In this document: positions 1 through 64,000 of the stretch, in pieces
Layout of the letters: each line of letters opens with the position of its first letter
Numbering within the stretch: position 1 is the first letter of the stretch
Sequence record: OR544956
Strand: one strand, 5' to 3'
Source of the DNA: Escherichia phage vB_EcoM_EP57
DNA length: 64,000 nucleotides
Position numbers and translations under genes: made by a program
Notes under the pieces: generated by a model
The model's database searches: none
Seen by the model: the letters and a program-made list of their open reading frames with translations, nothing else
What the model was told of the DNA's origin: nothing

Positions 1-356
1 TCATACGAACCCAGTCAATATCTCTCCCTTTAAAACAATATAAGGATGGGTATTGATAACCTGGGTAAGGAATACCACGCCAACCGTCATATAATGCTGT
101 GTTAGGATCACTAATATTGGAAAATGGAATGATTCCTGGAGTATAATTCAAACTATCAAGTTTGTAGTCCAGTATTGTACAATCTCCAAGTTTTGCTGTA
201 TAAGGATTTTCAGATGAAACTGTAACCCTGAAATACATTGTGTAATCATCGCCAGCGGCTGAAGAATACAAAGATGGGATATCGTTAACGCAATAAAAGT
301 CGATTGCCCCTGTCAAGCCATTTGCAGGTTCAGAATCCAATGCAATATTGATCTGA
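1..356 (-). CDS. tail fibre protein, distal portion (partial, runs off window start; apparent continuation of 357..1406 in another frame)
   Basis: minus-strand frame open from ~400 to position 1 (>118 codons, Gly/Tyr/Asp/Pro-rich), no start codon with RBS, overlaps end of upstream ORF. Confidence 0.3.
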
Positions 357-1406
357 TCAACAGCAGTCAGGTTTATTGACGAAGGTTTTGCCTCGTTGCC
401 AAGTACTTAATTTGAAATCGGCAGGACTTAAAGCTTTAGTAACCCATGCAGAATTTGTTTTTTCTAACATGGCCCACCATCTCCAACCTGCGGAATCCGT
501 AATAGTGATGTTAAAATCATCTGCGTATGAACGATATGTAATAGATTTTAAATTGGCTGTTTTAGTTGGTGTTAACCAAAACCCAACAGTAAAACCACCA
601 TCTGAATCCATATTAGCAGAAACTATCTGATCACTATTTGTCCCAGCAATACCAGTTGCATATTTATATTGTATCACAGTATTGCTTCCCCAGTCAACAA
701 TAATTCTGGGTTCAGCAATAATATATACACCCCCTCCAGGAGGTTCAGTGCGCATAAAACTGGATAAAGGTATATCCATCTTAGTCATATTAGCTGCACC
801 AAGAGGTAAGCCACAACGATATGTCACTGTGTCTGTTTCACTCTTAGTCTTGCTTAATTCTAACTCTGGACGGAAAAGAACACCTTCCCCTGCATCATCT
901 ACACCTTGAAACTCAATACGCAGTTTTGAATTCTGATCCACTCTGAACCAAACTGCTTGTTGTTCTAGAGTTGTTTGTGCTGCAACATCTTGGCGAATTA
1001 CTGTGTATCCTAACTCGTCACGAGAATATTTAGGTATTGCTGTAGATGGGTATGAGTAATCATACGAGATACCATCTGTAAAAGGAATTATTGCTGTCGT
1101 AGATCTACGGAAGAATTTATCAAACATATCGATGTTTGAGTAGTCTTGACACAGCAATAAAGAAGATTGCCAGCAAAGCCAGTATTTTCTCTCTCCTGTG
1201 ATCTGATACATCAGGTAGTTTGCATCACACCACCACGTTTCAGCATCGGAAGCATTATCTTGATAACCTAACTCTACCGGAACGTTTACAGGACGGTTAT
1301 GCCACATCTCATTACGCTTAAGCAGATATCCACCGTGTTCTACAGGGTTGCATGTAGCGTAGTTGAATTTATAGTCACCGTTCACAGAAGCATTTTTAAG
1401 TTGCAC
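357..1406 (-). CDS. tail fibre / receptor-binding protein, middle segment; frame stays open upstream to ~1622
   Basis: 349-aa ORF; track start is an internal GTG; Trp/Tyr/Gly-rich fibre-like composition; position at distal end of tail module. Confidence 0.35.
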   Translation of the reverse strand: MQLKNASVNGDYKFNYATCNPVEHGGYLLKRNEMWHNRPVNVPVELGYQDNASDAETWWCDANYLMYQITGERKYWLCWQSSLLLCQDYSNIDMFDKFFRRSTTAIIPFTDGISYDYSYPSTAIPKYSRDELGYTVIRQDVAAQTTLEQQAVWFRVDQNSKLRIEFQGVDDAGEGVLFRPELELSKTKSETDTVTYRCGLPLGAANMTKMDIPLSSFMRTEPPGGGVYIIAEPRIIVDWGSNTVIQYKYATGIAGTNSDQIVSANMDSDGGFTVGFWLTPTKTANLKSITYRSYADDFNITITDSAGWRWWAMLEKTNSAWVTKALSPADFKLSTWQRGKTFVNKPDCC

Positions 1407-1480
1407 TGTTCCATATTCTGCAAAGCTGTGACCTGTAGATAAAATGTTACCGTCCCAATCAACTTTACGTCCTAGACGAT

Positions 1481-2107
1481 CTATAATCCATTCAACGTCC
1501 CACTGATCTCCATATTCTTTCCAGTTGGTTGAACCGTCTGGGTTAATTGCATAAACTGTTGCGTTAACGGAGTTCCAACCAAGATTACCATTGAAAGCAA
1601 ACCAAGCTTTATCTGCGCACCTTTAGGAATAATAGTCCTTCCGTTAATCCAAGTCATCATGCTACCTTTGAACCCACCGTGCGTAGGATACCCATCATCT
1701 GTGAGAGGATAGTGTGCTAAACGTGGTTCTTTACCATTGATGATCCAGTTGGGACGATATTTAGCTGGAGGATCAGGAATAGGTTGGCCCCCGAAGAAGT
1801 GATCTATATAGGCTTGCCAATACTTCTCGGCAGATTCAAGATATTTTTTATCCCCTGTAGCCAAATATGCATAAGCAAAACCAGTGATAAGCACAGATTG
1901 ACCTTCGGTAGTAGCGTCACCGTTTGGTTGCCCTTCCTGCGCTGTCCAGTTAATAAAGTGTCTGTTGTTCGCCAATACGTTTTGTGGGTTGATAATGTAA
2001 TGCTGAACCGTAGGATCTATGGTAAGCCCAGTATTTCTTTCCAAAAACTGAACCAACCCTTCAATCAACTGAAACGTGTTGTCAATATTGTGCTTAACTC
2101 TTGACAT
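1481..2107 (-). CDS. tail fibre protein, N-terminal segment (upstream frame of the same interrupted gene)
   Basis: 208-aa ORF; its last ~45 codons overlap the open upstream extension of 357..1406; TAATG coupling to 2107..2400. Confidence 0.35.
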   Translation of the reverse strand: MSRVKHNIDNTFQLIEGLVQFLERNTGLTIDPTVQHYIINPQNVLANNRHFINWTAQEGQPNGDATTEGQSVLITGFAYAYLATGDKKYLESAEKYWQAYIDHFFGGQPIPDPPAKYRPNWIINGKEPRLAHYPLTDDGYPTHGGFKGSMMTWINGRTIIPKGAQIKLGLLSMVILVGTPLTQQFMQLTQTVQPTGKNMEISGTLNGL

Positions 2108-2400
2108 TAAATAACTCCTGCTAAAACTAAGCTACCTGTCCAAGTTGCACCATTATCATAACTGATAAACTCAAAAGTGTCTGTTGCACCTTGACGATAA
2201 CTCAAAACTGGGGAACGACCAAAACTCCATTTTACAGAAGAAGGCCATACGACTTTATTTGCACCACTTCCTTGACGCAAAGCTAAAGTAAAGTTTAAAA
2301 CTGCATTTGTTGCTACTGGAATATTAGTAAAACTAATTGTGCACGTTGCAGAAGATAAAGTTGCAGAAAAATATTCTGCTGAACTAATATCTAATGCCAA
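2107..2400 (-). CDS. hypothetical tail/baseplate protein
   Basis: 97-aa ORF in the tail module; TTG start; 17-nt overlap with upstream ORF. Confidence 0.3.
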   Translation of the reverse strand: MALDISSAEYFSATLSSATCTISFTNIPVATNAVLNFTLALRQGSGANKVVWPSSVKWSFGRSPVLSYRQGATDTFEFISYDNGATWTGSLVLAGVI

Positions 2401-2578
2401 GGCTGGTTACTGTTCCCCGTGCATTCAGACGGTTTCTAGTTACCCCTGCACCACTCAACAACACTTTCAAAGAAGTTTTCTTTGTTATTCCAGCCTGATC
2501 TGTTACAAAGAAATCTGTATCAGACACAGAGGTTGTTTGTGTAAGATCAGAAATTTTGATCGTAGTTAAATCTGCCAT
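2384..2578 (-). CDS. hypothetical tail/baseplate protein
   Basis: 64-aa ORF; ATG overlaps stop of upstream gene (TAATG). Confidence 0.3.
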   Translation of the reverse strand: MADLTTIKISDLTQTTSVSDTDFFVTDQAGITKKTSLKVLLSGAGVTRNRLNARGTVTSLGIRY

Positions 2579-3204
2579 TACTCTTCTACTCCTGTCATAG
2601 CTGTTATACCGAAATTATTGTTTGTAGTTAATGCATCACCTTTTTCGTTAACCATGATTCTTTCCACTGCTGACTCTGTAGACCATTCATTCCACCAAGT
2701 AGAGTAGGTATCACGTGGCAAACCAACAAAGTTGATAAAGCGATAAAGTCTATTCGAATTCTCAACAATACTGTAAGCTTCACAAATGATCGCTGCATTG
2801 TCTTCACCAGCTTCAGGGTAAATAAACTCTTCAGAAGGTTGAGTATTGAATATAGATGTTACTGTATCTGCTCCTACTGTGACCATAACTGTCATTGAGT
2901 AATAACGTTGATCCATGTCATAAGCAGATTTATAACTGTTTATTGTATCTATGTAAACGTTTTTGGCAATCTCTGCTAAAAATATTCTGTCTACAATATC
3001 TTTCTTTCTAGCAACACCAATAATCTCTTGTAAGTAAGGAACACCGAAGTTAGTATTTAAAAACCACTCCCCACGATACGTGTTCAGAGTTATCCCAAGA
3101 GTTTGTGCTGCAATTTCTGTTCTGGTTGTAGTGAGGACCAAATCCCCATCATCCATGATGAGGTCGTTGTTTGGTCCAAGTTTTAAGTCAAAAGGGATTC
3201 CCAT
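2578..3204 (-). CDS. baseplate protein
   Basis: 208-aa ORF in collinear tail module. Confidence 0.35.
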   Translation of the reverse strand: MGIPFDLKLGPNNDLIMDDGDLVLTTTRTEIAAQTLGITLNTYRGEWFLNTNFGVPYLQEIIGVARKKDIVDRIFLAEIAKNVYIDTINSYKSAYDMDQRYYSMTVMVTVGADTVTSIFNTQPSEEFIYPEAGEDNAAIICEAYSIVENSNRLYRFINFVGLPRDTYSTWWNEWSTESAVERIMVNEKGDALTTNNNFGITAMTGVEE

Positions 3205-3205
3205 G

Positions 3206-3940
3206 TTAGGCTCCTGTTGGTTTTAAGGACTCGGCACTTGAGTTACCGCTCTGAATGTTACGAACCGTGTGCGTGTGAGTATGGAATCCGATGCCATTAC
3301 CATCTGTCATCAAACCGTTCTGGTCTATTTTAAGACCATTGATATCTGCCACGCCGCCTTTGAAAGTTAAATTACCACCTTTTAGATCCAAAGTCCCTGT
3401 GCCATCTGTAATAGTAATACCAGAGGTGGTAATATCTATTTTCATCCCTTGACTATTCCATATTGAAATATTACCTGTAGGGTCGAAAGAAGCGTACGTG
3501 TTTTTGTTATTAGAAATAACTACCTTTTCAGAATCTACAGCTTCTGTTGAATCTGTTCCTGTAGCTATTTTGGGAATAAAACAAATAGGGTATAATCCAC
3601 AAGGCTGCATAAAAGTGGATGATGAAGAGGTTTCTCCACTAGTTTGCAGTGCATTAGAAGGATCTCTTTCAGAAAATATAACAGTTCCTAAATCGCCAGC
3701 TTTAATAGGGAATGAGATTCTTCCTGTCCCACCACCATTAACCATAAAAGGAACATCTTCAAAAGTAGGGTAATCTATTTCATCTTCGCTAGATCGTGTG
3801 TTTTTAACAATAGATTCTAAGGTGACAGTCTTAGCACCATAATTAACGCCAGTCACACGGACTGGCAGGGCTGTATGGACTTCTGCTAATTGTTCTGTCA
3901 TTAAGCCACGCATTGCTGTGACAAAATTTAATGCATCCAT
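3206..3940 (-). CDS. baseplate spike-like protein with C-terminal Gly-rich repeats and HTHTHT motif
   Basis: 244 aa; C-terminus GGNLTFKGG...NGIGFHTHTHTV resembles beta-helical spike tips carrying HxH metal-binding motifs. Confidence 0.4.
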   Translation of the reverse strand: MDALNFVTAMRGLMTEQLAEVHTALPVRVTGVNYGAKTVTLESIVKNTRSSEDEIDYPTFEDVPFMVNGGGTGRISFPIKAGDLGTVIFSERDPSNALQTSGETSSSSTFMQPCGLYPICFIPKIATGTDSTEAVDSEKVVISNNKNTYASFDPTGNISIWNSQGMKIDITTSGITITDGTGTLDLKGGNLTFKGGVADINGLKIDQNGLMTDGNGIGFHTHTHTVRNIQSGNSSAESLKPTGA

Positions 3941-4950
3941 TATTTCTCCTTAGTCATTATTTCAGACACAGATACACACTCCACTTCAGTAACCCACTCT
4001 TTACCCTCTTTATCACCATTGTGAGAAACAGAAACAACTTTAAACGGACCATCATAATCTCGGCTTTTTAACCAGATTGTTTTTTCTGGTAATATTGCAC
4101 CATTCATTTGGCATTTGAATTTAACACCATCTGTAGGTTTCTTTGCCTTCTTAGAGGACTTGGTAACTTTTTTAGTAGGTTTTATATCGTTGTGGAATGG
4201 TTCTGGACTTCCTATCAGACCAGTTTCAGGGCTAATGTAGGCGCTACGTGCACTAGACATTTGTGAACGAGGAGTGACATAAACAGATCCATCTTGTATT
4301 GACACATTGTGATCAATACTTTTACAAATATGTTCTAGGTAATGTGAAGTGTTTCCACACATAGCTGTTGCTGAAGATAAGGTTTGATCATTATCTACGT
4401 GTATATTACCTTCTGTAGTTCCTAAATCCTTTACCAAATCTGTCACAACACGTTTGATTTTAGTTCCTTTTGGATAACTGCGGCTTGTTCTTGCTTCTGC
4501 AATGTTAATACCGCCATCCAAACAGTGTAAAGTGGTTTTCCTGTCTACCGAGTCAAAAGTATCACTAACCCACTGGATAGTTCCTTTGAAAATCATAACC
4601 AACTCTTCACCTTCGTATCCTACCGCTAAAGCAACAGCCAAGTTATTTCGGATACCACGGTTTATATAGTTAACAGTATCATCCGAAAGGTTATAAACTA
4701 CAATCTCTGCTTGGTTAGGATCTTTGTTATTATCTTTCTTAATACTGAAGGTTATTTGATGGTCTTGCAACAAATACAAATTAGAAGAGGATTTTTCTGT
4801 TGTTCCTAACTTGGTATCCAAATCTACTGTAGATTTAAATGCCGAGTTCTTAGTTCTCTTCTGTATTGTGTTTGTGGCAGAACCAATTAATAGTTTGTAT
4901 GCCCTGTTTAAATTAGGGGCAGGAGCTTTTGTATACTCTCTTTCTGCCAT
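3940..4950 (-). CDS. baseplate protein
   Basis: 336-aa ORF; start overlaps stop of upstream gene. Confidence 0.35.
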   Translation of the reverse strand: MAEREYTKAPAPNLNRAYKLLIGSATNTIQKRTKNSAFKSTVDLDTKLGTTEKSSSNLYLLQDHQITFSIKKDNNKDPNQAEIVVYNLSDDTVNYINRGIRNNLAVALAVGYEGEELVMIFKGTIQWVSDTFDSVDRKTTLHCLDGGINIAEARTSRSYPKGTKIKRVVTDLVKDLGTTEGNIHVDNDQTLSSATAMCGNTSHYLEHICKSIDHNVSIQDGSVYVTPRSQMSSARSAYISPETGLIGSPEPFHNDIKPTKKVTKSSKKAKKPTDGVKFKCQMNGAILPEKTIWLKSRDYDGPFKVVSVSHNGDKEGKEWVTEVECVSVSEIMTKEK

Positions 4951-4959
4951 ATTATCTCC

Positions 4960-5373
4960 TTACGCCTGATTAGGTTTGTTATCAATATAAACCAATACAA
5001 AACGTTTATCTCGACCTGTAGTTGTATACCCAGGACGACCATTAATCTTGACTGTATCTACTATATATAATTGACCATCTGGCACACTTTCAAGATATTT
5101 ATAAGGTTTAAGAAGATCTAAACCATTTGTAACTTTGAAACTTATACTCGGATCATCCCCAGATAATCCCATCTGACATTGCCAAGATTCGTCCCTAGTG
5201 TTCCACCTTAAACGAATGTCATAATCAACCCCATCCAATGTAACTGTATATGTTTGATCAGGGTACTCTTCAGTTTTCAGATACCATGCAAAATAAGTAG
5301 AATGGTCCTCCAGATAAACTGCACTGTAGCCTGTATTACTTGTAGACCTTGTTGTTTTAGAATAAGTTGTCAC
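4960..5373 (-). CDS. hypothetical tail protein
   Basis: 137-aa ORF in tail module. Confidence 0.3.
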   Translation of the reverse strand: MTTYSKTTRSTSNTGYSAVYLEDHSTYFAWYLKTEEYPDQTYTVTLDGVDYDIRLRWNTRDESWQCQMGLSGDDPSISFKVTNGLDLLKPYKYLESVPDGQLYIVDTVKINGRPGYTTTGRDKRFVLVYIDNKPNQA

Positions 5374-5375
5374 TA

Positions 5376-6077
5376 TTAACCTCCGTTGTTTGTTGGGGTA
5401 TTAGTAGCTTTGGCAGTTCTTACTGTAATATCTGACTTAGGACCATCCGAAGAAACTTGACCTTTCACATCACCACCAGTCGATTTATTTGGTGCTGTTT
5501 TTACAGCAATAGCATTAGTAGTGGCCTTAGAAACGAGACGGATTTGTTCGAACTCTAAATCAAATTGCATAGCAAATTCAGATTTATAATCATAAGAGTA
5601 GCCTTTGAGAATAACATTTTCAAAAGTTCTGTGTTCTGTCAAAAGAACTATTGGTTGTCTTGACTCAAATATTTGATCTAGATATTCTATTGCTTGAGAA
5701 ATCCTTGCACCATTTACACCTGCACTGTATAATTGATCTCGCATAAGCCGAATTGGTGTTTCGGTAATTATACCTGAAAGTTTAAATCTGTTGTTTTTTA
5801 TTTGAACGTGGTCACTTACATCCGATCCTGATTCTACTGGAAAACTTGTAACATCTGCCTCACGAGTTACACCTATTTCAGGGACTGAATCGAAAGTAAT
5901 TGCTTTAAAGTTTTGAATGTATTGATCACTTGAACTATTATAAACACTTGCTAAAATGCAGAAACCATTATCACCCTTTACAGTAGATGCCGAGGTATTT
6001 TTATTCTCGGTAGAGTTGATTTCCTGTTCTGCCTTATAGACGGCTCTCACCGACTGTTGTGGAGTCATTGCTGCCAT
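5376..6077 (-). CDS. hypothetical tail protein (distal tail / baseplate hub candidate)
   Basis: 233-aa ORF immediately downstream of tape measure gene. Confidence 0.3.
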   Translation of the reverse strand: MAAMTPQQSVRAVYKAEQEINSTENKNTSASTVKGDNGFCILASVYNSSSDQYIQNFKAITFDSVPEIGVTREADVTSFPVESGSDVSDHVQIKNNRFKLSGIITETPIRLMRDQLYSAGVNGARISQAIEYLDQIFESRQPIVLLTEHRTFENVILKGYSYDYKSEFAMQFDLEFEQIRLVSKATTNAIAVKTAPNKSTGGDVKGQVSSDGPKSDITVRTAKATNTPTNNGG

Positions 6078-6169
6078 GATAACCTCGTAGTAATGATAAT
6101 GCCAAAAGGAAGATGCAAGATCTTCCCATATTGATTATTGTAACACATATAGAAACTTCGTGTCAAGGG

Positions 6170-6198
6170 AAACGAAAAAACCCCGCCGAAGCGAGGTA
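6170..6198 (-). terminator. stem-loop plus T-run downstream of tape measure gene
   Basis: minus strand CCTCGC-TTCG-GCGGGG followed by TTTTTT. Confidence 0.35.
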
Positions 6199-6203
6199 TT
6201 TTA

Positions 6204-8048
6204 TTAACCACCAGTGTTAGATTGTCCACTTAGAGTTGAAAGAGATAAACGTTGGAAAATGCTATTTCCGCTATTTTGAATTCTTGCATCAAGAATATTT
6301 CCAAACTCTGAAGAAGGGCTGATCGTAACTTTGATAAGATCACTTGGTATTGCTACCGTATTCTCAACAACAGGTTGATTACGAGCCAAACTTACATTAG
6401 GTGTATATGCCGACTGACGTAAATCTTCCAGAGGATTACCAAATCCAAAAGCACGTGTCCTTGTTTGTTCTCCTCTCCACATACGACCAATATCTTGTGT
6501 ATCAATACCTGTTAAATTGTACAACCAATCTGCTACAGGATTGCTGTCTCCACTTTGCGTTGCCTCGTATGCTTTTTGTGCTAAAGATTTATTAGGATCT
6601 GTGTCTTTAACGTTATCCAACCAAGAATCATCTTTAGGTAAGGCTTTCACAAAACCCTCTAAGAAGTGGTTCTGCATACCTTGACCTACAAGCTGAACTG
6701 TTGCAGCAAAACGAGTAAACTCTTTAGAAGCATCTATTTGTTCTTGAGTTAATGTTGCACCTGTTCTTTGAAGCATTTTCAATACTTCATTATACCCTTC
6801 GCCGTTTTTACTAAACATACGTTGGTAGTGCATAAGGTCATCACCAAGGTTTTCAAGAAGTCGCCCGATTTGAGCAGAGTTCATACCTCGACGCTCACCT
6901 TCATTAACAGTAGCCTGAATAAAAGCTAAAGGATCGTTCTGTAAAGGTTTAAGCTGTTCTGGATTCCATCCAAACAAGTTCATAATGTCATTTATGCCAT
7001 TATCACCGCCTTTCCACTTCCCTTCTTTCTCATTCCATTTTGAGGCTAAAACTGTATTACCAAGACGTTCACGAACGTCTTTAATATTATCTATTGACTT
7101 AATAATATTTGCAGAGTCTACACCGTTCTGTTCACCCCAAGCTGTCATCGCTAAAATAGAGTTGGCGTTTGTCTGAACGTTTTCAGCGCCACGACTTACA
7201 AGTTTAATTCTTTCGTTAGTATTCATCAACGTGTTACCAACTACAGAACCACCTGCAAACAGCCCAGCACCTATTAAAGAGGATGCAATCATGCGTGGAT
7301 TAAGACCTGCTGCACCTTCTTTTAATTGTCCATATCGACGATCACGATCACGTTTTTGTTGAGCTAATTCACGCTTACGGTTGCGTTCTATATCTCTAAG
7401 TTCACGATTTCGCATACGTATACGCATTTTAGCTTCTGCTTCTAGCTCTCTACGAATACGGCGACGACCGCGAACCTCGTCTTCTATTTCAGCATTCTTT
7501 TCACGATGAGATCTGCGTAAGGCATCTAACTGGTGAGCAAGAGCTTGGTTCATACGTTGAAGAGTTATTTCACCCTTTTTGTATTGCTCTACAGCTTTAC
7601 CCATAACGTCCCTAGCTTCTTGCATAGCCCCAGGACTGGCTTTACTAAATGCTCTTGCTCTGTAGTTAAAGTTCTGCAAACGAAGATTACCTAAATCTTC
7701 CCTACGTGCTGCTGCTTTAGCTTCGCGTTCAGCAGCTTTACGAGCTTTTTCTTCTTCTCTTCCTTGCGGGGTTTTAGGAGTTCTAGGTCTACCAGATCCG
7801 CCTACAGGAGCACCCGCTCCAGCGGGAGTAGGTGCTCGCATAGGTTTTTGACTTTGAGTTTGAGCTTTCTTAAGTTCACGCTCAATCTCTTTCATTTGTT
7901 GTCTAAACTTGGTCATGTTCATAGTGGGTTGCATTTTATTTGCAAACTTCTGAACACTCAACACGGCATCTTTTGCTTCCTTGAGACTGTTCTTGTCCAC
8001 CTTAAACGTAACCACGTTACTAATTTTGGAGGCGTTAATTTCTAACAA
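6204..8048 (-). CDS. tail tape measure protein
   Basis: 614 aa, long charged coiled-coil stretch (REEEKARKAAEREAKAAARRE...), directly downstream of the frameshifting chaperone pair. Confidence 0.5.
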   Translation of the reverse strand: MLEINASKISNVVTFKVDKNSLKEAKDAVLSVQKFANKMQPTMNMTKFRQQMKEIERELKKAQTQSQKPMRAPTPAGAGAPVGGSGRPRTPKTPQGREEEKARKAAEREAKAAARREDLGNLRLQNFNYRARAFSKASPGAMQEARDVMGKAVEQYKKGEITLQRMNQALAHQLDALRRSHREKNAEIEDEVRGRRRIRRELEAEAKMRIRMRNRELRDIERNRKRELAQQKRDRDRRYGQLKEGAAGLNPRMIASSLIGAGLFAGGSVVGNTLMNTNERIKLVSRGAENVQTNANSILAMTAWGEQNGVDSANIIKSIDNIKDVRERLGNTVLASKWNEKEGKWKGGDNGINDIMNLFGWNPEQLKPLQNDPLAFIQATVNEGERRGMNSAQIGRLLENLGDDLMHYQRMFSKNGEGYNEVLKMLQRTGATLTQEQIDASKEFTRFAATVQLVGQGMQNHFLEGFVKALPKDDSWLDNVKDTDPNKSLAQKAYEATQSGDSNPVADWLYNLTGIDTQDIGRMWRGEQTRTRAFGFGNPLEDLRQSAYTPNVSLARNQPVVENTVAIPSDLIKVTISPSSEFGNILDARIQNSGNSIFQRLSLSTLSGQSNTGG

Positions 8049-8068
8049 AGTATGTTCCTCGTGTTGGA

Positions 8069-8407
8069 TTAAACAAGTTTCTTAAACAAATCTGACATTT
8101 TATTTGTCTGGTTTTGATGTTTTCTCTTTATTGAAGTGTCTTTAACATACATGGCTTCAACATACTCTTCGTATGTTAAATACTCATATAGTTTTAAAAG
8201 ATAATCTACACCGTAGTTATCCAATGTTTTCAGTGTTTCCGAGGTATCTTTAACGACTTTGCAAAGAATAACCTCATACCACTTCAAAGTAAGGGTTTTC
8301 GTTGCTGTGTCGATAGCATGTTCAATCGCAGGTGTTAATTTGCTGCTAAACTCGTCATCGCCTGAAGCTGTGTGAACAGTTTTCCGAAACCTCGTTTGAA
8401 AAAAGGG
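8069..8407 (-). CDS. tail assembly chaperone frameshift extension (GT-like, reached by -1 slip)
   Basis: -1 frame is open continuously from the slippery site at 8398..8407 to the stop at 8069; downstream ORF has no RBS of its own. Confidence 0.45.
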   Translation of the reverse strand, partial: PFFQTRFRKTVHTASGDDEFSSKLTPAIEHAIDTATKTLTLKWYEVILCKVVKDTSETLKTLDNYGVDYLLKLYEYLTYEEYVEAMYVKDTSIKRKHQNQTNKMSDLFKKLV

Positions 8408-8817
8408 CCGTAGTTTACCTCCAGAACTTTAGCAGTAAGATCTAACACTAGTTCTGGGTGAGCCATAAATAATTCATCAAAATTTTCTGCAACGTTATAA
8501 CCGTCTTGAGTATAAACCTCATCTAAAATTTTACGCAAAAATACAGTTAAATTCTTTTCTTCCAAACCTGCAAAAAGTTGGATCAGTGCCATAGCAATAC
8601 GTGACTCAAGGTCTTCGTCTGCGGACATTGTTGCTGTGCTATACATAGTCATAGGAACAACCAGAACACTACCCAATTCTGGAATCCTGTCAAACACTTT
8701 AGATGGACTCCACTTCATAATACGGAAAGTAACAGATCTGTTTCCATCTAACGGAATCTCAACTACTTCTTCTGGTCGAGCATATTTTTGAATCGTGTTA
8801 TCTTGTTCTTGTGACAT
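8335..8817 (-). CDS. tail assembly chaperone (G-like, zero-frame product)
   Basis: 160-aa ORF between tube and tape measure genes; slippery run near its 3' end. Confidence 0.5.
   Translation of the reverse strand: MSQEQDNTIQKYARPEEVVEIPLDGNRSVTFRIMKWSPSKVFDRIPELGSVLVVPMTMYSTATMSADEDLESRIAMALIQLFAGLEEKNLTVFLRKILDEVYTQDGYNVAENFDELFMAHPELVLDLTAKVLEVNYGPFFKRGFGKLFTQLQAMTSLAAN
8398..8407 (-). promoter_or_regulatory. programmed -1 ribosomal frameshift slippery site (CCCTTTTTTC)
   Basis: zero-frame codons GGC CCT TTT TTC; X_XXY_YYZ heptamer T_TTT_TTC. Confidence 0.45.
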
Positions 8818-8821
8818 ATTT

Positions 8822-8850
8822 TCCTCTCTAATGATAAAAAGGGCATTTCT
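8822..8850 (-). terminator. stem-loop plus T-run between tube and chaperone genes (attenuator candidate)
   Basis: minus strand AGGGCAGAAATGCCCT followed by TTTTATC. Confidence 0.3.
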
Positions 8851-8862
8851 GCCCTTTATTTA

Positions 8863-9314
8863 TTATTGAATTGTCAGAGCAGAGATTGAGTTAAGGGTGC
8901 TCAAACCTACACCAACTTCATTACGCAGAAGACTTGCATCTTTAAGACCAATAACCCATTGGTTCTCTGTAATCATTTCGCCAATAGTATCTTCAGGCTG
9001 ACTTTGAATCCATCCAATCGTGCTAATGTAATAGCCACGTGGGTCTTCCAAGTAAACACTGAACGCTACTTGACGAGTAGAATACATTGTTTGTGCATAT
9101 GTTGCAAGCAAGACATTGTGAGTGTTCCCAAACGGTTACGACTCAAAGCTAGTGAAACGTCGCCATCAGTCCCTGAATAAGGGTTGATAATATCGTTAGA
9201 TTTAGCAATAACGATTTTAGTATCAGCCGCAAAACCCCACGGTTCCCAACCACCTAATGAAAGGATAACTTGAGATGGGTCGTAGGCCATTACGCCAGTA
9301 AGCATTTTATCCAT
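8863..9314 (-). CDS. tail tube protein, interrupted by an apparent frameshift near 9111-9138
   Basis: two overlapping 82-aa ORFs in different frames (9066..9314 and 8863..9111); second has no RBS and TTG start; together ~145 aa, tube-sized, between sheath and chaperones. Confidence 0.4.
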
Positions 9315-9360
9315 TATAGATCCTCTTTATTTTGATAACGGGGGCTTAACCCCCGCCGTA

Positions 9361-10734
9361 TTAGTTTGCAGTACGGTTAGTCAGGACGTTGACCTGAACT
9401 TTAACGTAATGGAAGAAGCCAGCGTAAACATATTCAATCTTCATCCCATCGACCAGACGAGCATTGATTTGCGCATCAGTCATATCGGCACGAGAAGGAA
9501 TATAAACAATAGGTTTCAGATCGACACGCAAACCAGTCTCTTCAGAAGTAACAACTTCATTAGCGATGGAACCGTTGAGGATACCTACTTGGATTGGGTT
9601 AGCCAGAACAGCTTGTCGAATCAAAGCCAGACCGTTTGAAGTAGCACGAACACCACCACCCAGCATAGACTGTTGTTTAAACAGTGTAAACAGTGATTCT
9701 TCTGTGCGAGCTTTAAACCACAAAGCATGAACAACATAGTCAACAAAGAAACCGCTAACCATCAATCCATCACGATAGAACAGAGTTCCATGCTCTTTAC
9801 GATAGATGTTACCGTTCTGTTGAACAATATTGTTTTCCGAAGTCTGATCCAGTTTCTCGATCTCTACACCTACCAGTGTTTTACCGTGAAGAGTAGTTAA
9901 ACCAGGTTGACGAGAACAGATTGCACCAACAACTGCTGCTTCTGGGAATACAGAATCTGCATCGGTCATCCACAAAGCAAAGCAAGTGTTATTATAACCG
10001 AGGTCATTCAGTCGTTCCAGAACGTTATCTTCTGCTTTCGTTTTAATTCCAGGTTCAGAACTAGAGAAGAAGTAAACTTTATCATTCTCTTCTACCCATG
10101 CAGCCAAAGCTAGAACATCTTCTGTTTCATGGGAATCTGAAAGGGTCCAGAACCAGCTACTATCAATATCATGCAGAGCAGCGATATCTTCCGTAATAGC
10201 ATTAGCATAGACAGTTTCTTGAGTGAAACCTGTGCTGTCAATAGAACCAAACTTACCTTCTACTGGAGTGAAAGTCATTGCAGCGCCGTTGTTAGCTACT
10301 GTAAACAGTGGGCCATAAACAAGATCTGCATTGATCATTTCAGTCAGACCAACTACAATCTCTTGTGCAGTTGCAGTGTCATCAGCAATGAATTTAAATT
10401 CTTTTTTCTTGGTACCATTTTTGATGGTAATTGTGTAAGTTGCACTATCTTCTACGATTGGAGTTAGAGTAAAGTTTGTAACTTCACGCTTACCAACCAT
10501 GACTTGATCTGGTGGGAACAAACCGTTAAACAGTTTGACTGCCATAATATACGCTGGATCATTTAATCCATAACCTGCTTCCAAAAGTGCATCGGAAGAA
10601 GAGTAATATTGAATCGCTTCGCCAGTTACGTTCTGACCTGTAAGGATCAGGGGAATATCGAACTGGGTTTCACGAATTGATGTAGCACCATACAGTAAAG
10701 TTACGGTTGCTACCTTTTCACGAAAAGTTGCCAT
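9361..10734 (-). CDS. tail sheath protein (or major tail protein)
   Basis: 457-aa ORF immediately upstream of tube and chaperone genes; hairpin after its stop. Confidence 0.4.
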   Translation of the reverse strand: MATFREKVATVTLLYGATSIRETQFDIPLILTGQNVTGEAIQYYSSSDALLEAGYGLNDPAYIMAVKLFNGLFPPDQVMVGKREVTNFTLTPIVEDSATYTITIKNGTKKKEFKFIADDTATAQEIVVGLTEMINADLVYGPLFTVANNGAAMTFTPVEGKFGSIDSTGFTQETVYANAITEDIAALHDIDSSWFWTLSDSHETEDVLALAAWVEENDKVYFFSSSEPGIKTKAEDNVLERLNDLGYNNTCFALWMTDADSVFPEAAVVGAICSRQPGLTTLHGKTLVGVEIEKLDQTSENNIVQQNGNIYRKEHGTLFYRDGLMVSGFFVDYVVHALWFKARTEESLFTLFKQQSMLGGGVRATSNGLALIRQAVLANPIQVGILNGSIANEVVTSEETGLRVDLKPIVYIPSRADMTDAQINARLVDGMKIEYVYAGFFHYVKVQVNVLTNRTAN

Positions 10735-10768
10735 TTATGCTCCTGTTAGAAACTTAATTCCAATGAGT

Positions 10769-11407
10769 TTATTCGGTAGGGTTGTTAAATAATGATCCAT
10801 TTTGATTGACTGACGAGTATTCGCCTGGAACCAAAGTAATTGCATAAACCCTGTTTAGAATTAAATCTAAAGGGATAGGATCATTGTAACTATCTCTGAA
10901 TGAACGGATGTGCATGTTGATTGCTTCTATTGGTGTAGTAGCAATATCTTCAATACTCATACGAGTGTTGAACGTCATAACCATACGCGCTCTTAATTCA
11001 GTCTTATCTCCGTCTACAATTGTATTGGCTTGAGCTATATTGGAGGCTCCTAAAAAACCAAGACCTTTAGAATAGAGATGTTTGTATTTTAATTCCTCTG
11101 CACCACGGAGAGCAGCCAGAACATAGCTCATCAAAGTGGTAGGTCTTCCACGATAGGCTACAAGTTCAATCTCGTAGGTATTATCCATCTCGTAGGAATA
11201 CATATCATTTTGAATAGAGCTTCGGTAAGACCAACCTCCAGAATCGCTGGAAGTGATAATATGTAGTGCTAGGTAAGGAGTATCCGGTTTAATGAATGGC
11301 TTATCCATAACATAGACTGGCAACCCCACTAATTCTTGAAGGAAGCCACCTATATTTAAGTAGATGGCATTTTCGTATGCTTCTATTTGTTGGTAAATAT
11401 TAGCCAC
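10769..11407 (-). CDS. hypothetical head-tail joining / tail completion protein
   Basis: 212-aa ORF between head and tail modules. Confidence 0.3.
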   Translation of the reverse strand: MANIYQQIEAYENAIYLNIGGFLQELVGLPVYVMDKPFIKPDTPYLALHIITSSDSGGWSYRSSIQNDMYSYEMDNTYEIELVAYRGRPTTLMSYVLAALRGAEELKYKHLYSKGLGFLGASNIAQANTIVDGDKTELRARMVMTFNTRMSIEDIATTPIEAINMHIRSFRDSYNDPIPLDLILNRVYAITLVPGEYSSVNQNGSLFNNPTE

Positions 11408-11503
11408 TGTTCTGTTCCTTGTTGTAACCCCTTCATTTCTGTTTTAGTCCAGAAACTATATTGAGCCTTAGATCTGTAACCTTCAGGTAGTGCATTCAGT
11501 GTT

Positions 11504-11695
11504 TTACCAGATATCGGTTGTAAGCTTGCCTTCAATGGTAAATGGTTCATATTCTACACTACTTTCTAAGTTAGCAATAACTGAACCAACAGCCTCTTTG
11601 TAGACTCGTCTACGACCTTGGTATTCAGTTAGATCAAGGAGAGTAAATTGATCTAGTAACACTTGTATCTCCTTTTTAGTATACATCAAAAACAA
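11504..11695 (-). CDS. hypothetical protein
   Basis: 63-aa ORF, same strand, intergenic fit. Confidence 0.25.
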   Translation of the reverse strand: MFLMYTKKEIQVLLDQFTLLDLTEYQGRRRVYKEAVGSVIANLESSVEYEPFTIEGKLTTDIW

Positions 11696-11707
11696 AGTTT
11701 ATGCAAG

Positions 11708-12196
11708 TTATTTTTTAGACTTGCTTTTTGTGATTTTTGTTTCGATTGCATTTATCATGTGTGCCGTATCTATTAAGATATGATTAGAATAGTTTCCTTT
11801 ATCTTGTCGTATCTTAATTGTCACAGGAGACAAAGGACGATAACGTTGCATTGCAATCGCTTGAGCTATTCCTTCTCTAGAGGCTCTCGCTATAGGCTCA
11901 AAAACAGCTAACCCGACATTATTCATTAAGTAATTTGCAAACACCTGCTTCATCTTTTTAGCGATATCGTTCTGTGAGATAACAGCACCATCTGTTATAA
12001 AAGGGCGAGCAGGTATGTTATTTGTTTCATTACCATATTGTTGAATAGCTGCTATTGCAGGAATAGTGAGATCTGATTCAGGATGCCTTTTGTTTGTTAA
12101 AAAACCAGCTTCGATTTGAACTTGTTCAAGGTCCATCATCTTTTTGATAATGGTTTCCCAATCTGTATCGTCACCTGGTAAGATCTCACTTTCCAT
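11708..12196 (-). CDS. hypothetical head-tail connector protein
   Basis: 162-aa ORF; start overlaps upstream stop. Confidence 0.3.
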   Translation of the reverse strand: MESEILPGDDTDWETIIKKMMDLEQVQIEAGFLTNKRHPESDLTIPAIAAIQQYGNETNNIPARPFITDGAVISQNDIAKKMKQVFANYLMNNVGLAVFEPIARASREGIAQAIAMQRYRPLSPVTIKIRQDKGNYSNHILIDTAHMINAIETKITKSKSKK

Positions 12197-12744
12197 TATT
12201 TGTCCCTACGATAAAAAGAAACAGGTCCGTAATTTCGCAAATAATTAACGTTGCGTGTATTCCGATCAACACTTGCAACATTACCAAGACCATTTACAGA
12301 GTTAGGATCGCTGTTTACTCGATCAATCTCACGAGCATCCACACCACCAATAAGAACTTTACTGGTTGCTCCTCGTCCTGCCGTGCACCCAGGGATCACC
12401 ATAAGACCATTTAAATAGTTATGATAGATATCTTCCCACGGAGATTTATAAGTGACTTGACCGTTGTTAAATTTAACTTCAACTTCGACTTCACCCATCT
12501 TTTCTCTGCGGGACATAGCCCCTCCTGTTTGAGTACTGTTGTTAAGAACATCGTTGTTCCATAAATACTCTAAAACAGAAATCAAGCTGTTCCACAATAC
12601 TGCACACTTATCCTTATCTTCATTCCCTATAATATCAATCCAAGTTTGGATGATCTGAATCAGCATTGCGTCTGGCAATACTTCTTGAGAAGGGTTATAA
12701 ACAAGGATTCGGATCAGTGGTGCCAACTCTACCGCATTCAGCAT
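12196..12744 (-). CDS. hypothetical head completion / adaptor protein
   Basis: 182-aa ORF in collinear block. Confidence 0.3.
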   Translation of the reverse strand: MLNAVELAPLIRILVYNPSQEVLPDAMLIQIIQTWIDIIGNEDKDKCAVLWNSLISVLEYLWNNDVLNNSTQTGGAMSRREKMGEVEVEVKFNNGQVTYKSPWEDIYHNYLNGLMVIPGCTAGRGATSKVLIGGVDAREIDRVNSDPNSVNGLGNVASVDRNTRNVNYLRNYGPVSFYRRDK

Positions 12745-12753
12745 AAGCCCACC

Positions 12754-13152
12754 TTATTTTTTACGAAGGGAACGTTTTTTAGCTGGAGTGTCTACCGCTT
12801 CTACTTTTAAAACTTCTTCTTTGATTTTTACAGGCGAATAGTCTTCATAACTTACAAGATAGTAACCCATGTGTTCTTCACTTGCAAAAGGATGCACAAG
12901 AATACCTGTTTCTTCTCTCAAACGCGTGAGGAAGTGAATGAAGTTTCCACCTAATGCAATACGACCATCTTTCAGATAGAAAGACATTGGTGGCGCAGAT
13001 ACTAATGTTTTATCAGCATCAATCAGTGGTGAAAGCGATTCGAAATCACGAATCATTTCGTGATAACTAAAGTAACGTTTCAATTCTGGGTTTGACATAT
13101 CAATCTCCTCATTGTAAACTCTTATTGTAAACAGAAAAGGCTCGCCCATCAC
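12754..13152 (-). CDS. hypothetical head protein
   Basis: 132-aa ORF downstream of capsid gene. Confidence 0.3.
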   Translation of the reverse strand: MMGEPFLFTIRVYNEEIDMSNPELKRYFSYHEMIRDFESLSPLIDADKTLVSAPPMSFYLKDGRIALGGNFIHFLTRLREETGILVHPFASEEHMGYYLVSYEDYSPVKIKEEVLKVEAVDTPAKKRSLRKK

Positions 13153-13182
13153 GGACGAGCCTCTAATATTAACAGAGTTCTA

Positions 13183-14184
13183 TTAAGCCGTAGTCAGTTT
13201 AACTACCAGTTCTGGACGGGTGTTAACTGCGAGCAGCGAGAATTCAGACTGAAGCTGAATAGTGCGGTGCTGGCTGATCATGAAGGTATACAGTTCACGA
13301 GCCTGGGTGTTAGCCAGTTCTGGAGTATCCGCAGGAGCGTAGTGCGCCTGGAACATACCTTCGATACCCATAGGCAGAACATATGCTTCACCAGCAGGGA
13401 TGTTACCGTGGATATCTTCAATGTAAGTTACACCGTTCCATTCGAACACCTGAACATCCATGTTACCGCTAAGGCGGTCACGCAGAAGGTTAGGAGTTCC
13501 CTGGAAATACTGATATGCCTGGCGAACAAATGGAGAGTTAACCAGAGATGCGAAAAACTCACGAGAACACAGAGCTACGATACGGGTAGCGGTAGAGCCA
13601 TCTTGTTTAGTATCGATGATGTAAGCACGAGCTTCTTGTTCGATAGTGGCTGCTGGAGAAACAGTGGTAGAAGCAAAGTCTACAGCAACAGATTTCTGGG
13701 TAGCACCCCATTCGGTATACCAGTTGTATGCAGAGTTAGCTGCACCACCTACGCCGTTATAGGCACGACCCATAACTGCTTCTGCAAAGATTTTCTCTTT
13801 GGTTTTTGCTACGTCACGCAGAATCTGGGACATATAGCGGTTAACAACTTCAGCGTCTGTGCGCAGAGAGTCATTGATTCCTGCCATTGCAAAGCTACGG
13901 AAAGATTGAATATCTTGAGCTTTGATGTTTTTATCCAGAGGGAAGAACGGAATGCGGAACGCTTTCAGTTCTGGATTTTTCATGGTCAGGAAGTTACGCT
14001 CACCACCACGCTCACGAGCGGAGATCAGAGCATCTTCAGCTTTTTCTTTACCGATTTCAATAGCGGTAGTTGAATGATAGTCAACACTGAACAGATTCAG
14101 GCTGGCAATCAGTGTATCAGGGGAATCCTGAAGTTCGATCATAGGGCTGAAATCTACAACCTGATCTAAAATTACTGCTGGCAT
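13183..14184 (-). CDS. major capsid protein (candidate)
   Basis: 333-aa ORF downstream of scaffold-like and decoration-like genes; size and position typical of HK97-fold capsid proteins. Confidence 0.45.
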   Translation of the reverse strand: MPAVILDQVVDFSPMIELQDSPDTLIASLNLFSVDYHSTTAIEIGKEKAEDALISARERGGERNFLTMKNPELKAFRIPFFPLDKNIKAQDIQSFRSFAMAGINDSLRTDAEVVNRYMSQILRDVAKTKEKIFAEAVMGRAYNGVGGAANSAYNWYTEWGATQKSVAVDFASTTVSPAATIEQEARAYIIDTKQDGSTATRIVALCSREFFASLVNSPFVRQAYQYFQGTPNLLRDRLSGNMDVQVFEWNGVTYIEDIHGNIPAGEAYVLPMGIEGMFQAHYAPADTPELANTQARELYTFMISQHRTIQLQSEFSLLAVNTRPELVVKLTTA

Positions 14185-14205
14185 TATATTAATCTCCTAT
14201 TAAAA

Positions 14206-14604
14206 TTAAGAAGTGAAAACGACTTTTTCGGTCAGTTTCAGATCATGTGTTTCCAGTGCTGCTACGCCAGCGTCATCTACCAGGGAGCCATCTTTGTAGT
14301 ATACTGCAAAGCGGTTCAGAGTAAGATCACGTACGCCAACAACTGCGGTGAAAGTGTCACCTACTGCTACATCGTCAATACCGAACAGAGCATCAGTCCA
14401 AAGCAGAACTTTAGCAGCATCGGCAGCTTCAGCTTTAGCAGCTTCAGTGTTGTCAGCTTTCAGGATAGAACCAATTTTCATGGTTGCTGTTTTAACCAGG
14501 TTAACTTCACGTACACAGTGTCCAAGGTCAGAGCTAAACACTCCACCCAGAACCAGGTGTCCGAATTCCTGGCGAGAGTTAGATAAAGTAATTCCTTTAG
14601 CCAT
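14206..14604 (-). CDS. hypothetical head protein (decoration candidate)
   Basis: 132-aa ORF, strong RBS, between scaffold-like and capsid genes. Confidence 0.3.
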   Translation of the reverse strand: MAKGITLSNSRQEFGHLVLGGVFSSDLGHCVREVNLVKTATMKIGSILKADNTEAAKAEAADAAKVLLWTDALFGIDDVAVGDTFTAVVGVRDLTLNRFAVYYKDGSLVDDAGVAALETHDLKLTEKVVFTS

Positions 14605-14623
14605 TTAATTTAATCTCCTAAGA

Positions 14624-15739
14624 TTATTGTTTCTGGGCTTTTTTAAGTTCAGCAGCTTTCTGACTAATCAGTTCAGAAGAAGATTTAGCTACAGGTTGAG
14701 TATTGATCACATCAACACCACGTTCTGTTCCAAATTCTTTCTTAACTGCGTCCACTTCTGCACGTGCTTTTTCGAATGCTTTGACGATAGTTTCAGCGAT
14801 ATCTTTATTGTCTACCAGATATTTAACGAGAGCTTCAACTTTGTCTTCTTCTACGAAAGAATAGGATTTAACAACAGTTGTATATTCTTCTTCGATACGA
14901 GCTTGTTCAGCTTTACGAAGTTCTTCTGCTTCCTGTTCTGCCTTAGCGATTTTTTCCTGTGCTTCAAGTTCTGCGGCTGCACGTGCATCTGCTGCTGCTT
15001 TTTCTACAGCTTCAGCGATCTGTGCTTTCATCAGTTCTTGGAATTCAGCAGATTTCAGGAATTCTTCTTTGTTGATATTTTCCAAAGGGGTTTCTCCTTT
15101 ATTGATTCCAGTTGTGTTTGCAGATTTATCACCTGCGGGGTTAGCCTCTGCATCCACAGAGTTTGTATTAGCTTTAGCGTGAGCTTTCACTAAATAATCT
15201 TTAACTTGACTTTGTTTCAAGGAACTCTTAACGAGATTACTCAAAGCATCGTCTAAAACGTCCTCAAAGAAATCAATGGAGATCATTACATCACCATCAA
15301 CAACTTGATAATCAGTAACACGAACAACAGGTTTAGCAACCTCTTCAACTTCAACATTCAGTCCGTCAACTTTAAAGCCAACAGAGAACATACCGTTATC
15401 TGAACAGAAAATTGCAACGTTCGCATCGAAGTCAGCATCAATAACGTAAACCCAATCCCAACCAGCTTCAAATTTTTCACGCACTTTTTCAGAAATGCGA
15501 TCCATCACTTGTTGAATATAGCTTTTACGTAACTCTGTAACATCTTCTCCCATTTTAGTGAGAGCTTCTAACTTTTCAAAAGTTATGTCTGGAGATCCGT
15601 CTGACTTAAATAAAAGGGGGGTATTATAACCAGATGCCGCTCCACCTTGAAAATCAAAAGTGTAAGCAATATGAGCACCTAGTGACTCTTCCGTAGCTTT
15701 TCCAGAAAAGTCTACGTTAGTTAAATATGTATTTGCCAC
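14624..15739 (-). CDS. head scaffolding-like protein
   Basis: 371 aa with Ala/Glu/Lys-rich predicted coiled coil (AADARAAAELEAQEKIAKAEQEAEELRKAEQARIEEE). Confidence 0.35.
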   Translation of the reverse strand: MANTYLTNVDFSGKATEESLGAHIAYTFDFQGGAASGYNTPLLFKSDGSPDITFEKLEALTKMGEDVTELRKSYIQQVMDRISEKVREKFEAGWDWVYVIDADFDANVAIFCSDNGMFSVGFKVDGLNVEVEEVAKPVVRVTDYQVVDGDVMISIDFFEDVLDDALSNLVKSSLKQSQVKDYLVKAHAKANTNSVDAEANPAGDKSANTTGINKGETPLENINKEEFLKSAEFQELMKAQIAEAVEKAAADARAAAELEAQEKIAKAEQEAEELRKAEQARIEEEYTTVVKSYSFVEEDKVEALVKYLVDNKDIAETIVKAFEKARAEVDAVKKEFGTERGVDVINTQPVAKSSSELISQKAAELKKAQKQ

Positions 15740-15741
15740 GA

Positions 15742-16221
15742 TTAGTCCTTCTTGACTTTAACGCCCATTGCGCCTATACTCAAACCTTTAAGAACGCCGT
15801 CTTTACGAGCTTGATATAATTCAGGGTCGTTGAATTGGATTTTAACGAGGGGAGTTCCTTCCACAACGAGTTCGTCACCAATGTAACAATCGACTTCATT
15901 TACCCAAGCTTTAATTGGAGAAAACTTATCGGTGTTCTTCATGTGACCAAGATTACCACTAATGTTGGTAATATTCTCATTGAAGTTGTCAACCATCTTC
16001 CTGATTTCCAAATCAGACATGCGCTCTCCGTGGAGATCGTCTTCTTCAGGTGGACAATACAAGACCTCAATAACCTGCATCTTTTCTTCATCAAATTTAT
16101 TTTGTTTGACTAGAGTTTCAGGTTTTTGAGATGGTATAGAATCTTGTTGGGATTCAGAATTCTCTTTAAAACCAGCGAAGGTTTTGAAGAGTTCCCACAG
16201 TGTATCTTTATTGAGTTCCAT
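15742..16221 (-). CDS. hypothetical head morphogenesis protein
   Basis: 159-aa ORF between portal and scaffold-like genes. Confidence 0.3.
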   Translation of the reverse strand: MELNKDTLWELFKTFAGFKENSESQQDSIPSQKPETLVKQNKFDEEKMQVIEVLYCPPEEDDLHGERMSDLEIRKMVDNFNENITNISGNLGHMKNTDKFSPIKAWVNEVDCYIGDELVVEGTPLVKIQFNDPELYQARKDGVLKGLSIGAMGVKVKKD

Positions 16222-16314
16222 TTGAAACCTCTTAAAAACAGATATCCCATAAATCTTAGTCTACAGGATATTTGTTGTTTTGTCAATAGAAAAATTAAAA
16301 AATATTAAATATTT

Positions 16315-17880
16315 TTAATTCGACAGGTTTTGTGCTGAAGGATCTAAAGCAGAAACAGTATCAGACGTTCCAGTTCCCGCTGTAGCTAAACCGTCTCCTG
16401 ATCGTGAAGTTTTGTCAGGCATATAGTTATCCATGAATTCAAAGAATTTCTCTTTATTGGCAACAATATCGTCAGGGATACGATATTCAAAACCAATTTT
16501 TTCAAGGAACTCGTTAATAACTTCTGGGGTTAAAGGTATTGCACCAGAGGCTACCAACTGCTGAATAGCTTTAGCATTTACTTCAATATCAGGATCACCC
16601 ATTTCACCACTGACAAACTTAGGCATATCTTCATCAGAAAGGAAGATATTGTTTAGTCGTAGTGTTTGAGGGATCAGTTGAGAGTTTATAGCTTCTACAA
16701 CAATATCTACATCTCGCTCAATAAAATGAGACAATAGTGTTTGTTTGTTGTCAGAAAGCGCAAAACTTCCTGCATCACCATCACCCATAATCAACACACC
16801 CGCACCAAAACGGTTATAAATATCTAGCTTGCGTTGTTTGATTAGTGCTTGAGTGTCAAACTGTTTACCCGTGCCATCAACACCTTGGAATACAAGATCG
16901 TATTGACGCATCACTGTGCCTTCATAAACGTCTGAAGGCAATACCATGTAGGCTTGCTCCCCAGAGTGCAGGTTAGCGATGTTGGCTTGAAGAACTCGAA
17001 GAGATTGTGCTTCATCCCCAGCAGGATCTAAAGATGCCCTGTTTAGAATGTCACTTGGAACCTTAAGAACTGGCATACCACCTAAATCTTTAGATACCCC
17101 AATAACCTCAAATTCCTGAATAAGAGATTTTTCACGCCAGCTACGATATACAGCTAAAAGCGGACTAACTCCTAGTGGGTTATTCTCTGTAATGTTGCTA
17201 CCAACAAATAAAACTTTACTGAAAGGAATTTCTTTAATACCAGTTTCTAAAGTTGTATTACCTGGAGCTAACATCGTATTGGTGATATTCTGGTTAACAG
17301 ATAGAATAGAACGTCCGTCTGCCGAATATGTAAAAGGTTGAGCCATGTGAAGAGTGTCTTGTGGTCTAAAAGCCAGTTTGGTTAATCGCCAATACCCAAA
17401 GTAAGGACTTTTAGGATCTTCATCCAACTCATAAACTTTCTCTGCGAATGCAAAACCATATTGCTTATATGTCAAAAGTGATCTAACATATTGACGTAGA
17501 GGGGCTTGCATATTGCGTAACATGTAATCAATAAACTTAGCAGCTTTTCTTGACTTTGCCGAGTTTACATTGTATTTTATCTTGAAATCAAAGAATGCTC
17601 TATCTACAAAGATATATGTAGCGTCAAGAGCAGTAGCTACATCAGGGTCTTCACCCATCTCTTTAAAAGTGCGAATACATTCTGGGAAACGAGTCTCATA
17701 AGGTTGCATGAAATTCGTAAATGCTTTGATTGAGTTTAATCCGATCGTTCCTATTTCAGGTGACAGGAGTAACGTTTTCTCTTTCTCTGCCTCTTTTGTT
17801 GGAGAGAGAGCAGCTTTATTTGCAGCACCTTTGTCCCAGTATTCTGACTTTTTAGTGTACGTTCTTTTTCCTGTTGACAC
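16315..17880 (-). CDS. portal protein
   Basis: 521-aa ORF immediately downstream of terminase large subunit; promoter-like element upstream. Confidence 0.5.
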   Translation of the reverse strand: MSTGKRTYTKKSEYWDKGAANKAALSPTKEAEKEKTLLLSPEIGTIGLNSIKAFTNFMQPYETRFPECIRTFKEMGEDPDVATALDATYIFVDRAFFDFKIKYNVNSAKSRKAAKFIDYMLRNMQAPLRQYVRSLLTYKQYGFAFAEKVYELDEDPKSPYFGYWRLTKLAFRPQDTLHMAQPFTYSADGRSILSVNQNITNTMLAPGNTTLETGIKEIPFSKVLFVGSNITENNPLGVSPLLAVYRSWREKSLIQEFEVIGVSKDLGGMPVLKVPSDILNRASLDPAGDEAQSLRVLQANIANLHSGEQAYMVLPSDVYEGTVMRQYDLVFQGVDGTGKQFDTQALIKQRKLDIYNRFGAGVLIMGDGDAGSFALSDNKQTLLSHFIERDVDIVVEAINSQLIPQTLRLNNIFLSDEDMPKFVSGEMGDPDIEVNAKAIQQLVASGAIPLTPEVINEFLEKIGFEYRIPDDIVANKEKFFEFMDNYMPDKTSRSGDGLATAGTGTSDTVSALDPSAQNLSN

Positions 17881-17949
17881 TTGTTCCTCCAGTCAGGTAT
17901 AAAATCGTTAAGGCAAGGCTGTATTATATACAACCTCACCTATCTAGTT

Positions 17950-17978
17950 ATAATACACTTTAAAGTGACTTTTGTCAA
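17950..17978 (-). promoter_or_regulatory. sigma70-like promoter upstream of portal gene
   Basis: minus strand TTGACA - 17 nt - TATTAT. Confidence 0.4.
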
Positions 17979-17981
17979 CAA

Positions 17982-20057
17982 TTATCTTTTACGGACACTA
18001 TACGGTTGGTGAAATCCGCTGTTCATTCTACTGTATCCTGTAGGAGCATTTGTTGTTGTAGGGATAGCTACTGCTTTGAAAGTATTCTCTTTTGACAGAG
18101 TATTAAAACAAGAGGCAGCAGCATCGGGAATGTCATCTTTAATAGTGGCTGTAGATCTTTCACCATTGAAAGATTCCAATTCTTTATAAAAGTGGGTTAA
18201 AGTCTCCACATTAGGGAAAGAATCTTCAACAATATAAACAAAACCGTTTTGACACGCACTACTAAAAGGCATGAAACGCTGAAGCTTTTTCTTGTTACCT
18301 GGCATAGCATCTGGTTTAACAACAAAACCCTCTAGAATAAGTTTCTTTGCAGACTCTGTGTATTCTATTGTCCCAGCACCAGATGGGTCTTTAGGAAGCA
18401 CTACTGTAACTTCTGGTCCATCAATCTTACATTGATTTAGAATCAGGTTATCCCTTTCCCCAGGTAGTCTTCGAAACCTTCCGAAAATTTTACTTTTCTC
18501 ATCCACAGCATCATAATCATAGTCGCCAAAGATGTAGATATTACCATCTTGGTCTTTACCCATTTTGACAGATGTTGTATAGTCTGGATAACGGTAAGTT
18601 TCTGTAGGAACTGAAACAGCTTTATCCCATGCTCGCATTAGTTTAAGATTGTTAGGAACATCTTTATAAGATATTTTATGTAACCATTCACGTTGAAAGA
18701 AAGATTCTTTCTGGATACGTGCAAACCAACAACCGTCCAGAAGCTGTGCTCTTTTGATCGCTGTTTGTGATTTAAGCTGTGCTAAGTAATTAGGGTTAAG
18801 CCTAATGAGTTCTGGGTTATCAAATATTGTCCCACCAATAAATACGAAAGTTTGTGGTTCAATAACAACTGTCTCCCCTGTATTAGGGTTTTCCATGAAA
18901 CAGTTTTCTGGATATTTTTCTTTCAGTTCTTCAGGTGTGTCAGCAAAAACAGGTTCATCGTTAACAATGATGAAATATTTTTGTTTACCACACATATCTT
19001 CTCTAGGATAACCACCCTCATCAAGATAAGGTAACACCCAATTCAAAACCCAACTATCTGCGTCAGGGTTACATGTGCACAACATGAAACTTGTTTCTGA
19101 CTCTGAACGCATACGTCCCAGAAGATAGAGCATTTCATATTGTGTGAAGTGGGTTAACTCGTCAAAACCTACCATTGAATACTGTGTACCCTGATGGTTT
19201 GTTTCTGCTGTTACGTTATCATTTTCCAAATGGTCAAATTTGAGGGTTCCGCCACCAGTGGCTTCAAAAATGATATCCATTGTACTTTCTTTTACGTGTG
19301 GTTGTAAAGGAAGATACAAACGTTTTGCTTCTGTAAACAGACCACCTGGTTTACGGTGAGCAGTGGTGTTCTTACGGAAAAGTATTCCACCAAACAAAGG
19401 GTCTTTGTAGGCGTATTTTAAAGCTTTCAGCAATAGCAGACGAGACTTGCCGCTATTCCCAGTAACGAAGCAGTGATCGCCACGTCTAAAGACAATATAG
19501 CTGCTTGGAGTCTCAAAACAATATTTCTTATCATCTGTTGAAATAACCTCGTGTATTTTTAAGTAAGTGCTCTTTTTACCAGGTATGTTAAAAGGAACAC
19601 GTTTACCGAATGGATTTTCTACATAACCTTGCAGGGGTTTTCCTATTTGCTGTAATGCAATAAGATCTCCTACAAGAATCTCGAAATGTTTCTTTGATTT
19701 CTTTTTCTTATAGAATACAAAACGGTGTTCCATACTAAGTTCTTGGAATAATCCTACACCATTTGTTATTCTGTATAGGTTATCTCCATTTAAATCGTAT
19801 TCTACAAAATAAGGTGTTACCAATTCTAAACGCTTATTCTTAGGATTGTATTGGTAAATATCCTCTCCCGAATATTCACTAATCTGCCTCCAACCATCTT
19901 TTGTAAGATATTCCGTTTCAGCAGAAACACATCCAGCGGCACCACCATAAATCATAACCTCTGGCATTAAATCCATTGCAAGAGTCTGTTTACCTGGTTG
20001 AGCCTTTACTTCAATATCTACTCCAGCTAAACTACCTGCTGCCTTTTTCTTTGCCAC
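17982..20057 (-). CDS. terL: terminase large subunit (intein-containing precursor)
   Basis: Walker A split as GGAAG / SGKS around insert; Walker B MVGFDE; CTCNPDAD motif; 691 aa = ~532-aa terminase + 159-aa insert. Confidence 0.85.
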   Translation of the reverse strand: MAKKKAAGSLAGVDIEVKAQPGKQTLAMDLMPEVMIYGGAAGCVSAETEYLTKDGWRQISEYSGEDIYQYNPKNKRLELVTPYFVEYDLNGDNLYRITNGVGLFQELSMEHRFVFYKKKKSKKHFEILVGDLIALQQIGKPLQGYVENPFGKRVPFNIPGKKSTYLKIHEVISTDDKKYCFETPSSYIVFRRGDHCFVTGNSGKSRLLLLKALKYAYKDPLFGGILFRKNTTAHRKPGGLFTEAKRLYLPLQPHVKESTMDIIFEATGGGTLKFDHLENDNVTAETNHQGTQYSMVGFDELTHFTQYEMLYLLGRMRSESETSFMLCTCNPDADSWVLNWVLPYLDEGGYPREDMCGKQKYFIIVNDEPVFADTPEELKEKYPENCFMENPNTGETVVIEPQTFVFIGGTIFDNPELIRLNPNYLAQLKSQTAIKRAQLLDGCWFARIQKESFFQREWLHKISYKDVPNNLKLMRAWDKAVSVPTETYRYPDYTTSVKMGKDQDGNIYIFGDYDYDAVDEKSKIFGRFRRLPGERDNLILNQCKIDGPEVTVVLPKDPSGAGTIEYTESAKKLILEGFVVKPDAMPGNKKKLQRFMPFSSACQNGFVYIVEDSFPNVETLTHFYKELESFNGERSTATIKDDIPDAAASCFNTLSKENTFKAVAIPTTTNAPTGYSRMNSGFHQPYSVRKR
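19455..19931 (-). mobile_element. mini-intein (159 aa) inserted in the terminase P-loop
   Basis: starts CVSAETEYLT, internal SMEHRF (TxxH-like block), ends FVTGN followed by Ser; excision restores GGAAGSGKS. Confidence 0.7.
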
Positions 20058-20060
20058 TCC

Positions 20061-20405
20061 TTATTCAGCAATAATACCTTTTTCTTGCAGTGTTTTAATA
20101 TATGTTTGTAAACCTAGAACCTTTCGTCTATCTTGCTCCCAAAGAGCATTGTTTTGAGTTTGGTTGTTAACAACTTCAGATCTACTAACCCCTTTTGCAA
20201 TTTGATTTTTAGTGTATGGCACAGGTGTCGATACTTTATCCATCAAGTCCGAATCTGGACCTTTAACCTTTTCTATGGCTACAGCCTTACACTCATCAAT
20301 AAGAACTGGGGAAACTTTTGTTGATGATGAACAACCCGTCATCATTAGGGGCAAAGCAAGACATACTGCCAGAATTAGTTTTTGCATAATTCGTTGTATC
20401 CTCAT
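20061..20405 (-). CDS. o-spanin-like outer-membrane lipoprotein
   Basis: signal peptide with lipobox-like LMMTGC; overlaps the 3' part of the preceding gene out of frame (Rz/Rz1 arrangement). Confidence 0.45.
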   Translation of the reverse strand: MRIQRIMQKLILAVCLALPLMMTGCSSSTKVSPVLIDECKAVAIEKVKGPDSDLMDKVSTPVPYTKNQIAKGVSRSEVVNNQTQNNALWEQDRRKVLGLQTYIKTLQEKGIIAE

Positions 20406-20688
20406 TGATCGTTTGTTTCTTCTTCTCTAAATCTGCTTTTAATTGTGCATTGTTTTTAGACAAGTTGTTTATTTGAGTATTTAATAATGCTCTTTCTTCA
20501 TCTGCTCTTTTTTGAAGAACATCAAAATCTTGTTTTGCTTTTGCTTGGGCTGCTTGATATACTTGCGTTTGATAGGCAACACCATCTTTGTAGCCAGACT
20601 CACGTATCTTGTTATAAGCAAACATTCCGGCAAGAATAAGAACAACAATTAAAACAAAACTTAATACAGTTTTAGTCTTTAGATTCAT
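20296..20688 (-). CDS. i-spanin-like protein
   Basis: 130 aa, N-terminal transmembrane helix then charged coiled-coil region. Confidence 0.45.
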   Translation of the reverse strand: MNLKTKTVLSFVLIVVLILAGMFAYNKIRESGYKDGVAYQTQVYQAAQAKAKQDFDVLQKRADEERALLNTQINNLSKNNAQLKADLEKKKQTINEDTTNYAKTNSGSMSCFAPNDDGLFIINKSFPSSY

Positions 20689-20887
20689 TATCTTCTACTT
20701 CCTCATAAAATTTTATTTTAGGAAGAGAAGGGGCGTTGTTAACTATCTTCTTCACTTCCATTGGTTGAGCCTCCGCTAGGATCTCTTCCCAAGTCTTCTC
20801 TGTCATCATAAAGTTCTTCCTCCAAGTTCCAAGCCCGTGTGTAATCATTCTTTTTATCTTTATGATAAGAAGAACGGTTAAAATCAT
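20672..20887 (-). CDS. hypothetical protein (start uncertain; a 56-codon ORF with strong RBS at 20742..20909 overlaps in another frame)
   Basis: 71-aa track ORF; GAGGAGG precedes the alternative ATG at 20909. Confidence 0.2.
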   Translation of the reverse strand: MILTVLLIIKIKRMITHGLGTWRKNFMMTEKTWEEILAEAQPMEVKKIVNNAPSLPKIKFYEEVEDNESKD

Positions 20888-21049
20888 TTTTAACTACAAA
20901 ATTGCGCATATTTTATCCTCCTCATATCTGATCTTATCACAAAATGATATATAATTGCAAGCATTAAAAATAAAAAAGCCCCTAACCTTTCGGAGAGGGG
21001 TGTTAAAAATAACAAGGAGGAGGGGCAAAGCCCCAAGAGAGGAGAGGGA

Positions 21050-21346
21050 TTAGATTACGATCTTTTTAGGAACGTCATCTGTATTCTGCACGGCAGGGGT
21101 TTCTTCTTCCATAGCTTCATAATGTTCTTCTAACCATTCTTCTACTTGCTCTTTAATAGCTTTAGCTGCTTGGAAGCGGAGAGGTTTTGCTGCATCCTTA
21201 TCATTAACAAGTTCAACAATATACCGCATAGCTTCTAAATAATGCTCTGCAAATAATTCTTTTACACTTGCTTGCGCCGCATCCATTGCGTAAATCTGTT
21301 GCATTTCGGCTGTTGGTCTTCCACGACCACGTTTTAGTTTAGGCAT
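21050..21346 (-). CDS. hypothetical small basic protein
   Basis: 98 aa, N-terminal KLKRGRGRP; own promoter and RBS. Confidence 0.35.
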   Translation of the reverse strand: MPKLKRGRGRPTAEMQQIYAMDAAQASVKELFAEHYLEAMRYIVELVNDKDAAKPLRFQAAKAIKEQVEEWLEEHYEAMEEETPAVQNTDDVPKKIVI

Positions 21347-21368
21347 AATAAAATCCTCCTAAACTTTA

Positions 21369-21396
21369 TCTTAACATATAAAAAATAATAAGTCAA
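21369..21396 (-). promoter_or_regulatory. sigma70-like promoter upstream of 21050..21346
   Basis: minus strand TTGACT - 16/17 nt - TAAGAT, then AGGAGG RBS. Confidence 0.35.
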
Positions 21397-21413
21397 GTTT
21401 TATTCAATAGATA

Positions 21414-21437
21414 GCAAAAAGCCTCCAATAAGGAGGC
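21414..21437 (-). terminator. rho-independent terminator closing the tRNA operon
   Basis: minus strand GCCTCC-TTATT-GGAGGC followed by TTTTT. Confidence 0.6.
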
Positions 21438-21553
21438 TAATAAATACTGTTAAGTTGAAATGCTTTATTATAATTGTGCGTTAAGGAGTCGCACCCCTCC
21501 ATCTTAGAAGGAACCAGGCAAGGTCTTCAAAGATACCGCTGGCAAGCGATATT

Positions 21554-21632
21554 TGGAGGCGGGAATTGGATTTGAACCAATGATCTCCAGCATATGAAAC
21601 TGGCGAGGACGACCAGACTCCTCTATCCCGCT
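21554..21632 (-). tRNA. tRNA-Met (anticodon CAT), CCA encoded
   Basis: hand-folded cloverleaf; T arm ATTGG-TTCAAAT-CCAAT; anticodon loop TTCATAT; A1:C72 mismatch noted. Confidence 0.5.
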
Positions 21633-21638
21633 ATTATG

Positions 21639-21710
21639 TATCCCGTGCTGGATTCGAACCAGCATCACAATAAGCTGTGGAACTCTTATCCTGTAAGTCT
21701 AACGGGAAAC
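21639..21710 (-). tRNA. tRNA-like element, anticodon not resolved (possible pseudo-tRNA)
   Basis: T arm GCTGG-TTCGAAT-CCAGC and acceptor-like ends, but no canonical anticodon arm found by eye. Confidence 0.25.
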
Positions 21711-21784
21711 TGGTTGTTTCGACAAGAATCGAACTTGTGTCTCACGATTATCAGTCGTGGGTTCTACCATTGAACTACGAAACA
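21711..21784 (-). tRNA. tRNA-Ile (anticodon GAT), CCA encoded
   Basis: acceptor TGTTTCG/CGAAACA, D arm GTTC-AATGGTA-GAAC, anticodon arm CACGA-CTGATAA-TCGTG. Confidence 0.65.
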
Positions 21785-21790
21785 TTAAAT

Positions 21791-21867
21791 TGGTCGGAAT
21801 TGCAGGATTCGAACCTGCGACCCTACGCTCCCAAAGCGTATGCTCTACCAAACTGAGCTAAATTCCG
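21791..21867 (-). tRNA. tRNA-Pro (anticodon TGG), CCA encoded
   Basis: acceptor CGGAATT/AATTCCG, D arm GCTC-AGTTTGGTA-GAGC, anticodon arm TACGC-TTTGGGA-GCGTA. Confidence 0.65.
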
Positions 21868-21960
21868 TCATAACATTCTAAAGGTACACCGCAAAAGAAA
21901 GTGTTCGGCGGCTCCTCGTTTTTAACTTCACACTTGAGGTAGTGACTCACCTTTGTTATA

Positions 21961-22036
21961 TGGCTGGTCTGTCTGGATTTGAACCAAACCTACGACAGTC
22001 AAAGTGTCGTGTGCTACCGGACTACACTACAAACCA
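21961..22036 (-). tRNA. tRNA-Gln (anticodon TTG), CCA encoded
   Basis: anticodon arm CGACA-CTTTGAC-TGTCG; T loop TTCAAAT; acceptor pairs with one G-U. Confidence 0.55.
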
Positions 22037-22134
22037 ATAAATCATTTAATGAAGGGCAACCAGAAGAGGTGTGAGAGAAGGAGAAAACCATGAGTAAAAG
22101 AGAAAGTTTTCTGGCAACCCTTTATTAAATAATT

Positions 22135-22208
22135 TGGAGCGTTCTACGAGGATCGAACTCGTGCCGCCGACTTGGAAGGACGGAATGCTACCGCTACACC
22201 AAGAACGC
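22135..22208 (-). tRNA. tRNA-Gly (anticodon TCC), CCA encoded
   Basis: acceptor GCGTTCT/AGAACGC; anticodon loop CTTCCAA; T arm ACGAG-TTCGATC-CTCGT. Confidence 0.5.
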
Positions 22209-22219
22209 CCTACATCTTT

Positions 22220-22249
22220 ACTATACTACATTTTACTATTGGTTGTCAA
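22220..22249 (-). promoter_or_regulatory. promoter with AACTATTGACAA element, start site just upstream of the tRNA at 22208
   Basis: minus strand TTGACA - 18 nt - TATAGT. Confidence 0.45.
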
Positions 22250-22438
22250 TAGTTTTATTGAGTGGGACAGTGACGAGTATCCCGTTGGGTGACTAGCCCT
22301 ACGTTCGGTAAGCTAACTTAAAATAATACAAAACCAAAGTCAAATATTATTCTTCGTTGCTGTCGATGGGAGAGCCGCTTCTCATTTTGCCCCATCCAAC
22401 CCTACTCCGGTCAAGTTTCGGGTAACTCTTTTTGTGTG

Positions 22439-22527
22439 ATCAACACAATACTAAGAACACTGTCTTTCGAACAGACCTTGTGCACAGGATACGACGATCA
22501 ATCACAGTGCTCTTAATGTTGTGTTGG
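22439..22527 (-). ncRNA. tRNA-like degenerate element (GTTCGAA loop, 8-bp terminal pairing), not a canonical tRNA
   Basis: ends CAACACAA/TTGTGTTG pair; internal hairpin with TTCGAA loop; no cloverleaf could be completed. Confidence 0.2.
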
Positions 22528-22599
22528 TGCTCCCACACTGAATCGAACAGAGATCCACGGATTACAAAACCGTTGTAATAGCCATTATACTATAGGAGC
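22525..22599 (-). tRNA. tRNA-Thr (anticodon TGT), CCA encoded
   Basis: acceptor GCTCCTA/TGGGAGC (one G-U); anticodon loop TTTGTAA. Confidence 0.45.
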
Positions 22600-22605
22600 A
22601 AAGCT

Positions 22606-22682
22606 GGGACTCGGCAGGATTCGATACCTGCAATTCCAGAAGCCTCTTGGCGACTGGGGGTTTACCTTAACTCTACAAGTCC
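22606..22682 (-). tRNA. tRNA, anticodon not resolved by eye
   Basis: acceptor GGACTTG/CGAGTCC pairs; T-arm-like GCAGG-TATCGAAT-CCTGC with 8-nt loop. Confidence 0.3.
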
Positions 22683-22689
22683 ATAATTC

Positions 22690-22775
22690 TGGCGATGAGT
22701 ATAGGATTTGAACCTATATCGTTCTTTCGAACACGGATTAACAGTCCGCCGCTTAAACCATTCAGCCAACTCATC
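22690..22775 (-). tRNA. class II (long variable arm) tRNA with apparent anticodon GTT
   Basis: acceptor GATGAGT/ACTCATC; anticodon arm GCGGA-CTGTTAA-TCCGT; variable arm GTTC-GAAA-GAAC; T arm ATAGG-TTCAAAT-CCTAT. Confidence 0.45.
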
Positions 22776-22781
22776 TTAATT

Positions 22782-22869
22782 TGGTGGTGAGTGATGGAGT
22801 TGAACCACCCGAATCGCAATGATAACAGATTTACAGTCTGCCCCGCTACCCCTACGGAATTAACTCACC
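22782..22869 (-). tRNA. tRNA-Tyr (anticodon GTA), class II, CCA encoded
   Basis: acceptor GGTGAGT/ACTCACC; anticodon arm GCAGA-CTGTAAA-TCTGT; T arm GGTGG-TTCAACT-CCATC. Confidence 0.6.
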
Positions 22870-22947
22870 TAAATACTAATATTTAAATTCTTTTTAAAAT
22901 AGCCAGTGTTCACACCACTAACTATGTAAGCCATATTAAAAAGAACT

Positions 22948-23033
22948 TGGCGGTAGATGTAGGACTCGAACCTACACGCCGTTTCCGACTACAGTTTAGC
23001 AAACTGTCGTGGCTACCATTTCACCAATCTACC
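22948..23033 (-). tRNA. tRNA-Ser (anticodon GCT), class II, CCA encoded
   Basis: acceptor GGTAGAT/ATCTACC; anticodon arm ACAGT-TTGCTAA-ACTGT; long variable arm. Confidence 0.6.
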
Positions 23034-23038
23034 TAATC

Positions 23039-23129
23039 TGGCGGAAGGAGGGAGAGTCGAACTCCCAAGGCTCTTTCAAGCTCGGCGGTTTTCAAGACCG
23101 TTTTCGTCGCCACGTCGATTTGCCCTTCC
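23039..23129 (-). tRNA. tRNA-Ser (anticodon TGA), class II, CCA encoded
   Basis: acceptor GGAAGGG/TCCTTCC; anticodon loop CTTGAAA; long variable arm; T arm GGGAG-TTCGACT-CTCCC. Confidence 0.5.
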
Positions 23130-23138
23130 ATACTTATA

Positions 23139-23167
23139 ATCTAACATAAAATAATGTTTGTTGTCAA
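23139..23167 (-). promoter_or_regulatory. promoter with AACTATTGACAA element, start site at the tRNA-Ser 5' end
   Basis: minus strand TTGACA - 17 nt - TTAGAT. Confidence 0.4.
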
Positions 23168-23363
23168 TAGTTTTTTAAAACATTTTACCATGAATGGTGA
23201 CTCCACCAACCCCCGTTCTCCACGAACGGTGCTCTTCGAGCATTTATGTCTTCTAATATAACCGTGGCCTTTGTTTATAATGTCTGACATACTTGCCTCA
23301 TTCTCTGCCACCATGATCAGTAGTGGGTTCAAATTACTTGAGCTAATTCATGTTAAAATGTTC

Positions 23364-23438
23364 TGGTGTCTTTACAAGGAATCGAACCTTGACTAAGAGT
23401 TTAGAAGACTCCTGTGCTATCCATTACACCATAAAGAC
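23364..23438 (-). tRNA. tRNA-Arg (anticodon TCT), CCA encoded
   Basis: acceptor GTCTTTA/TAAAGAC; anticodon arm GGAGT-CTTCTAA-ACTCT; T arm CAAGG-TTCGATT-CCTTG. Confidence 0.6.
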
Positions 23439-23440
23439 GT

Positions 23441-23515
23441 TGGTGGCCCTGGCTGGTTTCGATCCAGCTACCTATCGGTTATGAGCCGACAGCTCTCCCA
23501 TTGAGCTACAGGGCC
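23441..23515 (-). tRNA. tRNA-Met (anticodon CAT; could be fMet or Ile2), CCA encoded
   Basis: acceptor GGCCCTG/CAGGGCC; D arm GCTC-AATGGGA-GAGC; anticodon arm GTCGG-CTCATAA-CCGAT. Confidence 0.6.
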
Positions 23516-23520
23516 ATAAA

Positions 23521-23712
23521 TGTGGTAACAGAGACGCTGACGATTGTAGAGAACCGCTACATTCTCTAAGACCAAGCCCAACTTTCAGCGTAAAAGTTCT
23601 TGAGCCGAGACTGTTCCTTTTCCTCTTTGGTAGCTAACCTCTGAAGAAGTAGTCTCTAACACTACCGCAGTGCAAGCCCCTCTTAACAAAAGTCAACGAC
23701 ACTGTTACCACA
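23521..23712 (-). ncRNA. candidate structured stable RNA (~190 nt) at the 5' end of the tRNA transcript
   Basis: perfect 11-bp terminal helix (5' UGUGGUAACAG / 3' CUGUUACCACA), internal hairpins, no long ORF, begins at the predicted start site of the 23725..23754 promoter. Confidence 0.4.
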
Positions 23713-23724
23713 CTTGATGAACGT

Positions 23725-23754
23725 ATCCTAACATATGAAGGATACGTTTGTCAA
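23725..23754 (-). promoter_or_regulatory. promoter with AACTATTGACAA element heading the tRNA operon
   Basis: minus strand TTGACA - 18 nt - TAGGAT; 6-bp inverted repeat GTATCC/GGATAC overlaps the spacer. Confidence 0.4.
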
Positions 23755-23761
23755 TAGTTAT

Positions 23762-24010
23762 TTAAGCATATTCTGCTACTTCTTCACTATCTTTCTTTTC
23801 CAGAAGAGCAACAACCAAAGCTTCTGCGTTAAAAGTATTAATTTCAAGATCCATCTCTCGCATCAGAGCCAAGAAATCAATAACTTTAACATCTTTAGTG
23901 ATTACAATAGAAGTTGTACCATTGTTTTCAGATGTGTATTTTTCTGGATGGAAAAGAAAAACTGCATTGCCGTTACCATCTTCAAACACGTGTTTTTCTA
24001 ATAGAGACAT
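23762..24010 (-). CDS. hypothetical small protein
   Basis: 82-aa ORF, first minus-strand gene left of the divergent region. Confidence 0.35.
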   Translation of the reverse strand: MSLLEKHVFEDGNGNAVFLFHPEKYTSENNGTTSIVITKDVKVIDFLALMREMDLEINTFNAEALVVALLEKKDSEEVAEYA

Positions 24011-24018
24011 TGTTCCTC

Positions 24019-24270
24019 CTAATCTGTTAGTTGTTCGTCCTCTACCAAGTTTGACACGAGAACGTCTGTTATATATTGATGCTGATAAACCCTTTCGGGA
24101 CTATCATCAAAAGCCAAACCTGTGCAAATAGAACAGAGGTCTGATTCCTTGATGACTCCATTTTTATCACGTCTGGAGTGGTTTGTCAAATGCCTATTAC
24201 AAGCACGGCACCTAAAATAAAAGCTATTTTGCATATATCCTTCGAACCCCAAATGGGGAGTGATCGGCAT
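24019..24270 (-). CDS. hypothetical zinc-ribbon protein
   Basis: 83 aa with paired CxxC (CRACN ... CSICTG). Confidence 0.35.
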   Translation of the reverse strand: MPITPHLGFEGYMQNSFYFRCRACNRHLTNHSRRDKNGVIKESDLCSICTGLAFDDSPERVYQHQYITDVLVSNLVEDEQLTD

Positions 24271-24307
24271 CTCCTCACTTCTAGTTTAGCACGAAGGATA
24301 TCTTAAG

Positions 24308-24505
24308 TCAACTAGGAATAATTTTATCCCTTTTGGTTTCATAACCAGTCCAATCTAAATCCTCCCAGCCTTCATCATCGTCTAACACATTGTCATCATC
24401 ATAAGATGCAATGTTATAAATAGAACGTGGATTACAAGACATACAATCTTTAATAGGCACATGATGCCATTTGCACGGATTCTCACTAATCATTGCACAC
24501 CTCAT
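24308..24505 (-). CDS. hypothetical Cys-rich acidic protein
   Basis: 65-aa ORF adjacent to the AT-rich divergent region. Confidence 0.3.
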   Translation of the reverse strand: MRCAMISENPCKWHHVPIKDCMSCNPRSIYNIASYDDDNVLDDDEGWEDLDWTGYETKRDKIIPS

Positions 24506-24519
24506 CTATAGATCAAGTA

Positions 24520-24690
24520 TTATTTATAATAATTTATTATTTTATTTTTAATTGATAGAAGTTGATCTGTACGTACCAGTTCTGATACACTGTACCTGTT
24601 TGTTAGATCTAATAATTATTTATTATTAATATTTAATAATTATTAATCTAGTACGGAGTACAGTACTTGAGTACAGAGTACTACATCAAC
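24520..24690. repeat. AT-rich iterated region between divergent transcription units (AATAATTATT repeats, GAGTACAG direct repeats, GTACGTAC and AGTACT palindromes)
   Basis: AATAATTATT at 24611 and 24635; GAGTACAG at 24656 and 24669; AGTACT twice; no ORF. Confidence 0.5.
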
Positions 24691-24915
24691 GACCTAAAAC
24701 CTTAACTCGCTGCGCTCGTTAATAGATTTCTAGGGTAACATACTTCGAACACAAAAGTCAAGAGTTTTATTAAAAATTATTTTCTGTGTGCAAAAACCTT
24801 GCTTAAACAGGTAGCAATAGTATTAAGAGGCTGTAGAGCAAGTTTACTTACTAGGTAAGGTGATTTATCATCTTATATATAAAAAGTGCGTCAGAGACGC
24901 GTTTAGGAGGCTAGA

Positions 24916-25332
24916 ATGAGATTTACAAGACAAGAGGTAGTTGTACTTGACGAAGCAATGACAATGATCGTCTTTTACTATGAGGATATCTTCTGTGCAG
25001 CATATCATTTAAATGATATTCAGATTGAATGGAAGCAGATAGCATTCCTGTTGGACAAGAGTAATCATTTGGATGGCTTTGAGTATTTGGAGTGGGATGG
25101 TGCAAAGGAAGTTAAAATTGTAGGGTTAAATCACGATCAGATTGTTGACATGCAATGTAAGTTGTGTCATTATCAGTTCTCAAACAATCCTGGCAACAAT
25201 TGTTCTGATTTTTGCCATGTGTGTGGTTCACGATGTTCTGGTAAGCTACTTTTGAAGACACAAGATGTGTCCTACAGCCGTGTTACGCTTACTGGCGACC
25301 ATACCCCAATCATGGAGTACGTAAAGAAATGA
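24916..25332 (+). CDS. hypothetical Cys-rich protein
   Basis: 138-aa ORF, AGGAGG RBS, CxxC pairs (CKLCH, CHVCGSRC). Confidence 0.45.
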   Translation: MRFTRQEVVVLDEAMTMIVFYYEDIFCAAYHLNDIQIEWKQIAFLLDKSNHLDGFEYLEWDGAKEVKIVGLNHDQIVDMQCKLCHYQFSNNPGNNCSDFCHVCGSRCSGKLLLKTQDVSYSRVTLTGDHTPIMEYVKK

Positions 25333-26132
25333 GCAACTATCCAATTACAGGCGTAACCTATTCTTGTGTAGCAAAAGGTGGTTTATATACAGTAGTGGAA
25401 TTTCCAAAACCTGCCGGAATATCTAAAGTGTTTGATCCTGTGGTTATCTATGAAGATCTTAGAACAGGTCAACGTTACTGGAGATTTGTGAATGACTTTT
25501 TAGATCGTATGGAGGTAGTAAGTGGCGAAAACACCGAAGAAGTTATCAAAGCCAACGTTACTAAGAAACCGAAAAACGAGGTTCTCAAAGTAGCCAAATC
25601 AGTTCCTAAGAAAGATAAATTTGATACGGAGGCATTCGTCTTTGACACACCAATCGAGAAGATTGAAGAAGCGTTGCAACGTCTTGAGGAGCAGGAGGCA
25701 GATCCAATGGCTGAACCACTCGCTGAAGCAAAAAACATTGGTCGTTCCAATGAAACAACACCAGAAGAACAAGCTGAACTTGAAGCTTTTGCCAAATGGA
25801 CAAAACAGTTAAAGAATGGCTATTATAAAACAAAAGAAGAAGCTGAAAACCATGTTCCTTCCACACCAATGAAATGCCAGGATTATAAAGATTATCCTGA
25901 AAGGGTTGTGTTCCCTGGTTATGCACAATACAAACTGAACGGGTTACGTTCTATGATTAACATGAAAGGAGAGTGTTTATCAAAAGCTGGGGAAGTGTAC
26001 AACCTGCCACCTCATTGGAAAGGTATTCCAAACTTTATTAGTGAAGTTGTTGGTCATCCTCTTGATGGTGAAGTGTTTGCTGGGTTAGGTGTCCTTAGTC
26101 TGCAACAAATTAACAGTGCTTGCAGTAGTTGA
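25329..26132 (+). CDS. ATP-dependent DNA ligase-like nucleotidyltransferase, N-terminal part (motifs I and III); apparently split from 26089..26592
   Basis: KLNGLR (motif I, KxDG-like) and LDGEVF (motif III); frame ends 16 codons after motif III. Confidence 0.45.
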   Translation: MSNYPITGVTYSCVAKGGLYTVVEFPKPAGISKVFDPVVIYEDLRTGQRYWRFVNDFLDRMEVVSGENTEEVIKANVTKKPKNEVLKVAKSVPKKDKFDTEAFVFDTPIEKIEEALQRLEEQEADPMAEPLAEAKNIGRSNETTPEEQAELEAFAKWTKQLKNGYYKTKEEAENHVPSTPMKCQDYKDYPERVVFPGYAQYKLNGLRSMINMKGECLSKAGEVYNLPPHWKGIPNFISEVVGHPLDGEVFAGLGVLSLQQINSACSS

Positions 26133-26592
26133 AGATTATGGTCTTGATGAGCTTATTTGTGTAGTTCATACAGAGTATATTGAAAACCAAGAACAGTTTG
26201 ATGCTTTCTATGAAAAAGCTTTACTTGAGAAAGCTGAAGGTGTAGTATATCGTAATGCTCACGGAGTTTACGAATTTGATAAACGTTCTTATGACGTTAT
26301 TAAACGTAAGCCTCGCCATACGCTTGAAGTTAAAGTAATAAATTCAAAAAGTGATAAAAATGGCGATGGAGTGTTGACAGGTGAGATGGAAAATGGTAAA
26401 GTAGTCGAATTCTTAATGCGTAAAGATGCTCATGAGACTATCAATTATCGTAAAGCAGAGAATGCTTCTACCTTGATTAATCAGTTCGTTGAAATAGAGT
26501 ATGAAGAATTTTCAGATGAAGGTATTCCAACAAAACCTGTTGGTGTTCGTATTCGAGAAATGATCCCAGGCACTTGGGAACCAGCAGAATAA
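26089..26592 (+). CDS. DNA ligase-like nucleotidyltransferase, C-terminal part (motifs IV and V), +1 frame relative to upstream ORF
   Basis: EGVVYR (motif IV) and DVIKRK (motif V); GTG start directly after an in-frame TAG, no RBS. Confidence 0.45.
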   Translation: MSLVCNKLTVLAVVEDYGLDELICVVHTEYIENQEQFDAFYEKALLEKAEGVVYRNAHGVYEFDKRSYDVIKRKPRHTLEVKVINSKSDKNGDGVLTGEMENGKVVEFLMRKDAHETINYRKAENASTLINQFVEIEYEEFSDEGIPTKPVGVRIREMIPGTWEPAE

Positions 26593-26645
26593 GGAGGAAA
26601 AATGTTCTTAGCTTATCATTGTGCAAAATACCTGGAGGCATTTTT

Positions 26646-26828
26646 ATGATAATTTTAGCAACAATTCTTATGATGTTGATAGCAATTGCTATTATAATTC
26701 TGGCATCTTTTCCGGCGGATAAATGGTATTTCAATATTCCACGTATGCTTGTTTTCGGTTTCGCAGGGATTTACATGGGTGAGTCTGTAGTAAATATTAG
26801 CAACTTTCTAGAAAGCTATTTTAAATAA
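26646..26828 (+). CDS. small membrane protein (two predicted TM helices)
   Basis: ATG at 26646 preceded by GGAGG; hydrophobic IILATILMMLIAIAIIILA. Confidence 0.4.
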   Translation: MIILATILMMLIAIAIIILASFPADKWYFNIPRMLVFGFAGIYMGESVVNISNFLESYFK

Positions 26829-26837
26829 GGAGTTATA

Positions 26838-27551
26838 ATGATCGAGAATTTTTTTAAAGATATTAAATTCGATACTGAATTTTTCAAAAATGCAGCAAAG
26901 CACGTAATTGATTGGAATGCCAAAGCACGAGGTGGTGAACAACCTGAATTCACTCAAGAGCTATTTATGTCCCAAATCGGGTTCGTTCGTGAAGAGCTTA
27001 AAGAGTATGAAACAGCCGCGAAAGTAAACGATCATGTAGAACTCTTGGATGCAGCAGCGGATATTTTTGTAGTATCCAGTTATCTTACTTACATGTTCTT
27101 TGGTGAAGAACATACGATGAATTTCTTGGACTATGCTGTAGGCGATGTTTTTACTCCAACTGTGTATACTGATTTTGATGCTTTGGAACAAACATTTACA
27201 GAGCCAGTTCAAATGGCACTAATGGCTGCTGGTATTATGCGTATGTCTCGTGACACTCTAATCCGTTCAAAATATCCAGAAAAGAAAGTTATTAAAGAGG
27301 TATTGAAAAGTAATGATTCCAAGTATCCAACTAAACAACAGTTGCTGAAAACTTGGAAAACTTCGGATATCGATTCAGCCATTGCACAAGAATGCGCTGC
27401 AATTGAAGAACGAAATGCCAATCGTCCAGAAGGGGCATACACTGGTGTTCATGCTGTTTATAATGAAAAACAGAAAGTGTATGTGTTCTTTGATGATAAA
27501 GGTAAGATCATGAAACCATCGACCTTTGTCAAACCTAATATTAATAAGTAA
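26838..27551 (+). CDS. hypothetical protein (weak MazG-like all-alpha NTP pyrophosphohydrolase resemblance)
   Basis: 237-aa ORF with RBS; REELKEYE...LLDAAADIFVV pattern. Confidence 0.3.
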   Translation: MIENFFKDIKFDTEFFKNAAKHVIDWNAKARGGEQPEFTQELFMSQIGFVREELKEYETAAKVNDHVELLDAAADIFVVSSYLTYMFFGEEHTMNFLDYAVGDVFTPTVYTDFDALEQTFTEPVQMALMAAGIMRMSRDTLIRSKYPEKKVIKEVLKSNDSKYPTKQQLLKTWKTSDIDSAIAQECAAIEERNANRPEGAYTGVHAVYNEKQKVYVFFDDKGKIMKPSTFVKPNINK

Positions 27552-27607
27552 TGTTGTAAGCCGCCCTTTATGGGCGGTAATGTGAGATGTATTAAATAGG
27601 AGGAAAC

Positions 27608-28486
27608 ATGTTTGTAAAATCTTTTAAATCCGCTCTGCCTATGGTTGTTGGTGACAATGCTTCTGTAGCATCCCTTAACAGCATTACAGATATTCCTCTG
27701 GAATTTGTAACAGCAGAAGGCTCCCAGTCACACACTATTGGTCTTGTTCGTTTTGAAGATGACTCTAAATTTGTAAAAGAGTTCTCAGATCTTGAACTGC
27801 TTAATGTAGGTCAATCTGTGAAGAAGGTAGATAAAAAGAAAGTTAAACGTATTCTGAATGAACGTCTAGAAGAAATGCGTCAGGACATGGAGAGCGAAGG
27901 TAAAGAGTTTTATGTCGATAAAGAAGTAGTCAAAGCAATGAAGGAAGATATTGAATTTGCACTATTGCCTGAAACAGAACCTGAAGATTTCTTTAACTAT
28001 GTTGTCTTGGATAAAACTACGAATCTTCTTTATGTTCTTAATGGAAGTAAAAAGGTTGCAGAAGAGATTACTTCTTTCCTCCGTTCCGTTCTGGGGACTT
28101 TCCCTTCGGTAGGTTTTAGTGTGCATGAAGAAGCTATTGTAAAAGGTTTTGGTGAATTGCTGGAGAATCACGAAGCAGATCGTATTACTCTCGGAAATTA
28201 TATCAAAATGGAGGATAGCGAGGGCGTTGTTGTTTGGAGTAAAGAATCCCTATACGAGTCTAAAGCTGTCGAACTAAAAGAAGATGGTAAAGATGTTGTT
28301 GCAATCGGTCTTGAATATGACGGTGTTGTAGATTTTGTAGTGGATAAAGAGTTTAAACTTTCTAAACTACGTTTTCCGAAATATTTTGCAGACGAAGAAG
28401 GTAGTATTGAAGCTTCAGTCCTTCTGTGCTTCAATGAGATTCGAGGTCTGATGGAAGATTTAACCAAAGCAACAATCCTTAAATAA
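27608..28486 (+). CDS. RdgC-like recombination-associated protein
   Basis: 292 aa; NLLYVLNGSKKVAEEITSFLRSVLGTFPSV matches the conserved RdgC core as recalled from E. coli RdgC. Confidence 0.5.
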   Translation: MFVKSFKSALPMVVGDNASVASLNSITDIPLEFVTAEGSQSHTIGLVRFEDDSKFVKEFSDLELLNVGQSVKKVDKKKVKRILNERLEEMRQDMESEGKEFYVDKEVVKAMKEDIEFALLPETEPEDFFNYVVLDKTTNLLYVLNGSKKVAEEITSFLRSVLGTFPSVGFSVHEEAIVKGFGELLENHEADRITLGNYIKMEDSEGVVVWSKESLYESKAVELKEDGKDVVAIGLEYDGVVDFVVDKEFKLSKLRFPKYFADEEGSIEASVLLCFNEIRGLMEDLTKATILK

Positions 28487-28490
28487 GTTC

Positions 28491-28519
28491 TTGACTTGCG
28501 GGATTAGTTATGATATTAT
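28491..28519 (+). promoter_or_regulatory. sigma70-like promoter overlapping a hairpin plus T-run
   Basis: TTGACT - 17 nt - TATTAT, then GCCTACCT..AGGTAGGC TTTTT and RBS. Confidence 0.4.
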
Positions 28520-28558
28520 GCCTACCTACTTAATGAGGTAGGCTTTTTAGGAGGCGTT

Positions 28559-28768
28559 ATGAAAAAGATTCTGACAGTCGTTCTTTTAGCTTTTAGTTTC
28601 ACAGTAGCAGCAGGTCAAATTACTTTAATCTTGTCTGATTCTGAAGTTAATGGCAATACAAAATATTGCTACTATTCTAACGCTAACCAAGATGAAGTTA
28701 TAGCAATCCCGAAAAGTCGTCAATGTCCGTATACTAAAACATTCTCAACAGAGGATGACGATGAATAA
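28559..28768 (+). CDS. small secreted protein with signal peptide; stop is in frame with the long open frame that follows
   Basis: MKKILTVVLLAFSFTVAAG signal peptide, two Cys, acidic C-terminus; single TAA at 28766. Confidence 0.45.
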   Translation: MKKILTVVLLAFSFTVAAGQITLILSDSEVNGNTKYCYYSNANQDEVIAIPKSRQCPYTKTFSTEDDDE

Positions 28769-28780
28769 TTAGGGGGAAAT

Positions 28781-29899
28781 ATTAGCGGTTATATTTTAAT
28801 TAAGCCTGAAGATCTTCATTTATATGTCAACGAAGAAACAATAGCTGCAATTGATTATGATCAGATCGCTTTCCAAGCAGCGTCTGCATTAGAGAAAAGA
28901 ACAATCATTGCAAAGCACATCCCTTCAGGTGCTCAAAAGGAATTTAAAAATAAGACAGAGTTTTGGGGTAAAAGCAAGACTAAGATTGGAGGTTGGCTAG
29001 GAGATACAAATGCAGAAAGAGCCTCCAAAAACAAACGTCCCTTCACAAAGGAAGAGTTCGAAATCATTGATAAGCAATACCCGCCAGAAGATATCGGACA
29101 CACCTTCCAAGCAGCTAAAACAAAAGTCTTAGGTATTCTAAAACATCTACGTTTAGAAAAATATTGCGGAGTTATTGGCGTAGGAAAAACTTTCAGACAC
29201 GCCTTCAAAATGCCTGTAGAATATAAATCTGAACGATTAGATATCAAACCACTTCAGCTTTCAGAAACCAAAGATTATCTTGTGGAGTTCCACAATGGTG
29301 ATGTTGTTACTGTAATAGAAGCTGATGATGAGTTAGAGAAGTATGGTTTCCAAGGTTATAAAGATTATAAAAGGACGGGTAAATTTTCTTATATCGTTGT
29401 ATCTATAGATAAAGATAGTTTACATACTCCTAGTATCCTTTTTAATTTCTACAAAGAGGATGGAGTATTTAAAAATCCAGATATAATTCTTATTGACGAG
29501 TCTATTGGCGATATATGGATCGTAGATAAAGGTAAAAAGAAAGAAGTTAAAGGTTGGGGCAGTTACTGGTTAGCATATCAGATGCTAATGGGAGATAAAA
29601 CAGATAGTATCCGACCTTATCAAGATTTTGATATTAAGTTCGGAGATATTACTTGTTTTAATCTTCTTTCAGCTTGTAAAACTCAAGCAGAACTTTTCCA
29701 AACAGTTAAAGACACTTACTACTCATGGTTCCCAGAGGGTGTTAATTTTACTTCTTGGGATGGAGAAGAAGTCCATATGACAACAGATGAATGGATAGAA
29801 ACAATTTTCCAGTTGGTATACATGAAACGCTGGGATAATGACGATACAACATTTGAGAGTATGCTTCAGTCATACATCTCGCAACAGGAGGCAGAGTGA
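28781..29899 (+). CDS. hypothetical protein, possible FEN-like nuclease; start uncertain (ATG at 29210, or ATT at 28781 after GGGGG, or readthrough from 28559)
   Basis: frame open for 147 codons upstream of the track ATG with no ATG/GTG/TTG; GDKTDSIRP resembles the FEN GDxSDNIPG motif weakly. Confidence 0.3.
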   Translation: MSGYILIKPEDLHLYVNEETIAAIDYDQIAFQAASALEKRTIIAKHIPSGAQKEFKNKTEFWGKSKTKIGGWLGDTNAERASKNKRPFTKEEFEIIDKQYPPEDIGHTFQAAKTKVLGILKHLRLEKYCGVIGVGKTFRHAFKMPVEYKSERLDIKPLQLSETKDYLVEFHNGDVVTVIEADDELEKYGFQGYKDYKRTGKFSYIVVSIDKDSLHTPSILFNFYKEDGVFKNPDIILIDESIGDIWIVDKGKKKEVKGWGSYWLAYQMLMGDKTDSIRPYQDFDIKFGDITCFNLLSACKTQAELFQTVKDTYYSWFPEGVNFTSWDGEEVHMTTDEWIETIFQLVYMKRWDNDDTTFESMLQSYISQQEAE

Positions 29900-30849
29900 G
29901 CAGATTAACAGAAGAGCAGAAAGCAGATATCCTTAGTATGAGTGCAGAGGGTATGTCTTCTCGTAATATTGCAGCAATTGTTTTAGGTAGTCCAACAAGA
30001 AAAAGCACAGTGAACGATTTCCTTGCACGATTAAGTAAACAAGAGCCAGTTAAAAAGAAACAACCCGTTATTAAAATTATTGATGTTGAAACTGCACCAG
30101 AGATTGCATATACTTTCCGTCGATTCAAAGCCTTCATTTCTCCAGATCAAGTAATTCGTAGGGGTTATTTGTTATCTTACTCTTCTGCTGACCTATATAC
30201 TGGTGAAGTGGAAGGTAAGAACTTGTCTTCTTATCCTCTTTTTGATATTGATCATACAGATGATTGGGAGCTTTGCCAAGATCTTTGGAACCTTCTGAAC
30301 GAGGCAGATGTAGTTGTGGCACACAACGGGTATAAGTTTGACCGTGCATACATTAACCAACGATTTGCATATCACGATATGGCTCCTCCTTCTAATTATG
30401 TAGTTGTTGATACATTGAAGGCAGCTAAGAAACAATTTGCACTTCCTTCCAACTCCCTTAAAGAAATGGGAGCATATTTCGAAACAGAAAGTGAAAAACT
30501 GGATAACGAGGGGTTCCCTTTATGGAAAGCATGTTGTGAAGGTGATCGTGATGCTTTTGAACGTATGCAGATTTACAATGATGGTGATGTTGTTTCACTC
30601 CGTGATTTGTATATGAAAATCCTTCCGTGGATTCCACAGCATCCTAACTTATCCGCTTATTACCCAGATGAGAAAGTCCGTTGTTCTCGTTGTGGCAGTG
30701 ATCACGTTCACGTTGTTACTGGTAAGCAATACCACACTGCGGTAAGTTCTTTCGATATCATTCGTTGTGAATCTTGCGGCGGTTTGTCACGTAGTAGAGC
30801 AAACACCAGATCCAAGGATAAACGAGCAGCAACTATCATTGGAATCTAA
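29896..30849 (+). CDS. DEDD-family 3'-5' exonuclease (DnaQ-like) with C-terminal zinc ribbon
   Basis: Exo I IIDVETAPE, Exo II VVAHNGYKFD, Exo III YNDGDVVSLRDLY; CSRCGS...CESCGG. Confidence 0.5.
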   Translation: MSRLTEEQKADILSMSAEGMSSRNIAAIVLGSPTRKSTVNDFLARLSKQEPVKKKQPVIKIIDVETAPEIAYTFRRFKAFISPDQVIRRGYLLSYSSADLYTGEVEGKNLSSYPLFDIDHTDDWELCQDLWNLLNEADVVVAHNGYKFDRAYINQRFAYHDMAPPSNYVVVDTLKAAKKQFALPSNSLKEMGAYFETESEKLDNEGFPLWKACCEGDRDAFERMQIYNDGDVVSLRDLYMKILPWIPQHPNLSAYYPDEKVRCSRCGSDHVHVVTGKQYHTAVSSFDIIRCESCGGLSRSRANTRSKDKRAATIIGI

Positions 30850-30855
30850 TAATCA

Positions 30856-30878
30856 GGGAGCTTATTGCTCCCTTTTTT
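30856..30878 (+). terminator. rho-independent terminator
   Basis: GGGAGC-TTATT-GCTCCC followed by TTTTTT. Confidence 0.6.
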
Positions 30879-30879
30879 A

Positions 30880-30908
30880 TTGACAAAAATTTTATATTAG
30901 TGTATACT
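30880..30908 (+). promoter_or_regulatory. strong sigma70-type promoter
   Basis: TTGACA - 17 nt - TATACT. Confidence 0.55.
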
Positions 30909-31090
30909 CTGCTAACCACAATAAAAGGAGGAAATATGAGCATTACATTAACAGGTAACGAAATTTTCGAACTGTTTGAAATGTTAGGTTTGAACTATAC
31001 CATCCGATGGTGATATTATCTATCAAGGTAGGGTAGCTTATTATGCAGACTACCCAGAAGAAGGCGCAGTAGGAATTCAGGAGGAAAATT

Positions 31091-31492
31091 ATGTCTAATG
31101 CTTTTGATAATCAGGTTGACGGTGATCACTACACAAAGATGGCAATGCAACCTATTGAACTAGCTTATTTGGTTGGTGGCACACCTTGTTTTTGCAAATT
31201 GGCAAAATATGCAACACGTATTAAAGGTGAACGTCAGATTAACCTAGATAAAGCTATTCATTGTATTGAACTAGAAAGAACCCTTATGCAAAATAACACG
31301 TATATGGTTCGTGAAAATTATCCCTCTATGACAAATGCAGCTAAACATGATCAAGCTATGCTTCTTATTGATTTCTTCACAAAAGATCCTTTAATACGAG
31401 TAGCACTGAAACACATGTATAACTCTTCTTATGTAGATGCAATCGAAGCTATTAAACAACTTAAGGAACGTATTAGTGGCGAGCAATACTAA
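31091..31492 (+). CDS. hypothetical protein
   Basis: 133-aa ORF with AGGAGG RBS. Confidence 0.45.
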   Translation: MSNAFDNQVDGDHYTKMAMQPIELAYLVGGTPCFCKLAKYATRIKGERQINLDKAIHCIELERTLMQNNTYMVRENYPSMTNAAKHDQAMLLIDFFTKDPLIRVALKHMYNSSYVDAIEAIKQLKERISGEQY

Positions 31493-31582
31493 ACAATATG
31501 GAGCAGGAGAAGTTTATAAAATATTCAACCGAAAAGGTGATAAACTTTTACTAACTTTGACTATTCCAGAAACAATGTGCAA

Positions 31583-31610
31583 GGCGGGGTTAGACCGCCT
31601 TTTGTTTTTT
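31583..31610 (+). terminator. rho-independent terminator
   Basis: GGCGG-ggttaga-CCGCC followed by TTTTGTTTTTT. Confidence 0.5.
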
Positions 31611-31659
31611 AAACATAATATCCCACCAGGGGAATATACAGCTAAAAAGGTGAGCAATA

Positions 31660-32235
31660 TTGGCAGGTGAACCAAAAATAATGTGGGGTGAAGGAACACC
31701 CTGGAAAACACAAGCTGAATTTTATACTTATCTTAGGGGATGTTTTAGAAAAGCATGGATGAGACACCCTAATAAAATTAAGGTTATCAATGCAAGGCGT
31801 TTTAAAGTTGATCGTGTAGATAAAGACGGCAATGTAATGATAGACAAGAAAACTGGAAAACCAAAACAAGTTTGGAATTGTGAGTGCGAAATATGTGGAC
31901 ACAGAGGAGGAATGAAAGACTTCCAAGTGGATCATATTCACGCAGCAAAACAACTTCAATGTTTTGAGGATATTCCCCTTTTTGTTTTCCGTTTAATCTA
32001 TGTGAAAGAAGAAGATTTGCGCATGGTTTGTAAATTGTGCAACTCTATTCTTGCTTATGCAGATAAACAAGGTATATCTTTTGAAGAAGCGAAAGCTGAA
32101 AAAGAAGCAATAGCTTTGTGTAGAGCTAAGAAAGATAAAGCTTGGTTGAAGAAGCGTAAAATAGAACCTGAAAGCACAGTAGCGAAACGCCGCAAACAAA
32201 TAGTCAAAATCCTATTGCAGGAAATTGAAAGTTAG
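31660..32235 (+). CDS. HNH endonuclease (free-standing homing endonuclease-like); likely start ATG at 31681
   Basis: CECEICGH...QVDHIH...CKLCN HNH zinc-finger motif. Confidence 0.5.
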   Translation: MAGEPKIMWGEGTPWKTQAEFYTYLRGCFRKAWMRHPNKIKVINARRFKVDRVDKDGNVMIDKKTGKPKQVWNCECEICGHRGGMKDFQVDHIHAAKQLQCFEDIPLFVFRLIYVKEEDLRMVCKLCNSILAYADKQGISFEEAKAEKEAIALCRAKKDKAWLKKRKIEPESTVAKRRKQIVKILLQEIES

Positions 32236-32271
32236 TATAAGATAACTATACTAAAAGAGAGAGGAGGTTTT

Positions 32272-32880
32272 ATGCAGATAGTATGTGATTGGGATTTAGT
32301 TGTGGCTCCATTAGATGTTGCTTGGTTAGAATGGTTGAATAAGATTAGTGGACTTGGTGTTAAGATAGACACATTCACAAAAAATGCAGACTATGATCTT
32401 ACCAACTACTTTCCTGGTTTCAGGGAGGAGTTCAATATAGATCCTTACGGATTTCTGGATAATCCTCATCTCTATGATACAATGGGTTTTGTTGCAGGTA
32501 TGCCAGATTTCTTAAAGTATGTTTCAAGGAAAGGTAGCAATCTTTTGATCGCAAGTGTGACAAAAGGTGGTCACTTAAGTTCTAAACATAAGCATGTTTT
32601 AAGAACATTAGATACGATTGATTTTAGCAAAGGATCTGGCAACGGCTTTTTTGCTACGAAAGAAAAATACTTATTACCTTGTGATATAGCAATAGATGAC
32701 AGGGCTGATAACCTACTATATTTTCCAGATGAAGTGGTTAAAATATATTTTAATACGCCTTATAAAGATAACCATCTAGAAGAACTAAAGAAAAAACCAA
32801 ATGTTGTGATCACAGGTTTAGAAGATCAGTGGCTAACATGTTTGGATGTTTTTAACACTTTGAACAATTTTAAAAACTAA
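32272..32880 (+). CDS. HAD-superfamily phosphatase (5'-deoxyribonucleotidase candidate)
   Basis: N-terminal DWDLV (DxDx[TV]) and IDDRADN motif; sits among nucleotide-metabolism genes. Confidence 0.4.
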   Translation: MQIVCDWDLVVAPLDVAWLEWLNKISGLGVKIDTFTKNADYDLTNYFPGFREEFNIDPYGFLDNPHLYDTMGFVAGMPDFLKYVSRKGSNLLIASVTKGGHLSSKHKHVLRTLDTIDFSKGSGNGFFATKEKYLLPCDIAIDDRADNLLYFPDEVVKIYFNTPYKDNHLEELKKKPNVVITGLEDQWLTCLDVFNTLNNFKN

Positions 32881-32889
32881 GGAGAAAAA

Positions 32890-33888
32890 ATGACAAAACA
32901 GATTTCGGCTAGTATTATTGCGCATTCCATTACTGAAGACGGAAAAGAGATTGTAACTTTTGAACTAGAATATCCACGTATTATTCATTCAGAATTGATG
33001 ACTCACCGCCTGTTCAGTCGTAATGCTGCTTCTAGCCGTGCTATACCTGTTAAAACACTGATTGAAATGGTGCGAAATCAACCTGCTCGTCCTTATCGTT
33101 TTGGGGCTAACCAACCTGGTATGCAGGATAAAGGTGTTGATCATGACGCTCTTATTGATGCAGGTTATACTGCTCAAGAGTGGTGGGATCTTGCCGCGCT
33201 TAGTGCAGCACGTTTTGCAGAAGAATTCTCTTTGGCAGGGTACCACAAACAAGTTGCAAACCGTCTTCTGGAACCTTTCCAACGAATTAAAACAGTTCTG
33301 ACAGCAACAGAATATGAAAATTTCTGGTGGCTACGTGATGACAAAGAAGCCGATCCTACTATCGAAGCTTTGGCTAAAGAGATGCACAAAGAGTATGAAG
33401 GATCTACACCAGAAGTGCTGAAACCAGGGCAATGGCACACACCTTATGTAGACCATTTCTATGATAATATTGGTACAGAAGGTGACGATCATTTTGTTTT
33501 TGGTGGATACTACGTTCAAGATGAATCTGGAGAAGTTGTTGTGCTTACTTTGGAAGAAGCCAAAGCTATTTCAGCTTCGTGTTGTGCACAGGTTAGCTAT
33601 CGTCGTTTAAATGCAACTAAAGATAAAGCTTTAGATATCTATGGTCGCTTGCTGACTGGGCGCAAGGTTCATGCTTCTCCGTTTGAACATCAAGCTACTC
33701 CAATTCAAGAAACATGCGAACAATATGGAGAGAACTGTTTTGAAGATTTGTTTATCAATGCTCCTTGGGATTTTAACTCTTGGGAACCAGGTATTACCCA
33801 TGTAGATCGTAATGGTAAGTTTTGGTCTGGCAATTTCAAAGGCTGGATTCAACATCGTCAACTTTTAACAAATCATACTAAATGGTGA
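32890..33888 (+). CDS. thyX: ThyX-like flavin-dependent thymidylate synthase family protein with divergent signature and C-terminal extension
   Basis: MTHRLFSRNAASSRA aligns to the ThyX RHRxxSxxxxSSRY signature with first Arg replaced by Thr and Tyr by Ala; 332 aa. Confidence 0.45.
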   Translation: MTKQISASIIAHSITEDGKEIVTFELEYPRIIHSELMTHRLFSRNAASSRAIPVKTLIEMVRNQPARPYRFGANQPGMQDKGVDHDALIDAGYTAQEWWDLAALSAARFAEEFSLAGYHKQVANRLLEPFQRIKTVLTATEYENFWWLRDDKEADPTIEALAKEMHKEYEGSTPEVLKPGQWHTPYVDHFYDNIGTEGDDHFVFGGYYVQDESGEVVVLTLEEAKAISASCCAQVSYRRLNATKDKALDIYGRLLTGRKVHASPFEHQATPIQETCEQYGENCFEDLFINAPWDFNSWEPGITHVDRNGKFWSGNFKGWIQHRQLLTNHTKW

Positions 33889-33904
33889 TCTGTTTAAATA
33901 GTTA

Positions 33905-33932
33905 TTGACTTTAGTATTAGTTTTAGTATAAT
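33905..33932 (+). promoter_or_regulatory. consensus sigma70 promoter
   Basis: TTGACT - 16 nt - TATAAT. Confidence 0.55.
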
Positions 33933-33986
33933 ATAGCACAATACTGGGAGGAGGTGAGTCCTCCCATTCAAAATGAAGGAGAAAAT

Positions 33987-34397
33987 ATGTCATTAGTAAA
34001 TACTACAACTTGGGCTACCGTAAGCATGTCTACTGTAATGTCTACCCCTATCTGGAAACTAGAATCAAATAAACACAATGGCAATATCCCACACGAGAAA
34101 CAAAATGCTGTTATTAGAGCGTCGCTTGTAATGCTGGGTATGGCTGAAGATTCACACTATTCTGTTGAGCGTAATGTGAATATCAGAAGCAATAACGATA
34201 AGCGAGTAGTGTTTGCAAATACAACGCTTTTCACTTTCCCTGTTTCACCTAATTGTGGTTTTAAACGAATCTATCAAGAAAATGATATTTTTCATTTTGG
34301 TGATGAAGAATTTACAGGTTGGGGTGCGTCACATATTAAGATGGATGATTTCGGTAACTCTTATGATCCTGCGAAAGCAGATGATACTAATCAATGA
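33987..34397 (+). CDS. hypothetical protein
   Basis: ATG at 33987 with RBS. Confidence 0.4.
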   Translation: MSLVNTTTWATVSMSTVMSTPIWKLESNKHNGNIPHEKQNAVIRASLVMLGMAEDSHYSVERNVNIRSNNDKRVVFANTTLFTFPVSPNCGFKRIYQENDIFHFGDEEFTGWGASHIKMDDFGNSYDPAKADDTNQ

Positions 34398-34648
34398 GAG
34401 GGACAATGACTGATAATAAATATGAAGGCTGTGAAATCGAAGTCTATTTTGATGAAACTGTTGGTTGTAATGTAACTGTAATTCTAGACACTTCAAAACG
34501 TTTATCTCCTAAAAGACAAGAAGCAGACCGTCGAGCAAAAGCAAAAGGGTTTGATGACATAACTCATTTTGAAGGTTTTCTATATGCTAATGGACTTTTT
34601 AATGAAATGAAGTTTGGTTATGATGTAGATGTTTTGAATATGCATTAA
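34394..34648 (+). CDS. hypothetical protein
   Basis: 84-aa ORF, start overlaps upstream stop. Confidence 0.35.
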   Translation: MRGTMTDNKYEGCEIEVYFDETVGCNVTVILDTSKRLSPKRQEADRRAKAKGFDDITHFEGFLYANGLFNEMKFGYDVDVLNMH

Positions 34649-34664
34649 TAATAGGGAGGAGAAG

Positions 34665-36905
34665 TTGATTCGTTTTGTAACTAAATCTAATGGTAAGACA
34701 GAGGAGTTTAATCCAGAAAAACTTCGCAAGTGGTCTGAATTTGCAGCAGGTAAACTAAACTGGTCTGAAATTGAATTAGAAGCTGTGAAGCGGTGTTATG
34801 ACGGTGTGTCTACACGTGATCTGCATAAAGCAATGATTGCAGCGTGTATTGACAAGAAAACACAAGCTTACAGTGATATGGCAGGAAGACTTCTTCTGGG
34901 TATGATTTACAAACAGGCTCATGGGGGATACCACAGTATCCCTTCACTGAATACCTTTTATCATGATATGGTAGAACGTGGACATTGGGCTAAAATGGAT
35001 TATACTGATGAAGAGATCAAAGAAATAGGTAAGATTGTAAAGCATAATAAAAATCTAACTTATGGTTATTCTGTTTTACGTCAGATGGTAGATAAATATC
35101 TTATTCGAGATGCAGTAAACGATGTGGTGCATGAGTCTCCACAATTTCTTTTCATTGGTATCGCAATGAAGGTTATGGAGATCCAACCAAAAGAACGCCG
35201 TATAGAAGATATTAAAAAACTTTATACTTATGTTAGCGATCTTAAGATTAATCTGCCATCGCCGTATCTGACAACTCTACGAACTCCAATCAAAGGAAGT
35301 GCGTCTTGTTGTTTATTCCGTGCAGACGATACGGCAGAATCTTTAGCCATTGCTAATTACTTAGCTCATGAGTATACGTTGAATAACGCAGGTATTGGTG
35401 TTAATCTTCAAACTCGTGCCACAGGTCAAGGTGTTAAGAATAATCGTATTATTCATGGTGGTCTTCTTCCGTATCTGAAATGGATGGAAGATAGTGTTGG
35501 AGCTTCGAAGCAAGCAAGCCGTGGAGGTAGTGCTACAGTTACCTTCACCATACTTGAACCAGACTTCGACGATCTGATTCGACTGAAGAATCCAACAACA
35601 CCTATAGATAAACGAGTAGACAAACTGGATTATTCTATTGTTGTTAACCGTTCGTTCTTGCGTCGAGCAGCAAAAAACGAAGATTGGATGTTAGTTAGTT
35701 GTGATGATGCTCCTGAACTTTATGAAGCTTTGTATAAAAGTGAAGAAGAGTTTGATGCAGTTTATGACAAAGTAAGCCGTCGTCGCATTAAGAAAAAATT
35801 TGTTAAGGCTCGTGATCTTCTGACAGAGATTATTGTTCAACGTGCAGAAACAGGACGTATTTACATGTTCTTTGCTGACAACGTTAACAACCATACACCT
35901 TTCCTGGATACGGTGTATCAATCAAACCTGTGTCAAGAGATCTTCTTACCAACTAAAGCTTTCCACAGTATGCCGGATCTCTTTACTGGTGAGAATACAG
36001 AAGATCAAGAATTGGCTTTATGCTTCTTATCTTCTATTGTTGCTGGTCGTGTCTTACCTGAAGAATATGAGGATGTTGCATATTACACTGTATTGACAAT
36101 TGACAACGTTATTGAAACAATGGATTATCCATTTAAACATAACGAAATAACTGCTAAAGCACGTAGATCTATTGGTGTAGGTATTACAAACTTAGCGCAT
36201 TATTTGGCAAGTAATTTTGTAAATTATTCAGATGCTTATGCTAAAAAATTAATGCATGAACTTGCAGAACGTCATTACTTTTGGTTGGCAAAAGCCTCTC
36301 TGCGTCTGGCTAAGGAAAAAGGTAATGCAGAATGGATCGATAAGACCAAATGGCCTCAAGGTTGGCTACCAATTGACACTTATGCTAAAACAGTAGATAG
36401 TATCGGTAATTTTGATCTTAAAATGGACTGGGAAGGCTTACGTGCTGAAATCATTGAACAAGGTGGTATCCGTAACAGTGTCTTGGCTGCTATTGCACCT
36501 AATGAGTCCAGCAGTTTGGTAAGCAATACTACTAACTCTCTGTACCCTGTTCGTGATACTATTATGTATAAACAAAGTCAGAAAGGTAGCGTATTATTTA
36601 TTGTTCCAGATTACGAAAAACTGAAAATGTTCTACCAATCCGCCTGGGATACTCCGGCTAAAGACCTTGCAGAAATGTATGGTATCTTTACCAAGTTTAC
36701 GGACCAAGGAATTTCTTGTGATTCTTGGTTAGATTATTCTAAATTGGTAGGGGGACGTTTATCAGTTAAAGAAGAGATGAAATTTATTTTGAACTTTGCT
36801 AGACTGGGTGGTAAGTCATTGTATTACCTTAATAGTAGAACAAAATCAGCAGATTCTTTAGCACAAGAAGATTCTGATGGTGGTTGTGAAGCTTGCAAGA
36901 TGTGA
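34665..36905 (+). CDS. nrdA: ribonucleoside-diphosphate reductase large subunit
   Basis: 746 aa; N-terminal ATP-cone (VTKSNGKTEEFNPEKLRKW); TTG start after GGGAGGAG; followed by nrdB. Confidence 0.8.
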   Translation: MIRFVTKSNGKTEEFNPEKLRKWSEFAAGKLNWSEIELEAVKRCYDGVSTRDLHKAMIAACIDKKTQAYSDMAGRLLLGMIYKQAHGGYHSIPSLNTFYHDMVERGHWAKMDYTDEEIKEIGKIVKHNKNLTYGYSVLRQMVDKYLIRDAVNDVVHESPQFLFIGIAMKVMEIQPKERRIEDIKKLYTYVSDLKINLPSPYLTTLRTPIKGSASCCLFRADDTAESLAIANYLAHEYTLNNAGIGVNLQTRATGQGVKNNRIIHGGLLPYLKWMEDSVGASKQASRGGSATVTFTILEPDFDDLIRLKNPTTPIDKRVDKLDYSIVVNRSFLRRAAKNEDWMLVSCDDAPELYEALYKSEEEFDAVYDKVSRRRIKKKFVKARDLLTEIIVQRAETGRIYMFFADNVNNHTPFLDTVYQSNLCQEIFLPTKAFHSMPDLFTGENTEDQELALCFLSSIVAGRVLPEEYEDVAYYTVLTIDNVIETMDYPFKHNEITAKARRSIGVGITNLAHYLASNFVNYSDAYAKKLMHELAERHYFWLAKASLRLAKEKGNAEWIDKTKWPQGWLPIDTYAKTVDSIGNFDLKMDWEGLRAEIIEQGGIRNSVLAAIAPNESSSLVSNTTNSLYPVRDTIMYKQSQKGSVLFIVPDYEKLKMFYQSAWDTPAKDLAEMYGIFTKFTDQGISCDSWLDYSKLVGGRLSVKEEMKFILNFARLGGKSLYYLNSRTKSADSLAQEDSDGGCEACKM

Positions 36906-36913
36906 TGAAACTA

Positions 36914-36935
36914 GGGGCTTCGGCCCCTTTTTATT
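36914..36935 (+). terminator. stem-loop GGGGCTTCGGCCCC plus T-run
   Basis: GGGGC-TTCG-GCCCC then TTTTTATT. Confidence 0.5.
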
Positions 36936-36949
36936 GAGGAGAATTTTAA

Positions 36950-38035
36950 ATGGCAGCAATTAATTTACACAATGAAGTTTACAAAACAGGAAAATATCCA
37001 GTATTTTTGGGGGAGCAATTAGGGATCTTTGATTCTGTTAACGTAACTTATCCAGAAATGCACAAACTCTACAAACTTCAAAAAGCACAAGATTGGGATG
37101 AAAACGAAGTTAATCTGGATCAGACACGTAAAGATTTCGTAGCTTGTTCTAAAAACAACTATGATGTTATGATTAAAAACTTATCGTTCCAATGGGAAAA
37201 TGATTCTCTTGCAAAATCAATCATCACTTTGTTCTCTCCATTCTTGAGTAACAATGAAGCCTGTGCTATGATGATGAAGCAGAGTGAAATGGAAGTTCTC
37301 CATGCGTTAACGTATTCTGAAATAATCCGTCAATGTACTCCAGATCCAATTGAAGTCATCAATCAGATTATGATTAATGATAAAATTTTCAATCGTATGG
37401 GTATCATTGCTGATATCATGGGTCAGTTGGAAGAAGCTGGTCATAAGTATGCTCTAGGATTGATTGAAGCTAACGATGAACTTCGCTTGCTGATTCTTAA
37501 AGGGATGGTAGCCCTGATTGGATTAGAAGGTATTCAGTTTATATCTTCCTTCTCTGCTACTTTTGCTATGGCAGAACAACAATTGTTTGTTGGGGCTTGT
37601 AAACTGATCCAGAAAATTATGCTAGATGAAATCTTGCATGTTAAGATGGACTATGCTGTAATTGATGCATTGATGCATGACCCAATTTGGCGTAAAATTT
37701 ACGAAGATAATATTGAAGAGTTGACTTTGATCCTCGACACTGTTGTTGAACAAGAGGAACAGTGGTGTGACTACCTGTTTAGTGAAGGTCGTTTTATTGT
37801 AGGTCTTAACGCCGAATTGTCTAAACAGTGGGTTTATTTCAATGCTGCTCCTATTTATCGTCGATTGAAAATGAAAGCCAAGTTTAAAGCACCTAAACAT
37901 AGTCCTTTAGCTTGGATGGAAAAATGGTTGAATCCTGATTTGATTCAGTCAGCAGCCCAAGAGATTCAGTTAACTAATTACAAATTGAATTCAGCTAACA
38001 AAGATCTCTCTGATGATGAGGAGCTTGACTTCTAA
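36950..38035 (+). CDS. nrdB: ribonucleoside-diphosphate reductase small subunit
   Basis: 361-aa ORF directly after nrdA, RBS and ATG; size typical of class I R2. Confidence 0.7.
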   Translation: MAAINLHNEVYKTGKYPVFLGEQLGIFDSVNVTYPEMHKLYKLQKAQDWDENEVNLDQTRKDFVACSKNNYDVMIKNLSFQWENDSLAKSIITLFSPFLSNNEACAMMMKQSEMEVLHALTYSEIIRQCTPDPIEVINQIMINDKIFNRMGIIADIMGQLEEAGHKYALGLIEANDELRLLILKGMVALIGLEGIQFISSFSATFAMAEQQLFVGACKLIQKIMLDEILHVKMDYAVIDALMHDPIWRKIYEDNIEELTLILDTVVEQEEQWCDYLFSEGRFIVGLNAELSKQWVYFNAAPIYRRLKMKAKFKAPKHSPLAWMEKWLNPDLIQSAAQEIQLTNYKLNSANKDLSDDEELDF

Positions 38036-38244
38036 TGATTTTGAGATGTGTTGGTATAATCGACACATTCAAAGACGTTTTTGACAAAGGGGCTTCTTAT
38101 GAAGCCTCCGAAATGAAGAATGGTTTTTGTGATGTATTCGGTAAACGCCCGAAGAAAAACGGCGATCCTTGGCTAGGAGTTATGTCTTGTGGTCATATTA
38201 TTGTAAATGGTGTTGCCAAGTTTGAAATAATTAAGGAGGAATAA
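38035..38244 (+). CDS. hypothetical small protein
   Basis: 69 aa, ATGA overlap with nrdB stop. Confidence 0.35.
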   Translation: MILRCVGIIDTFKDVFDKGASYEASEMKNGFCDVFGKRPKKNGDPWLGVMSCGHIIVNGVAKFEIIKEE

Positions 38245-38537
38245 TGGCTGAAAAACTTATTTTTTGTCCTGTGTGCGGTGGGACTGGACAGATGGAAGTG
38301 GAAATTATGGTAACATTTCCTTGCCTGAATTGTCATGGTGAAGGACGAGTAGTAATCTTTGAAAAAGAAGAGGTGGAAGATGGAGAAGAGTATGTCCGTA
38401 TTCCACGAGAATTAACAGATCACATTGCAGAAGCAATAGCTTTCGAAGCTAGATGTTGTGGAGGCATTGCTTACGATATTTATGAAGCAATTATTAAAGC
38501 TGCTCAAGAAGAGGAGGAGATGAAAAATGGGTATTGA
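38244..38537 (+). CDS. hypothetical zinc-ribbon protein
   Basis: CPVCGGTG...CLNCHGEG; acidic C-terminus. Confidence 0.4.
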   Translation: MAEKLIFCPVCGGTGQMEVEIMVTFPCLNCHGEGRVVIFEKEEVEDGEEYVRIPRELTDHIAEAIAFEARCCGGIAYDIYEAIIKAAQEEEEMKNGY

Positions 38538-38853
38538 TATCGAATGGCGTATGTTACAGGGTGCACCTTTTAATAAGTGGGAAGAGGCTGTAGGAGAAGA
38601 TCCTAGAATTGAAGAAGAATTTGACGGAGATTTTAACTGGTTCTTACAAGAAGGTCTGGACTTAAGCCGCATCTCTCCTTTCTACGATGCGGATGAGTCT
38701 TATTGCATATATGGCCTTGATTTAGAAGGCGGAGAGGGAAGCATAGCTGTAGATCTTGAGCAATTGAATGAGAATGCAAAAGAAGCCTATGCAAAGCTAC
38801 TTGAAAAATATAACATTAAAACGGAAACTATTATTTCTCAACATGTTTGGTAA
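38527..38853 (+). CDS. hypothetical acidic protein
   Basis: 108-aa ORF, coupled to neighbours. Confidence 0.35.
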   Translation: MGIDIEWRMLQGAPFNKWEEAVGEDPRIEEEFDGDFNWFLQEGLDLSRISPFYDADESYCIYGLDLEGGEGSIAVDLEQLNENAKEAYAKLLEKYNIKTETIISQHVW

Positions 38854-38862
38854 GGAGAACTG

Positions 38863-39855
38863 ATGCGCTATCTGGTAACAGGTGGTCTTGGTTTTATTGG
38901 GAGTGCCGTGGTGCGCTCTCTTTGTCAAGATCCTAATAACGAAGTTTTTGTCGTTGATAAGATGGGCTATGCAGCAGATATTGAGAATGTAGGCGATATC
39001 ACTCACGTTAAACTAAGCATAACAGATTTGGCAAACGAAACCCAGGTCAAAAGTTTAGTAGTAGAGTGCAATCCTGACTTCATCATTCACTTAGCGGCAG
39101 AAAGTCATGTGGATAATTCTATCAAGAATCCACGAGTTTTCATCGACTCCAATATTATCGGTACATACAATTTATTGGAAGCTGCAAGGCTCCTCCCAAA
39201 AAATAAACTGAAGATGTTCGTACACGTCTCCACAGACGAAGTGTACGGCGATATGGCAGACTCTGGCGTTCCCTTTACCGAAAAGACAGCTTATGCCCCT
39301 TCAAGCCCGTACAGTGCGTCTAAGGCAGCATCTGACCATCTTGTGAAAGCTTGGCACCGCACCTACGATTTGCCTGTTGTGATAACCAACTGCTCCAATA
39401 ACTTTGGGCCTTATCAACATCCAGAAAAGCTGATCCCAAAAATCATCACAAGTATCTTGACGAATAAAGAGATTCCGGTGTATGGTAAAGGCGACCAGGT
39501 GCGAGACTGGCTTTTTGTTGAGGATCATGCGCGAGCTATTCTTCAAGTGGCAACAGGTGGAGAACCAGGTCAAACGTATAATGTTGGAACACGTAATCCC
39601 AAAACCAATATGGAGATCATCTATATGGTTTGTGACTATATGGATACTGTACATCCAGAAGCAGTAACCTACCCTTCTTCCAACTTGATAACTTTTGTTG
39701 AAGATCGTAAAGGACATGACTTGCGTTATGAAATCAATCCTTCTAAGATAGAGTCTGAACTGGGCTGGAGTGCAAACTCTACATTTGAACAAGATCTCTA
39801 CTCAACGATTGAATGGTACTTAAACAACCCTCAATGGTGGAGTGAGAAAATTTAA
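38863..39855 (+). CDS. rmlB: dTDP-glucose 4,6-dehydratase
   Basis: [17 protein letters not shown] Rossmann motif; catalytic [15 protein letters not shown] (YxxxK); 330 aa. Confidence 0.9.
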
Positions 39856-39863
39856 GGAGGGTT

Positions 39864-40742
39864 ATGAAAGGTATTATTTTGGCGGGAGGAAGTGGAACCC
39901 GCCTTCATCCGGTAACACGCAGTGTGAGCAAGCAATTGCTCCCTGTGTATGACAAACCCATGATCTACTACCCTTTATCGGTATTGATGTTGGCTGACAT
40001 TAAGGATATTTTAATCATCACCACACCAGGTGATCAGGAAGACTTTGAGTATCTTCTCGGAGATGGGTCTATGTTTGGGATAAAACTCACTTACGCAATC
40101 CAATCCGAGCCACGAGGTCTTGCGGAAGCTTTCATCATAGGTAAAGATTTTATCGGAGAAGACTCTGTTGCTCTTATTTTAGGTGACAACCTATTCTTCG
40201 GACAAAGCTTTGGTAAACTACTGATTAACGCTAGTGAGATGGTAGATGTTTGGGGTGGAGCTTGTATCTTCGGGTATTTGGTGAAAGATCCTGAACGATT
40301 CGGTGTGGTTGAATTTGGGAGTAATCGTCAAGCTATTTCTATTGAAGAGAAACCTGAAAATCCTAAATCAGATTATGCTGTCACAGGTTTGTATTTCTAT
40401 GATAACTCTGTTATTCAACGTGCATTAGAAGTAACCCCTTCCGCGCGTGGAGAACTGGAGATCACTGATATCAATCGCAGCTACCTAGAAGACAGCAAGT
40501 TACAAGTGGAAGTTCTCGGACGAGGATTTACTTGGCTTGACACAGGAACACACGCCAGTCTGATGGAAGCTGGTCAATTCGTGCAGACTATTGAGAACCG
40601 TCAAGGATTGAAGATTGCGTGCCTGGAAGAAATTGCTTTCAAAAAAGGGTGGATTTCTTTAGAGACTTTGGTGTATCATGGAAACTCACTGAAGAAAACA
40701 GAGTACGGGCAATACCTACTCAAATTAGCGGAGAGAAAATGA
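39864..40742 (+). CDS. rmlA: glucose-1-phosphate thymidylyltransferase
   Basis: [39 protein letters not shown] signature; 292 aa. Confidence 0.9.
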
Positions 40743-41305
40743 AAGTAGAAAAAACAAAAATTGAAGGTGCGGTAATTATCAAACCAGACGTTTATAAAGA
40801 TGATCGTGGTTTCTTTCTAGAAACATATAATGAACAAAAATACGAAGATATTATTGGTAGACAAACTTTCGTTCAAGATAACATGTCTAAATCAAACTTC
40901 GGTGTTTTGCGAGGAATGCACTTTCAAACAAATAACCCGCAAGGTAAGCTTGTTCGTTGTGTAAGTGGGGAAGTATTGGATTTCGCTGTAGATTTACGTA
41001 AAGATAGTCCAACTTACGGTGCTTGGGACGGTGTTGTTCTTCGTGCACGACACCATACGCAGTTTTGGCTTCCACCTGGTTTGGCACATGGTTTTATAGT
41101 TTTGAGTATGGATGCGATCTTTGAATACAAATGCACAACTCCATACGACCCTTCTAGTGAACAAAGTTTACGTTGGGATGATCCTGATATAGGGATCGAT
41201 TGGGGCTTCGATATGATTTTTGACGAAGGTTTTAAACCTATTCTATCAACAAAAGATGCAATGGCTAAATCTTTTCAACAGTTACGTAGCGAGGGTGTAT
41301 GCTAA
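40739..41305 (+). CDS. rmlC: dTDP-4-dehydrorhamnose 3,5-epimerase
   Basis: ATG at 40739 overlaps rmlA stop (ATGA); cupin with RGMHFQ motif; 188 aa (track start 40619 is an upstream alternative start inside rmlA). Confidence 0.8.
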
Positions 41306-42141
41306 CATATCTGGTATTGGGCGGTAATGGACAACTGGGACAAGCTTTACGTAAAGTGGCTCCTTCAAATGTATCTTTAATTTATCCTAAAGAACGTGTA
41401 GATATTACAAATTTTGAAGCTGTGCGAAACGCTATTATTGAAGATTATGTAGATGGTGTTATTAATTGCGCCGCTTATACGGCTGTAGATAAAGCAGAAC
41501 ATGATTTTGCTACTGCTTTGGCTGTTAATGCGTATGGACCTGCAAATATTGCGGCAGTGTGCAGCAAACTTAAAATTGATTTTGTGCATATTTCTACAGA
41601 CTATATTTTTAATTATTCTCATCCTATTTTTGAAGATACTACACCTAACCCAATAAACAATTATGGGTATACGAAAGAACTTGGTGAAAAAATGGTGCGA
41701 GGAGTTAACCCAAATGCATATATTATTCGAACAGCCTCGGTATATAGCGAATTTGGAAATAACTTTCTAAAAACCATGTTGTCTCGCTATAATGATGGAC
41801 AACGTGATTTTATTATTGTTGCTGATCAGTTCTCTTGTCCAACATATGCTCCAGATTTAGCAGAAGCTATTTTTGAAGTATTAAAAACAGGTTGGTCAAG
41901 GTCTGTTAAGACTTACCATTTTGCAGGAAGCCATCTTATTTCTTGGGCGGAGTTTGCGGAAAAAATCTTGACACAGATGCCAGAACCTGTTAAGATATCG
42001 GCGGTATCAGCTTCAACCTATAATGCTCCAGCAGCACGTCCGGTGAAGTCACAACTAGTAACCAGTCACTATCTTACAAAATCAGATTTAAATAAAGGTA
42101 TTGAACAGTCTTTAGCAGTATTACTTAATAAGGAGAGGTAA
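41299..42141 (+). CDS. rmlD: dTDP-4-dehydrorhamnose reductase
   Basis: N-terminal LVLGGNGQLG; YGYTK (YxxxK); 280 aa; overlaps rmlC stop. Confidence 0.7.
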   Translation: MLTYLVLGGNGQLGQALRKVAPSNVSLIYPKERVDITNFEAVRNAIIEDYVDGVINCAAYTAVDKAEHDFATALAVNAYGPANIAAVCSKLKIDFVHISTDYIFNYSHPIFEDTTPNPINNYGYTKELGEKMVRGVNPNAYIIRTASVYSEFGNNFLKTMLSRYNDGQRDFIIVADQFSCPTYAPDLAEAIFEVLKTGWSRSVKTYHFAGSHLISWAEFAEKILTQMPEPVKISAVSASTYNAPAARPVKSQLVTSHYLTKSDLNKGIEQSLAVLLNKER

Positions 42142-42401
42142 TGGAATTTGTAATTTTTGGTAAACCTAACTGTCAATTTTGCGAAATGTCAAAACAACTA
42201 TTAACCATGCGCAATAAACAGTTTGAATATTTAAGTCTTGATCAAGACTATGATTTAGAATCAATGACTAAAACAGTTGTTGATCTTACCGGAGTTCCTC
42301 CACGCACATTTCCACAAATTCTGTCCGAAGTGAACGGGGAGGTAACATACGTAGGCGGTTTTACCGAACTGCGTGATCTCATGGCTCAAATTGCGGAGTA
42401 A
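42141..42401 (+). CDS. glutaredoxin / NrdH-like redoxin
   Basis: 86 aa with N-terminal CQFC (CxxC); TAATG coupling to rmlD. Confidence 0.6.
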   Translation: MEFVIFGKPNCQFCEMSKQLLTMRNKQFEYLSLDQDYDLESMTKTVVDLTGVPPRTFPQILSEVNGEVTYVGGFTELRDLMAQIAE

Positions 42402-42563
42402 CAATTATGAAAAGTAAACAGAAACGTAAGATCTTTTCTCGTGCTTTGGCAAATGAGCTGAAGTCCAACATAAAGAAAACGAAACCAAAACGTGAAACTT
42501 CTCCAGAACATCTGTTGTTTAACGAGTTGGATCACGGAGTAGGAGACGACGAATAGGAAGTAA

Positions 42564-43064
42564 ATGGCTAAAGTAGTAGATGAGTTTGATATGCTACGAG
42601 TCGATGAAGGACTGAAGCTTACTGTTTATCAAGACCATCTTGGTTATTGGACAGTCGGCATAGGACACCTTCTGACTAAAATAAAAGATAAAGCAAAGGC
42701 TATTCAAATCTTAGATAATCTTCTTGGTCGTAAGACTAATGGAGTTATCACAGAAAAAGAAGCCCGTCAAATCTTTGCTGATGATGTTGCAAAAGTGAAG
42801 AGAGACATAAAAAACAGTGCTATCTTATCACCAATCTATGATAAGGTTAGTGATACTCGTAAATTGGGAATAATCAACATGGTTTTCCAGTTGGGGTTAA
42901 AAGGTGCTGAAGGGTTTCAAAATAGCTTGACTTTAATCAGCAATGCATATTATACTCAAGCAGGTAAAAACATGCGTAAAAGCCGATGGTATAGCCAGAC
43001 GCCAAACCGTGCTGAACGAGTAATTAAAGTTCTGACTTCTGGAACTTTAGATGCTTACAACTAA
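42564..43064 (+). CDS. T4-type lysozyme (endolysin)
   Basis: MLRVDEGLKL...YQDHLGYWTVGIGHLLTK with catalytic Glu/Asp/Thr; SRWYSQTPNRAERVI matches T4 gene e lysozyme as recalled. Confidence 0.85.
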   Translation: MAKVVDEFDMLRVDEGLKLTVYQDHLGYWTVGIGHLLTKIKDKAKAIQILDNLLGRKTNGVITEKEARQIFADDVAKVKRDIKNSAILSPIYDKVSDTRKLGIINMVFQLGLKGAEGFQNSLTLISNAYYTQAGKNMRKSRWYSQTPNRAERVIKVLTSGTLDAYN

Positions 43065-43860
43065 TAAAGGGGCTTCGGCCCCTTCTAAAAGGAGTGCTAC
43101 TATGGGAAATAAAACCGCAGCTAAAACACAACGGCAGAAACTGGCTAATTCAGCAAAGATTGAAAGCCGTTATGCAGCAAAAGCGGTAGGTAATGACGAT
43201 TACCGTTTAGATGAATTTATGCCTGAAGGGGACCAAAATAAGATTGTTCAAAGCATGATTTGGAATGATCTGACTGTTGTAAATGCTCCGGCAGGGACTG
43301 GTAAAACCTCTGTTGCTTTATGGAAAGCTTTGCAGATGCTTCGTTCAGGAGACTTCCGTAAACTACTTTTTATCAAGAACCCTACTGAAGTCGGAGATGA
43401 CCAGATTGGTTTCTTGTCTGGAGATAAAACAGATAAACTAGCAGCACACTATGAATCTACAAAACGTATTTTCCAGCAATTCATGACAGCCAACAAATTG
43501 GAAAACGACATTGGATCAGGTAAGATCGAATTGAATATTCCTAACTATTTGTTGGGGGCCACCCTGGATAATACAATCGTCATTATTGACGAAGCACAAC
43601 TTATGTCAACAGAAACACTTAAACTTCTTATTGAACGTGCAGGTATTAATACGCATGTTATTGTATTAGGCGATGTTCGCCAGACATATGCAATTAAAAA
43701 ACGTAGCAATGGTCTGCATCAAATTTTGGAACTTTTATATCCAGAAAATGAAGAAGGTGTTCGTGAGCCAATTGTAGATTTTATTGGATACGTTGAACTG
43801 ACAACGGACGATAATAAACGTGGACGTTTGTCTAAACTGATTACTGAAGTGTTTATTTAA
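43051..43860 (+). CDS. phoH: PhoH-like ATPase
   Basis: Walker A NAPAGTGKTS; IIDEAQ Walker B; 269 aa. Confidence 0.75.
   Translation: MLTTNKGASAPSKRSATMGNKTAAKTQRQKLANSAKIESRYAAKAVGNDDYRLDEFMPEGDQNKIVQSMIWNDLTVVNAPAGTGKTSVALWKALQMLRSGDFRKLLFIKNPTEVGDDQIGFLSGDKTDKLAAHYESTKRIFQQFMTANKLENDIGSGKIELNIPNYLLGATLDNTIVIIDEAQLMSTETLKLLIERAGINTHVIVLGDVRQTYAIKKRSNGLHQILELLYPENEEGVREPIVDFIGYVELTTDDNKRGRLSKLITEVFI
43068..43082 (+). terminator. GGGGCTTCGGCCCC stem-loop without a clear T-run
   Basis: same hairpin as at 36914 and 54099, followed only by TT. Confidence 0.25.
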
Positions 43861-43895
43861 TAACATGGCAGGGAAGCCATTTATAAGGAGGATTG

Positions 43896-44396
43896 ATGGG
43901 TGTAGCAACAATAGCTATCGGAAGAAGCGGTATAGATGAGTGCTATCAAACGGGACTCGTAAAACCTAACGAATTTCGTCAAATTTGTGTAAACCATATT
44001 GAAAAAGAGATTGCTCTTACTTTAGAGAATATGACCCTCCGAGATAAACTGGAAATGTTTAAATGTTGGTGTCTAGGAGAAGATTGGCTTTTAAACCATT
44101 TTCAAGAACTTTCTGATAGTAAAGAAAGCTTGTTTGATTGTATAATAGGAATAGCTGGCTCCGATCCTAGCCTTCTGCACATAACAGAAGAAGAGGCGAA
44201 GTTACTGTTCTTAAGTAATTTGTTTAATAAGAAAGCACTGCTTGTTCGTGATTGCAGTGATCTTCTTAATAACCCGCTCGCAACGTCTGATCAAATTTTT
44301 GTTGACAAAGAGACACTACGTGCGATAGAATACATCTGCAAATATGTGAATGGTGGGAAAGCGGTTCTTAAAACATTAACAGAGGAGGAAGAATAG
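43896..44396 (+). CDS. hypothetical protein
   Basis: ATG at 43896 after AGGAGG. Confidence 0.4.
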   Translation: MGVATIAIGRSGIDECYQTGLVKPNEFRQICVNHIEKEIALTLENMTLRDKLEMFKCWCLGEDWLLNHFQELSDSKESLFDCIIGIAGSDPSLLHITEEEAKLLFLSNLFNKKALLVRDCSDLLNNPLATSDQIFVDKETLRAIEYICKYVNGGKAVLKTLTEEEE

Positions 44397-44998
44397 TGAC
44401 GACAATTATTGCAACCAAAAATAAGATTTTGAGTGATGGTAAGGTAACTTTTGGTGGACGTGTAGATTCTATTAATTTCAAAAAGGTCCGAAAAATTGGA
44501 GATTACCTTGTGGGTGGTGCTGGTCGTCTGACCTCCGTGCTTTCTTTCTTTCAATGGTTTGAACAAAATCTACAGTGCGAAGCAGCACGTGATGCTGTCC
44601 CTGGTTTGATGATTCACTCTGATCCAGATAAAGAAGATGAAGAGTTTATTGCACTTGTTGTTCATCCAGACGGACGTATTTTCCTGCACGAAGGTAACAA
44701 CCCAACACGTGCATATCCGATTGATGAAGAATATTATGCGGTAGGAAGTGGGTCAGACTTTGCTTTAGCTGCTCTTGATGCAGGGGCAACACCAGAACAG
44801 GCTATGGAAGTAGCTAAAAAGCGAGATGCTTTTTCTGGTGGTGAAACATTTATTGAAGAACAAGACGAGATTATTGAATTAACAGACGATGATTTAGAAA
44901 ACTTCTCCAAAGAAGAATTGATCAATCTTTTGAAATTCGGTAATCCCTACGGTGAAGAAGAACCTCGTAACGTGGCAGGGTTGCAGAAAACAACTTGA
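44396..44998 (+). CDS. HslV-like (proteasome beta-type) peptidase
   Basis: N-terminus MTTIIATKNK...GGRVDS...KVRKIGDYLVGGAGR parallels HslV with Thr nucleophile after Met; 200 aa. Confidence 0.55.
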   Translation: MTTIIATKNKILSDGKVTFGGRVDSINFKKVRKIGDYLVGGAGRLTSVLSFFQWFEQNLQCEAARDAVPGLMIHSDPDKEDEEFIALVVHPDGRIFLHEGNNPTRAYPIDEEYYAVGSGSDFALAALDAGATPEQAMEVAKKRDAFSGGETFIEEQDEIIELTDDDLENFSKEELINLLKFGNPYGEEEPRNVAGLQKTT

Positions 44999-45066
44999 CT
45001 TCTAAATCTGAAAATATTAATCTCGTAAATGTGGCGGATTTCGAAGGAACCGCTATTTAACAAACT

Positions 45067-45087
45067 GCCCCTTCGGGGGCATTTCTT
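45067..45087 (+). terminator. stem-loop GCCCC-TTCG-GGGGC with weak T-tract
   Basis: hairpin followed by ATTTCTT. Confidence 0.3.
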
Positions 45088-45105
45088 AAACATAGGAGAT
45101 TAATA

Positions 45106-45540
45106 ATGTTACAAGTTCCTGCTAAGTTTGTTGAAGGCGCTATCCACTCTTACCGTCAAACATGTAAGAGGGCAAGAAACTGTTTAGATGGTCTGGTGGC
45201 AAAAACCTATACTGTTGAAAAGAAAAAACGTTGGTTTGGCAAAGATGTTTACGAAGTTAATATTTTTGGTGAACATAAACTAAACCACGATACTCCTGAA
45301 AACATGTTAGAAATATTTCTAAGAGATGACAAAATATCTCCTATGGATTACCAACTTTTAAAATTTTATGATTCTTCTTTAGCTATTGATAAGTTTGTTG
45401 AAGATATTCTGTCTAGAAAAACAGATAAAAACACTTATCCTCTAGAAGCTGATCAAATAGGATTATTAAATGAGATTTCATCCTTTAAAGAGTTGGATAA
45501 TATTACAAAAGAGGAGATTTTAGATGGCATTAGATTATGA
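45106..45540 (+). CDS. hypothetical protein
   Basis: 144-aa ORF with RBS. Confidence 0.4.
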   Translation: MLQVPAKFVEGAIHSYRQTCKRARNCLDGLVAKTYTVEKKKRWFGKDVYEVNIFGEHKLNHDTPENMLEIFLRDDKISPMDYQLLKFYDSSLAIDKFVEDILSRKTDKNTYPLEADQIGLLNEISSFKELDNITKEEILDGIRL

Positions 45541-46033
45541 TCGCCCAACGAGCGATTATTATCCGACACCGCAAAAAGCAATCAATAGTTTGTTTAGTGT
45601 TATAGATTTCAAAAATCTAAAGGAAGAAGGTTGGGTTTTTGCAGAACCTTGCAGAGGTGAAGCTGAAGCGATTTATCGCCATTTTCCTGAAGGTTCAGAA
45701 TATTGCGAACTTGAAGAAGGTAAAGATTATTTTAGTCATGAATGGGAAAATCGTCCCGACATTATAATCACAAATCCTCCATTTAAGTTAGCAATGGAGT
45801 TCTTGGAAAAGAGCTTAAAAGAGGCGGATGTTTGTATTTATCTTCTTCGGTTGGGCTTCTTGGAGTCAAAGAAACGACGAGAGTTCCATCAAAAGAATCC
45901 ACCAACAAACCTTATAGTTCTTTCAGAACGGCCTTCGTTTGTTGCAGGTGGAACAGATAAGACAGCATACGCTTGGTATGTATACGACCCAAAGAATCGT
46001 TTGGGCCTCTCTCAACCATTTTATTTTGTTTAA
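45524..46033 (+). CDS. small N6-adenine DNA methyltransferase-like protein
   Basis: DYYPTP, AEPCRGEAEA (AdoMet pocket-like) and IITNPPF ((D/N)PP(Y/F)) motifs; 169 aa. Confidence 0.45.
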   Translation: MALDYDRPTSDYYPTPQKAINSLFSVIDFKNLKEEGWVFAEPCRGEAEAIYRHFPEGSEYCELEEGKDYFSHEWENRPDIIITNPPFKLAMEFLEKSLKEADVCIYLLRLGFLESKKRREFHQKNPPTNLIVLSERPSFVAGGTDKTAYAWYVYDPKNRLGLSQPFYFV

Positions 46034-46045
46034 GGAGTGTGAACT

Positions 46046-46282
46046 ATGGGTAAACTAATTATGACAGTGGCTATTGATTTTGATGAAGTAGATGAAAGCC
46101 TCAACCTTTCACTTTCTACTGACGTAGATGGCGAAATGGATAATATTGAAGCAGCTACTGCTCTTTTCTTCAAAAAAGCCATTGAAGTTTATGCCGAACA
46201 TGCTGCAAATCAGGCAGTAGATTACGGTGGTATCGTGCGAGCTTTAGTTCACTCTACCGAGGGCAATGACTGGGAAGATTAA
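46046..46282 (+). CDS. hypothetical acidic protein
   Basis: 78-aa ORF with RBS. Confidence 0.35.
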   Translation: MGKLIMTVAIDFDEVDESLNLSLSTDVDGEMDNIEAATALFFKKAIEVYAEHAANQAVDYGGIVRALVHSTEGNDWED

Positions 46283-46485
46283 TGGCTTACAATTATTACT
46301 GCATTTATGCACATGAAAAGAAAAAAGGTGACACTGGGACTAACGTTTATGCGGAGTCCGAATCTCATGCAAAAGAGATTGGTGCTATCCTTTTATCACG
46401 CTGGACTGGAAATAATTACAGTGCAGAAGATATGTTTGCAGAAGTGGATTCTAGTATCCAAGAAGACAACATAACAACTACGTGA
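46282..46485 (+). CDS. hypothetical protein
   Basis: 67-aa ORF, ATGA overlap. Confidence 0.3.
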   Translation: MAYNYYCIYAHEKKKGDTGTNVYAESESHAKEIGAILLSRWTGNNYSAEDMFAEVDSSIQEDNITTT

Positions 46486-46963
46486 TATACTTATACTCCC
46501 TTTTCGGAGGGAGTATTTTTAAGGAGGGATTATGCAGAGCGGAGAAGAACTTTTAGAGAAACAATTCTCAACGCGTTAAGTTATATAGTTTTTCTAAGCA
46601 ATCTTGATGTGAATGAGATACTTTTACGGCGCGAAGGTAATTTCTGGAGCGTTAAATATCATGCAACAAGGTCTGTAATCTACCTGGAAGAGGCGGAATT
46701 CTCTTTGGTAGAATGATCCGAGGAGTAGTTATGCGTTCAACTTTCACTGGCAAAATAAATGCTGGTTTGATTTTTACAGCAGTAAGCATTCTTAGCAAAA
46801 AGTTTAAAGTTGTTAACTTACCTGTGTGTGTCGATTTCGATCATGTTTTTGATCCTTCGAACCCCACTCGTTGCATAGTAAGGAGCAATGTTGAAAACCC
46901 AACAGAAAATCTTTTTATGTAACAAAACCATCTCAAAGCATACTTAACCAGGTTGAGGCGAAA

Positions 46964-47302
46964 TTGATACCTAACGGTAAATATTACTCCTTTTTACCTT
47001 GTAAGTCGGTTGAAGTAGAGAATAGCAATACTTTCGCTAATAACTTGTCTGTATTCGTTTTCTTTGTTTCACAGGAAGACGAAACAGATGAAATGGTAGC
47101 AACAGTGAGATCACTTTATGACTCTTTAGGGGTTGTTTATAGTCAACAAGTGTGCGAAAATAATAAAGCCTGTGTAGATTTCATTATCAACGGTATTTGT
47201 GTTTGTAGAGTAGAATCTTTTTGGCTGCACGATACATATGTGACTGTAGCAGAGGTTATATCTGAACCAAGATTTAGTCATGCAGTTTCGTTAATAATTT
47301 GA
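46964..47302 (+). CDS. hypothetical protein
   Basis: 112-aa ORF. Confidence 0.3.
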   Translation: MIPNGKYYSFLPCKSVEVENSNTFANNLSVFVFFVSQEDETDEMVATVRSLYDSLGVVYSQQVCENNKACVDFIINGICVCRVESFWLHDTYVTVAEVISEPRFSHAVSLII

Positions 47303-47312
47303 GGAGGAAGGA

Positions 47313-47642
47313 ATGGAAATTACTACAGAACAAGCCCTTATCGATGAGGGTCGTAAAATCTTAGAAAAGTATTTAGGGGAGATTCATAAAACCCCTGGCT
47401 ATTTGGGTTGGAGAATTGTTGAAGCTGTAGATTTCCTTCCTCGTAACAGTAAAAACGTCGAAATGCGATCTCTTTTCTTATTAGTAAAGGTGGATGGGGA
47501 TACGCCTTTTAAAGATGCCGCAGAACATATTGAAAAAGTTGAAGAGAAAGCTTATGCAGAATTTGCCGATCTTGTTTTAGAACAAGAGATTGAAGGAAAG
47601 GTGAATATTTTTATTTTCTTAGATTTTGAGGAGGATAAGTGA
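47313..47642 (+). CDS. hypothetical protein
   Basis: 109-aa ORF with GGAGG RBS. Confidence 0.4.
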   Translation: MEITTEQALIDEGRKILEKYLGEIHKTPGYLGWRIVEAVDFLPRNSKNVEMRSLFLLVKVDGDTPFKDAAEHIEKVEEKAYAEFADLVLEQEIEGKVNIFIFLDFEEDK

Positions 47643-48382
47643 TCATACACAGAGAAATTACTGTTAAAAGCGATCAAGATCTTTTTATAATTGGAGATCT
47701 ACACGGTTGTTATAATTTGTATGAAAAAGGAAAGGCAAAGTTAGGTATCCGAGATACAGATGTGGTTGTATCTCTAGGAGATCTTACTGACCGTGGAAAG
47801 CAAAACTTTCGTTGTGTTTTAGAATTTACTCGTAAACACAATCGCTACGCTATTCGTGGCAATCATGAAGACATGATGATTAAAGGTATGCTGGAAGGAG
47901 ATCGTAGCTACTACGAGTGTTGGTATCAAAATGGAGGATATACGGTCTTTGAAGAATGTGGTGAAGAAGGAGCTACAGCCTTAGCAATGATGACAGAAGA
48001 TTTACCTGTTGTTCTCATTGTTAACTACAGAGGCATGAAACTTGCGTTTATTCATGGTGGGTACCCATCTTCTTTGGAATATCTCCCTGTAACAGATATT
48101 CCAGAATACATTTCGAAGATGACGAAAACACAGGAAAACCGTTTTGCTGAAGCACTTGTGTGGGACAGAGATATGGTAGACTGTGCTAAAGAGGGAATGA
48201 AACTTCCTGTTGTGATGGGTGTGGATTATGTGTTTCATGGACACTCTTATGTAAAAACACCTATTATCAATGCGAATCGTGTTTATATGGATACTGGATC
48301 TGTGTTCAATAATAACTTAACATTTGCTTATTTCGATATGGACGGTGGTCTTCAATTTTATTCAACTCTTGAGGAGGATTAA
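47639..48382 (+). CDS. Ser/Thr protein phosphatase (metallophosphoesterase)
   Basis: GDLHGC, GDLTDRG and RGNHE motifs in order. Confidence 0.8.
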   Translation: MIIHREITVKSDQDLFIIGDLHGCYNLYEKGKAKLGIRDTDVVVSLGDLTDRGKQNFRCVLEFTRKHNRYAIRGNHEDMMIKGMLEGDRSYYECWYQNGGYTVFEECGEEGATALAMMTEDLPVVLIVNYRGMKLAFIHGGYPSSLEYLPVTDIPEYISKMTKTQENRFAEALVWDRDMVDCAKEGMKLPVVMGVDYVFHGHSYVKTPIINANRVYMDTGSVFNNNLTFAYFDMDGGLQFYSTLEED

Positions 48383-48690
48383 TGTATAAGATTACAATTA
48401 TTCAAAGTGTAGGTAATATCCGTAAAGAAGTTATCTTAGAAACAGAAGATGTTAATCTTGTTCGTGAGATTGTTCTTAAGGAAGATAACCTGCAAGCTGT
48501 AGAATCAGATGCACCGAATCTTATGGTGGATCAAGAATATTCTGAACTTCGTCGTATTTTTGAAGAGATTCAGAAGAAAGAAACACAACCTACCATAAAA
48601 CCTTTTGGTCCTTATGATCCGAGCAATCCTAGCAGTCCTTGGATCATGAGAAATACGGAACCCTATACACCTTTTGAAATTACTTGTTGA
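48382..48690 (+). CDS. hypothetical protein
   Basis: 102-aa ORF, coupled. Confidence 0.35.
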   Translation: MYKITIIQSVGNIRKEVILETEDVNLVREIVLKEDNLQAVESDAPNLMVDQEYSELRRIFEEIQKKETQPTIKPFGPYDPSNPSSPWIMRNTEPYTPFEITC

Positions 48691-48697
48691 GGTGATT

Positions 48698-49279
48698 ATG
48701 GCAGAACTGTTCTATACGGGAGTTGGAAGTAGGGACATATCTGAAGAAGAGTGGGCTTTGATGGTAGGCATAGGGAAATGGCTTTCAAACCTTGGGTTTA
48801 AATTACGGTCTGGGAAGGCAGAGGGTAGTGATTCTGCTTTTGAAACAGGTGTCCAAGAGTCTGAAAATCCTACTAACAAGGAGATTTATGTTCCTTGGGA
48901 AAATTTCAAAGGTAATCAGATTCCAGGTGATGTTATTGTTCTTGCAAAACCAGATACAATGAACTATGCTATCTCTGTGCAATGGATTAAAGATGTTCAC
49001 CCAGCTTATGAAAAGCTTAAGCAGGGTGCTAGAAAATTGCACCAACGTAATGTGCATCAAGTGTTAGGCAGAGATTTGGAGAATCCTGCTCCATCATGTT
49101 TCTTATTGGCTTGTGCTAATACTGATAAACATGGGGATGCAAAAGGTGGAACAGCTACGGCTTGGAAGATAGCTAAAGCCAATAATGTTCCTTGTTTAAA
49201 CATTCGTGGGAAAACAAAACAAGAGATTTACGATTTTCTACGACCTTTGGTAATGAGGGCGATAACAAGTGATTCCTAG
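48698..49279 (+). CDS. DprA/Smf-like Rossmann-fold (SLOG) protein
   Basis: YTGVGSRDIS...LRSGKAEGSDSA matches the DprA GSR...SG.A.G.D pattern; ATG at 48698 with RBS. Confidence 0.45.
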   Translation: MAELFYTGVGSRDISEEEWALMVGIGKWLSNLGFKLRSGKAEGSDSAFETGVQESENPTNKEIYVPWENFKGNQIPGDVIVLAKPDTMNYAISVQWIKDVHPAYEKLKQGARKLHQRNVHQVLGRDLENPAPSCFLLACANTDKHGDAKGGTATAWKIAKANNVPCLNIRGKTKQEIYDFLRPLVMRAITSDS

Positions 49280-49781
49280 ACGTAAACGTGGTGAACAAAG
49301 AACAAACTTGGCAGAAATCTTAGATTACAACATGGTTAATGATGTGACAAAAGAAATTCTGCCTGTTGTAGAAGATATTCTTCGTAGAGGGTTACGATTC
49401 TGCTCGGATCGGGTGCATTTCATGTGGACACATAAAAGTGACTCCGCTTTGAATTTCTATCCTTTGGACTATACTCTGAACAATACAGAGATGAAAGATA
49501 TCAACAAATATTTAATGGGATATAAAGATATAACCGAAACTGTTCTTGGAGAATTGGCAGAAATCTTGGCTAACGATATCCTTAGAAATATTAATAAGGC
49601 TCTTGACAGAAGCCCAGCAGGAGTAGTAGTATCTTTTGCTGTGCCAGATATGGTTAAATATGAGTCTACAATACCTAATAAAGCTTATGCCTTTCTTCGG
49701 AGAGACGTTCGTGGAAATGTGTTGGAGATGGAGTCAAACTACAAGATTGAGGAGGTTTTATGGCAGAGTTCGGATCAGTAA
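49269..49781 (+). CDS. hypothetical protein
   Basis: 170-aa ORF. Confidence 0.35.
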   Translation: MIPRRKRGEQRTNLAEILDYNMVNDVTKEILPVVEDILRRGLRFCSDRVHFMWTHKSDSALNFYPLDYTLNNTEMKDINKYLMGYKDITETVLGELAEILANDILRNINKALDRSPAGVVVSFAVPDMVKYESTIPNKAYAFLRRDVRGNVLEMESNYKIEEVLWQSSDQ

Positions 49782-50050
49782 CAAGTTTTGAAAGTAACTT
49801 CGTTACCGCTTGGGAAGCTTGGGATGAAATGGGTGTTGGGGAACTTTATTTTTACAATGTAACACTACGCCCAGAGTATGTTTACCTGGTACCAGAAGGA
49901 ACAGTTCAAATTGGCATGTATTTGTCTTCTCAAGACGGTGTTGTTCAATTTGAGTTTTATTCAAACACAACGGACAACGAATTTACATACCGCGCATTTC
50001 ATGTCAACATGTCTTTAGGAGAGGAGAAATTTTATGACGACCAAGTTTAA
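49760..50050 (+). CDS. hypothetical protein
   Basis: 96-aa ORF with RBS. Confidence 0.35.
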   Translation: MAEFGSVTSFESNFVTAWEAWDEMGVGELYFYNVTLRPEYVYLVPEGTVQIGMYLSSQDGVVQFEFYSNTTDNEFTYRAFHVNMSLGEEKFYDDQV

Positions 50051-50231
50051 AACAGTAGAAGAAGCCGTAAAAGCAGCTTATGAGGCTTTAGCGGAAGCAG
50101 AGCAGTTAGCAGACGAGACTGGTGAAGGTTTCAGCTTCTCCCCTGAATATGGGATGGGTGGTTATTATGATCCAGAAGATGAAAATGAGAATACTGGAAC
50201 AAATTGGCATCCATCTTCTTTAAGTTGTTAA
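50034..50231 (+). CDS. small acidic protein, family member 1 (C-terminal W-x-SS-x-C motif)
   Basis: 65 aa ending NWHPSSLSC. Confidence 0.4.
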   Translation: MTTKFKTVEEAVKAAYEALAEAEQLADETGEGFSFSPEYGMGGYYDPEDENENTGTNWHPSSLSC

Positions 50232-50242
50232 TAGGAGGTAAA

Positions 50243-50512
50243 GTGGGAATCGAAGATATCAAAGGTTATAAACCGCATACCGATGACAAAATTGGTAAAG
50301 TGAATGCTATTAAAGATGCTGAAGTTCGATTAGGATTAATCTTTGATGCTCTAATGTCTGAATTGTGGGCTGAACTGGATGATTGTGAAGATTTGGAAGA
50401 GTCTACCAATATATCCACCCGCCTTGACCAAATTTCAATAGCAAAGACTAAGTTGAAAGAAGCTTCTATGTGGGCCTGTCGTTCCGTTTTCCAACCAGAG
50501 GAGAAATACTAA
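50243..50512 (+). CDS. hypothetical acidic protein
   Basis: GTG at 50243 after AGGAGG. Confidence 0.3.
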   Translation: MGIEDIKGYKPHTDDKIGKVNAIKDAEVRLGLIFDALMSELWAELDDCEDLEESTNISTRLDQISIAKTKLKEASMWACRSVFQPEEKY

Positions 50513-50730
50513 TGAGTTATCGTAATGTTGAAGAATTAACTGAAAAAGCCCAAGCTATTATGGCTTTGGTGGACGAACTTACAAAAGAAGCTGAAGATGC
50601 TGGTTTTGGTCTTAGTTTAGAAGATGACGCAATCTGTTTTGAAGATTGGCAATCCTCTTCTTGTTATGGTGAAGGTGATGATGGTTTCGTTGTTAATTCT
50701 CAAGGCGTTTGGCACAGTAGTAGCTGTTAA
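50512..50730 (+). CDS. small acidic protein, family member 2
   Basis: ATG at 50512 after GAGGAG; ends GVWHSSSC. Confidence 0.4.
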   Translation: MSYRNVEELTEKAQAIMALVDELTKEAEDAGFGLSLEDDAICFEDWQSSSCYGEGDDGFVVNSQGVWHSSSC

Positions 50731-50739
50731 GGAGAGATT

Positions 50740-51012
50740 GTGGAGTCTGAAGGCGAACTGCTGATAAAAAAGAAAGTTAAAGAGATGGAACAAGCACAAA
50801 GAAAGTTTCGTAAGGAAATTGAAGAACTTTGTGAACAGTTTCAGGAACAAGCTTGGATAGGTGACTACGGTAACGGAGAAACTTATTACCCTACAGGAAC
50901 GCCAGCCGCAGATCACTATATTGATTTCATTTGTGAAGATTATGGTGTAGAGTTGGATGAAAATGGTTTAACCACAAGAGGTGTTTGGATCTCTTCTTCC
51001 TCAATGTGTTAG
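50740..51012 (+). CDS. small acidic protein, family member 3
   Basis: 90 aa ending GVWISSSSMC; RBS AGGAG. Confidence 0.4.
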   Translation: MESEGELLIKKKVKEMEQAQRKFRKEIEELCEQFQEQAWIGDYGNGETYYPTGTPAADHYIDFICEDYGVELDENGLTTRGVWISSSSMC

Positions 51013-51022
51013 TAAATAATAA

Positions 51023-51044
51023 CCCGCTTCGGCGGGTTTTTTAT
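51023..51044 (+). terminator. rho-independent terminator
   Basis: CCCGC-TTCG-GCGGG followed by TTTTTTAT. Confidence 0.6.
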
Positions 51045-51072
51045 TGACAGGAATCTGGAAGCTTGATAAACT
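51044..51072 (+). promoter_or_regulatory. sigma70-like promoter
   Basis: TTGACA - 17 nt - TAAACT. Confidence 0.35.
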
Positions 51073-51102
51073 TAACCTATCAACCAATAGAGGAGAAATA
51101 TT

Positions 51103-52044
51103 ATGGTGTTAATTGGTAGCCGTGCATTGCAAATTCATGCTATGGACATGGGAAAAGACTTGTATCGCCCTTGTGTAGATTTAGATTACCTGTGTACAGA
51201 ACAAGAGTGGGAAGAATTATCAAAAATGTTCTCTCAAGACGAGTTTGTTGAACTTGTAGAACGTAAAGGAAACAAAGGCCATGTCAAAATGATAGCTGGT
51301 GCACATTTGGAATACGATATTGCTTCTCAAGGAGATAGCACAGAAGCTTTGATTAGCTATTGTGAAGATTCTGATGATGTTCGTCGAACTTACGCTGGAC
51401 ATGTTGTTGCTCCTTTAGATGTGCTCTACCTTCTTAAAATGAGTCATCGTTTTAAAAAGGATAGTCCTCACTTCTTTAAAACTATGAAAGATATTCATTT
51501 CATGCGGTCACTGGGCGCAAAGATCCCAGAAAATCTTAAGAGTATTTATGAGTTGCGTGAGAAAGAAACATACACTTACTCTCATCCGAACTTAAACGTA
51601 AAAAGTAAAGAGTTCTTTAAAGGTGACGAGGTTCCGTATGTTTATGATCATGATTCTATCCATGAAGCAATCGCGTTAATGGATGCTCCAGCATATAAAT
51701 CTTATATGAAAGATGGAAGTGAAGTTATGACCAGCAAAGAAAAGTTTTTTGCTCAACCAAAACATGTGCGGCTGTTAGGTGTTTATGAAGAAGCGTGTGT
51801 TTTGGCTTTGGAACGTTCACAAATTCCTTTCGGTGAAGAGATCGGAGGTCCAACCCCTAAGCAAAGTTTTATAATGGCTTTATCTAAAGTCTGCACATCC
51901 ATCACTAGTGGTTGGTTTAGGGAATATGCTTGGGAAAACTTTTATGTTGTTACTAAGCTATATGAAAACATGGGCGAAAACGACTATGTTGAACGTTTTA
52001 AAGCTAATCAACATGTAGTTAAGCCTTTTGAAGGAGGTTATTAA
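51103..52044 (+). CDS. hypothetical protein with weak nucleotidyltransferase-like GS...DxD pattern
   Basis: 313 aa; N-terminal LIGSRALQIH...CVDLDYL; spacing longer than canonical minimal NTases. Confidence 0.3.
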   Translation: MVLIGSRALQIHAMDMGKDLYRPCVDLDYLCTEQEWEELSKMFSQDEFVELVERKGNKGHVKMIAGAHLEYDIASQGDSTEALISYCEDSDDVRRTYAGHVVAPLDVLYLLKMSHRFKKDSPHFFKTMKDIHFMRSLGAKIPENLKSIYELREKETYTYSHPNLNVKSKEFFKGDEVPYVYDHDSIHEAIALMDAPAYKSYMKDGSEVMTSKEKFFAQPKHVRLLGVYEEACVLALERSQIPFGEEIGGPTPKQSFIMALSKVCTSITSGWFREYAWENFYVVTKLYENMGENDYVERFKANQHVVKPFEGGY

Positions 52045-52045
52045 T

Positions 52046-52441
52046 ATGTGTGGATATCTTTCAGAAAGTTATTTCAAAGTGACCCAGGAGGATTTAGAAA
52101 AAGCACGATTGAAACTGACAGCTATTATTGAATACTCTAATACTGTTGATCACAGATTAAAGACTACTAAAGTATCTGTTCCTTGTTGGTTAGGTTTACG
52201 GCATAAAACAATGTCTCAGCATGACCATGTTGTTCGAGAGATGCATGGTTGGTGTTGGTTTCACGATGTGGCTCTGCATTTTGGTTATATTACAGAAGAA
52301 GAGCATAGATTCTGTGAACTAACATATCGTATTCCAACCCTTTACGATTTAGATTTGTGGAAGAAAGCAAACGAGATTTTTCTTACAGAAAGTGATTGGC
52401 GTAAAGTTATGGCTTGTCTTGAATGGAGGGGTAATGAGTAA
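52046..52441 (+). CDS. hypothetical protein
   Basis: ATG at 52046 after GGAGG. Confidence 0.35.
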   Translation: MCGYLSESYFKVTQEDLEKARLKLTAIIEYSNTVDHRLKTTKVSVPCWLGLRHKTMSQHDHVVREMHGWCWFHDVALHFGYITEEEHRFCELTYRIPTLYDLDLWKKANEIFLTESDWRKVMACLEWRGNE

Positions 52442-53117
52442 AACAGTTTTGTCTATGTTTGACGGATCTGGGATCATGGTGTTACGTTATGCCGAAGCAG
52501 GTCACAAGTGTTTTTGTGTAAACGCTGATGAAGGGGATCACGGTAAATACGAGGTTAGGATGGAGCACCCAAACATAACCTATGTGAATGCTTGGATAGA
52601 TTCTACATTCAACCCTGAAGATCATGGGATACCTAAACCCGATATTATTTTTGGATTTCCACCTTGCACTATGTTAGCAGGTAGTGGTAGCAAACATGAA
52701 CGTAGCACAGAGGAATTAGATGAAGCTTTAGCTAATATTCGTGTAGTGGAAGCTTTGGGTAACAAATATAATGTTCCTTGGATGATTGAGAACCCAGTAG
52801 GTAAACTTTCAACCTTATGGCGTAAACCCGATTTTTACTTTGATCCTTATGAGTATGGTGGGTATTTGTTTGAAGAGGAAGGAAGCTTTCATCCTAAAAT
52901 GCCTACCCGTGATGGGTATACAAAGAAAACTTGTATTTGGCACGGCAATGGTTTTGTTCAACCAGTGAAGAAACCAGTAGATCATATAGGCTGCTTTTGG
53001 GGTTGGAAAAGCTTAGGTGGAGCTAGTGCAAAAACAAAACAACTTAGATCCCTAACCGCACGTGGTTTTGCTCGTGCCGTGTTTTTGTCTAACAATCTTC
53101 TAGATAAGGAGAAATAA
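52434..53117 (+). CDS. C5-cytosine methyltransferase-like protein (short, no obvious target-recognition domain)
   Basis: motif I FDGSG, motif IV GFPPCT (PCQ-like catalytic Cys), motif VI ENP; 227 aa from ATG 52434. Confidence 0.5.
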   Translation: MSKTVLSMFDGSGIMVLRYAEAGHKCFCVNADEGDHGKYEVRMEHPNITYVNAWIDSTFNPEDHGIPKPDIIFGFPPCTMLAGSGSKHERSTEELDEALANIRVVEALGNKYNVPWMIENPVGKLSTLWRKPDFYFDPYEYGGYLFEEEGSFHPKMPTRDGYTKKTCIWHGNGFVQPVKKPVDHIGCFWGWKSLGGASAKTKQLRSLTARGFARAVFLSNNLLDKEK

Positions 53118-53770
53118 TGTCAAATTCAAAACCAGTAGTTGCTTATCAAGTAGATCGTAATGATGGTGAAGGAAGTGTTGTTATTTTCAGTACACACGGT
53201 CTTGAGGCTCGTCGAAAAGGTGCATATCGTTTAGAATGTGAGTTTGAAGACTGCACAAGCCACCGTGTCAAACAATTCGATCAATATGCTGATAAAGGCT
53301 TCGTCCCTGTCAAAGCCTTACTGGAAGATGGTTGGTGGGTATATTCTGCTTTTGATTACTCAAGACTGGAGGAGTCAGCTTCGTGCGCCTCCGAGATCGA
53401 ATATGATGATTACTATGACACTCTGTACCTTCCAGAATGGCTTGTCTTTTCTCCTGATGAAAAAAGTGTCTGGAAAACGTGGGAAGAAATGGAGAGACAT
53501 GCGTATAGCATCAATGAAGCTTTAGATCGTAAAGCTTGGTTTATTGAGGCAGTAAAGGCGGCATACCCCCAATTCTCATTCTGTGATTTCACTGGTGGCC
53601 CAGGATACATTACACATACAGCCTCTTTTGAGTTTCCTGGTTCACGTTATAAGGGTAATGTTTATTGGGACTGGGATGAAAATAAACAACCTTCGGCTCA
53701 AGACTTCCGTTGCTATGTTTGTCAAGGTGATCAAGAAGCCCTTGACAAATACCTTGAAAGTCTGGTATAG
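53117..53770 (+). CDS. hypothetical protein
   Basis: 217-aa ORF, start overlaps upstream stop. Confidence 0.35.
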   Translation: MSNSKPVVAYQVDRNDGEGSVVIFSTHGLEARRKGAYRLECEFEDCTSHRVKQFDQYADKGFVPVKALLEDGWWVYSAFDYSRLEESASCASEIEYDDYYDTLYLPEWLVFSPDEKSVWKTWEEMERHAYSINEALDRKAWFIEAVKAAYPQFSFCDFTGGPGYITHTASFEFPGSRYKGNVYWDWDENKQPSAQDFRCYVCQGDQEALDKYLESLV

Positions 53771-53829
53771 TGCCGATATCTGAACAAAGCCTCCTGTTTC
53801 AGGGGGCTTTTCTTTTATAGGAGGGAATA

Positions 53830-54081
53830 TGTTTCAATGCACATTGGTTGGTGAGCAAACTAAAAGAAAAAGAGAAACCATTTCCTACTCTGCTTGATCG
53901 TTCTCTTGTGGAAGATGCAGGTAAAGCATATGCAGACTATGCGTATGCAGACGGGAAATATTTGGAAGATGATAAGGCTAACCATTTGCTTTATGTTTAC
54001 TATGAAGCTGAATCTGCCTACGATAATTATTACAGCATGTCTAACATCCTACGTCTGTTTGCAGAGTTTGATATTTATTAA
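53830..54081 (+). CDS. hypothetical protein, apparently frameshifted in an A-rich run (ATG 53830 frame closes after 22 codons; 77-aa frame from 53848)
   Basis: strong RBS and ATG at 53830; downstream frame lacks RBS and starts TTG; homopolymer-rich aaactaaaagaaaaagagaaacc at junction. Confidence 0.3.
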   Translation, partial: CFNAHWLVSKLKEKEKPFPTLLDRSLVEDAGKAYADYAYADGKYLEDDKANHLLYVYYEAESAYDNYYSMSNILRLFAEFDIY

Positions 54082-54098
54082 ACAAATAAACCACTCAA

Positions 54099-54118
54099 GG
54101 GGCTTCGGCCCCTTTCTT
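54099..54118 (+). terminator. GGGGCTTCGGCCCC hairpin plus T-tract
   Basis: GGGGC-TTCG-GCCCC then TTTCTTATT. Confidence 0.45.
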
Positions 54119-54132
54119 ATTAGGAGAATAAA

Positions 54133-54366
54133 ATGACTGAAGAAATCCGTGATTACTACCTTGCACATTACGTTTACTACTTTGCCAATGCTACACAAAA
54201 AGGGGAAGGTAATCTTTACTTGGCAACAGGACATGGAACAGGCGTTAGGAAATCAGAAGATAAACTTCAAACACCTGTAGTTGTAGTGATGCAAAACATA
54301 AGTTACCTAGCAAGTTGTACTGAAACCGAATTTAACGCGTCTGAAACGCAATCTAACGAAGAATAA
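54133..54366 (+). CDS. hypothetical protein
   Basis: 77-aa ORF with RBS; last plus-strand gene before convergent terminator. Confidence 0.4.
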   Translation: MTEEIRDYYLAHYVYYFANATQKGEGNLYLATGHGTGVRKSEDKLQTPVVVVMQNISYLASCTETEFNASETQSNEE

Positions 54367-54372
54367 AACAAA

Positions 54373-54401
54373 GGCACCCAAGTGGGTGCCTTTTCTATTT
54401 T
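54373..54401. terminator. bidirectional rho-independent terminator between convergent blocks
   Basis: GGCACCC-AAGT-GGGTGCC flanked by T-rich tract on plus strand and TTTGTTTT on minus. Confidence 0.6.
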
Positions 54402-54435
54402 AGAGCGTCTCTGTTCGATTTAGGTGGGTTCTAGC

Positions 54436-54666
54436 TTACTTGTGTAGTGCTCTCTCGTATAACTCAATGATCAATTCATCCTCTACTGTAATACGCGCCA
54501 TTTGATCCGTCTTAAGTATTGTTGGTTGGTAGTGGTGCATTTCACTATTGATAATACAATCCCATTCGTCATAACCTAAATACTCTCCTACATGGACCTT
54601 AACCATAAAGGGAAACGGGTTATCTACCAAAAATGCCATACAACCTTCTTCGATTTTATTTAACAC
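54436..54666 (-). CDS. hypothetical protein
   Basis: 76-aa ORF. Confidence 0.3.
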   Translation of the reverse strand: MLNKIEEGCMAFLVDNPFPFMVKVHVGEYLGYDEWDCIINSEMHHYQPTILKTDQMARITVEDELIIELYERALHK

Positions 54667-54692
54667 ACGACCTCCTATTGCTACAGATATGA

Positions 54693-54718
54693 AAAAACCC
54701 GCCGAAGCGGGTTCTATT
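54693..54718 (-). terminator. rho-independent terminator
   Basis: minus strand CCCGC-TTCG-GCGGG followed by TTTTTT. Confidence 0.5.
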
Positions 54719-54757
54719 GCTACGATAGGATCACTATCCTATAGTATTGTTTCTGTG

Positions 54758-55039
54758 TCAAGCCTTAGCGTAGAAAAACTTCTCATATTCAGCTTTTGTT
54801 ACGATTGTGGGGCAACCTTTTGTTCCATCCTCGATAACAGGGGCTTCTACCATTCTGGTGTTGAATAAGCAATAAGTTCCACGCATGTAAATACCCAGTT
54901 TTGTTTCTACGATGTGCTCTTTACTTACGCTTGAAAACTTAATCTCACCATCGGAGTCTCTTATAGCAATAAGCGCATGTTCGGGCCAATCTTTTCCTTT
55001 TGCTCCTAAAGCATTATACAATTCTTGAACGAGTTCCAT
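54758..55039 (-). CDS. hypothetical protein
   Basis: 93-aa ORF. Confidence 0.35.
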   Translation of the reverse strand: MELVQELYNALGAKGKDWPEHALIAIRDSDGEIKFSSVSKEHIVETKLGIYMRGTYCLFNTRMVEAPVIEDGTKGCPTIVTKAEYEKFFYAKA

Positions 55040-55051
55040 ATGACCTCCTTA

Positions 55052-55226
55052 TTAAATAACAAATTTTTCTTCTTCTGGCTTATCGTAATCTGGAGAATAA
55101 ACATGTGCGGGATTAAAACCTTTAAAATTTCCGCGACCTTTACGTGGACAGTTGAATGTGCGAGCTTGATGATCCCCAAAAGATTTCCCACAATGCATAC
55201 ATTTAAAATCAGTGCGTTTAGTCATG
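55052..55226 (-). CDS. small zinc-ribbon protein
   Basis: ATG at 55226 after AAGGAGA; CMHCGK...CPRKG. Confidence 0.4.
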
Positions 55227-55388
55227 CCATATCTCCTTTTAAAAGGCTGCACCTATTGAAGATGCAGCTTTGATAGATTATTTAGATGAGTCTAAAATGT
55301 CTTTTACTTTTGCCGTGATAACGTCTTGATATTTGTTAATAAGATAGCCTACAACTACACCTACGATAAATGAAACCATTATTTCTCC

Positions 55389-55997
55389 TTATTTAAGTGG
55401 TGAGAGAACAATCTCTCGGTTTTTTAAGAACCAAAGCATGTCATCTTGATCATAGTCTGATCCCTCTGTAGTAGAATTTTTGATAGAATCAAAAAACCAA
55501 CGAGGTATACCAAAACAACTTCCAGATGACTGCATGTCTTTCTGCGACATTTTAAATGTGATTGGAAAATCACAATTATCAATCTCTCGGATATCTGCTG
55601 AAGATAAGATTGTAACTTCAACCAGTTCGTCGTTAGATGTAGTATCGTTGTCTTCCTGAATAATGTCAAATGCTTTTTGCACATCTTTTGCATCTAATGT
55701 TAAACCTGTGGCTTTCTGAAAAGCCGAAACAAAAATTAGAGCTTCTTCAGAGCAAGGGGCTTCCAGCAAATGAGCCATAATAGGTGACAAGCAAATGTTA
55801 AGATCTTTGTCATACCAACGAACAATCCACACAGGCGTTGCTCCGTTTTGTTTGTCACGAGCCAAAATTGTAACGTGCTGACCTTCTTCTGGTATATGAT
55901 ACAAACCAGAAAAACCAGGACCTGTAGTAGATTTTTTGACACGCGCTACGTGTCCAACTTCTAAAGGATCTTTACCATCCCAAATCTTCTCTTCCAT
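55389..55997 (-). CDS. hypothetical protein
   Basis: 202-aa ORF. Confidence 0.4.
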   Translation of the reverse strand: MEEKIWDGKDPLEVGHVARVKKSTTGPGFSGLYHIPEEGQHVTILARDKQNGATPVWIVRWYDKDLNICLSPIMAHLLEAPCSEEALIFVSAFQKATGLTLDAKDVQKAFDIIQEDNDTTSNDELVEVTILSSADIREIDNCDFPITFKMSQKDMQSSGSCFGIPRWFFDSIKNSTTEGSDYDQDDMLWFLKNREIVLSPLK

Positions 55998-56005
55998 ATA
56001 ACCTC

Positions 56006-56269
56006 CTAAATAACATCTTTGAAATAGTGAATCACTTCAATATTATGGTACAAAGTGCTTCGCTCTTTTGTGTACTCTGTTTTAGTAACAAACACTTTTG
56101 CAATACCGTACTTATGCGCTGGTAGGTTTGGATTGGTTTGCATAATTTCTTTCACTACACTTATAGTTTCGTGCTCGGATTCCCAATAAGTGAAGTAACC
56201 CTCACTATCAACGATTAAAGACTCGTTTTCAAGATCTACAAAACAGAAAAATATTGACGGATGGCTCAT
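56006..56269 (-). CDS. hypothetical protein
   Basis: 87-aa ORF. Confidence 0.35.
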   Translation of the reverse strand: MSHPSIFFCFVDLENESLIVDSEGYFTYWESEHETISVVKEIMQTNPNLPAHKYGIAKVFVTKTEYTKERSTLYHNIEVIHYFKDVI

Positions 56270-56271
56270 TC

Positions 56272-56439
56272 TTTTTCTTCAACCTTCCTCAAAGCTTTTT
56301 GATCGAATATAGCGTGTTGCAACTCCCCGTTTTCATCAAACCAAGTTACTTTACAAGATTCACCATAACTTTCTATTACTGTCATTTGTTTGTTTGCACC
56401 TTTAAGACAAACCACATCACCTACTTGCATCATGATTGA
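56272..56439 (-). CDS. small YodC/DUF2158-like protein (55 aa, below the track cutoff)
   Basis: MMQVGDVVCLKGANKQMTV... matches the GDxVxLKSGGPxMTV pattern. Confidence 0.4.
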
Positions 56440-56861
56440 GTTCCTTTTTGTTTTTCAATAGCTGCACGAATTTCTGCTAAAGGCTCTGCTACCAGATCTT
56501 CAACTTCTTGGATTTGTTCATTCATTACGTCACGAACCATTTGAATCCGCTCTTCAAGGGAGACAGCAAGTTCATCTGCATAAGCCATATTAAGAACGTG
56601 GTAGAAATTTTCTTGTGCACTTAAAGCACCAGATAACAAATAATCCTGATCTTCCTCTGGTAAAAGCATGTGTTGCTCATATTCAGCAAAAGTGTTTTTG
56701 TTAATCTCAAGCAAAGCACCCATCATAACATCATACTGATAATCTTTATGACCAGGATTGTTTAAAACAACATCTTCAAAAATATTAAGAAGAATCTTAG
56801 TAACAAATGCTTCCATCTGACGGATTACCGTGATTACTTCTCTTTCTTTAGCGTTTTGGCT
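56430..56861 (-). CDS. hypothetical acidic protein
   Basis: likely start ATG at 56861 after AGGAG (track start further upstream). Confidence 0.35.
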   Translation of the reverse strand, partial: SQNAKEREVITVIRQMEAFVTKILLNIFEDVVLNNPGHKDYQYDVMMGALLEINKNTFAEYEQHMLLPEEDQDYLLSGALSAQENFYHVLNMAYADELAVSLEERIQMVRDVMNEQIQEVEDLVAEPLAEIRAAIEKQKGTQS

Positions 56862-57021
56862 CATAGTATTTCTCCTCTGACTCTGTTTGGATATAACCCG
56901 TGGTTTTGCACATCCGCCATAACATACCCTGAACCACCACAATAGGGGCAAGGCATAGGAGGACAAGGTATGGACGTAGTAATTGTTACAACATCATCAA
57001 TTGCTAACATTTTCGCCATTA

Positions 57022-57270
57022 TTACCACTCCGCTATTAATGTCAGACCAAGTGCATCGTTAAAACGCTCAACATTTGAATATAGGTATGGAGGGGTTATT
57101 TGCTCTAAAATTTGTGCTGCTTCCACTTGGTGCTCTATGTTTTGAGAAGTTCGGGCATAAACTAAGACACCCATTTTATTCAAAATAAAAACAGAATCAG
57201 ACCCATCCAGCTTATCAACGGCTGCATACATTTTAGTCATATCTTCTCCTGGATTACCATTCAGCAACAA
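57022..57270 (-). CDS. hypothetical protein
   Basis: 82-aa ORF. Confidence 0.3.
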   Translation of the reverse strand: MLLNGNPGEDMTKMYAAVDKLDGSDSVFILNKMGVLVYARTSQNIEHQVEAAQILEQITPPYLYSNVERFNDALGLTLIAEW

Positions 57271-57469
57271 GACTAGGATTCATAGCAAAAGCTTTGAAAG
57301 TTGTTATATCATGACTAACATTAAAACTAACACCTTTTACTTTCTCTAGTATTTGAACTTTCGTCTCTCCGTCCCACGGTAGGATGATAACACCATCTTC
57401 TGTGATCAACCACCAATGGTTCTCTCCATCTCGTGAATCTTTTGCTTTGTATAGAAAATTGGAACTCAT
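57254..57469 (-). CDS. hypothetical protein
   Basis: 71-aa ORF with AGGAGG RBS and upstream promoter. Confidence 0.4.
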   Translation of the reverse strand: MSSNFLYKAKDSRDGENHWWLITEDGVIILPWDGETKVQILEKVKGVSFNVSHDITTFKAFAMNPSLVAEW

Positions 57470-57496
57470 TCTTCCTCCTGTTCGGTATTATTCACT

Positions 57497-57526
57497 TGTG
57501 AGACACAATGTAACACAAGCTTTGTG
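57497..57526 (-). promoter_or_regulatory. sigma70-like promoter
   Basis: minus strand TTGACA - 18 nt - TACATT. Confidence 0.4.
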
Positions 57527-57573
57527 AGTTTGTCAAGGATCTAATTACATTCTACAGAAGAAGAGGGTTAATA

Positions 57574-57661
57574 ACTATAGGAATAGTCTTACTATAGGTG
57601 CAATACTAGTTAAGAGTTAGATTGATAGGTAAGACTTATCTTAAACAGATAATTGATAGGT
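57574..57661. repeat. paired direct repeats in an intergenic region (ACTATAGG x2, ATTGATAGGT x2)
   Basis: ACTATAGG at 57574 and 57591; ATTGATAGGT at 57621 and 57652. Confidence 0.45.
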
Positions 57662-57829
57662 GAATCAGCATTGACTTTTTCAAAAAAATATGGTACCCTA
57701 AACATATGTTTACGAGCGATAGCGAGTAGTAGATTTCTATATAATAATGTTTCATGTTACTCACGATAGTGAGGTATGAAACGTAAGTGAAGGTAGATAA
57801 ACTATGATCATCTATCTACCATCTATTAA

Positions 57830-58039
57830 TCAATATAGATCTAATGTTAGACTAACAGTTATCCAACAAACAATAGCAGTCCATATAACAAGTAATGATC
57901 TACAAACTACATCCCATTCAAATACATTGTATGTTAACCATTCTCCCATCACAACAGAAGAACCCAACCAACATCCAACAATAACTATAATCCAATAAAA
58001 GAATCCTACAGTAGAGTATACAGCAAAAGCTTTTAACAT
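57830..58039 (-). CDS. small membrane protein
   Basis: 69 aa, two hydrophobic segments. Confidence 0.3.
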   Translation of the reverse strand: MLKAFAVYSTVGFFYWIIVIVGCWLGSSVVMGEWLTYNVFEWDVVCRSLLVIWTAIVCWITVSLTLDLY

Positions 58040-58452
58040 CTTTCCTCCAGAAGTTGTTCAACAGTTTGACGAGTATGATTGTCCCAGTAAACCTTAGTGA
58101 AGTCAAGAGTTCCTTGTTCGTTTCTCTTAGTTTCGAAGAAGTATCCGCCTTCTCTTTCTACTCTGTCTCTAATGTGCTCTATGAGGTGCTTTTTACAAGA
58201 TGCTGATAAACAATAGTCATACTCCCCACGAAGCAATGCTATAGCTGCAAGTCTGTTATCACCAACTTGAGATATTGTCCAAGAAAGCATACTACCTTCT
58301 ATACCTAAAGGTGTTTGTCGAATGGAATATCCACCATGCCGACTGATAGAAATTATGGCAAGTGGTTCTCCTGTTAGAGATCTTCCTAATGCACCTTCTG
58401 TTGGACTTCCTTCAACAATACGTTTGAAAAAAGCTTTGATCTTACCTAACAT
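58033..58452 (-). CDS. hypothetical protein
   Basis: 139-aa ORF. Confidence 0.35.
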   Translation of the reverse strand: MLGKIKAFFKRIVEGSPTEGALGRSLTGEPLAIISISRHGGYSIRQTPLGIEGSMLSWTISQVGDNRLAAIALLRGEYDYCLSASCKKHLIEHIRDRVEREGGYFFETKRNEQGTLDFTKVYWDNHTRQTVEQLLEERC

Positions 58453-58596
58453 AAGTCCCCCTTAAAAACTTACTTGTTTAAAGTATCTCTTACTTGTTCT
58501 GCTTGACGTTTAGTAATAAAAGTCCCAACCGAAACGTTAAATTCATTGACTACAGAGAACGATCCATCACGATTCTCACGAATATTAAACAATTTC

Positions 58597-58800
58597 TTAC
58601 TCATTTCTACCTCCTTCAATGCTTTGTGCCGTACCATCCCAAGCCATTAGAATATTTGCCAATAGCTCACGAGGCTCTTTAAACCAAACTTCCATTTCAT
58701 CAAGGATCTCGTCCGTGTCGTAAGTATAACCTGGAACACCAAGTTCACATTTCTTAAGATAGCTTTCTAACCAGCGGTGATAATTCTTAACCCCATTCAT
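58597..58800 (-). CDS. hypothetical protein
   Basis: 67-aa ORF. Confidence 0.3.
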   Translation of the reverse strand: MNGVKNYHRWLESYLKKCELGVPGYTYDTDEILDEMEVWFKEPRELLANILMAWDGTAQSIEGGRNE

Positions 58801-59173
58801 ACTGTGCTACCTTTTCTTTTACCCAATCTACACGATCTTTATCATAATGTTGAGTGCCAAGGAAAAGACCATTGTGGAAACTTTCCTCACCGAAAGGATA
58901 AATTGGATCTAAACCATCTTCTTCAAACAACATTTTTAATCTGTTTGATGTAGATTTCTTAGTTTCTGAATTGTAGTTTGTGGTTATAAGCCAATCTTCC
59001 AAACAACGACACAAGCCTTGACGAGAATCCCAAGGAAAAACACAATCTCCGACAGGAGCTTGTTCCGCCCATTTCAACCAACCTTTAAAAAAGTTATACA
59101 ATATGTAGTCTTCAGTGTAATACATTAGCGCCTCCTTTACATATACAATAACACCCCGCAGAACGGGGTGCAA
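58787..59173 (-). CDS. paralog family member A (DR[VI]xWV[KR] C-terminal motif)
   Basis: shares GLC core and C-terminal DRVDWVKEKVAQ with 60065, 62948 and 63707 ORFs. Confidence 0.45.
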   Translation of the reverse strand: MHPVLRGVIVYVKEALMYYTEDYILYNFFKGWLKWAEQAPVGDCVFPWDSRQGLCRCLEDWLITTNYNSETKKSTSNRLKMLFEEDGLDPIYPFGEESFHNGLFLGTQHYDKDRVDWVKEKVAQYEWG

Positions 59174-59176
59174 CTG

Positions 59177-59788
59177 TTATTTAATCTGTTTGAAAATTTC
59201 GTTTGGAACAGTACCGTTTAAAATACCTTCTACGATCTCCTGTGCAGACGTGTAAGAGAGTCCAAAAGAAGCTACGCCTAAAATTGCCTCCTTCAAAGGA
59301 TCTGGCAGGGGTTCAAAGTTACCTGCAACAAAGCCACCTGCACAAGCAGCGCCTTCATCATCCCAGAAAACAACTGCTACATCGTTACCATGCGAAGTCG
59401 TGCGATGTGCAATAACTTCAACTTCGGTGCCTTCTTTAGGAACAGAATAAGAACTGTCCCAAGAATATCTTTCCAAATCAGGAACAAAGATAACCTTTTC
59501 ACCTACTGGCGGCAGTTCACAACGATAATACCAAGAATTTTTTTCGTTCATTGTTTTATTTTCCTCCACGTCTTCAAAAGTAACGATCCAATCGTAGCCG
59601 TAAGAAAACGGATATTTTAGATCTAAAGAATAAGTTTGACCCAGATCGTCCTCAACAAGAACCATCCTATCAAAGTTTGCGATGTTAGGATTATGTTTAA
59701 TGACAGGGTATGTTTCCCCTACAGTAAATTGTCCCAAATGGTAAAGTTCATCTCTCCAAGTAATTTGGATATGAGTGCATTGAATCAT
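59177..59788 (-). CDS. hypothetical protein
   Basis: 203-aa ORF. Confidence 0.4.
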   Translation of the reverse strand: MIQCTHIQITWRDELYHLGQFTVGETYPVIKHNPNIANFDRMVLVEDDLGQTYSLDLKYPFSYGYDWIVTFEDVEENKTMNEKNSWYYRCELPPVGEKVIFVPDLERYSWDSSYSVPKEGTEVEVIAHRTTSHGNDVAVVFWDDEGAACAGGFVAGNFEPLPDPLKEAILGVASFGLSYTSAQEIVEGILNGTVPNEIFKQIK

Positions 59789-59792
59789 AAAA

Positions 59793-60065
59793 TCACCCCC
59801 AAGAAATATTTATATATCTTACAATGTTTGCACTGTCTAAAGCCATGTTTGCACCACACCCACGCTCGCGCCAGTAACTAACAATACCTTCACAGATACT
59901 CTCTTGTATCTTCTTATCACTTGGCATTTCTAGTATAAGACTTGGGTTATGGATGTTTATGTTATAATATCCTTCCTCTGCGGCTTGAGCTACCAATTTA
60001 CTTACTTTTTCAAAGTACGGGGAATTAGTGGCATCTGCTATTGTTTTTAAGGTTTGTCTATCCAT
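59793..60065 (-). CDS. hypothetical protein
   Basis: 90-aa ORF. Confidence 0.3.
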   Translation of the reverse strand: MDRQTLKTIADATNSPYFEKVSKLVAQAAEEGYYNINIHNPSLILEMPSDKKIQESICEGIVSYWRERGCGANMALDSANIVRYINISWG

Positions 60066-60463
60066 TATTCTGCCTCATCATAGAAGAAATCCAACTCTTG
60101 TTCCAGTTGTTTAACTCGATCCTTAACCCACTGTACACGTTTTTCATTAAACATGCAACGTTTTTCCTTACACTCTTGCTCAAAAGATTTTGCTGTGTTA
60201 AATGGGAAAGTTGTATCTAAGCCAGCGTTTTCAAAACTGGCTAATTGCATACCATAAACAGAATATGCTAAAGAATGCTCGGCCCGAAATTCATCACTTA
60301 TATACATACGTAGACCTCGGCATAAGCCAACATCAGCGTAACCACTTTCTCTTGGAAAGAGACGGAGGTGTTCTAACCAATTATTATAAAAATCTAAAAG
60401 AATCCTCTTACACTTCAAATCGATTGTCATAAAAAGTTTCTCCTTCATCGAACAAGTTGGCAA
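60065..60463 (-). CDS. paralog family member B
   Basis: C-terminal KRVQWVKDRVKQ and GLCRGL core. Confidence 0.45.
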   Translation of the reverse strand: MPTCSMKEKLFMTIDLKCKRILLDFYNNWLEHLRLFPRESGYADVGLCRGLRMYISDEFRAEHSLAYSVYGMQLASFENAGLDTTFPFNTAKSFEQECKEKRCMFNEKRVQWVKDRVKQLEQELDFFYDEAE

Positions 60464-60749
60464 GATTGTTCACGGCAATCTGGGTGGAAAGAAGACAACT
60501 GTTTGCAGACACATAAGCACGAGCTATTTTGTAAACATAAACTTTCGTATTACAATTGTCTAGGATCGGAAGACTTTCGTCGATAGCATCTATAACACTA
60601 AACATCACATCTAAAACTTTAATGGTGAGTGTTGTATTTGTATCTTCGTAACCTTTTTCAATCCGACCTGAATAGAAAGCATAGTCCTCAACAGTTCGTC
60701 GTTTAAACTGGCGCATAAAATCGGAACCATCTGTAGCAGAATTGAACAA
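60408..60749 (-). CDS. hypothetical protein
   Basis: 113-aa ORF. Confidence 0.3.
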   Translation of the reverse strand: MFNSATDGSDFMRQFKRRTVEDYAFYSGRIEKGYEDTNTTLTIKVLDVMFSVIDAIDESLPILDNCNTKVYVYKIARAYVSANSCLLSTQIAVNNLANLFDEGETFYDNRFEV

Positions 60750-60837
60750 ATTTTCAAAAAATACGTCCCATCCGGCAAAAGGGCTGACAGCATGATTAAG
60801 TGATCTACAGATTCATTTTCTTGTTTCATATCCTCTC

Positions 60838-61515
60838 CTATTTAATGTTCAGTCTGGCACACAAACGGGAAACAGTTTTAGCATCCCATTTACCACCACG
60901 TGCTGTTGCTATTTTCTTACTATTGAATTTTTCAGCAATAGTTTTGTAAGGTGTATTTAAATCTCTAAGGATCTCCAAGCGTTCACGGAATGTCTCTGCA
61001 AAAGCGTCTGCTTTAACAGAATTGTATTCCATTTTTCCTTTTCTACGTGCAGCGGCAGTTTTAGGATTAGCACTGCCTAATAAAACACCTTTACTTTTTG
61101 CTACAGCAAGACCCTTTTTAATACGATCAGCAATACCTCTAACTTCTTGTTCAGCCAGAACAGACAGAAGCTGTATAACCATTTTATCTGCGTCTGGCAT
61201 AATGGCTATCTTAACATCGATCATTTCTAGAAGAGTTGCTACGGAGGCGTTGTTACGACCCAAGCGGTCAACTTTAGCTACCAATAAAGTTGCTCCGGTA
61301 GCTTTACACATTTCAACCGCTTTAACCAGTTCCTTACGTTGCTTCCAATCGCCCTTACCCGAATAGTATTCAGAAAATTGACCAATAACTTCCGCATCAG
61401 GCACAGAGTCTAAGAAGTAACGGATATCATTCTCTTGGCTCTCCATACCATATTGTGCCTCACCTTTTTTCTGTTTAGAAAGACGACTGTAAACAACAAA
61501 CTTTTTCATAACCAC
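60838..61515 (-). CDS. serine recombinase (resolvase/invertase family)
   Basis: N-terminal VYSRLS (catalytic Ser region), LLVAKVDRLGRN, LSVLAEQEVRGIADRIKKGL; 225 aa. Confidence 0.7.
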   Translation of the reverse strand: MVMKKFVVYSRLSKQKKGEAQYGMESQENDIRYFLDSVPDAEVIGQFSEYYSGKGDWKQRKELVKAVEMCKATGATLLVAKVDRLGRNNASVATLLEMIDVKIAIMPDADKMVIQLLSVLAEQEVRGIADRIKKGLAVAKSKGVLLGSANPKTAAARRKGKMEYNSVKADAFAETFRERLEILRDLNTPYKTIAEKFNSKKIATARGGKWDAKTVSRLCARLNIK

Positions 61516-61579
61516 TCCTAAACTATTGCTGTATTCTCACTTTACAAAACGAATAAACACTTGTCAAGGTATTTATTAT

Positions 61580-61792
61580 TTACAGCCATTCTACTCTTAA
61601 GCAGTATTCCTCGACATGTTGTTTACGCTTGTTTTTGTCTATGTAAGTGTATTCAACAAATGTCCCAAGATAGTCCTTGTCTACATTGTGTGGGCTATTG
61701 ATTGGACATTTAGTACGACAAACCCGTTGCCACTGACGAAGAATTACGGCTTTGTTTTTAGGATCAAAGGGATGAGGGTAATGTACCTTCAT
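61580..61792 (-). CDS. hypothetical small protein
   Basis: 70-aa ORF. Confidence 0.3.
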   Translation of the reverse strand: MKVHYPHPFDPKNKAVILRQWQRVCRTKCPINSPHNVDKDYLGTFVEYTYIDKNKRKQHVEEYCLRVEWL

Positions 61793-62116
61793 TCACGCCT
61801 CCTGTTTTAGTCGAAAAATATTTTGAATAACTAGAGATGTATAGTTATCACCTAGTCCCATAAGTTCTACTTCCAAGTTTCGAATATCCTCCACCGTAGG
61901 AGGATATGTTGGTAAAAATGCTTGAGCATTACCAGATCCAACTTCATTGCTGTAAGCAGTTGTAAAATTGTAAGATACAAAACATGAAACACCTTTTTGT
62001 CGGTACCCGATTAATCGACGAATACACCAGATAAGAGCCAAACCTATGAGAACACCTCCTAAACCAGCTAACAAGAAGGATAAGTTCATAATAGCTTCGT
62101 TAACAACTGCTTCCAT
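61793..62116 (-). CDS. membrane protein (one predicted TM helix)
   Basis: LSFLLAGLGGVLIGLALIWCI hydrophobic segment. Confidence 0.35.
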   Translation of the reverse strand: MEAVVNEAIMNLSFLLAGLGGVLIGLALIWCIRRLIGYRQKGVSCFVSYNFTTAYSNEVGSGNAQAFLPTYPPTVEDIRNLEVELMGLGDNYTSLVIQNIFRLKQEA

Positions 62117-62126
62117 TCTTTTCTCC

Positions 62127-62426
62127 TTAGTTATGTAAACCCAAATGTGCTACAACTTCTCTACGATAAGACAACTGCATAGCGATTTTATAGCCAGGAT
62201 GAAAACCATTTACATCAATGTCATCAAACCAAATCTCAAACGAACCGTGCTTAAGAGTCATTAAGTTGATATACCATTCGATAATATAATGATCGTCAGC
62301 AATACCTTCGATGTAAAATTCTCGGCAACAGTGAGATAGGTCTTCACTCGTTTCACGTTTCCAGTCTTTGATAGCACCCTTCTCTTTGGCTTTATTCAGA
62401 ATCTGGATCAGGTCTTCAACTTGCAT
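62127..62426 (-). CDS. hypothetical protein
   Basis: 99-aa ORF. Confidence 0.35.
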   Translation of the reverse strand: MQVEDLIQILNKAKEKGAIKDWKRETSEDLSHCCREFYIEGIADDHYIIEWYINLMTLKHGSFEIWFDDIDVNGFHPGYKIAMQLSYRREVVAHLGLHN

Positions 62427-62479
62427 TTTCTCTCCTTTTGTGGTTAATCTTTATATTTTAAATATTGCACCGTTTTCTG

Positions 62480-62893
62480 TCAAATAGCCTCTTTCTCTAA
62501 AACAACTCTTTGGATCACAACATCTTCAATGTTTGCCAAACAATGACCCAAAGTCAATCCCGCCTTGAAAGGTGCTTGTAGCTTGGATTCGGCTTCTACG
62601 CGAACAGAATGTTCCGCTCCGCACATGGTGTAATCTACACGGTAAACGTTTAAACCTAAGAACATAGATTCTTCTTCTTCACAACAAGGATTGAGTTCAG
62701 CCCAGTCCCAAGCATCTCCTTCTAAAGCAAATGGAGTGTTGTAATTGAAGAAAGTGCAGCGCGGATATTCCCCGTTGAAAGAATCTTTCAGCAGAATATA
62801 TTTCTTACCGTTTGCATGGAAGAGTTCTCCTTTGATAACCTTACCTACAAGGATATCACTGTTAGTGGAACGGGTGCAAATAAACTTTTTCAT
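62480..62893 (-). CDS. hypothetical protein
   Basis: 137-aa ORF. Confidence 0.35.
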   Translation of the reverse strand: MKKFICTRSTNSDILVGKVIKGELFHANGKKYILLKDSFNGEYPRCTFFNYNTPFALEGDAWDWAELNPCCEEEESMFLGLNVYRVDYTMCGAEHSVRVEAESKLQAPFKAGLTLGHCLANIEDVVIQRVVLEKEAI

Positions 62894-62947
62894 GATTTTC
62901 TCCTCTTTGTTTCGATGAGATGATTATGACAAAGACAGATCCTTCTG

Positions 62948-63274
62948 TCAACTATTTATTTCTTCTGCTACACGTTCTTTTACCCAGTTCACACGATCCA
63001 CATTCAAATGACAACGGCTTTTTTCCGCTTCTAAGGTGTACTTTCCAAAATTACTGTTGAAAGGCAACACCATAACCAAATCTTTGTGGTAGAACTGCTC
63101 ATGCATTTCATCCAGTACGGGTTCGTATCGTTCGCTTTCACCCATATCGTAAAAATCATAGAGGTTCGAGCACAAACCTGTGCAACGGGTGAACGGTTCG
63201 CCTTCAGGAGCACCAGCTTCCAACCATGCCAAATACGTGCGGTAAAATGTTAATAGTTCTTCGCTCATTTCCAC
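62948..63274 (-). CDS. paralog family member C
   Basis: YLAWLEAGAPEGEPFTRCTGLCSNLYDFY and C-terminal HLNVDRVNWVKERVAEE. Confidence 0.45.
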   Translation of the reverse strand: MEMSEELLTFYRTYLAWLEAGAPEGEPFTRCTGLCSNLYDFYDMGESERYEPVLDEMHEQFYHKDLVMVLPFNSNFGKYTLEAEKSRCHLNVDRVNWVKERVAEEINS

Positions 63275-63483
63275 TCTCCTTCATGATAGTAAACCTCAAA
63301 AGAATAGTAAGTGAACATGCTCATTGTAACACCTGCCATTTCTGGATCAACGGAAGTGTTGTTATACATGTCAACTACTGCCTGACCCGCTGCTTTGGCA
63401 TGTGCTGCCGAATCACAAGCACAAACATCTTTCTCCCACGGAAACTTGCCATCATACTTAAGACGCACAATCCACATGATCAT
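63265..63483 (-). CDS. hypothetical protein
   Basis: 72-aa ORF. Confidence 0.3.
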   Translation of the reverse strand: MIMWIVRLKYDGKFPWEKDVCACDSAAHAKAAGQAVVDMYNNTSVDPEMAGVTMSMFTYYSFEVYYHEGEWK

Positions 63484-63707
63484 TCTTCCATCTCAAACCA
63501 TTCAGGGAACACTTTGCGGAAGACCCGCGTGTTTTCTAAGAGAAATTCCAACTCTTTTTCCAAATCTGCGTTCCAACCGTTTATTTTAACACGGATTGCC
63601 AATGCACTTGCACGGCGACTCAATTCTTGACAGATTGGATCACGCAGAACTATTGAGTCATAAAACTGACAAACAGCCTCAAGTTCATACCAGTTATAAT
63701 CCGACAT
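63480..63707 (-). CDS. hypothetical protein
   Basis: 75-aa ORF. Confidence 0.3.
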   Translation of the reverse strand: MSDYNWYELEAVCQFYDSIVLRDPICQELSRRASALAIRVKINGWNADLEKELEFLLENTRVFRKVFPEWFEMEE

Positions 63708-64000
63708 TATTCATCCTCCTCTGCAATACGATCTCTTACCCAATTAATCCTGTCCACATTCAGGTGACATACCTCTGCATCTGATTCTAAGACATATGCA
63801 TCGTAGTTCTCATTGAAGGGTAATTCTTGACTCAACCCTTTGTAGTAAAACTGTGCGTGCATTTCATCTGACAAGGTTGTTATAAGGGGATTGTAGCCAT
63901 CCGCGTGCACATAGTCGAATAAGTTGGCACACAAACCGCAATCCCGCCGAAAAGGTTTACCATCAGGAGCACCAACATCAATCCATGCTAGATAAATTTT
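63707..64000 (-). CDS. paralog family member D (5' end beyond window)
   Basis: frame open to window edge; IYLAWIDVGAPDGKPFRRDCGLCANLFDYV and HLNVDRINWVRDRIAEE; track M is an internal TTG. Confidence 0.45.
   Translation of the reverse strand, partial: KIYLAWIDVGAPDGKPFRRDCGLCANLFDYVHADGYNPLITTLSDEMHAQFYYKGLSQELPFNENYDAYVLESDAEVCHLNVDRINWVRDRIAEEDE

Follow-up and report, generated by a model that had tools for sequence, protein, structure and literature searches.

Sigma-70-type promoters predicted inside the tRNA cluster of a phAPEC8-like coliphage share a lineage-specific flank

The tRNA cluster of phage T4 also contains the stable RNAs species 1 and 2, is transcribed by the host RNA polymerase and has been described as fed from upstream promoters. 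A distinct class of phage promoter has either an extended motif that recurs genome-wide, such as the T4 MotA box or the late TATAAATA, or the sequence read by a phage RNA polymerase. Host rRNA and tRNA promoters carry a G+C-rich discriminator, and the consensus of the proximal UP subsite is AAAAAARNR. T4-type phages reportedly also have PeSL cassettes, modules of an early promoter and a stem-loop that Arbiol and co-workers are said to have described in 2010. For the related myovirus rV5, 33 sigma-70-like promoters were predicted genome-wide, 11 of them with an extended -10, plus a promoter named 'PtRNA' (Kropinski et al. 2013, PMC3606486, Table S4). The literature that we found on transcription in Phapecoctavirus, phi92 and rV5-like phages holds in-silico promoter predictions alone, with no start-site or expression data.

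We analyzed a stretch of 64,000 nucleotides (the window) from Escherichia phage vB_EcoM_EP57 (record OR544956), a phAPEC8-like coliphage (Phapecoctavirus). An earlier note had reported a 12-mer, AACTATTGACAA, at three places in the tRNA cluster. The window contains three exact copies, all on the minus strand: 23748-23759 (site A), 23161-23172 (site B), and 22243-22254 (site C). Two of the three positions had been given correctly, and the third, reported at 23746, was 2 nt off. A repeat search (family D5) showed that the similarity is longer than the 12-mer and covers 18 nt, TTAAAWAACTATTGACAA; compared with site B, site A agrees at 17/18 positions and site C at 15/18. Beyond these 12–18 nt the spacers of the three sites are unrelated, which rules out longer duplicated modules.

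How unusual is this repeat? The chance expectation of 0 returned by the search tool applies to the single 12-mer AACTATTGACAA alone. When all 12-mers of the window were counted, 29 occurred at least three times, versus ∼4.7 in Markov-1 simulations. The triple 12-mer by itself is thus unremarkable, and its raw count cannot be taken as significant. The non-random part is the arrangement: three copies within 1.5 kb, on the same strand, intergenic, and with identical promoter geometry. A motif search over a full genome, as proposed in the earlier note, was run on the near-identical phage tuntematon (150 kb) and bore this out: AACTATTGACAA occurs only three times, always between genes and always in the tRNA cluster. 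Given the flank frequencies of 40 other TTGACA promoters, three given promoters would share the six flanking positions by chance with a probability of ∼6e-6. Such agreement is improbable and has to reflect either a constraint of some kind or recent homogenisation. AACTATTGACAA is also unchanged in six phAPEC8-group sequences whose spacers do differ.

All three sites look like sigma-70-type promoters. Each has a perfect TTGACA followed, after a spacer of 18 nt (1 nt above the 17-nt optimum and within the allowed 16–19 nt), by a TAnnnT hexamer, giving 10–11/12 matches to the consensus. Each lies on the minus strand, like all the tRNAs, and upstream of tRNAs or of a structured RNA, S1. The 18-nt element of site A (23748..23765, minus strand; TTAAATAACTATTGACAA) consists of an A-rich flank, AACTA, TTGACA (23749-23754), and a final A, and includes the TAA stop codon (23762-23764) of an upstream 82-aa ORF. 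Its extended -10 (23725..23733) reads TG (23733-23732), T, and TAGGAT (23730-23725); the usual 7-nt distance would put the start near A23718. The 18-nt element of site B (23161..23178, minus strand; TTAAAAAACTATTGACAA) has its -35 hexamer at 23162-23167 and is followed by an extended -10 (23138..23146) made of TG (23146-23145), T, and TAGATT (23143-23138); ATGTTAGATT, in this -10 region, is identical in the Justusliebigvirus orthologue. The predicted start, A23131, lies 2 nt upstream of G23129, the 5' end of the tRNA. At site C (22243..22260, minus strand; CAATAAAACTATTGACAA; -35 hexamer at 22244-22249), the -10 is TATAGT (22220..22225), preceded by TAG rather than TGn, and the predicted start near G22213 falls 5 nt before tRNA-Gly (22135-22208). 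This -10 lies within a 15/16-nt tandem duplication that is a repeat_region in the nieznany and tuntematon records.

A close variant had also been noted upstream of the ORF at 15742..16221. We found it between the portal gene and this ORF (16258..16291, minus strand): TTCTATTGACAA at 16280-16291, with a perfect TTGACA (the 16286 variant), a 17-nt spacer, and TAGACT. Every related lineage that we examined conserves this promoter, with AGGTA as its flank.

The earlier proposal that these -35 and -10 boxes place the starts at the 5' ends of a tRNA or of the structured RNA agrees with the predicted starts: those of promoters B and C precede tRNA-Ser(UGA) and tRNA-Gly by 2–5 nt, and that of promoter A precedes the closing helix of S1 by 3 nt. 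S1 is a structured non-coding RNA of ∼200 nt (23516..23718, minus strand) that runs from the predicted start of promoter A to just before a CAU-anticodon tRNA (23441-23515, minus strand). It folds with a minimum free energy of -72.3 kcal/mol (z = -4.5), and 12/72 of its pairs are compensatory relative to the sister lineage L007. At E ≤ 1, Rfam gave no match for the structured RNAs S1-S3. Downstream of promoter B lies a tRNA with a long variable arm, of the Ser(UGA) type (23043..23129, minus strand). It was missed by ARAGORN and stays under the Rfam gathering score (tRNA-Sec model, 37.4 bits, E = 3e-5), and its equivalent is labeled tRNA-Ser-TGA in the ASO2A record. The tRNA/small-RNA transcription unit(s) end at an intrinsic terminator (21420..21438, minus strand; AGCCTCC..GGAGGCT, then TTTTT) that is also annotated in ASO2A. 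That careful annotation calls nine promoters, none of them in the tRNA cluster.

The most probable explanation, one that we hold with good confidence, is that each of the three 12-mers is the -35 region of an internal sigma-70-type promoter that the host RNA polymerase reads, and that AACTA is not a separate recognition element. From the anatomy of the sites, their genome-wide distribution, and their conservation across lineages, we infer promoter activity and start sites. The promoters would divide the cluster into sub-operons: P_A would drive S1, then the CAU-anticodon tRNA and tRNA-Arg; P_B would drive tRNA-Ser(UGA), tRNA-Ser(GCU), and the Tyr, Asn, and Thr tRNAs; and P_C would drive the Gly, Gln, Pro, Ile, and Met tRNAs as far as the terminator. 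An A-tract precedes all three sites and may act like the proximal UP subsite, which it resembles in part (∼5–6 of 8 positions in our own alignment). The stretch between -10 and start is A/T-rich, unlike the discriminator of host rRNA and tRNA promoters. TTGACA with an A-tract, an 18-nt spacer, TAnnnT, and this A/T-rich stretch would together give strong transcription that probably escapes stringent control and starts a few bases from the mature RNA 5' ends. Against this explanation stand the long spacer, the ASO2A annotation with its tRNA cluster free of promoter calls, the partial UP match, the improbable identity of the flank at the three sites, and the overlap with hairpins described below.

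We then asked what the AACTA flank might be, since it had been read as the mark of a phage promoter class or of a shared regulator site. The phiWec179 group and Justusliebigvirus both keep the promoters before tRNA-Ser and tRNA-Gly, and Klebsiella-phage lineages (represented by L012 and L020) keep the one before tRNA-Gly. TTGACAA and (TGT)TAnnnT are retained across lineages while the spacers diverge. The flank does not follow the promoters. In the sister lineage (phiWec179, L007), where the -35 and -10 are retained, it reads AAGTA at site A, AGGTG at site B, and AACTA at site C. In the neighboring genus Justusliebigvirus it reads AACTAG and AACTAC, with AACTA shifted by 1 nt in both, and GCCTC, and AACTA is absent from the more distant lineages L012, L020, and L021. 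Comparison with the promoters of relatives, another check that had been suggested, thus supported the promoters but not the flank. Pattern scans of IMG/VR that used S1 and tRNA-Gly as anchors returned one relevant contig, L007, and two chance matches in coding DNA. The ∼40 other TTGACA promoters have just the A-tract in common, at ∼-10 to -5 relative to the hexamer (position -5 is A in 77%), and their last 4 nt vary. CTA directly precedes TTGACA at 7 intergenic promoters of this lineage, and the orthologues in relatives often have GTA.

A genome-wide promoter class is ruled out by these data: three copies of the 12-mer in a 150-kb genome with dozens of otherwise-flanked TTGACA promoters, a flank replaced in the sister lineage, and none in distant relatives. 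The regulator site did not hold up either, because the motif lacks dyad symmetry, two of the three sister-lineage sites carry AAGTA or AGGTG, and the more distant relatives do not have it. Direct repeats are also missing from the asymmetric 12-mer, and each site has its own sequence in the inverted repeats overlapping its promoter. As far as sequence comparison tells, AACTA is a lineage-specific flank, neither promoter class nor operator. It would correspond to the variable 3–5 nt between A-tract and -35, and its sameness at the three sites most likely reflects common descent or homogenisation together with weak selection.

Unexpectedly, promoters of the tRNA cluster overlap hairpins, and the lineages differ in these by compensatory changes. 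A palindrome spans all of promoter A (23714..23754, minus strand; TTGAcAAACGTATCCT, a 9-nt loop, AGGATACGTTcaTCAA) and folds as RNA with -14.5 kcal/mol (z = -5.0); the L007/phiWec179 orthologue retains it with two compensatory changes and one G.U. A second hairpin surrounds the -35 of promoter C (22235..22253, minus strand; ACTATTG, loop ACAAC, CAATAGT; -6.0 kcal/mol, z = -2.35). The ACTA of the motif forms its 5' arm, and AACTA at site C would be constrained through this pairing. The stem at the tRNA-Gly promoter differs in each lineage (ACTATTG, AGCCTCTT, TACTTG, TGCTTG) but stays in the same place with its pairing kept. In Justusliebigvirus, AACTAG pairs with CTAGTT and AAAACTA with TAGTTTT. 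Perfect inverted repeats of at least 6 bp bracket the -35 at 8/18 tRNA-cluster promoters versus 1.8 expected (reached in 0/2000 shuffles), and repeats of at least 7 bp do so at 4 versus 0.57 expected; the early-region promoters (n = 18) showed no such excess (2 versus 0.97, P = 0.26). In 54-nt segments, 20 promoters folded more stably than shuffled sequence (mean z = -2.0, P = 3e-4), with the sense strand more stable than the antisense strand (-9.3 versus -6.5 kcal/mol, Wilcoxon P = 0.003). The same folding test gave a mean z of -0.07 for early promoters.

The hairpins do not resemble intrinsic terminators: site A is followed by TTCATCAAG and site C by AAAATG, and neither our terminator scan nor ASO2A calls one. 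The site A hairpin has no U-tract, which rules out a terminator there. Opposite-strand terminators would suit some relatives, in which the hairpin bracketing the -35 has a G+C-rich stem and, on that strand, a T-tract behind it. They do not suit sites A and B here, and the plus strand has no genes that would need a terminator. As the conserved hairpins overlap the promoters, part of the sequence conservation could serve a role at the RNA level, not a promoter role.

Could selection mainly keep these hairpins? The promoters would then be dual-coded, the hairpins forming in sense-strand read-through RNA from upstream promoters and serving as processing sites, as 3'-end protection of S1-S3 or upstream mRNAs, or as folding insulators, and AACTA would persist for its place in a hairpin arm and not for recognition by RNA polymerase. 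The excess of bracketing repeats in the tRNA cluster and its absence at early promoters, the folding above shuffles with a more stable sense strand, the compensatory changes that preserve the site A pairing in L007, the replaced stems at tRNA-Gly, and the Justusliebigvirus pairings all argue for this. We nevertheless consider it unlikely. AACTA lies in no stem at sites A and B of the window, and the site B region folds no better than shuffles (z = +0.92); hairpin registers move by 1–3 nt among lineages without strict column-by-column covariation, and one pair of the site C stem is disrupted in phage EF1-1, a natural variant. The case is also weakened by stems that are short and A/U-rich and by a difference between sense and antisense that base composition could partly explain. 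It is doubtful that the internal tRNA-cluster promoters of Stephanstirmvirinae are built so that the same 40–50 nt are both a sigma-70 promoter in DNA and a conserved sense hairpin that buries UUGACAA in read-through RNA from the preceding promoter. Such a hairpin might set 3' ends or sites of processing, or insulate neighboring tRNAs and structured RNAs in their folding, and AACTA would then be in part a hairpin arm.

A purely historical identity, with a functionless flank in paralogues of duplicated promoter-tRNA modules or in short repeats spread by gene conversion, would account for a shared block of only 12–18 nt beside unrelated spacers. The occurrence of CTA at the 7 intergenic promoters of this lineage versus the frequent GTA of relatives also suggests lineage-specific drift or homogenisation. 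Yet a duplication old enough to randomise the spacers should also have let a neutral flank of 5–6 nt diverge, and gene conversion across just 12–18 nt is unusual. We find this origin, which in the available genomes looks the same as weak selection, quite unlikely. It is very improbable that AACTATTGACAA is an operator through which a phage or host DNA-binding regulator co-ordinates the three stable-RNA promoters. Twelve identical positions at three sites, together with the 17/18 match of A and B, exceed chance, and the motif is restricted to one functional gene cluster. However, the 12-mer has no symmetry except a trivial TTG-N-CAA, the promoters persist where the sister lineage has swapped the flank, the flank is offset by 1 nt in Justusliebigvirus and missing from the three distant lineages, and the universally conserved portion is simply the sigma-70 -35 consensus.

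Taken together, these results favor internal host-type promoters. If they are active, the tRNAs and three un-named structured RNAs are driven by several strong, nearly leaderless promoters, probably outside stringent control. This matters for annotation, as ASO2A, whose tRNA cluster has no promoter feature, is the sole curated record of the genus that we checked for such features, and for the engineering of therapeutic-candidate coliphages of the EP57 type. The finding is not conceptually new, since earlier predictions already place host-type consensus promoters all over rV5-like genomes. If functional, the hairpin overlap would add modestly to the constraints on promoters inside stable-RNA operons; dual coding, if true, would couple promoter architecture to the structure of RNA precursors in a way not reported before.

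Three promoters inside a tRNA cluster are an ordinary way of driving tRNA and small-RNA expression. The strong sigma-70 promoters of E. coli stable RNAs and early phage genes, with a proximal UP A-tract and TGn, are alike in TTGACA, TAnnnT, the A-tract at ∼-45 to -40, the purine start 7 nt past the -10, and, for two of the sites, TG at -15/-14. The phage sites, known here from sequence, differ in the 18-nt spacer at all three and in the partial UP match. The predicted promoters of rV5-like phages are likewise host-type TTGACA(A) sequences spread over the genome, many with an extended -10 and one before tRNA genes. None has the AACTA flank, many have GTG directly before TTGACA, and rV5 lists one tRNA promoter versus the three inside the EP57 cluster. 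Like T4-type PeSL cassettes, the sites are short repeated sigma-70 promoter modules with stem-loops, and the early region of tuntematon holds ∼18 promoter-plus-hairpin cassettes. In the tRNA cluster, however, the hairpin overlaps or brackets the -35 rather than adjoining the promoter, and the repeat is 12–18 nt only. In the T4 tRNA cluster, too, stable structured RNAs whose function is unknown lie among the tRNAs, and the host polymerase transcribes them. Here, in contrast, conserved promoters are predicted inside the cluster, and S1-S3 have no detectable Rfam relation.

The stretch derives from a phAPEC8-like coliphage of the genus Phapecoctavirus (subfamily Stephanstirmvirinae). Phages nieznany and tuntematon are 99.7% identical to it across the tRNA region, and window position 1 corresponds to ~77,498 in tuntematon. 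The tRNA cluster lies on the minus strand, with the terminase, portal and head genes downstream of it and an intrinsic terminator (21420-21438) at its end. It comprises 11 tRNAs with Rfam support, a sub-threshold tRNA with a long variable arm, and a number of structured spacers. ARAGORN does not detect this long-arm tRNA, tRNA-Ser(UGA) at 23043-23129 (minus), which also stays under the Rfam gathering scores; the tRNA-Sec model gives it 37.4 bits, and ASO2A, a curated record of the genus, names its equivalent tRNA-Ser-TGA. The same record lists the CAU-anticodon tRNA at 23441-23515 as tRNA-Ile-CAT (tRNAscan-SE detection) rather than Met. T-arm-like hairpins also occur outside any called tRNA in the minus-strand cluster (21646-21663 and 22614-22637); they include GCAGGATTCGA, an exact copy of the tRNA-Pro T-arm, and TGCTGGATTCGAACCAGC, and suggest additional degenerate tRNAs or tRNA-like RNAs.

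Three minus-strand spacers are structured and non-coding: S1 (23516-23718), S2 (23179-23362) and S3 (~22255-22524). S1 is a genuine structured RNA: it folds with a minimum free energy of -72.3 kcal/mol (z = -4.5), and compensatory changes relative to the sister lineage affect 12 of its 72 pairs. The closing stem of S2 spans 17 nt and is 94% complementary. An Rfam search at E <= 1 returned no family match for S1, S2 or S3, which look like un-named phage stable RNAs.

The earlier note had reported a 12-mer repeated three times within this cluster. AACTATTGACAA indeed occurs exactly three times in the window, always on the minus strand, at site C (22243-22254), site B (23161-23172) and site A, which starts at 23748 (to 23759) and not, as proposed, at 23746. 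The full shared block is 18 nt long (TTAAAWAACTATTGACAA); site B is matched at 17/18 positions by site A and at 15/18 by site C, and the spacers of the three sites are unrelated to one another. The bare count is weaker evidence than it appears, because 29 12-mers occur at least three times in the window, versus ~4.7 in Markov simulations. What is non-random is the arrangement of the copies rather than their number: they fall within 1.5 kb, in intergenic DNA and on a single strand, and a full-genome search found no others in tuntematon (150 kb). Two other short sequences, a terminator-like AAGGGGCCGAAGCCCC and an RBS-containing TAAGGAGAAATAATG block, each occur three times in the window (~36913-36930, 43068-43085 and 54098-54115; also 3938-3955, 53105-53120 and 55377-55392).

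Each site combines TTGACA, an 18-nt spacer and a TAnnnT hexamer (TATAGT at C, TAGATT at B, TAGGAT at A), with a TG one base ahead of the -10 at sites A and B. Counting 7 nt on from the -10, the predicted +1 of the site A promoter, P_A, is A23718, 3 nt ahead of the helix that closes S1; that of P_B is A23131, 2 nt before the 5' end of tRNA-Ser(UGA) at G23129; and that of P_C is ~G22213, 5 nt before tRNA-Gly. As S1 is a real structured RNA and the predicted starts lie 2-5 nt before the RNAs, the proposed geometry, with predicted start sites at RNA 5' ends, holds. Judged from sequence, all three most likely serve as internal promoters of host type within the stable-RNA cluster of the phage. A 15/16-nt tandem duplication at 22211-22239 (AATAGTAAAATGTAG then TATAGTAAAGATGTAG) encloses the -10 of P_C and is a repeat_region in the nieznany and tuntematon records.

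We wondered whether AACTA, the five bases preceding the -35, marks a promoter class or a regulator site, as had been suggested. With flank frequencies taken from 40 other TTGACA promoters, the probability that three given promoters share the same bases at the six flanking positions is ~6e-6, and the 12-mers do not vary among six phAPEC8-group sequences whose spacers do differ. A promoter class was not borne out: ~40 other promoters of this and related phages carry different flanks. The tuntematon early region alone holds 18 TTGACA-N16/17-TAnnnT promoters in repeated cassettes, and conserved promoters lie behind the late terminase and portal genes. The upstream feature common to the 40 is an A-tract ending ~4-5 nt ahead of the hexamer, with A at -5 in 77%; the last four positions vary (GTG, GTA, CTA, ATG, GGG and others). 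On this pattern AACTA is the tail of that A-tract plus a variable CTA. The A-tract may be an UP-element proximal subsite, which it fits only in part when aligned by hand to the consensus.

Four further lineages were recovered through the terminase gene: the phiWec179/L007 group (90% identity), Justusliebigvirus (ESCO9, L008-L010; 86%), L012 with Klebsiella phage phi1_175008 (85%) and Klebsiella phage KP13-16 (64%). The first two have promoters ahead of both tRNA-Ser and tRNA-Gly, and L012 and phi1_175008 also have the tRNA-Gly promoter. All these promoters retain TTGACAA and (TGT)TAnnnT, and ATGTTAGATT of site B is identical in Justusliebigvirus. The flanks are AAGTA at A, AGGTG at B and AACTA at C in the phiWec179 group; Justusliebigvirus has AACTAG and AACTAC, offset by one base, and GCCTC at the tRNA-Gly promoter; the Klebsiella-phage lineages examined lack AACTA. 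The close variant noted upstream of ORF 15742..16221 is real (TTCTATTGACAA, 16280-16291), and the flank of this 16286 variant is AGGTA in every relative examined. AACTA occurs in 0/33 predicted promoters of the more distant relative rV5 (PMC3606486). The flank is not kept across relatives; AACTA is a lineage-specific flank, neither a promoter class nor an operator.

Unexpectedly, inverted repeats overlap promoters in the tRNA clusters of these phages, the sole mildly novel aspect of the finding. Site A forms one long imperfect palindrome from the -35 through the start (TTGAcAAACGTATCCT, 9-nt loop, AGGATACGTTcaTCAA; -14.5 kcal/mol as RNA, z = -5.0), which persists in the L007 orthologue (-17.9 kcal/mol) by way of two compensatory changes plus a single G.U. 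At site C the -35 is bracketed by ACTATTG[ACAAC]CAATAGT, and in other lineages the tRNA-Gly promoters have a hairpin at this position whose stems differ (AGCCTCTT[GACA]AAGGGGCT, TACTTG[ACAA]TAAGTA and TGCTTG[ACAA]CAAGTA), every wobble pair being G.U on the sense strand. Perfect -35-bracketing repeats of at least 6 bp occur in 8/18 tRNA-cluster promoters versus 1.8 expected (reached in 0/2000 shuffles) and in 2/18 early-region promoters versus 0.97 expected (P = 0.26). Compared with shuffles, promoter windows fold with a mean z of -2.0 in the tRNA clusters (n = 20, P = 3e-4) and -0.07 in the early region (n = 18), and the tRNA-cluster sense strand is more stable than the antisense (-9.3 vs -6.5 kcal/mol; Wilcoxon P = 0.003). 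Taken together, these statistics suggest an RNA-level constraint on read-through transcripts, which takes in ACTA at site C. There are caveats: at sites A and B AACTA is unpaired, and site B folds no better than chance (z = +0.92). Hairpin registers differ by 1-3 nt between lineages, and in phage EF1-1 the site C stem has lost a base pair.

In the late structural module, the minus-strand sigma-70-type promoters at 16215-16330 and 17870-18000, located behind the terminase and portal genes, are conserved throughout the related lineages examined; the second has a conserved inverted repeat, ATATCC..GGATAT, across the -10 and start. At 2433-4400 of phi1_175008 (L020), a DUF2828/DUF7788 protein weakly similar to Ro60-vWA is encoded ahead of a hairpin-bracketed promoter and two sub-threshold matches to YrlA (Y RNA-like; 36 and 34 bits, E ~1e-5); the locus may be a Ro-like protein and Y-RNA module within a phage tRNA cluster. 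Outside the window, at 5.8-17.3 kb of tuntematon (L002), a repeated cassette stands ahead of each of ~18 small early genes; it consists of TTGACA, 16-17 nt, TAAGAT or TAAACT, GTATYACRTAGGGCGG and a G+C-rich 5'-UTR hairpin, and resembles the promoter-plus-stem-loop (PeSL) cassettes known from T4-type phages. In ASO2A, the only curated record of the genus checked for promoter features, none is called in the tRNA cluster. Predicted internal promoters such as P_A, P_B and P_C are a known kind of element, since predicted promoters of the same type have been published for rV5: 33 sigma-70-like promoters, of which 11 have an extended -10, together with a 'PtRNA' promoter (PMC3606486).

Follow-up and report, generated by a model that had tools for sequence, protein, structure and literature searches.

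Long variable arms (class II architecture) are limited, in the textbook view, to leucine, serine, and selenocysteine tRNAs and to bacterial tRNA-Tyr. To our knowledge, all described tRNA-Asn belong to class I and have a variable loop of 4-5 nt, and a full-text literature search returned no description of a tRNA-Asn with a long arm. The identity set of asparaginyl-tRNA synthetase (AsnRS) consists of the anticodon and G73, and the U1-A72 pair is a determinant for GatCAB (PMC9976931). Long arms combined with anticodons other than those for Ser, Leu, or Tyr are known from allo-tRNAs, which are charged by SerRS, are in some cases phage-borne, and have acceptor/T-stem layouts of 8/4 or 9/3 (PMC5389517); they set the precedent for charging that ignores the anticodon. 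Other phage tRNAs, namely, T5 tRNA-Lys, tRNA-Thr, and tRNA-Asn in the case of AriB from PARIS and Bas32 tRNA-Thr in the case of OLD, resist host nucleases. These are copies of the attacked host tRNA and escape through point substitutions in the D loop or at, or close to, the cut site. In E. coli tRNA-Asn(GUU), PARIS AriB cuts between nucleotides 40 and 41, at the site UAAUC/C (PMC12409363).

The 64-kb stretch of DNA analyzed here (the window) comes from a phAPEC8-like coliphage and, according to ARAGORN, contains a single tRNA-Asn gene. It is a genuine tRNA gene, and its product has a long variable arm (Table 1). ARAGORN called tRNA-Asn (gtt) with exactly the ends and strand listed in the table. 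Rfam RF00005 matched over its full length (positions 22693-22775), scoring 62.0 bits where the gathering score is 29 (E = 3.4e-12) and placing 12 inserted nt within the variable region, and folding of the 86-nt RNA to minimum free energy yielded a full cloverleaf with a fifth hairpin, GUUC-GAAA-GAAC. Because these three independent tools agree on the fold and none refolds the gene as a canonical tRNA for Ser, Leu, or Tyr, the well-formed cloverleaf, long variable arm, and GUU anticodon seen in an initial sequence-only reading are real, and the hand-folding error suspected there is ruled out. Compared with shuffled sequences, the fold had a z-score of -1.7, which is weak evidence taken alone, so covariation was used as structural evidence instead.

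The acceptor stem, as read from the sequence, has 7 bp (GAUGAGU/ACUCAUC) and starts with G1-C72 followed by A2-U71. The D stem has 3 bp (GCU/AGC) with a C11-G24 pair and a G13-A22 mismatch, and the D loop contains GG. These elements are followed by the anticodon stem-loop GCGGA-CUGUUAA-UCCGU, a 15-nt variable region, GUUCGAAAGAACGAU, and the T arm AUAGG-UUCAAAU-CCUAU with a 5-bp stem. The acceptor/T-stem layout is thus the canonical 7/5.

Table 1. Positions in the window of the long-arm tRNA-Asn gene, its parts, and its surroundings
Feature	Position	Strand	Basis
Cluster of 12 tRNA genes, in transcription order: Met, Arg, Ser(UGA), Ser(GCU), Tyr, Asn, Thr, Gly, Gln, Pro, Ile, Met	21554..23515	-	ARAGORN (10 genes); Rfam adds 2
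Promoter-like sites	23754-23725, 23167-23138, 22249-22220	-	Consensus matches only
Terminator-like site	21438-21420		Consensus match only
tRNA-Ser(GCU), 86 nt, G2-C71, 2 unpaired nt after the arm	22948..23033	-	ARAGORN, Rfam
tRNA-Tyr(GUA), A73, long arm, loop CUGUAAA	22785..22869	-	Rfam only, 39 bits; gene missed by ARAGORN
tRNA-Asn(GUU), 86 nt with encoded CCA, class II-like long variable arm	22690..22775	-	ARAGORN, Rfam, fold, phAPEC8-like homologues
19 nt, CGGCGGACUGUUAAUCCGU: final base of the D stem, position 26, and entire anticodon stem-loop; the same in E. coli tRNA-Asn	22733..22751	-	Comparison
Anticodon GUU (tRNA positions 34-36), loop CUGUUAA	22740..22742	-	Sequence; ARAGORN puts the anticodon at 34
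Extra arm hairpin GUUC-GAAA-GAAC, 4-bp stem, GNRA tetraloop	22721..22732	-	Fold; covariation
GAU, 3 unpaired nt between extra arm and T stem; Tyr-like spacer	22718..22720	-	Sequence; family comparison
Discriminator G73	22693	-	Sequence; encoded CCA at 22690-22692

The neighboring tRNA-Tyr pointed out in the sequence-only reading exists. The proposal that the Asn gene is a one-base variant of it fails because A73 is present in all 41 phage tRNA-Tyr but the Asn gene has G73, and because the bodies of the two adjacent genes are unlike. Nor is the Asn gene derived from the adjacent tRNA-Tyr. In a search for tRNA-repair genes beside the cluster, a metallophosphatase and an RNA ligase were seen in a close relative; a match to either was sought in the window and none was found.

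With E. coli tRNA-Asn(GUU), a class I tRNA of 76 nt whose reference sequence was verified in 5,425 genomes, the window gene shares the anticodon, G73, the 19-nt segment in Table 1, and the 7/5 layout. The host tRNA differs in its 5-nt variable region, where the window gene has 15 nt with a 4-bp hairpin, in U1-A72 and C2-G71, which are replaced by G1-C72 and A2-U71, and in the D stem, which in the window gene has 3 bp and the G13-A22 mismatch. Both features expected of an AsnRS substrate, anticodon G34-U35-U36 and G73, are present, whereas the variable region does not conform to class I. Bacterial class II tRNAs resemble the window gene in having a long arm, a D stem of 3 bp, and a D loop that is enlarged; unlike them, it carries the anticodon of a class I amino acid. 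It also differs from allo-tRNAs, with which it shares a long arm and a non-Ser/Leu/Tyr anticodon, in combining these with the cognate Asn identity marks, and its 7/5 layout matches none of the allo-tRNA- or tRNA-Sec-like layouts (8/4, 9/3, 8/5).

Among phAPEC8-like phages, the comparison proposed in the sequence-only reading showed 96-100% identity of the gene, which is annotated there as tRNA-Asn, a plain label by which pipelines hide the extra arm. In total, 225 GenBank phage records match at least 80% of the gene, and long-arm tRNA-Asn genes were found also in phi92-like, T5-like, and T4-like phages. About 395 T5-like records match the tRNA-Cys/tRNA-Asn locus at least partly, some of them with a short, T5-type gene instead. 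A scan of IMG/VR viral metagenomes identified at least 73 distinct long-arm tRNA-Asn sequences; the family set used below (n = 74) consists of the 73 among the matches listed plus the window copy, and in the metagenome set the GUU anticodon was fixed by the search pattern, whereas G73 was left free. The same pattern applied to 185,579 bacterial and archaeal species genomes gave 65 loci; about 20 of these are genuine long-arm tRNA-Asn, most of them located in arrays of 10-36 tRNAs. In E. coli genomes and prophages, long-arm tRNA-Asn was found in 0 of 5,426, with merely chance matches of 35 nt. Thus, long-arm tRNA-Asn is common in phages and almost absent from bacteria.

Compensatory changes were detected at all four base pairs of the extra arm (40 homologues), with 91% of the cells in the covariation alignment paired compared to 65% in shuffles; the acceptor and T stems of the family also covary. 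Given these changes in the arm and the conservation among phages, the tRNA with its long arm is far beyond chance. Among the matches listed, the most common loop of the extra arm is GAAA (30 of 74), half of the sequences have a GAAA, GCAA, or GUAA loop (37/74), and 53 of 68 have 3-4 unpaired nucleotides between the arm and the T stem. A functional tRNA-Asn whose arm has no specific role, with hairpins that come and go neutrally under relaxed constraint or merely stabilize folding, is an unlikely reading of these data. Variable regions are indeed labile in phages: long-arm tRNAs for Cys, Thr, Trp, Ile, Met, and Glu were found there, the tRNA-Leu of T5-like phages has merely 77 nt, and lengths below 81 nt were seen in 48 of 113 phage tRNA-Leu; furthermore, short and long tRNA-Asn have a D-arm in common (see below). 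However, compensatory changes maintain the helix among very divergent phages, GNRA loops are strongly favored, the 3-4-nt spacer is consistent, and the arm occurs in at least four phage lineages while cellular tRNA-Asn almost never have it, all of which points to selection on the arm rather than drift. A tRNA-Asn of class II shape is thus kept by compensatory evolution in many unrelated phages, contrary to the textbook restriction.

The 17-nt D-arm of the window gene, GGCTGAATGGTTTAAGC, was found in eight phage tRNAs. Seven of these belong to tRNA-Asn(GUU): four have 74 nt, and the other three bear the long arm. Short phage tRNA-Asn (74-75 nt) have the same anticodon as the window gene and lack the extra arm. 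Three of these, from IMG/VR (L194, L195, and L202), have the identical D-arm, and in the tRNA-Asn of Kuttervirus Maynard, the D-arm is closely similar and the anticodon arm is the same; all have G73 except for L202, which has U73. These armless tRNA-Asn with a D-arm in common most clearly mark the window gene as a tRNA of the Asn lineage with an insertion. For a possible origin from a Ser, Tyr, or Cys body, the acceptor, D, and T parts were compared with their nearest relatives among other tRNAs; outside Asn, the top matches were spread over Ser, Cys, Ile, and Met tRNAs, the bodies being too short, and the scan for the D-arm motif was more informative.

We consider it probable that the gene encodes a functional, Asn-decoding phage tRNA with a selected added arm. 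As judged from its identity elements, the long-arm tRNA-Asn would be charged by AsnRS. In the family set, G73, which the search left free, is present in 70 of 74 sequences and U1-A72 in 45 of 74 (both among the matches listed), the latter pair being shared with bacterial tRNA-Asn. For tRNA engineering, such a molecule would be a ready scaffold, an AsnRS substrate that tolerates insertion of a hairpin. A73, which is present also in all 59 phage tRNA-Leu, separates the window gene from tRNA-Leu as it does from tRNA-Tyr. As in tRNA-Tyr, the arm has a stem of 3-4 bp and a spacer of 3-4 nt (the mode in phage tRNA-Tyr is 3 unpaired nucleotides); the GUA anticodon is missing.

Charging by SerRS requires closer consideration because this enzyme acts without regard to the anticodon. 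The tRNA could have a dual identity, with the long arm and G73 admitting SerRS, such that some AAC and AAU codons would be read as serine, as a by-product or in the form of recoding or statistical proteome diversification; we regard this possibility as improbable. The architecture of the window gene is close to that of the adjoining tRNA-Ser(GCU): the two are alike in length (86 nt), D-loop size, the 15-nt variable region containing a GAAA-capped 4-bp stem, and G73, as well as C11-G24, and T5-like versions of the long-arm tRNA-Asn have both G1-C72 and G2-C71. Of the features of tRNA-Ser, however, the window gene has the long arm and G1-C72 but neither a Ser anticodon (NGA or GCU), the feature that sets the decoding family, nor G2-C71, which is replaced by A2-U71. 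G2-C71 is absolutely conserved in E. coli tRNA-Ser (PMC9976931) and present in 58 of 58 phage tRNA-Ser, whereas among the matches listed it is found in 30 of 68 long-arm tRNA-Asn and is thus not maintained in the family; conversely, U1-A72, typical of bacterial tRNA-Asn, occurs in 42 of 68 of these sequences and in none of the phage tRNA-Ser. The arm geometry differs too: phage tRNA-Ser have 5-7 bp followed by about one unpaired nucleotide, and long-arm tRNA-Asn have 3-4 bp followed by 3-4, so that the arm's orientation should be different. In the annotated tRNA region of Bas32 that we examined, the long-arm gene is the sole tRNA-Asn among 26 tRNAs covering all 20 amino acids, and in the phage gene for RmlA, the two Asn residues that are invariant among RmlA structures are encoded by AAC and AAT. 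Along with the occurrence of the 17-nt D-arm in 74-nt phage tRNA-Asn, these observations argue against the sequence-only suggestion of a class II body that is charged by an anticodon-blind synthetase and recodes Asn codons. Most likely, the tRNA still inserts asparagine.

A GenBank note (AJ604531) is relevant in this context. It states that the T5-like long-arm tRNA-Asn with a CUA anticodon is an amber suppressor and that the CUA derivative of the long-arm tRNA-Thr is an "effective" suppressor, whereas the short T5 tRNA-Asn and tRNA-Thr are not. As AsnRS needs the GUU anticodon and the CUA derivative suppresses, another synthetase can charge the T5-like body. Some anticodon-independent charging of this body thus exists, and by analogy the window-type tRNA-Asn may be charged to some extent in the same way. 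Suppression by the long-arm Asn and Thr derivatives, but not by the short T5 ones, fits a dual identity as well as the further proposal that the arm itself provides a second, anticodon-independent identity, for which SerRS is the obvious candidate; Asn codons would then be partly read as Ser, or the tRNA would stay charged if the Asn route were attacked. We consider this purpose of the arm quite improbable. If the arm did recruit SerRS, there would be natural sense-codon ambiguity in viruses, widespread and phage-borne. Amber suppression can be explained otherwise, by charging of the CUA derivative by GlnRS. The T5-like body (G2-C71, G3-C70, G10, G73, and the D-arm GCCAAGCGGU) resembles the tRNA-Gln identity set, and with U35 contributed by CUA, GlnRS could charge the derivative. 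According to a review, selected amber variants of tRNA-Asn insert Gln (PMC9976931).

Under the preferred reading, an Asn-decoding tRNA with a selected arm, the RNA would be transcribed within the 12-gene cluster and processed to the 86-nt tRNA with its encoded CCA; host AsnRS would charge it via G34-U35-U36 and G73; and the charged tRNA would read AAC and AAU as asparagine. It departs from every cellular tRNA-Asn in the selected hairpin of 3-5 bp, usually GNRA-capped, which is inserted into the variable region and has 3-4 unpaired nucleotides after it. As for the purpose of the arm, it could make the tRNA unlike host tRNA-Asn in shape and thereby allow escape from host tRNA-cutting defences, such as PARIS AriB. 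The anticodon and G73 are fixed and would be left alone, and the arm would make the tRNA a poor fit for defence nucleases that grip the anticodon stem along with the D region. We tentatively prefer this purpose, which is more likely than a second identity. If the arm made such copies uncuttable, this would be a new principle of evasion, in which shape is altered and identity elements are spared, and would help to predict the outcome of phage-defence encounters.

Like the nuclease-resistant phage tRNAs, the window gene is a copy of an attacked host tRNA, but it has a whole extra arm and an unchanged anticodon stem-loop: the AriB site is intact, and there is no substitution at or near the cut site compared to the host tRNA-Asn. 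In a T5-like phage, phage 5, the tRNAs of class I identity with a long arm are exactly Thr(UGU) and Asn(GUU); T5 itself has short tRNA-Thr and tRNA-Asn with altered anticodon stems. The T5 experiments are ruled out as direct evidence for the arm because the tRNA-Asn of T5, to which the published rescue data refer, is of class I, 78 nt long, and altered in the anticodon stem. The OLD-resistant tRNA-Thr of Bas32 (reported in a preprint) is ruled out as well, as it has 75 nt. Several observations argue against a protective role of the arm. tRNA-Lys(UUU), the main AriB target, is long-armed in 0 of 70 cases, the short tRNA-Asn of Kuttervirus phages has a host-like anticodon arm free of changes, and the tRNA-Asn of Bas34, which may be of the short or the long type, was reported to be insufficient against PARIS (PMC12409363). 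The variable region is nowhere mentioned in that paper.

The exact copy of the host anticodon arm, including the AriB site, could also be read as the mark of a non-translating RNA, either a tRNA-like decoy binding and titrating a tRNase of the host or some other tRNA-binding factor, or a pseudogene. Overexpressed viral tRNAs were raised as possible competitive inhibitors by the PARIS authors (PMC12409363), and T5-like tRNA regions hold several tRNA-like stable RNAs. We consider such a role highly improbable: every hallmark of a tRNA is preserved (acceptor stem of 7 bp, GG in the D loop, UUCAAAU in the T loop, encoded CCA, 62 bits), the acceptor and T stems covary, the Asn slot of the full Bas32 tRNA set is filled by the long-arm gene, and a homologue given the CUA anticodon is active in translation as a suppressor.

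Long-arm tRNAs for Thr, Cys, and Trp and short tRNA-Leu occur in the same phage clusters. In the former, the marks of their own identity are retained: G1-C72 and C2-G71 in tRNA-Thr, U73 in tRNA-Cys, and G73 in tRNA-Trp.

The source phage belongs to the phAPEC8-like E. coli myoviruses (Phapecoctavirus), and the 601 bases surrounding its tRNA-Asn are 99.8% identical in phages PNJ1809-36, nieznany and tuntematon. The sequence-only reading had described this gene as a class II tRNA with an Asn anticodon and had raised recoding as a possibility; its description of the gene was right in all details, because the ARAGORN call of tRNA-Asn (gtt) at 22690-22775, the Rfam match, the fold and the sequence agree. 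The Rfam general tRNA model scored 62 bits (threshold, 29), with 12 nt inserted in the variable region, and the minimum-free-energy fold is a cloverleaf with a fifth hairpin. The RNA reads GAUGAGU UG GCUG AAUGGUUU AAGC G GCGGA CUGUUAA UCCGU in its 5' part and GUUC-GAAA-GAAC GAU AUAGG UUCAAAU CCUAU ACUCAUC G CCA in its 3' part.

The long-arm tRNA-Asn is a family rather than an oddity. Dozens of phAPEC8-like genomes carry this same 86-nt gene, annotated as tRNA-Asn. Diverged forms of 83-86 nt are present in several further phage groups; carriers include phi92 (Justusliebigvirus), T5-like Epseptimavirus and Tequintavirus phages, Proteus phage Stubb, and T4-like Klebsiella phages. In contrast, the tRNA-Asn of Kuttervirus Maynard is of normal shape (75 nt), with the same anticodon arm as the window gene. 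A pattern scan of IMG/VR (GGACTGTTAATCC, then 16-27 nt, then GGTTC) yielded at least 98 tRNA-Asn of at least 80 nt, representing at least 73 distinct sequences. Applied to one genome per species across 185,579 bacterial and archaeal species, the same pattern matched only 65 loci; about 20 were true long-arm tRNA-Asn, most of them inside arrays of 10-36 tRNAs, as in Micromonospora, an array type associated with mobile elements. No homolog of the window gene was found in complete E. coli genomes. In Micromonospora and Verrucosispora chromosomes (loci L132, L133, L142, and L183), 23-36 tRNA genes are packed within 8 kb, and the sole Asn tRNA is a long-arm form of 89-90 nt with U1-A72 and G73. Hundreds of GenBank records already annotate the long-arm gene; a full-text literature search turned up no comment on the class II-like architecture of phage tRNA-Asn, its phage-restricted spread, or the Thr, Cys, and Trp parallels. 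The gene breaks the class I/class II rule cleanly and in a way that can be tested, and it bears on current research into phage tRNAs and into immunity directed at tRNAs.

In bacteria, AsnRS identity is set by the three anticodon bases and G73, and U1-A72 is the determinant of the transamidation route; serine identity resides in the variable arm, with added support from pairs of the acceptor stem in E. coli, where G1-C72 and G2-C71 are absolutely conserved in serine tRNA (review by Giege and Eriani, PMC9976931). Among the matches listed, 70 of the 74 distinct long-arm tRNA-Asn sequences have G73, a position left free by the search pattern, and 45 have U1-A72. These marks were compared across tRNAs of different families drawn from the same phage loci. 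Long-arm tRNA-Asn (n = 68) show G73 in 66, G2-C71 in 30, and U1-A72 in 42 cases, with an arm stem of 3-4 bp followed by 3-4 unpaired nucleotides. Phage tRNA-Ser (n = 58) have G73 (33), U73 (20), or A73 (5), invariably G2-C71 (58/58) and never U1-A72, and their arm stem of 5-7 bp is followed by about one unpaired nucleotide. For tRNA-Tyr and tRNA-Leu, the acceptor pairs are not diagnostic and A73 is universal (41/41 and 59/59, respectively); the arm is mostly 3 bp with 3 unpaired nucleotides after it in tRNA-Tyr, and variable with about one in tRNA-Leu. tRNA-Tyr resembles long-arm tRNA-Asn in spacer geometry but differs in the discriminator. The window tRNA was rejected as a tRNA-Ser, having A2-U71 as its second acceptor pair instead of G2-C71; as a tRNA-Tyr or tRNA-Leu, given its G73; and as an allo-tRNA, because its acceptor and T stems are laid out 7/5, not 8/4 or 9/3 (PMC5389517).

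As a test independent of the anticodon, IMG/VR was scanned for exact copies of the window gene's 17-nt D-arm; eight phage tRNAs have it, of which seven are tRNA-Asn(GUU), four of them of ordinary length (74 nt) and three long-armed, and the eighth is a long-arm tRNA-Met. The gene also shares 19 contiguous nucleotides, including the entire anticodon stem-loop, with the host tRNA-Asn, the sequence of which was checked across 5,425 E. coli genomes. Taken together, the frequencies of G73 and U1-A72 in the family, the comparison with Ser, Tyr, and Leu tRNAs, the D-arm scan, and the host match mark the window gene as a probable Asn-lineage tRNA to which an arm was added rather than a body of Ser, Leu, or Tyr type fitted with an Asn anticodon. 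Judged by sequence, it is a tRNA that would work like tRNA-Asn, bearing the Asn identity marks and departing from the class I architectural norm.

The long-arm gene is the sole tRNA-Asn of the 64-kb window, the only one in the examined Bas32 tRNA region (26 annotated tRNAs, all 20 amino acids), and likewise the only Asn tRNA of several 32-36-gene Micromonospora arrays. The phage RmlA has AAC and AAT codons at the two Asn residues (positions 109 and 204, in the GDN and D(I/V)N motifs) that are invariant in solved homologs; the sample is small but agrees with the prediction from standard decoding of AAY.

Among the matches listed, the extra-arm stem is 3-5 bp long in 62 of the 74 distinct sequences, preceded by 0-1 nt and followed by 3-4 unpaired nucleotides in 58; 30 of the loops are GAAA, and a further 7 are GCAA or GUAA. 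In a 40-sequence alignment, 91% of the cells pair, compared with 65% after shuffling and 32-45% when the partners are slid, and all four pairs of the helix show compensatory changes. That the arm is neutral or merely stabilizes the fold remains an alternative consistent with the overall looseness of phage tRNA architecture, T5-like tRNA-Leu being just 77 nt long, but the covariation and the GNRA preference argue that the arm is under selection.

One conceivable purpose is protection from tRNA-cutting host defenses. The PARIS nuclease AriB cleaves at UAAUC|C, between nucleotides 40 and 41, and an AlphaFold 3 model places it in contact with D-loop positions 16-17 as well; PARIS is neutralized by co-expressed T5 tRNA-Lys, tRNA-Thr, and tRNA-Asn (PMC12409363). 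An arm projecting between the elbow and the anticodon stem might plausibly hinder AriB-like enzymes, and the unchangeable anticodon and G73 would stay intact. T5 has a short tRNA-Asn in which the anticodon stem is rewritten, whereas the long-arm type, the window copy among them, keeps the host stem-loop exactly and changes the shape. In phage 5, long arms among class I-identity tRNAs occur only on Thr(UGU) and Asn(GUU), two of the three main AriB targets (a coincidence of about 2% by rough count). The shield idea is counted against by tRNA-Lys(UUU), with a long arm in 0 of 70 cases in the sampled phage loci; by the long arms of Cys, Trp, Ile, and Met tRNAs, which have no known defense link; by the short, host-like tRNA-Asn of Kuttervirus; and by the short tRNA-Thr of Bas32, the sole resistant phage tRNA-Thr tested against OLD.

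Long arms, frequently GNRA-capped, were also seen in the class I tRNAs Thr(UGU), Cys, Trp, Met, Glu, and Ile(GAU); IMG/VR examples are Thr of 87 nt (locus L019), Cys and Trp of 84 nt (L011), Met of 82 nt (L203), and Glu of 89 nt (L086). Each family retains the identity marks proper to it in the discriminator and acceptor stem: G1-C72 and C2-G71 in Thr (7/7), U73 in Cys (7/7), and G73 in Trp (4/4). The converse case is the class I-shaped tRNA-Leu of T5-like phages, with two such genes in phage 5, just 77 nt long with a 5-nt variable loop; among 113 phage tRNA-Leu from the sampled loci, 48 have a length below 81 nt. ARAGORN calls of tRNA-Ile(UAU) of 91-96 nt (L023, L026, L028, L030, L031, L062, and L088) contain a variable-region insert of 21-26 nt with a shared motif, such as AGAUUAG, CAGAUAAU, or CUAGAUUGG; the insert could be an intron or a separate structured element. 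T5 and Bas31 both have a homing-endonuclease ORF between tRNA-Cys and tRNA-Asn that overlaps the 5' end of their short tRNA-Asn, and relatives without this ORF have a long-arm tRNA-Asn in that position, which suggests tRNA replacement coupled to the endonuclease at this locus.

GenBank record AJ604531, the tRNA region of the T5-like 'bacteriophage 5', includes an 83-nt long-arm tRNA-Asn with the note that CUA in place of the anticodon gives an amber suppressor, and an 87-nt long-arm tRNA-Thr labeled 'effective amber suppressor'; the T5 record states the contrary (no amber suppressor) for its short tRNA-Asn and tRNA-Thr. The literature search found no paper on the AJ604531 suppressor experiments. 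Because AsnRS and ThrRS read the anticodon, another enzyme must charge CUA derivatives of these long-arm bodies. SerRS is a candidate for the G73 Asn body, and GlnRS a further candidate for the T5-like body, which has G2-C71, G3-C70, G10, G73, and a tRNA-Gln-like D-arm (GCCAAGCGGU). GlnRS uses these elements for recognition. Selected amber variants of tRNA-Asn insert Gln (PMC9976931). Given the suppressor note, according to which the CUA derivative of a T5-like long-arm tRNA-Asn suppresses amber, we retain partial serylation of long-arm tRNA-Asn as an improbable rival; against extending it to the window copy stand the absence of G2-C71 and the competition by AsnRS that the wild-type GUU anticodon would allow.

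Coordinates of features in the window and in compared phage loci
Feature	Sequence	Coordinates	Strand	Remarks
Weak RyhB-model match	Window	21413-21467	minus	27.6 bits; threshold 55
Terminator-like hairpin	Window	21438-21420		Directly downstream of last tRNA
tRNA cluster, 12 genes	Window	21554-23515	minus	ARAGORN 10, Rfam 2
tRNA-Asn (gtt)	Window	22690-22775	minus	ARAGORN, exact coordinates
tRNA-Tyr(GUA), A73, long arm	Window	22785-22869	minus	Rfam, 39 bits; missed by ARAGORN
tRNA-Ser(UGA)-like gene	Window	23043-23129	minus	Rfam addition; no ARAGORN call
DNA ligase homolog, two frames	Window	25722-26120, 26110-26589	plus	About 294 aa covered
RdgC-like ORF	Window	27608-28486		
Thy1-like ORF	Window	32890-33888		
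Ribonucleotide reductase large and small subunits; dTDP-rhamnose set	Window	34665-38035 and 38863-42141	plus	RmlB-like dehydratase, RmlA thymidylyltransferase, RmlD-like reductase
RmlA	Window	39864-40742		
tRNA-Leu, 77 nt	Phage 5 (L208)	3841-3917, 8827-8903		
Homing-endonuclease ORF	T5 (L127)	7953-8525		
Homing-endonuclease ORF	Bas31 (L205)	1-425		

Within the cluster, the tRNA-Tyr has an apparently irregular D arm and is labeled 'tRNA-Tyr' or 'tRNA-Pseudo-GTA / tRNA-OTHER' or left unannotated in relatives. The tRNA-Ser(UGA)-like gene has an unusual D arm and its top Rfam match is the tRNA-Sec model (37 bits, below the threshold of 47); some relatives have a second tRNA-Ser annotated at this site. 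The RyhB-model match overlaps the terminator-like hairpin and is most likely just the terminator of the tRNA cluster. Elsewhere, the metallophosphatase and RNA ligase genes of PNJ1809-36 had no match within the window, and the match to its ATP-dependent DNA ligase (371 aa) is split between two reading frames, which suggests that the gene is frameshifted, is a pseudogene, or contains a sequencing error.

Follow-up and report, generated by a model that had tools for sequence, protein, structure and literature searches.

For 50 years it has been known that the tRNA clusters of phages can encode extra small stable RNAs, such as species 1 and 2 of phage T4. To our knowledge, no function has ever been assigned to these two RNAs. 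Complex multi-helix RNAs of the GOLLD and ROOL classes are often found near tRNA genes in phages and prophages, and their function is also unknown. A long helix that bounds a stable RNA is familiar from rRNA processing, in which flanking sequences pair to form a stalk of about two helical turns that defines the unit excised by RNase III. In E. coli, the enzymes that normally mature tRNA operons are RNase E, RNase P, and exonucleases, and RNase III is not among them. The function of the T4 RNAs was still described as unknown in 2022 (PMC9697503). Their genes, rnaC (species 1, 139 nt) and rnaD (species 2, 119 nt), lie in the tRNA cluster, on the tRNA strand and abutting a tRNA, and the folding z score of rnaC is -4.6. 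Y RNAs (YrlA, Rfam RF02553) are described as having a long conserved stem formed by the 5' and 3' ends and an association with tRNA-like sequences, and as being sometimes phage-encoded (PMC4201824).

Here, we analyze an element in a 64,000-nt stretch of Phapecoctavirus DNA (phAPEC8 group, Stephanstirmvirinae), which is referred to below as the window. The element is almost certainly a conserved structured RNA. We consider it reasonably probable that the whole is best explained as a noncoding RNA (ncRNA) of about 200 nt that is released from the transcript of a tRNA operon, is stable, acts in trans, and belongs to a family not described before. In the literature on phapecoctaviruses, we found no study of the transcriptome or of ncRNAs.

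Location of the element in the tRNA operon

The preliminary description of this region reported a structured RNA with an 11-bp terminal helix at 23521-23712, and these coordinates are exact: TGTGGTAACAG occurs at 23521-23531 on the plus strand and at 23702-23712 on the minus strand. All tRNA genes (10 predicted by ARAGORN and one more, missed by ARAGORN, by Rfam) lie on the minus strand, from 23515 to 21554. Therefore, the RNA runs from 23712 to 23521 in minus-strand orientation, with UGUGGUAACAG as its first and CUGUUACCACA as its last bases. The 400 bases around the element have 100% identity to Escherichia phages PNJ1809-36, nieznany, and tuntematon.

The promoter and the first tRNA were correctly placed, directly upstream and directly downstream of the element, respectively (Table 1). 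The -35 hexamer of the promoter is invariant, and the -10 hexamer is either TAGGAT or TAAGAT, across lineages with only about 80% identity. Transcription is predicted from the promoter sequence to start near A23718. The structured RNA occupies the interval between promoter and tRNA-Met with almost no spare bases, and covariance model R1 scores 238.9 bits on the element of the window.

Table 1. Coordinates of the element, its parts, and other features mentioned in the text (positions in the window unless another record is named)
Feature	Positions	Strand	Details
Structured ncRNA	23516..23720	(-)	about 203 nt (about 23718-23516), running from the predicted transcription start up to tRNA-Met; matched over its full length by covariance models R1 and R2
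5' stalk strand	23693..23715	(-)	P1 23715-23700, P1b 23698-23693; pairs with 23518-23540
3' stalk strand	23518..23540	(-)	P1b 23540-23535, P1 23533-23518; stops 2 nt before tRNA-Met
Inner domain closed by P2a	23568..23680	(-)	P2a 23680-23676 with 23572-23568; P2 23673-23659; three-tiered P3 arm 23656-23607, apical hairpin GGU-UAGCU-ACC at 23639-23629; two-tiered P4 arm 23606-23575
P5 hairpin	23548..23567	(-)	AGAGAAU / GUUCUCU; loop with conserved GUAGC
Sigma-70-type promoter of tRNA operon	23725..23754	(-)	consensus scan; -35 TTGACA 23754-23749, 18-nt spacer, TG-extended -10 TAGGAT 23730-23725
10-bp hairpin over promoter spacer and -10	23714..23754	(-)	inverted repeat I2
tRNA-Met (CAU), first tRNA of operon	23441..23515	(-)	ARAGORN and Rfam
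Terminator-like hairpin and T-run, likely end of tRNA operon	21420..21438	(-)	weak Rfam matches of sRNA-terminator type coincide
Promoter-like site inside tRNA operon	23138..23167	(-)	TTGACA-18-TAGATT with TG
Promoter-like site inside tRNA operon	22220..22249	(-)	TTGACA-18-TATAGT, 11/12 consensus
tRNA-like gene missed by ARAGORN	22785..22869	(-)	
tRNA-like gene missed by ARAGORN	23043..23129	(-)	
Second long-stalk RNA candidate	23176..23363	(-)	188 nt; starts directly after CCA of tRNA-Arg
Hairpin of about 80 nt	22443..22524	(-)	stem of about 20 bp; directly after tRNA-Thr, in a 316-nt inter-tRNA gap
Full-length R1 match, Citrobacter phage Tr1 (L005)	3564..3764		42.5 bits, E ~1e-10
Second stalk-closed RNA, Tr1 (L005)	3018..3191		about 170 nt; also delimited as 3022-3188; about 12 nt after tRNA-Leu
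'Hypothetical protein' CDS across the RNA, WPEC1 (L011)	337..441		
'Hypothetical protein' CDS across the RNA, PsgM04F (L003)	2538..2642		
'Hypothetical protein' CDS across the RNA, Tr1 (L005)	3527..3775		
Terminal helix, Salmonella phage SalP219 (L031)	7585..7781		
Terminal helix, Cronobacter phage EspYZU12 (L033)	2802..2998		

Several other features of the operon were recorded. The hairpin that overlaps the promoter lies directly 3' of the stop codon of the upstream 82-codon gene, and at two of its pairs both bases are exchanged in the phiWec lineage with pairing retained (alignment A1). It is not a classical terminator because no T-run follows it. Two promoter-like sites are present inside the tRNA operon, of which the one at 23138-23167 is kept in divergent lineages (alignment A4). 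Of the two tRNA-like genes that ARAGORN missed, one is a tRNA-Tyr (Rfam, 39 bits) and one a class-II tRNA of the Ser(UGA) type. The latter has its best Rfam match to tRNA-Sec, which at 37.4 bits does not reach the gathering score; the corresponding gene carries a tRNA-Ser annotation in PsgM04F, and in the contig L006 from IMG/VR ARAGORN calls it tRNA-Ser(UGA). The neighbouring small proteins have no Pfam domain and match only PHROGs of 'unknown function'. A boxA-like string, CTCTTAACAA, was dismissed because it lies on the antisense strand.

Fold and conservation within Phapecoctavirus

The fold was derived from RNAalifold together with our own reading of the alignment. The 11-bp closing helix of the preliminary description is present and perfect, although its length was understated: the terminal stalk consists of 16 consecutive pairs including two G·U (P1) and, past a 1x1 mismatch, six more pairs (P1b). 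The internal hairpins that had been noted resolve into a multi-branched fold made of P2a, P2, P3, P4, and P5. The bases of the GUAGC loop of P5, of GCUAC in P3, and of CGCU in P4, which are candidates for loop-loop pairing, show no variation within the genus. An 11-nt perfect complement also exists between the 5' strand of P3 (23642-23652) and the last codons of the upstream 82-aa gene (23776-23786); it is probably due to chance because it is not kept in the phiWec lineage.

By chance alone, about three perfect inverted repeats of 11 bp within 200 nt would be expected in the window (64000 x 200 / 4^11), and hence the repeat by itself is weak evidence. The element as a whole is well beyond chance, as judged from its folding energy and from compensatory substitutions in relatives. 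The minimum free energy (MFE) of the minus strand is -72.3 kcal/mol as compared to -53.0 ± 4.2 kcal/mol for dinucleotide shuffles (z = -4.59; 0/200 as good), and the plus strand folds with z = -2.80. Among the 69 modelled pairs, 9-13 are G·U; in a transcript of the opposite strand, or in a cruciform of DNA, these would be A·C mismatches. The strand asymmetry of folding and the G·U pairs thus identify the signal as that of an RNA on the tRNA strand.

By blastn, the element was found in only 70 of 50,697 phage records. The match is >95% identical to the window in 64 of these records and about 80% identical in the other six (phiWec179-type phages and PsgM04F). A third sublineage is represented by a single IMG/VR contig, and two metagenome contigs repeat known sublineages. 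The motif and protein-anchored searches had few returns: an exact/degenerate motif search of IMG/VR returned only one phapecoctavirus-like contig, the same kind of search of JGI metagenomes returned two contigs, both of known lineages, and IMG/VR anchored on the upstream 82-aa protein and the large terminase returned only one phapecoctavirus and several element-free Justusliebigvirus contigs. The element was found in 0 of 5,426 complete E. coli genomes and in none of the species-representative bacterial genomes.

Covarying pairs across related phages had been proposed as a check on the structure, and they are present. In an alignment of 12 distinct sequences from three sublineages (A3), 98.6% of the cells hold a standard pair in the modelled fold versus 40-46% in slid controls, in which the 3' partners were shifted by 1-3 columns. 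Twelve pairs are doubly compensated and still paired, versus 0-2 in the slid controls, a comparison of shallow depth that draws on three close sublineages, to which one distant sequence (that of Citrobacter phage Tr1, see below) can be added. Compensatory changes are present in P2a, P2, P3, and P4, and five of the seven pairs of P5 are doubly compensated within Phapecoctavirus (six of seven with Tr1 added). An alternative pairing at the junction fits the genus alignment equally well. The stalk behaves differently from the inner helices: sublineages A and B differ at 1 of its 44 positions as compared to 26 of the 94 positions of the inner helices (Fisher p = 1.8e-4). A near-invariant stalk indicates that, within the genus, there is an extra constraint on the stalk sequence itself.

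Some of these observations could be read as signs of a DNA-level element, namely, a mobile element of the miniature inverted-repeat type, a cruciform, an origin, or a palindrome bound by a protein. Such a reading would account for perfect 11-bp terminal inverted repeats about 170 bp apart and for the near-invariance of the stalk sequence. However, the G·U pairs and the folding asymmetry between the strands point to RNA, and the covariation of the inner helices is not required of a terminal-repeat element. In addition, just one copy is present in the window, and one in the 72 kb analyzed of a genome with an identical element, copies are missing from the bacterial genomes mentioned above, and the flanks ATCAAG and ATTTAT are not direct repeats, i.e. 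there is no target-site duplication. We regard a DNA-level element as extremely improbable.

It is hardly probable either that the region is a non-functional relic left by decayed tRNA genes, or a spacer whose folding is accidental. Pseudo-tRNAs occur in phage tRNA clusters, and in our reading UCGGCUCAAGAAC resembles the tRNA-Met anticodon arm UCGGCUCAUAAC while GUAGC and UAGCU resemble a D-arm. These resemblances are not collinear with a tRNA, however, and the element does not match the tRNA model. Every helix is compensated, across lineages diverged by about 20% and in Tr1, and compensatory evolution in every helix implies purifying selection on the fold.

The statement that the region contains no ORF holds in substance. 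There is a 34-codon frame with a TTG start, which is open in the three sublineages, and a CDS for a 'hypothetical protein' has been annotated across the RNA in WPEC1 and PsgM04F, as well as in Tr1 (Table 1). A small protein made from the TTG frame nevertheless has next to no probability: the frame lacks an ATG, 1-nt indels break it in REC, ukendt, and UP17, and it is poorly kept as protein, about 13 of the 34 residues differing between lineages through the same substitutions that keep the base pairs. The CDSs annotated across the RNA are most likely annotation artefacts. In several GenBank records, an ncRNA annotation should replace these spurious small CDSs.

A distant homologue in Citrobacter phage Tr1 and phages that lack the element

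In Citrobacter phage Tr1, an unclassified phage of the same subfamily as the window phage, covariance model R1 is matched over its full length. The Tr1 stalk has a wholly different sequence, CCAACUUAUAAUGAAG / CUUCCUUAUAACUUGG, of which 14 of 16 positions are paired. The MFE structure of the Tr1 RNA, computed independently of the model, recovers the stalk, P2a, P2, and P5; the presence of P2a in it favours the P2a model of the junction. Inclusion of Tr1 raises the number of doubly compensated pairs to 33 of 69, with 10 of the 22 stalk pairs among them; these counts are biased towards the structure since the Tr1 row was aligned by the model. Thus, the terminal helix, the loss of which in relatives had been named as grounds for rejecting the structure, is near-invariant within Phapecoctavirus and is kept in Tr1. 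Unpaired bases are also common to the two genera, among them GUUAARA at the junction and AAG in the internal loop of P4. As a check of specificity, model R2, which includes Tr1, was run on 308 kb of unrelated contigs and gave no match at E ≤ 1. Blastn with the Tr1 element matched only Tr1 itself, and of 43 chance matches to a Tr1-derived 17-mer, none was confirmed by the model.

In Tr1, four tRNAs precede the RNA and an ORF comes after it, and it lies about 730 nt downstream of the tRNA that opens the cluster. Its start coincides with the encoded CCA of the upstream tRNA (Rfam tRNA, 3497-3567), and downstream of the RNA there is a ribosome-binding site followed by the ORF. What is common to both genera is, therefore, the RNA module and its contact with a tRNA processing site, and not the proximity to a promoter or a downstream tRNA. 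A location within the cluster, with a tRNA before and an ORF after the RNA, favours an autonomous module over a simple promoter-proximal leader. It also favours the view that an autonomous RNA has one of its ends set by tRNA maturation.

The sister genus Justusliebigvirus lacks the element: searches with the model in phi92 and three IMG/VR contigs, over stretches of at most 18 kb at the tRNA region, gave no match. These phages encode a homologue of the upstream 82-aa protein, and the tRNAs follow directly after it, with no element at the syntenic site. Its absence there implies that the RNA is dispensable for phages of this type. Short model matches in selz, phi92, and T4 are plain hairpins and were rejected.

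Weak full-length matches (16-20 bits) in the Seunavirus phages SalP219 and EspYZU12, with a 15/16-bp terminal helix before the first tRNA, were rejected as well. We do not count these phages as members of the family because the region consists of two CDSs with changes at the third codon position, the inner helices mismatch, and a broader model brings no gain. The 15/16-bp complementarity there is between the end of an 81-codon gene and the end of the next, 39-codon gene, upstream of the tRNA cluster, and may be a separate mRNA structure.

The strongest competing account is that of a purely cis-acting leader of the tRNA operon, in which the freed RNA would have no later function. Possible roles of such a leader are a 5' stabilizer, an RNase III stalk like that at rRNAs, or antitermination (anti-Rho) over about 2.3 kb of untranslated RNA. 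The position of the element, which follows the promoter directly and stops 2 nt short of the first tRNA, agrees with it. RNase III substrates span about two helical turns, and the 22-bp stalk is of this size. The preferential conservation of the stalk within the genus fits recognition by a processing factor, and further long-stalk structures exist between the tRNAs of the same operon. On the other hand, a stabilizer or an RNase III site requires only a hairpin, and not five more covarying helices and invariant junction nucleotides. The location of the Tr1 homologue means that a role tied to the promoter or to the first tRNA is not conserved, and phi92-type phages have a similar tRNA operon without the element. 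On balance, a purely cis-acting leader appears possible but unlikely.

A riboswitch-like sensor of a metabolite, a tRNA, or a protein, which would control the downstream tRNAs in Phapecoctavirus or the ORF in Tr1, was also considered. The architecture is reminiscent of a large aptamer in that the ends form P1, a multi-way junction contains the conserved unpaired GUUAARA, and the stems covary; in both genera the RNA lies directly upstream of an expressed unit. Known riboswitches were ruled out, as no aptamer class is matched even at E ≤ 10. Moreover, no expression platform is seen in the window, in which P1 is followed by AUUUAU and then the tRNA, with neither a terminator-like site nor a ribosome-binding site, and P1 is very long and stable, which is atypical of a switching helix. 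We know of no precedent for a riboswitch ahead of tRNA genes, and consider this explanation very unlikely.

Proposed release of the RNA and comparison with known systems

A released, stable RNA remains the explanation that we prefer, and its formation may be envisaged as follows. Host RNA polymerase would start at the sigma-70-type promoter, about 4-6 nt before the stalk. The first 200 nt or so of the transcript would then fold, the 22-bp stalk P1/P1b closing a junction that carries the inner domain and P5. RNase P cleavage at the 5' ends of tRNAs is part of general tRNA maturation. Since tRNA-Met begins 2 nt after the stalk, an RNase P cut at its 5' end would free the upstream RNA as a discrete molecule, and release is probably by this enzyme. 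The freed RNA would carry a 2-nt 3' overhang on the stalk and a triphosphate at the 5' end, 3-5 nt from the stalk. With both ends clamped in a long helix, it would be expected to resist 5'-end-dependent RNase E and 3' exonucleases. Expression, processing, and stability are thus predicted from the modelled fold and the gene order.

The freed RNA would act autonomously, probably by binding a protein, as a functional counterpart of the T4 small stable RNAs; recognition is probably through the conserved stalk and junction. The apical loop of P3 has a short self-complementary stretch in both genera, UAGCUA in Phapecoctavirus and GAUC/UGAUCA in Tr1, with loop sequences that differ. Speculatively, the RNA may self-associate through this loop. 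A more far-reaching proposal is that the RNA is the founding member of a class of trans-acting phage 'tRNA-operon companion' RNAs, which might serve as decoys or scaffolds for a tRNA-handling factor of host or phage origin. Such a factor could be a processing RNase or a tRNA-targeting defence nuclease. We hold this proposal to be doubtful and advance it as a tentative one.

Other long-stalk structures were observed in the same tRNA clusters. The candidate at 23176-23363 has a closing helix of 17-18 bp (GAACAUUUUAACAUGAAU / AUUCAUGGUAAAAUGUUU), a folding z score of -3.9, and, in the phiWec lineage, one pair compensated from C-G to U-A. It is not recognizably related to the main RNA because neither R1 nor R2 detects it. 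A simpler hairpin follows tRNA-Thr (Table 1). In Tr1, a second stalk-closed RNA is present that has a 15-bp terminal helix plus six pairs and z = -5.2, and scores just 10 bits with R1. There are hints here that long-stalk companion RNAs are general in phage tRNA clusters and have been overlooked.

The function of the RNA is open to experiment for several reasons. Its hosts are E. coli phages of a genus with many sequenced isolates (70 records with the element), its structure is backed by covariation, its ends are defined by the promoter on one side and the tRNA on the other, and the phi92-type phages are natural 'knock-out' relatives.

With regard to known RNA classes, the earlier statement that no class could be named was borne out. 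At the gathering score, tRNA is the sole Rfam 15 family in the whole window, and at E ≤ 10 only the edge of tRNA-Met and a meaningless lncRNA match (E = 7) were found in 23480-23780. Two further systems were rejected on comparison. 6S RNA is ruled out, as the fold here is multi-branched with three branch points in contrast to the rod-like helix of 6S RNA, and there is no Rfam match. Inverted repeats are present as in a retron msr-msd, but the neighbours are tRNAs and small ORFs, and no reverse transcriptase is annotated.

Among the systems with a partial likeness, YrlA is similar in that the 5' and 3' ends form a long stem of conserved sequence. YrlA contains a tRNA-like module, whereas the Phapecoctavirus RNA has no T- or D-arm module. 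YrlA gave no match in the element (Rfam, E ≤ 10); a weak YrlA match lies elsewhere in the operon, over tRNA-Ile and tRNA-Pro (22.8 bits versus a gathering score of 69). In phage tuntematon, the element of which is identical to that of the window, the annotation of the 72 kb beyond the first 78 kb contains no Ro60/Rsr gene. GOLLD and ROOL, which have no Rfam match on the element, are three to four times longer than the Phapecoctavirus RNA, in which the hint of oligomerization consists solely of short self-complementary loop sequences. As at rRNA processing stalks, a helix of about two turns bounds a structured unit in a stable-RNA transcript, which is here a feature of the predicted fold.

The closest likeness is to T4 rnaC and rnaD. 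In the window and in Tr1, as in T4, an ncRNA is present in a phage tRNA cluster, on the tRNA strand and abutting a tRNA. The resemblance to T4 that had been suggested is thus one of genomic context and does not extend to homology: with filters off, R1 gave no match over rnaC or rnaD in the T4 tRNA region. rnaC has a tRNA-like T-arm, GGGUUCGAAUCCC, which the Phapecoctavirus RNA lacks. The T4 genes are at the tail of their cluster, in contrast to the position of the Phapecoctavirus RNA at the head, and the latter RNA is larger and closed by a 22-bp stalk. The Phapecoctavirus RNA therefore constitutes a second, unrelated case beside the T4 RNAs, and one with better comparative support.
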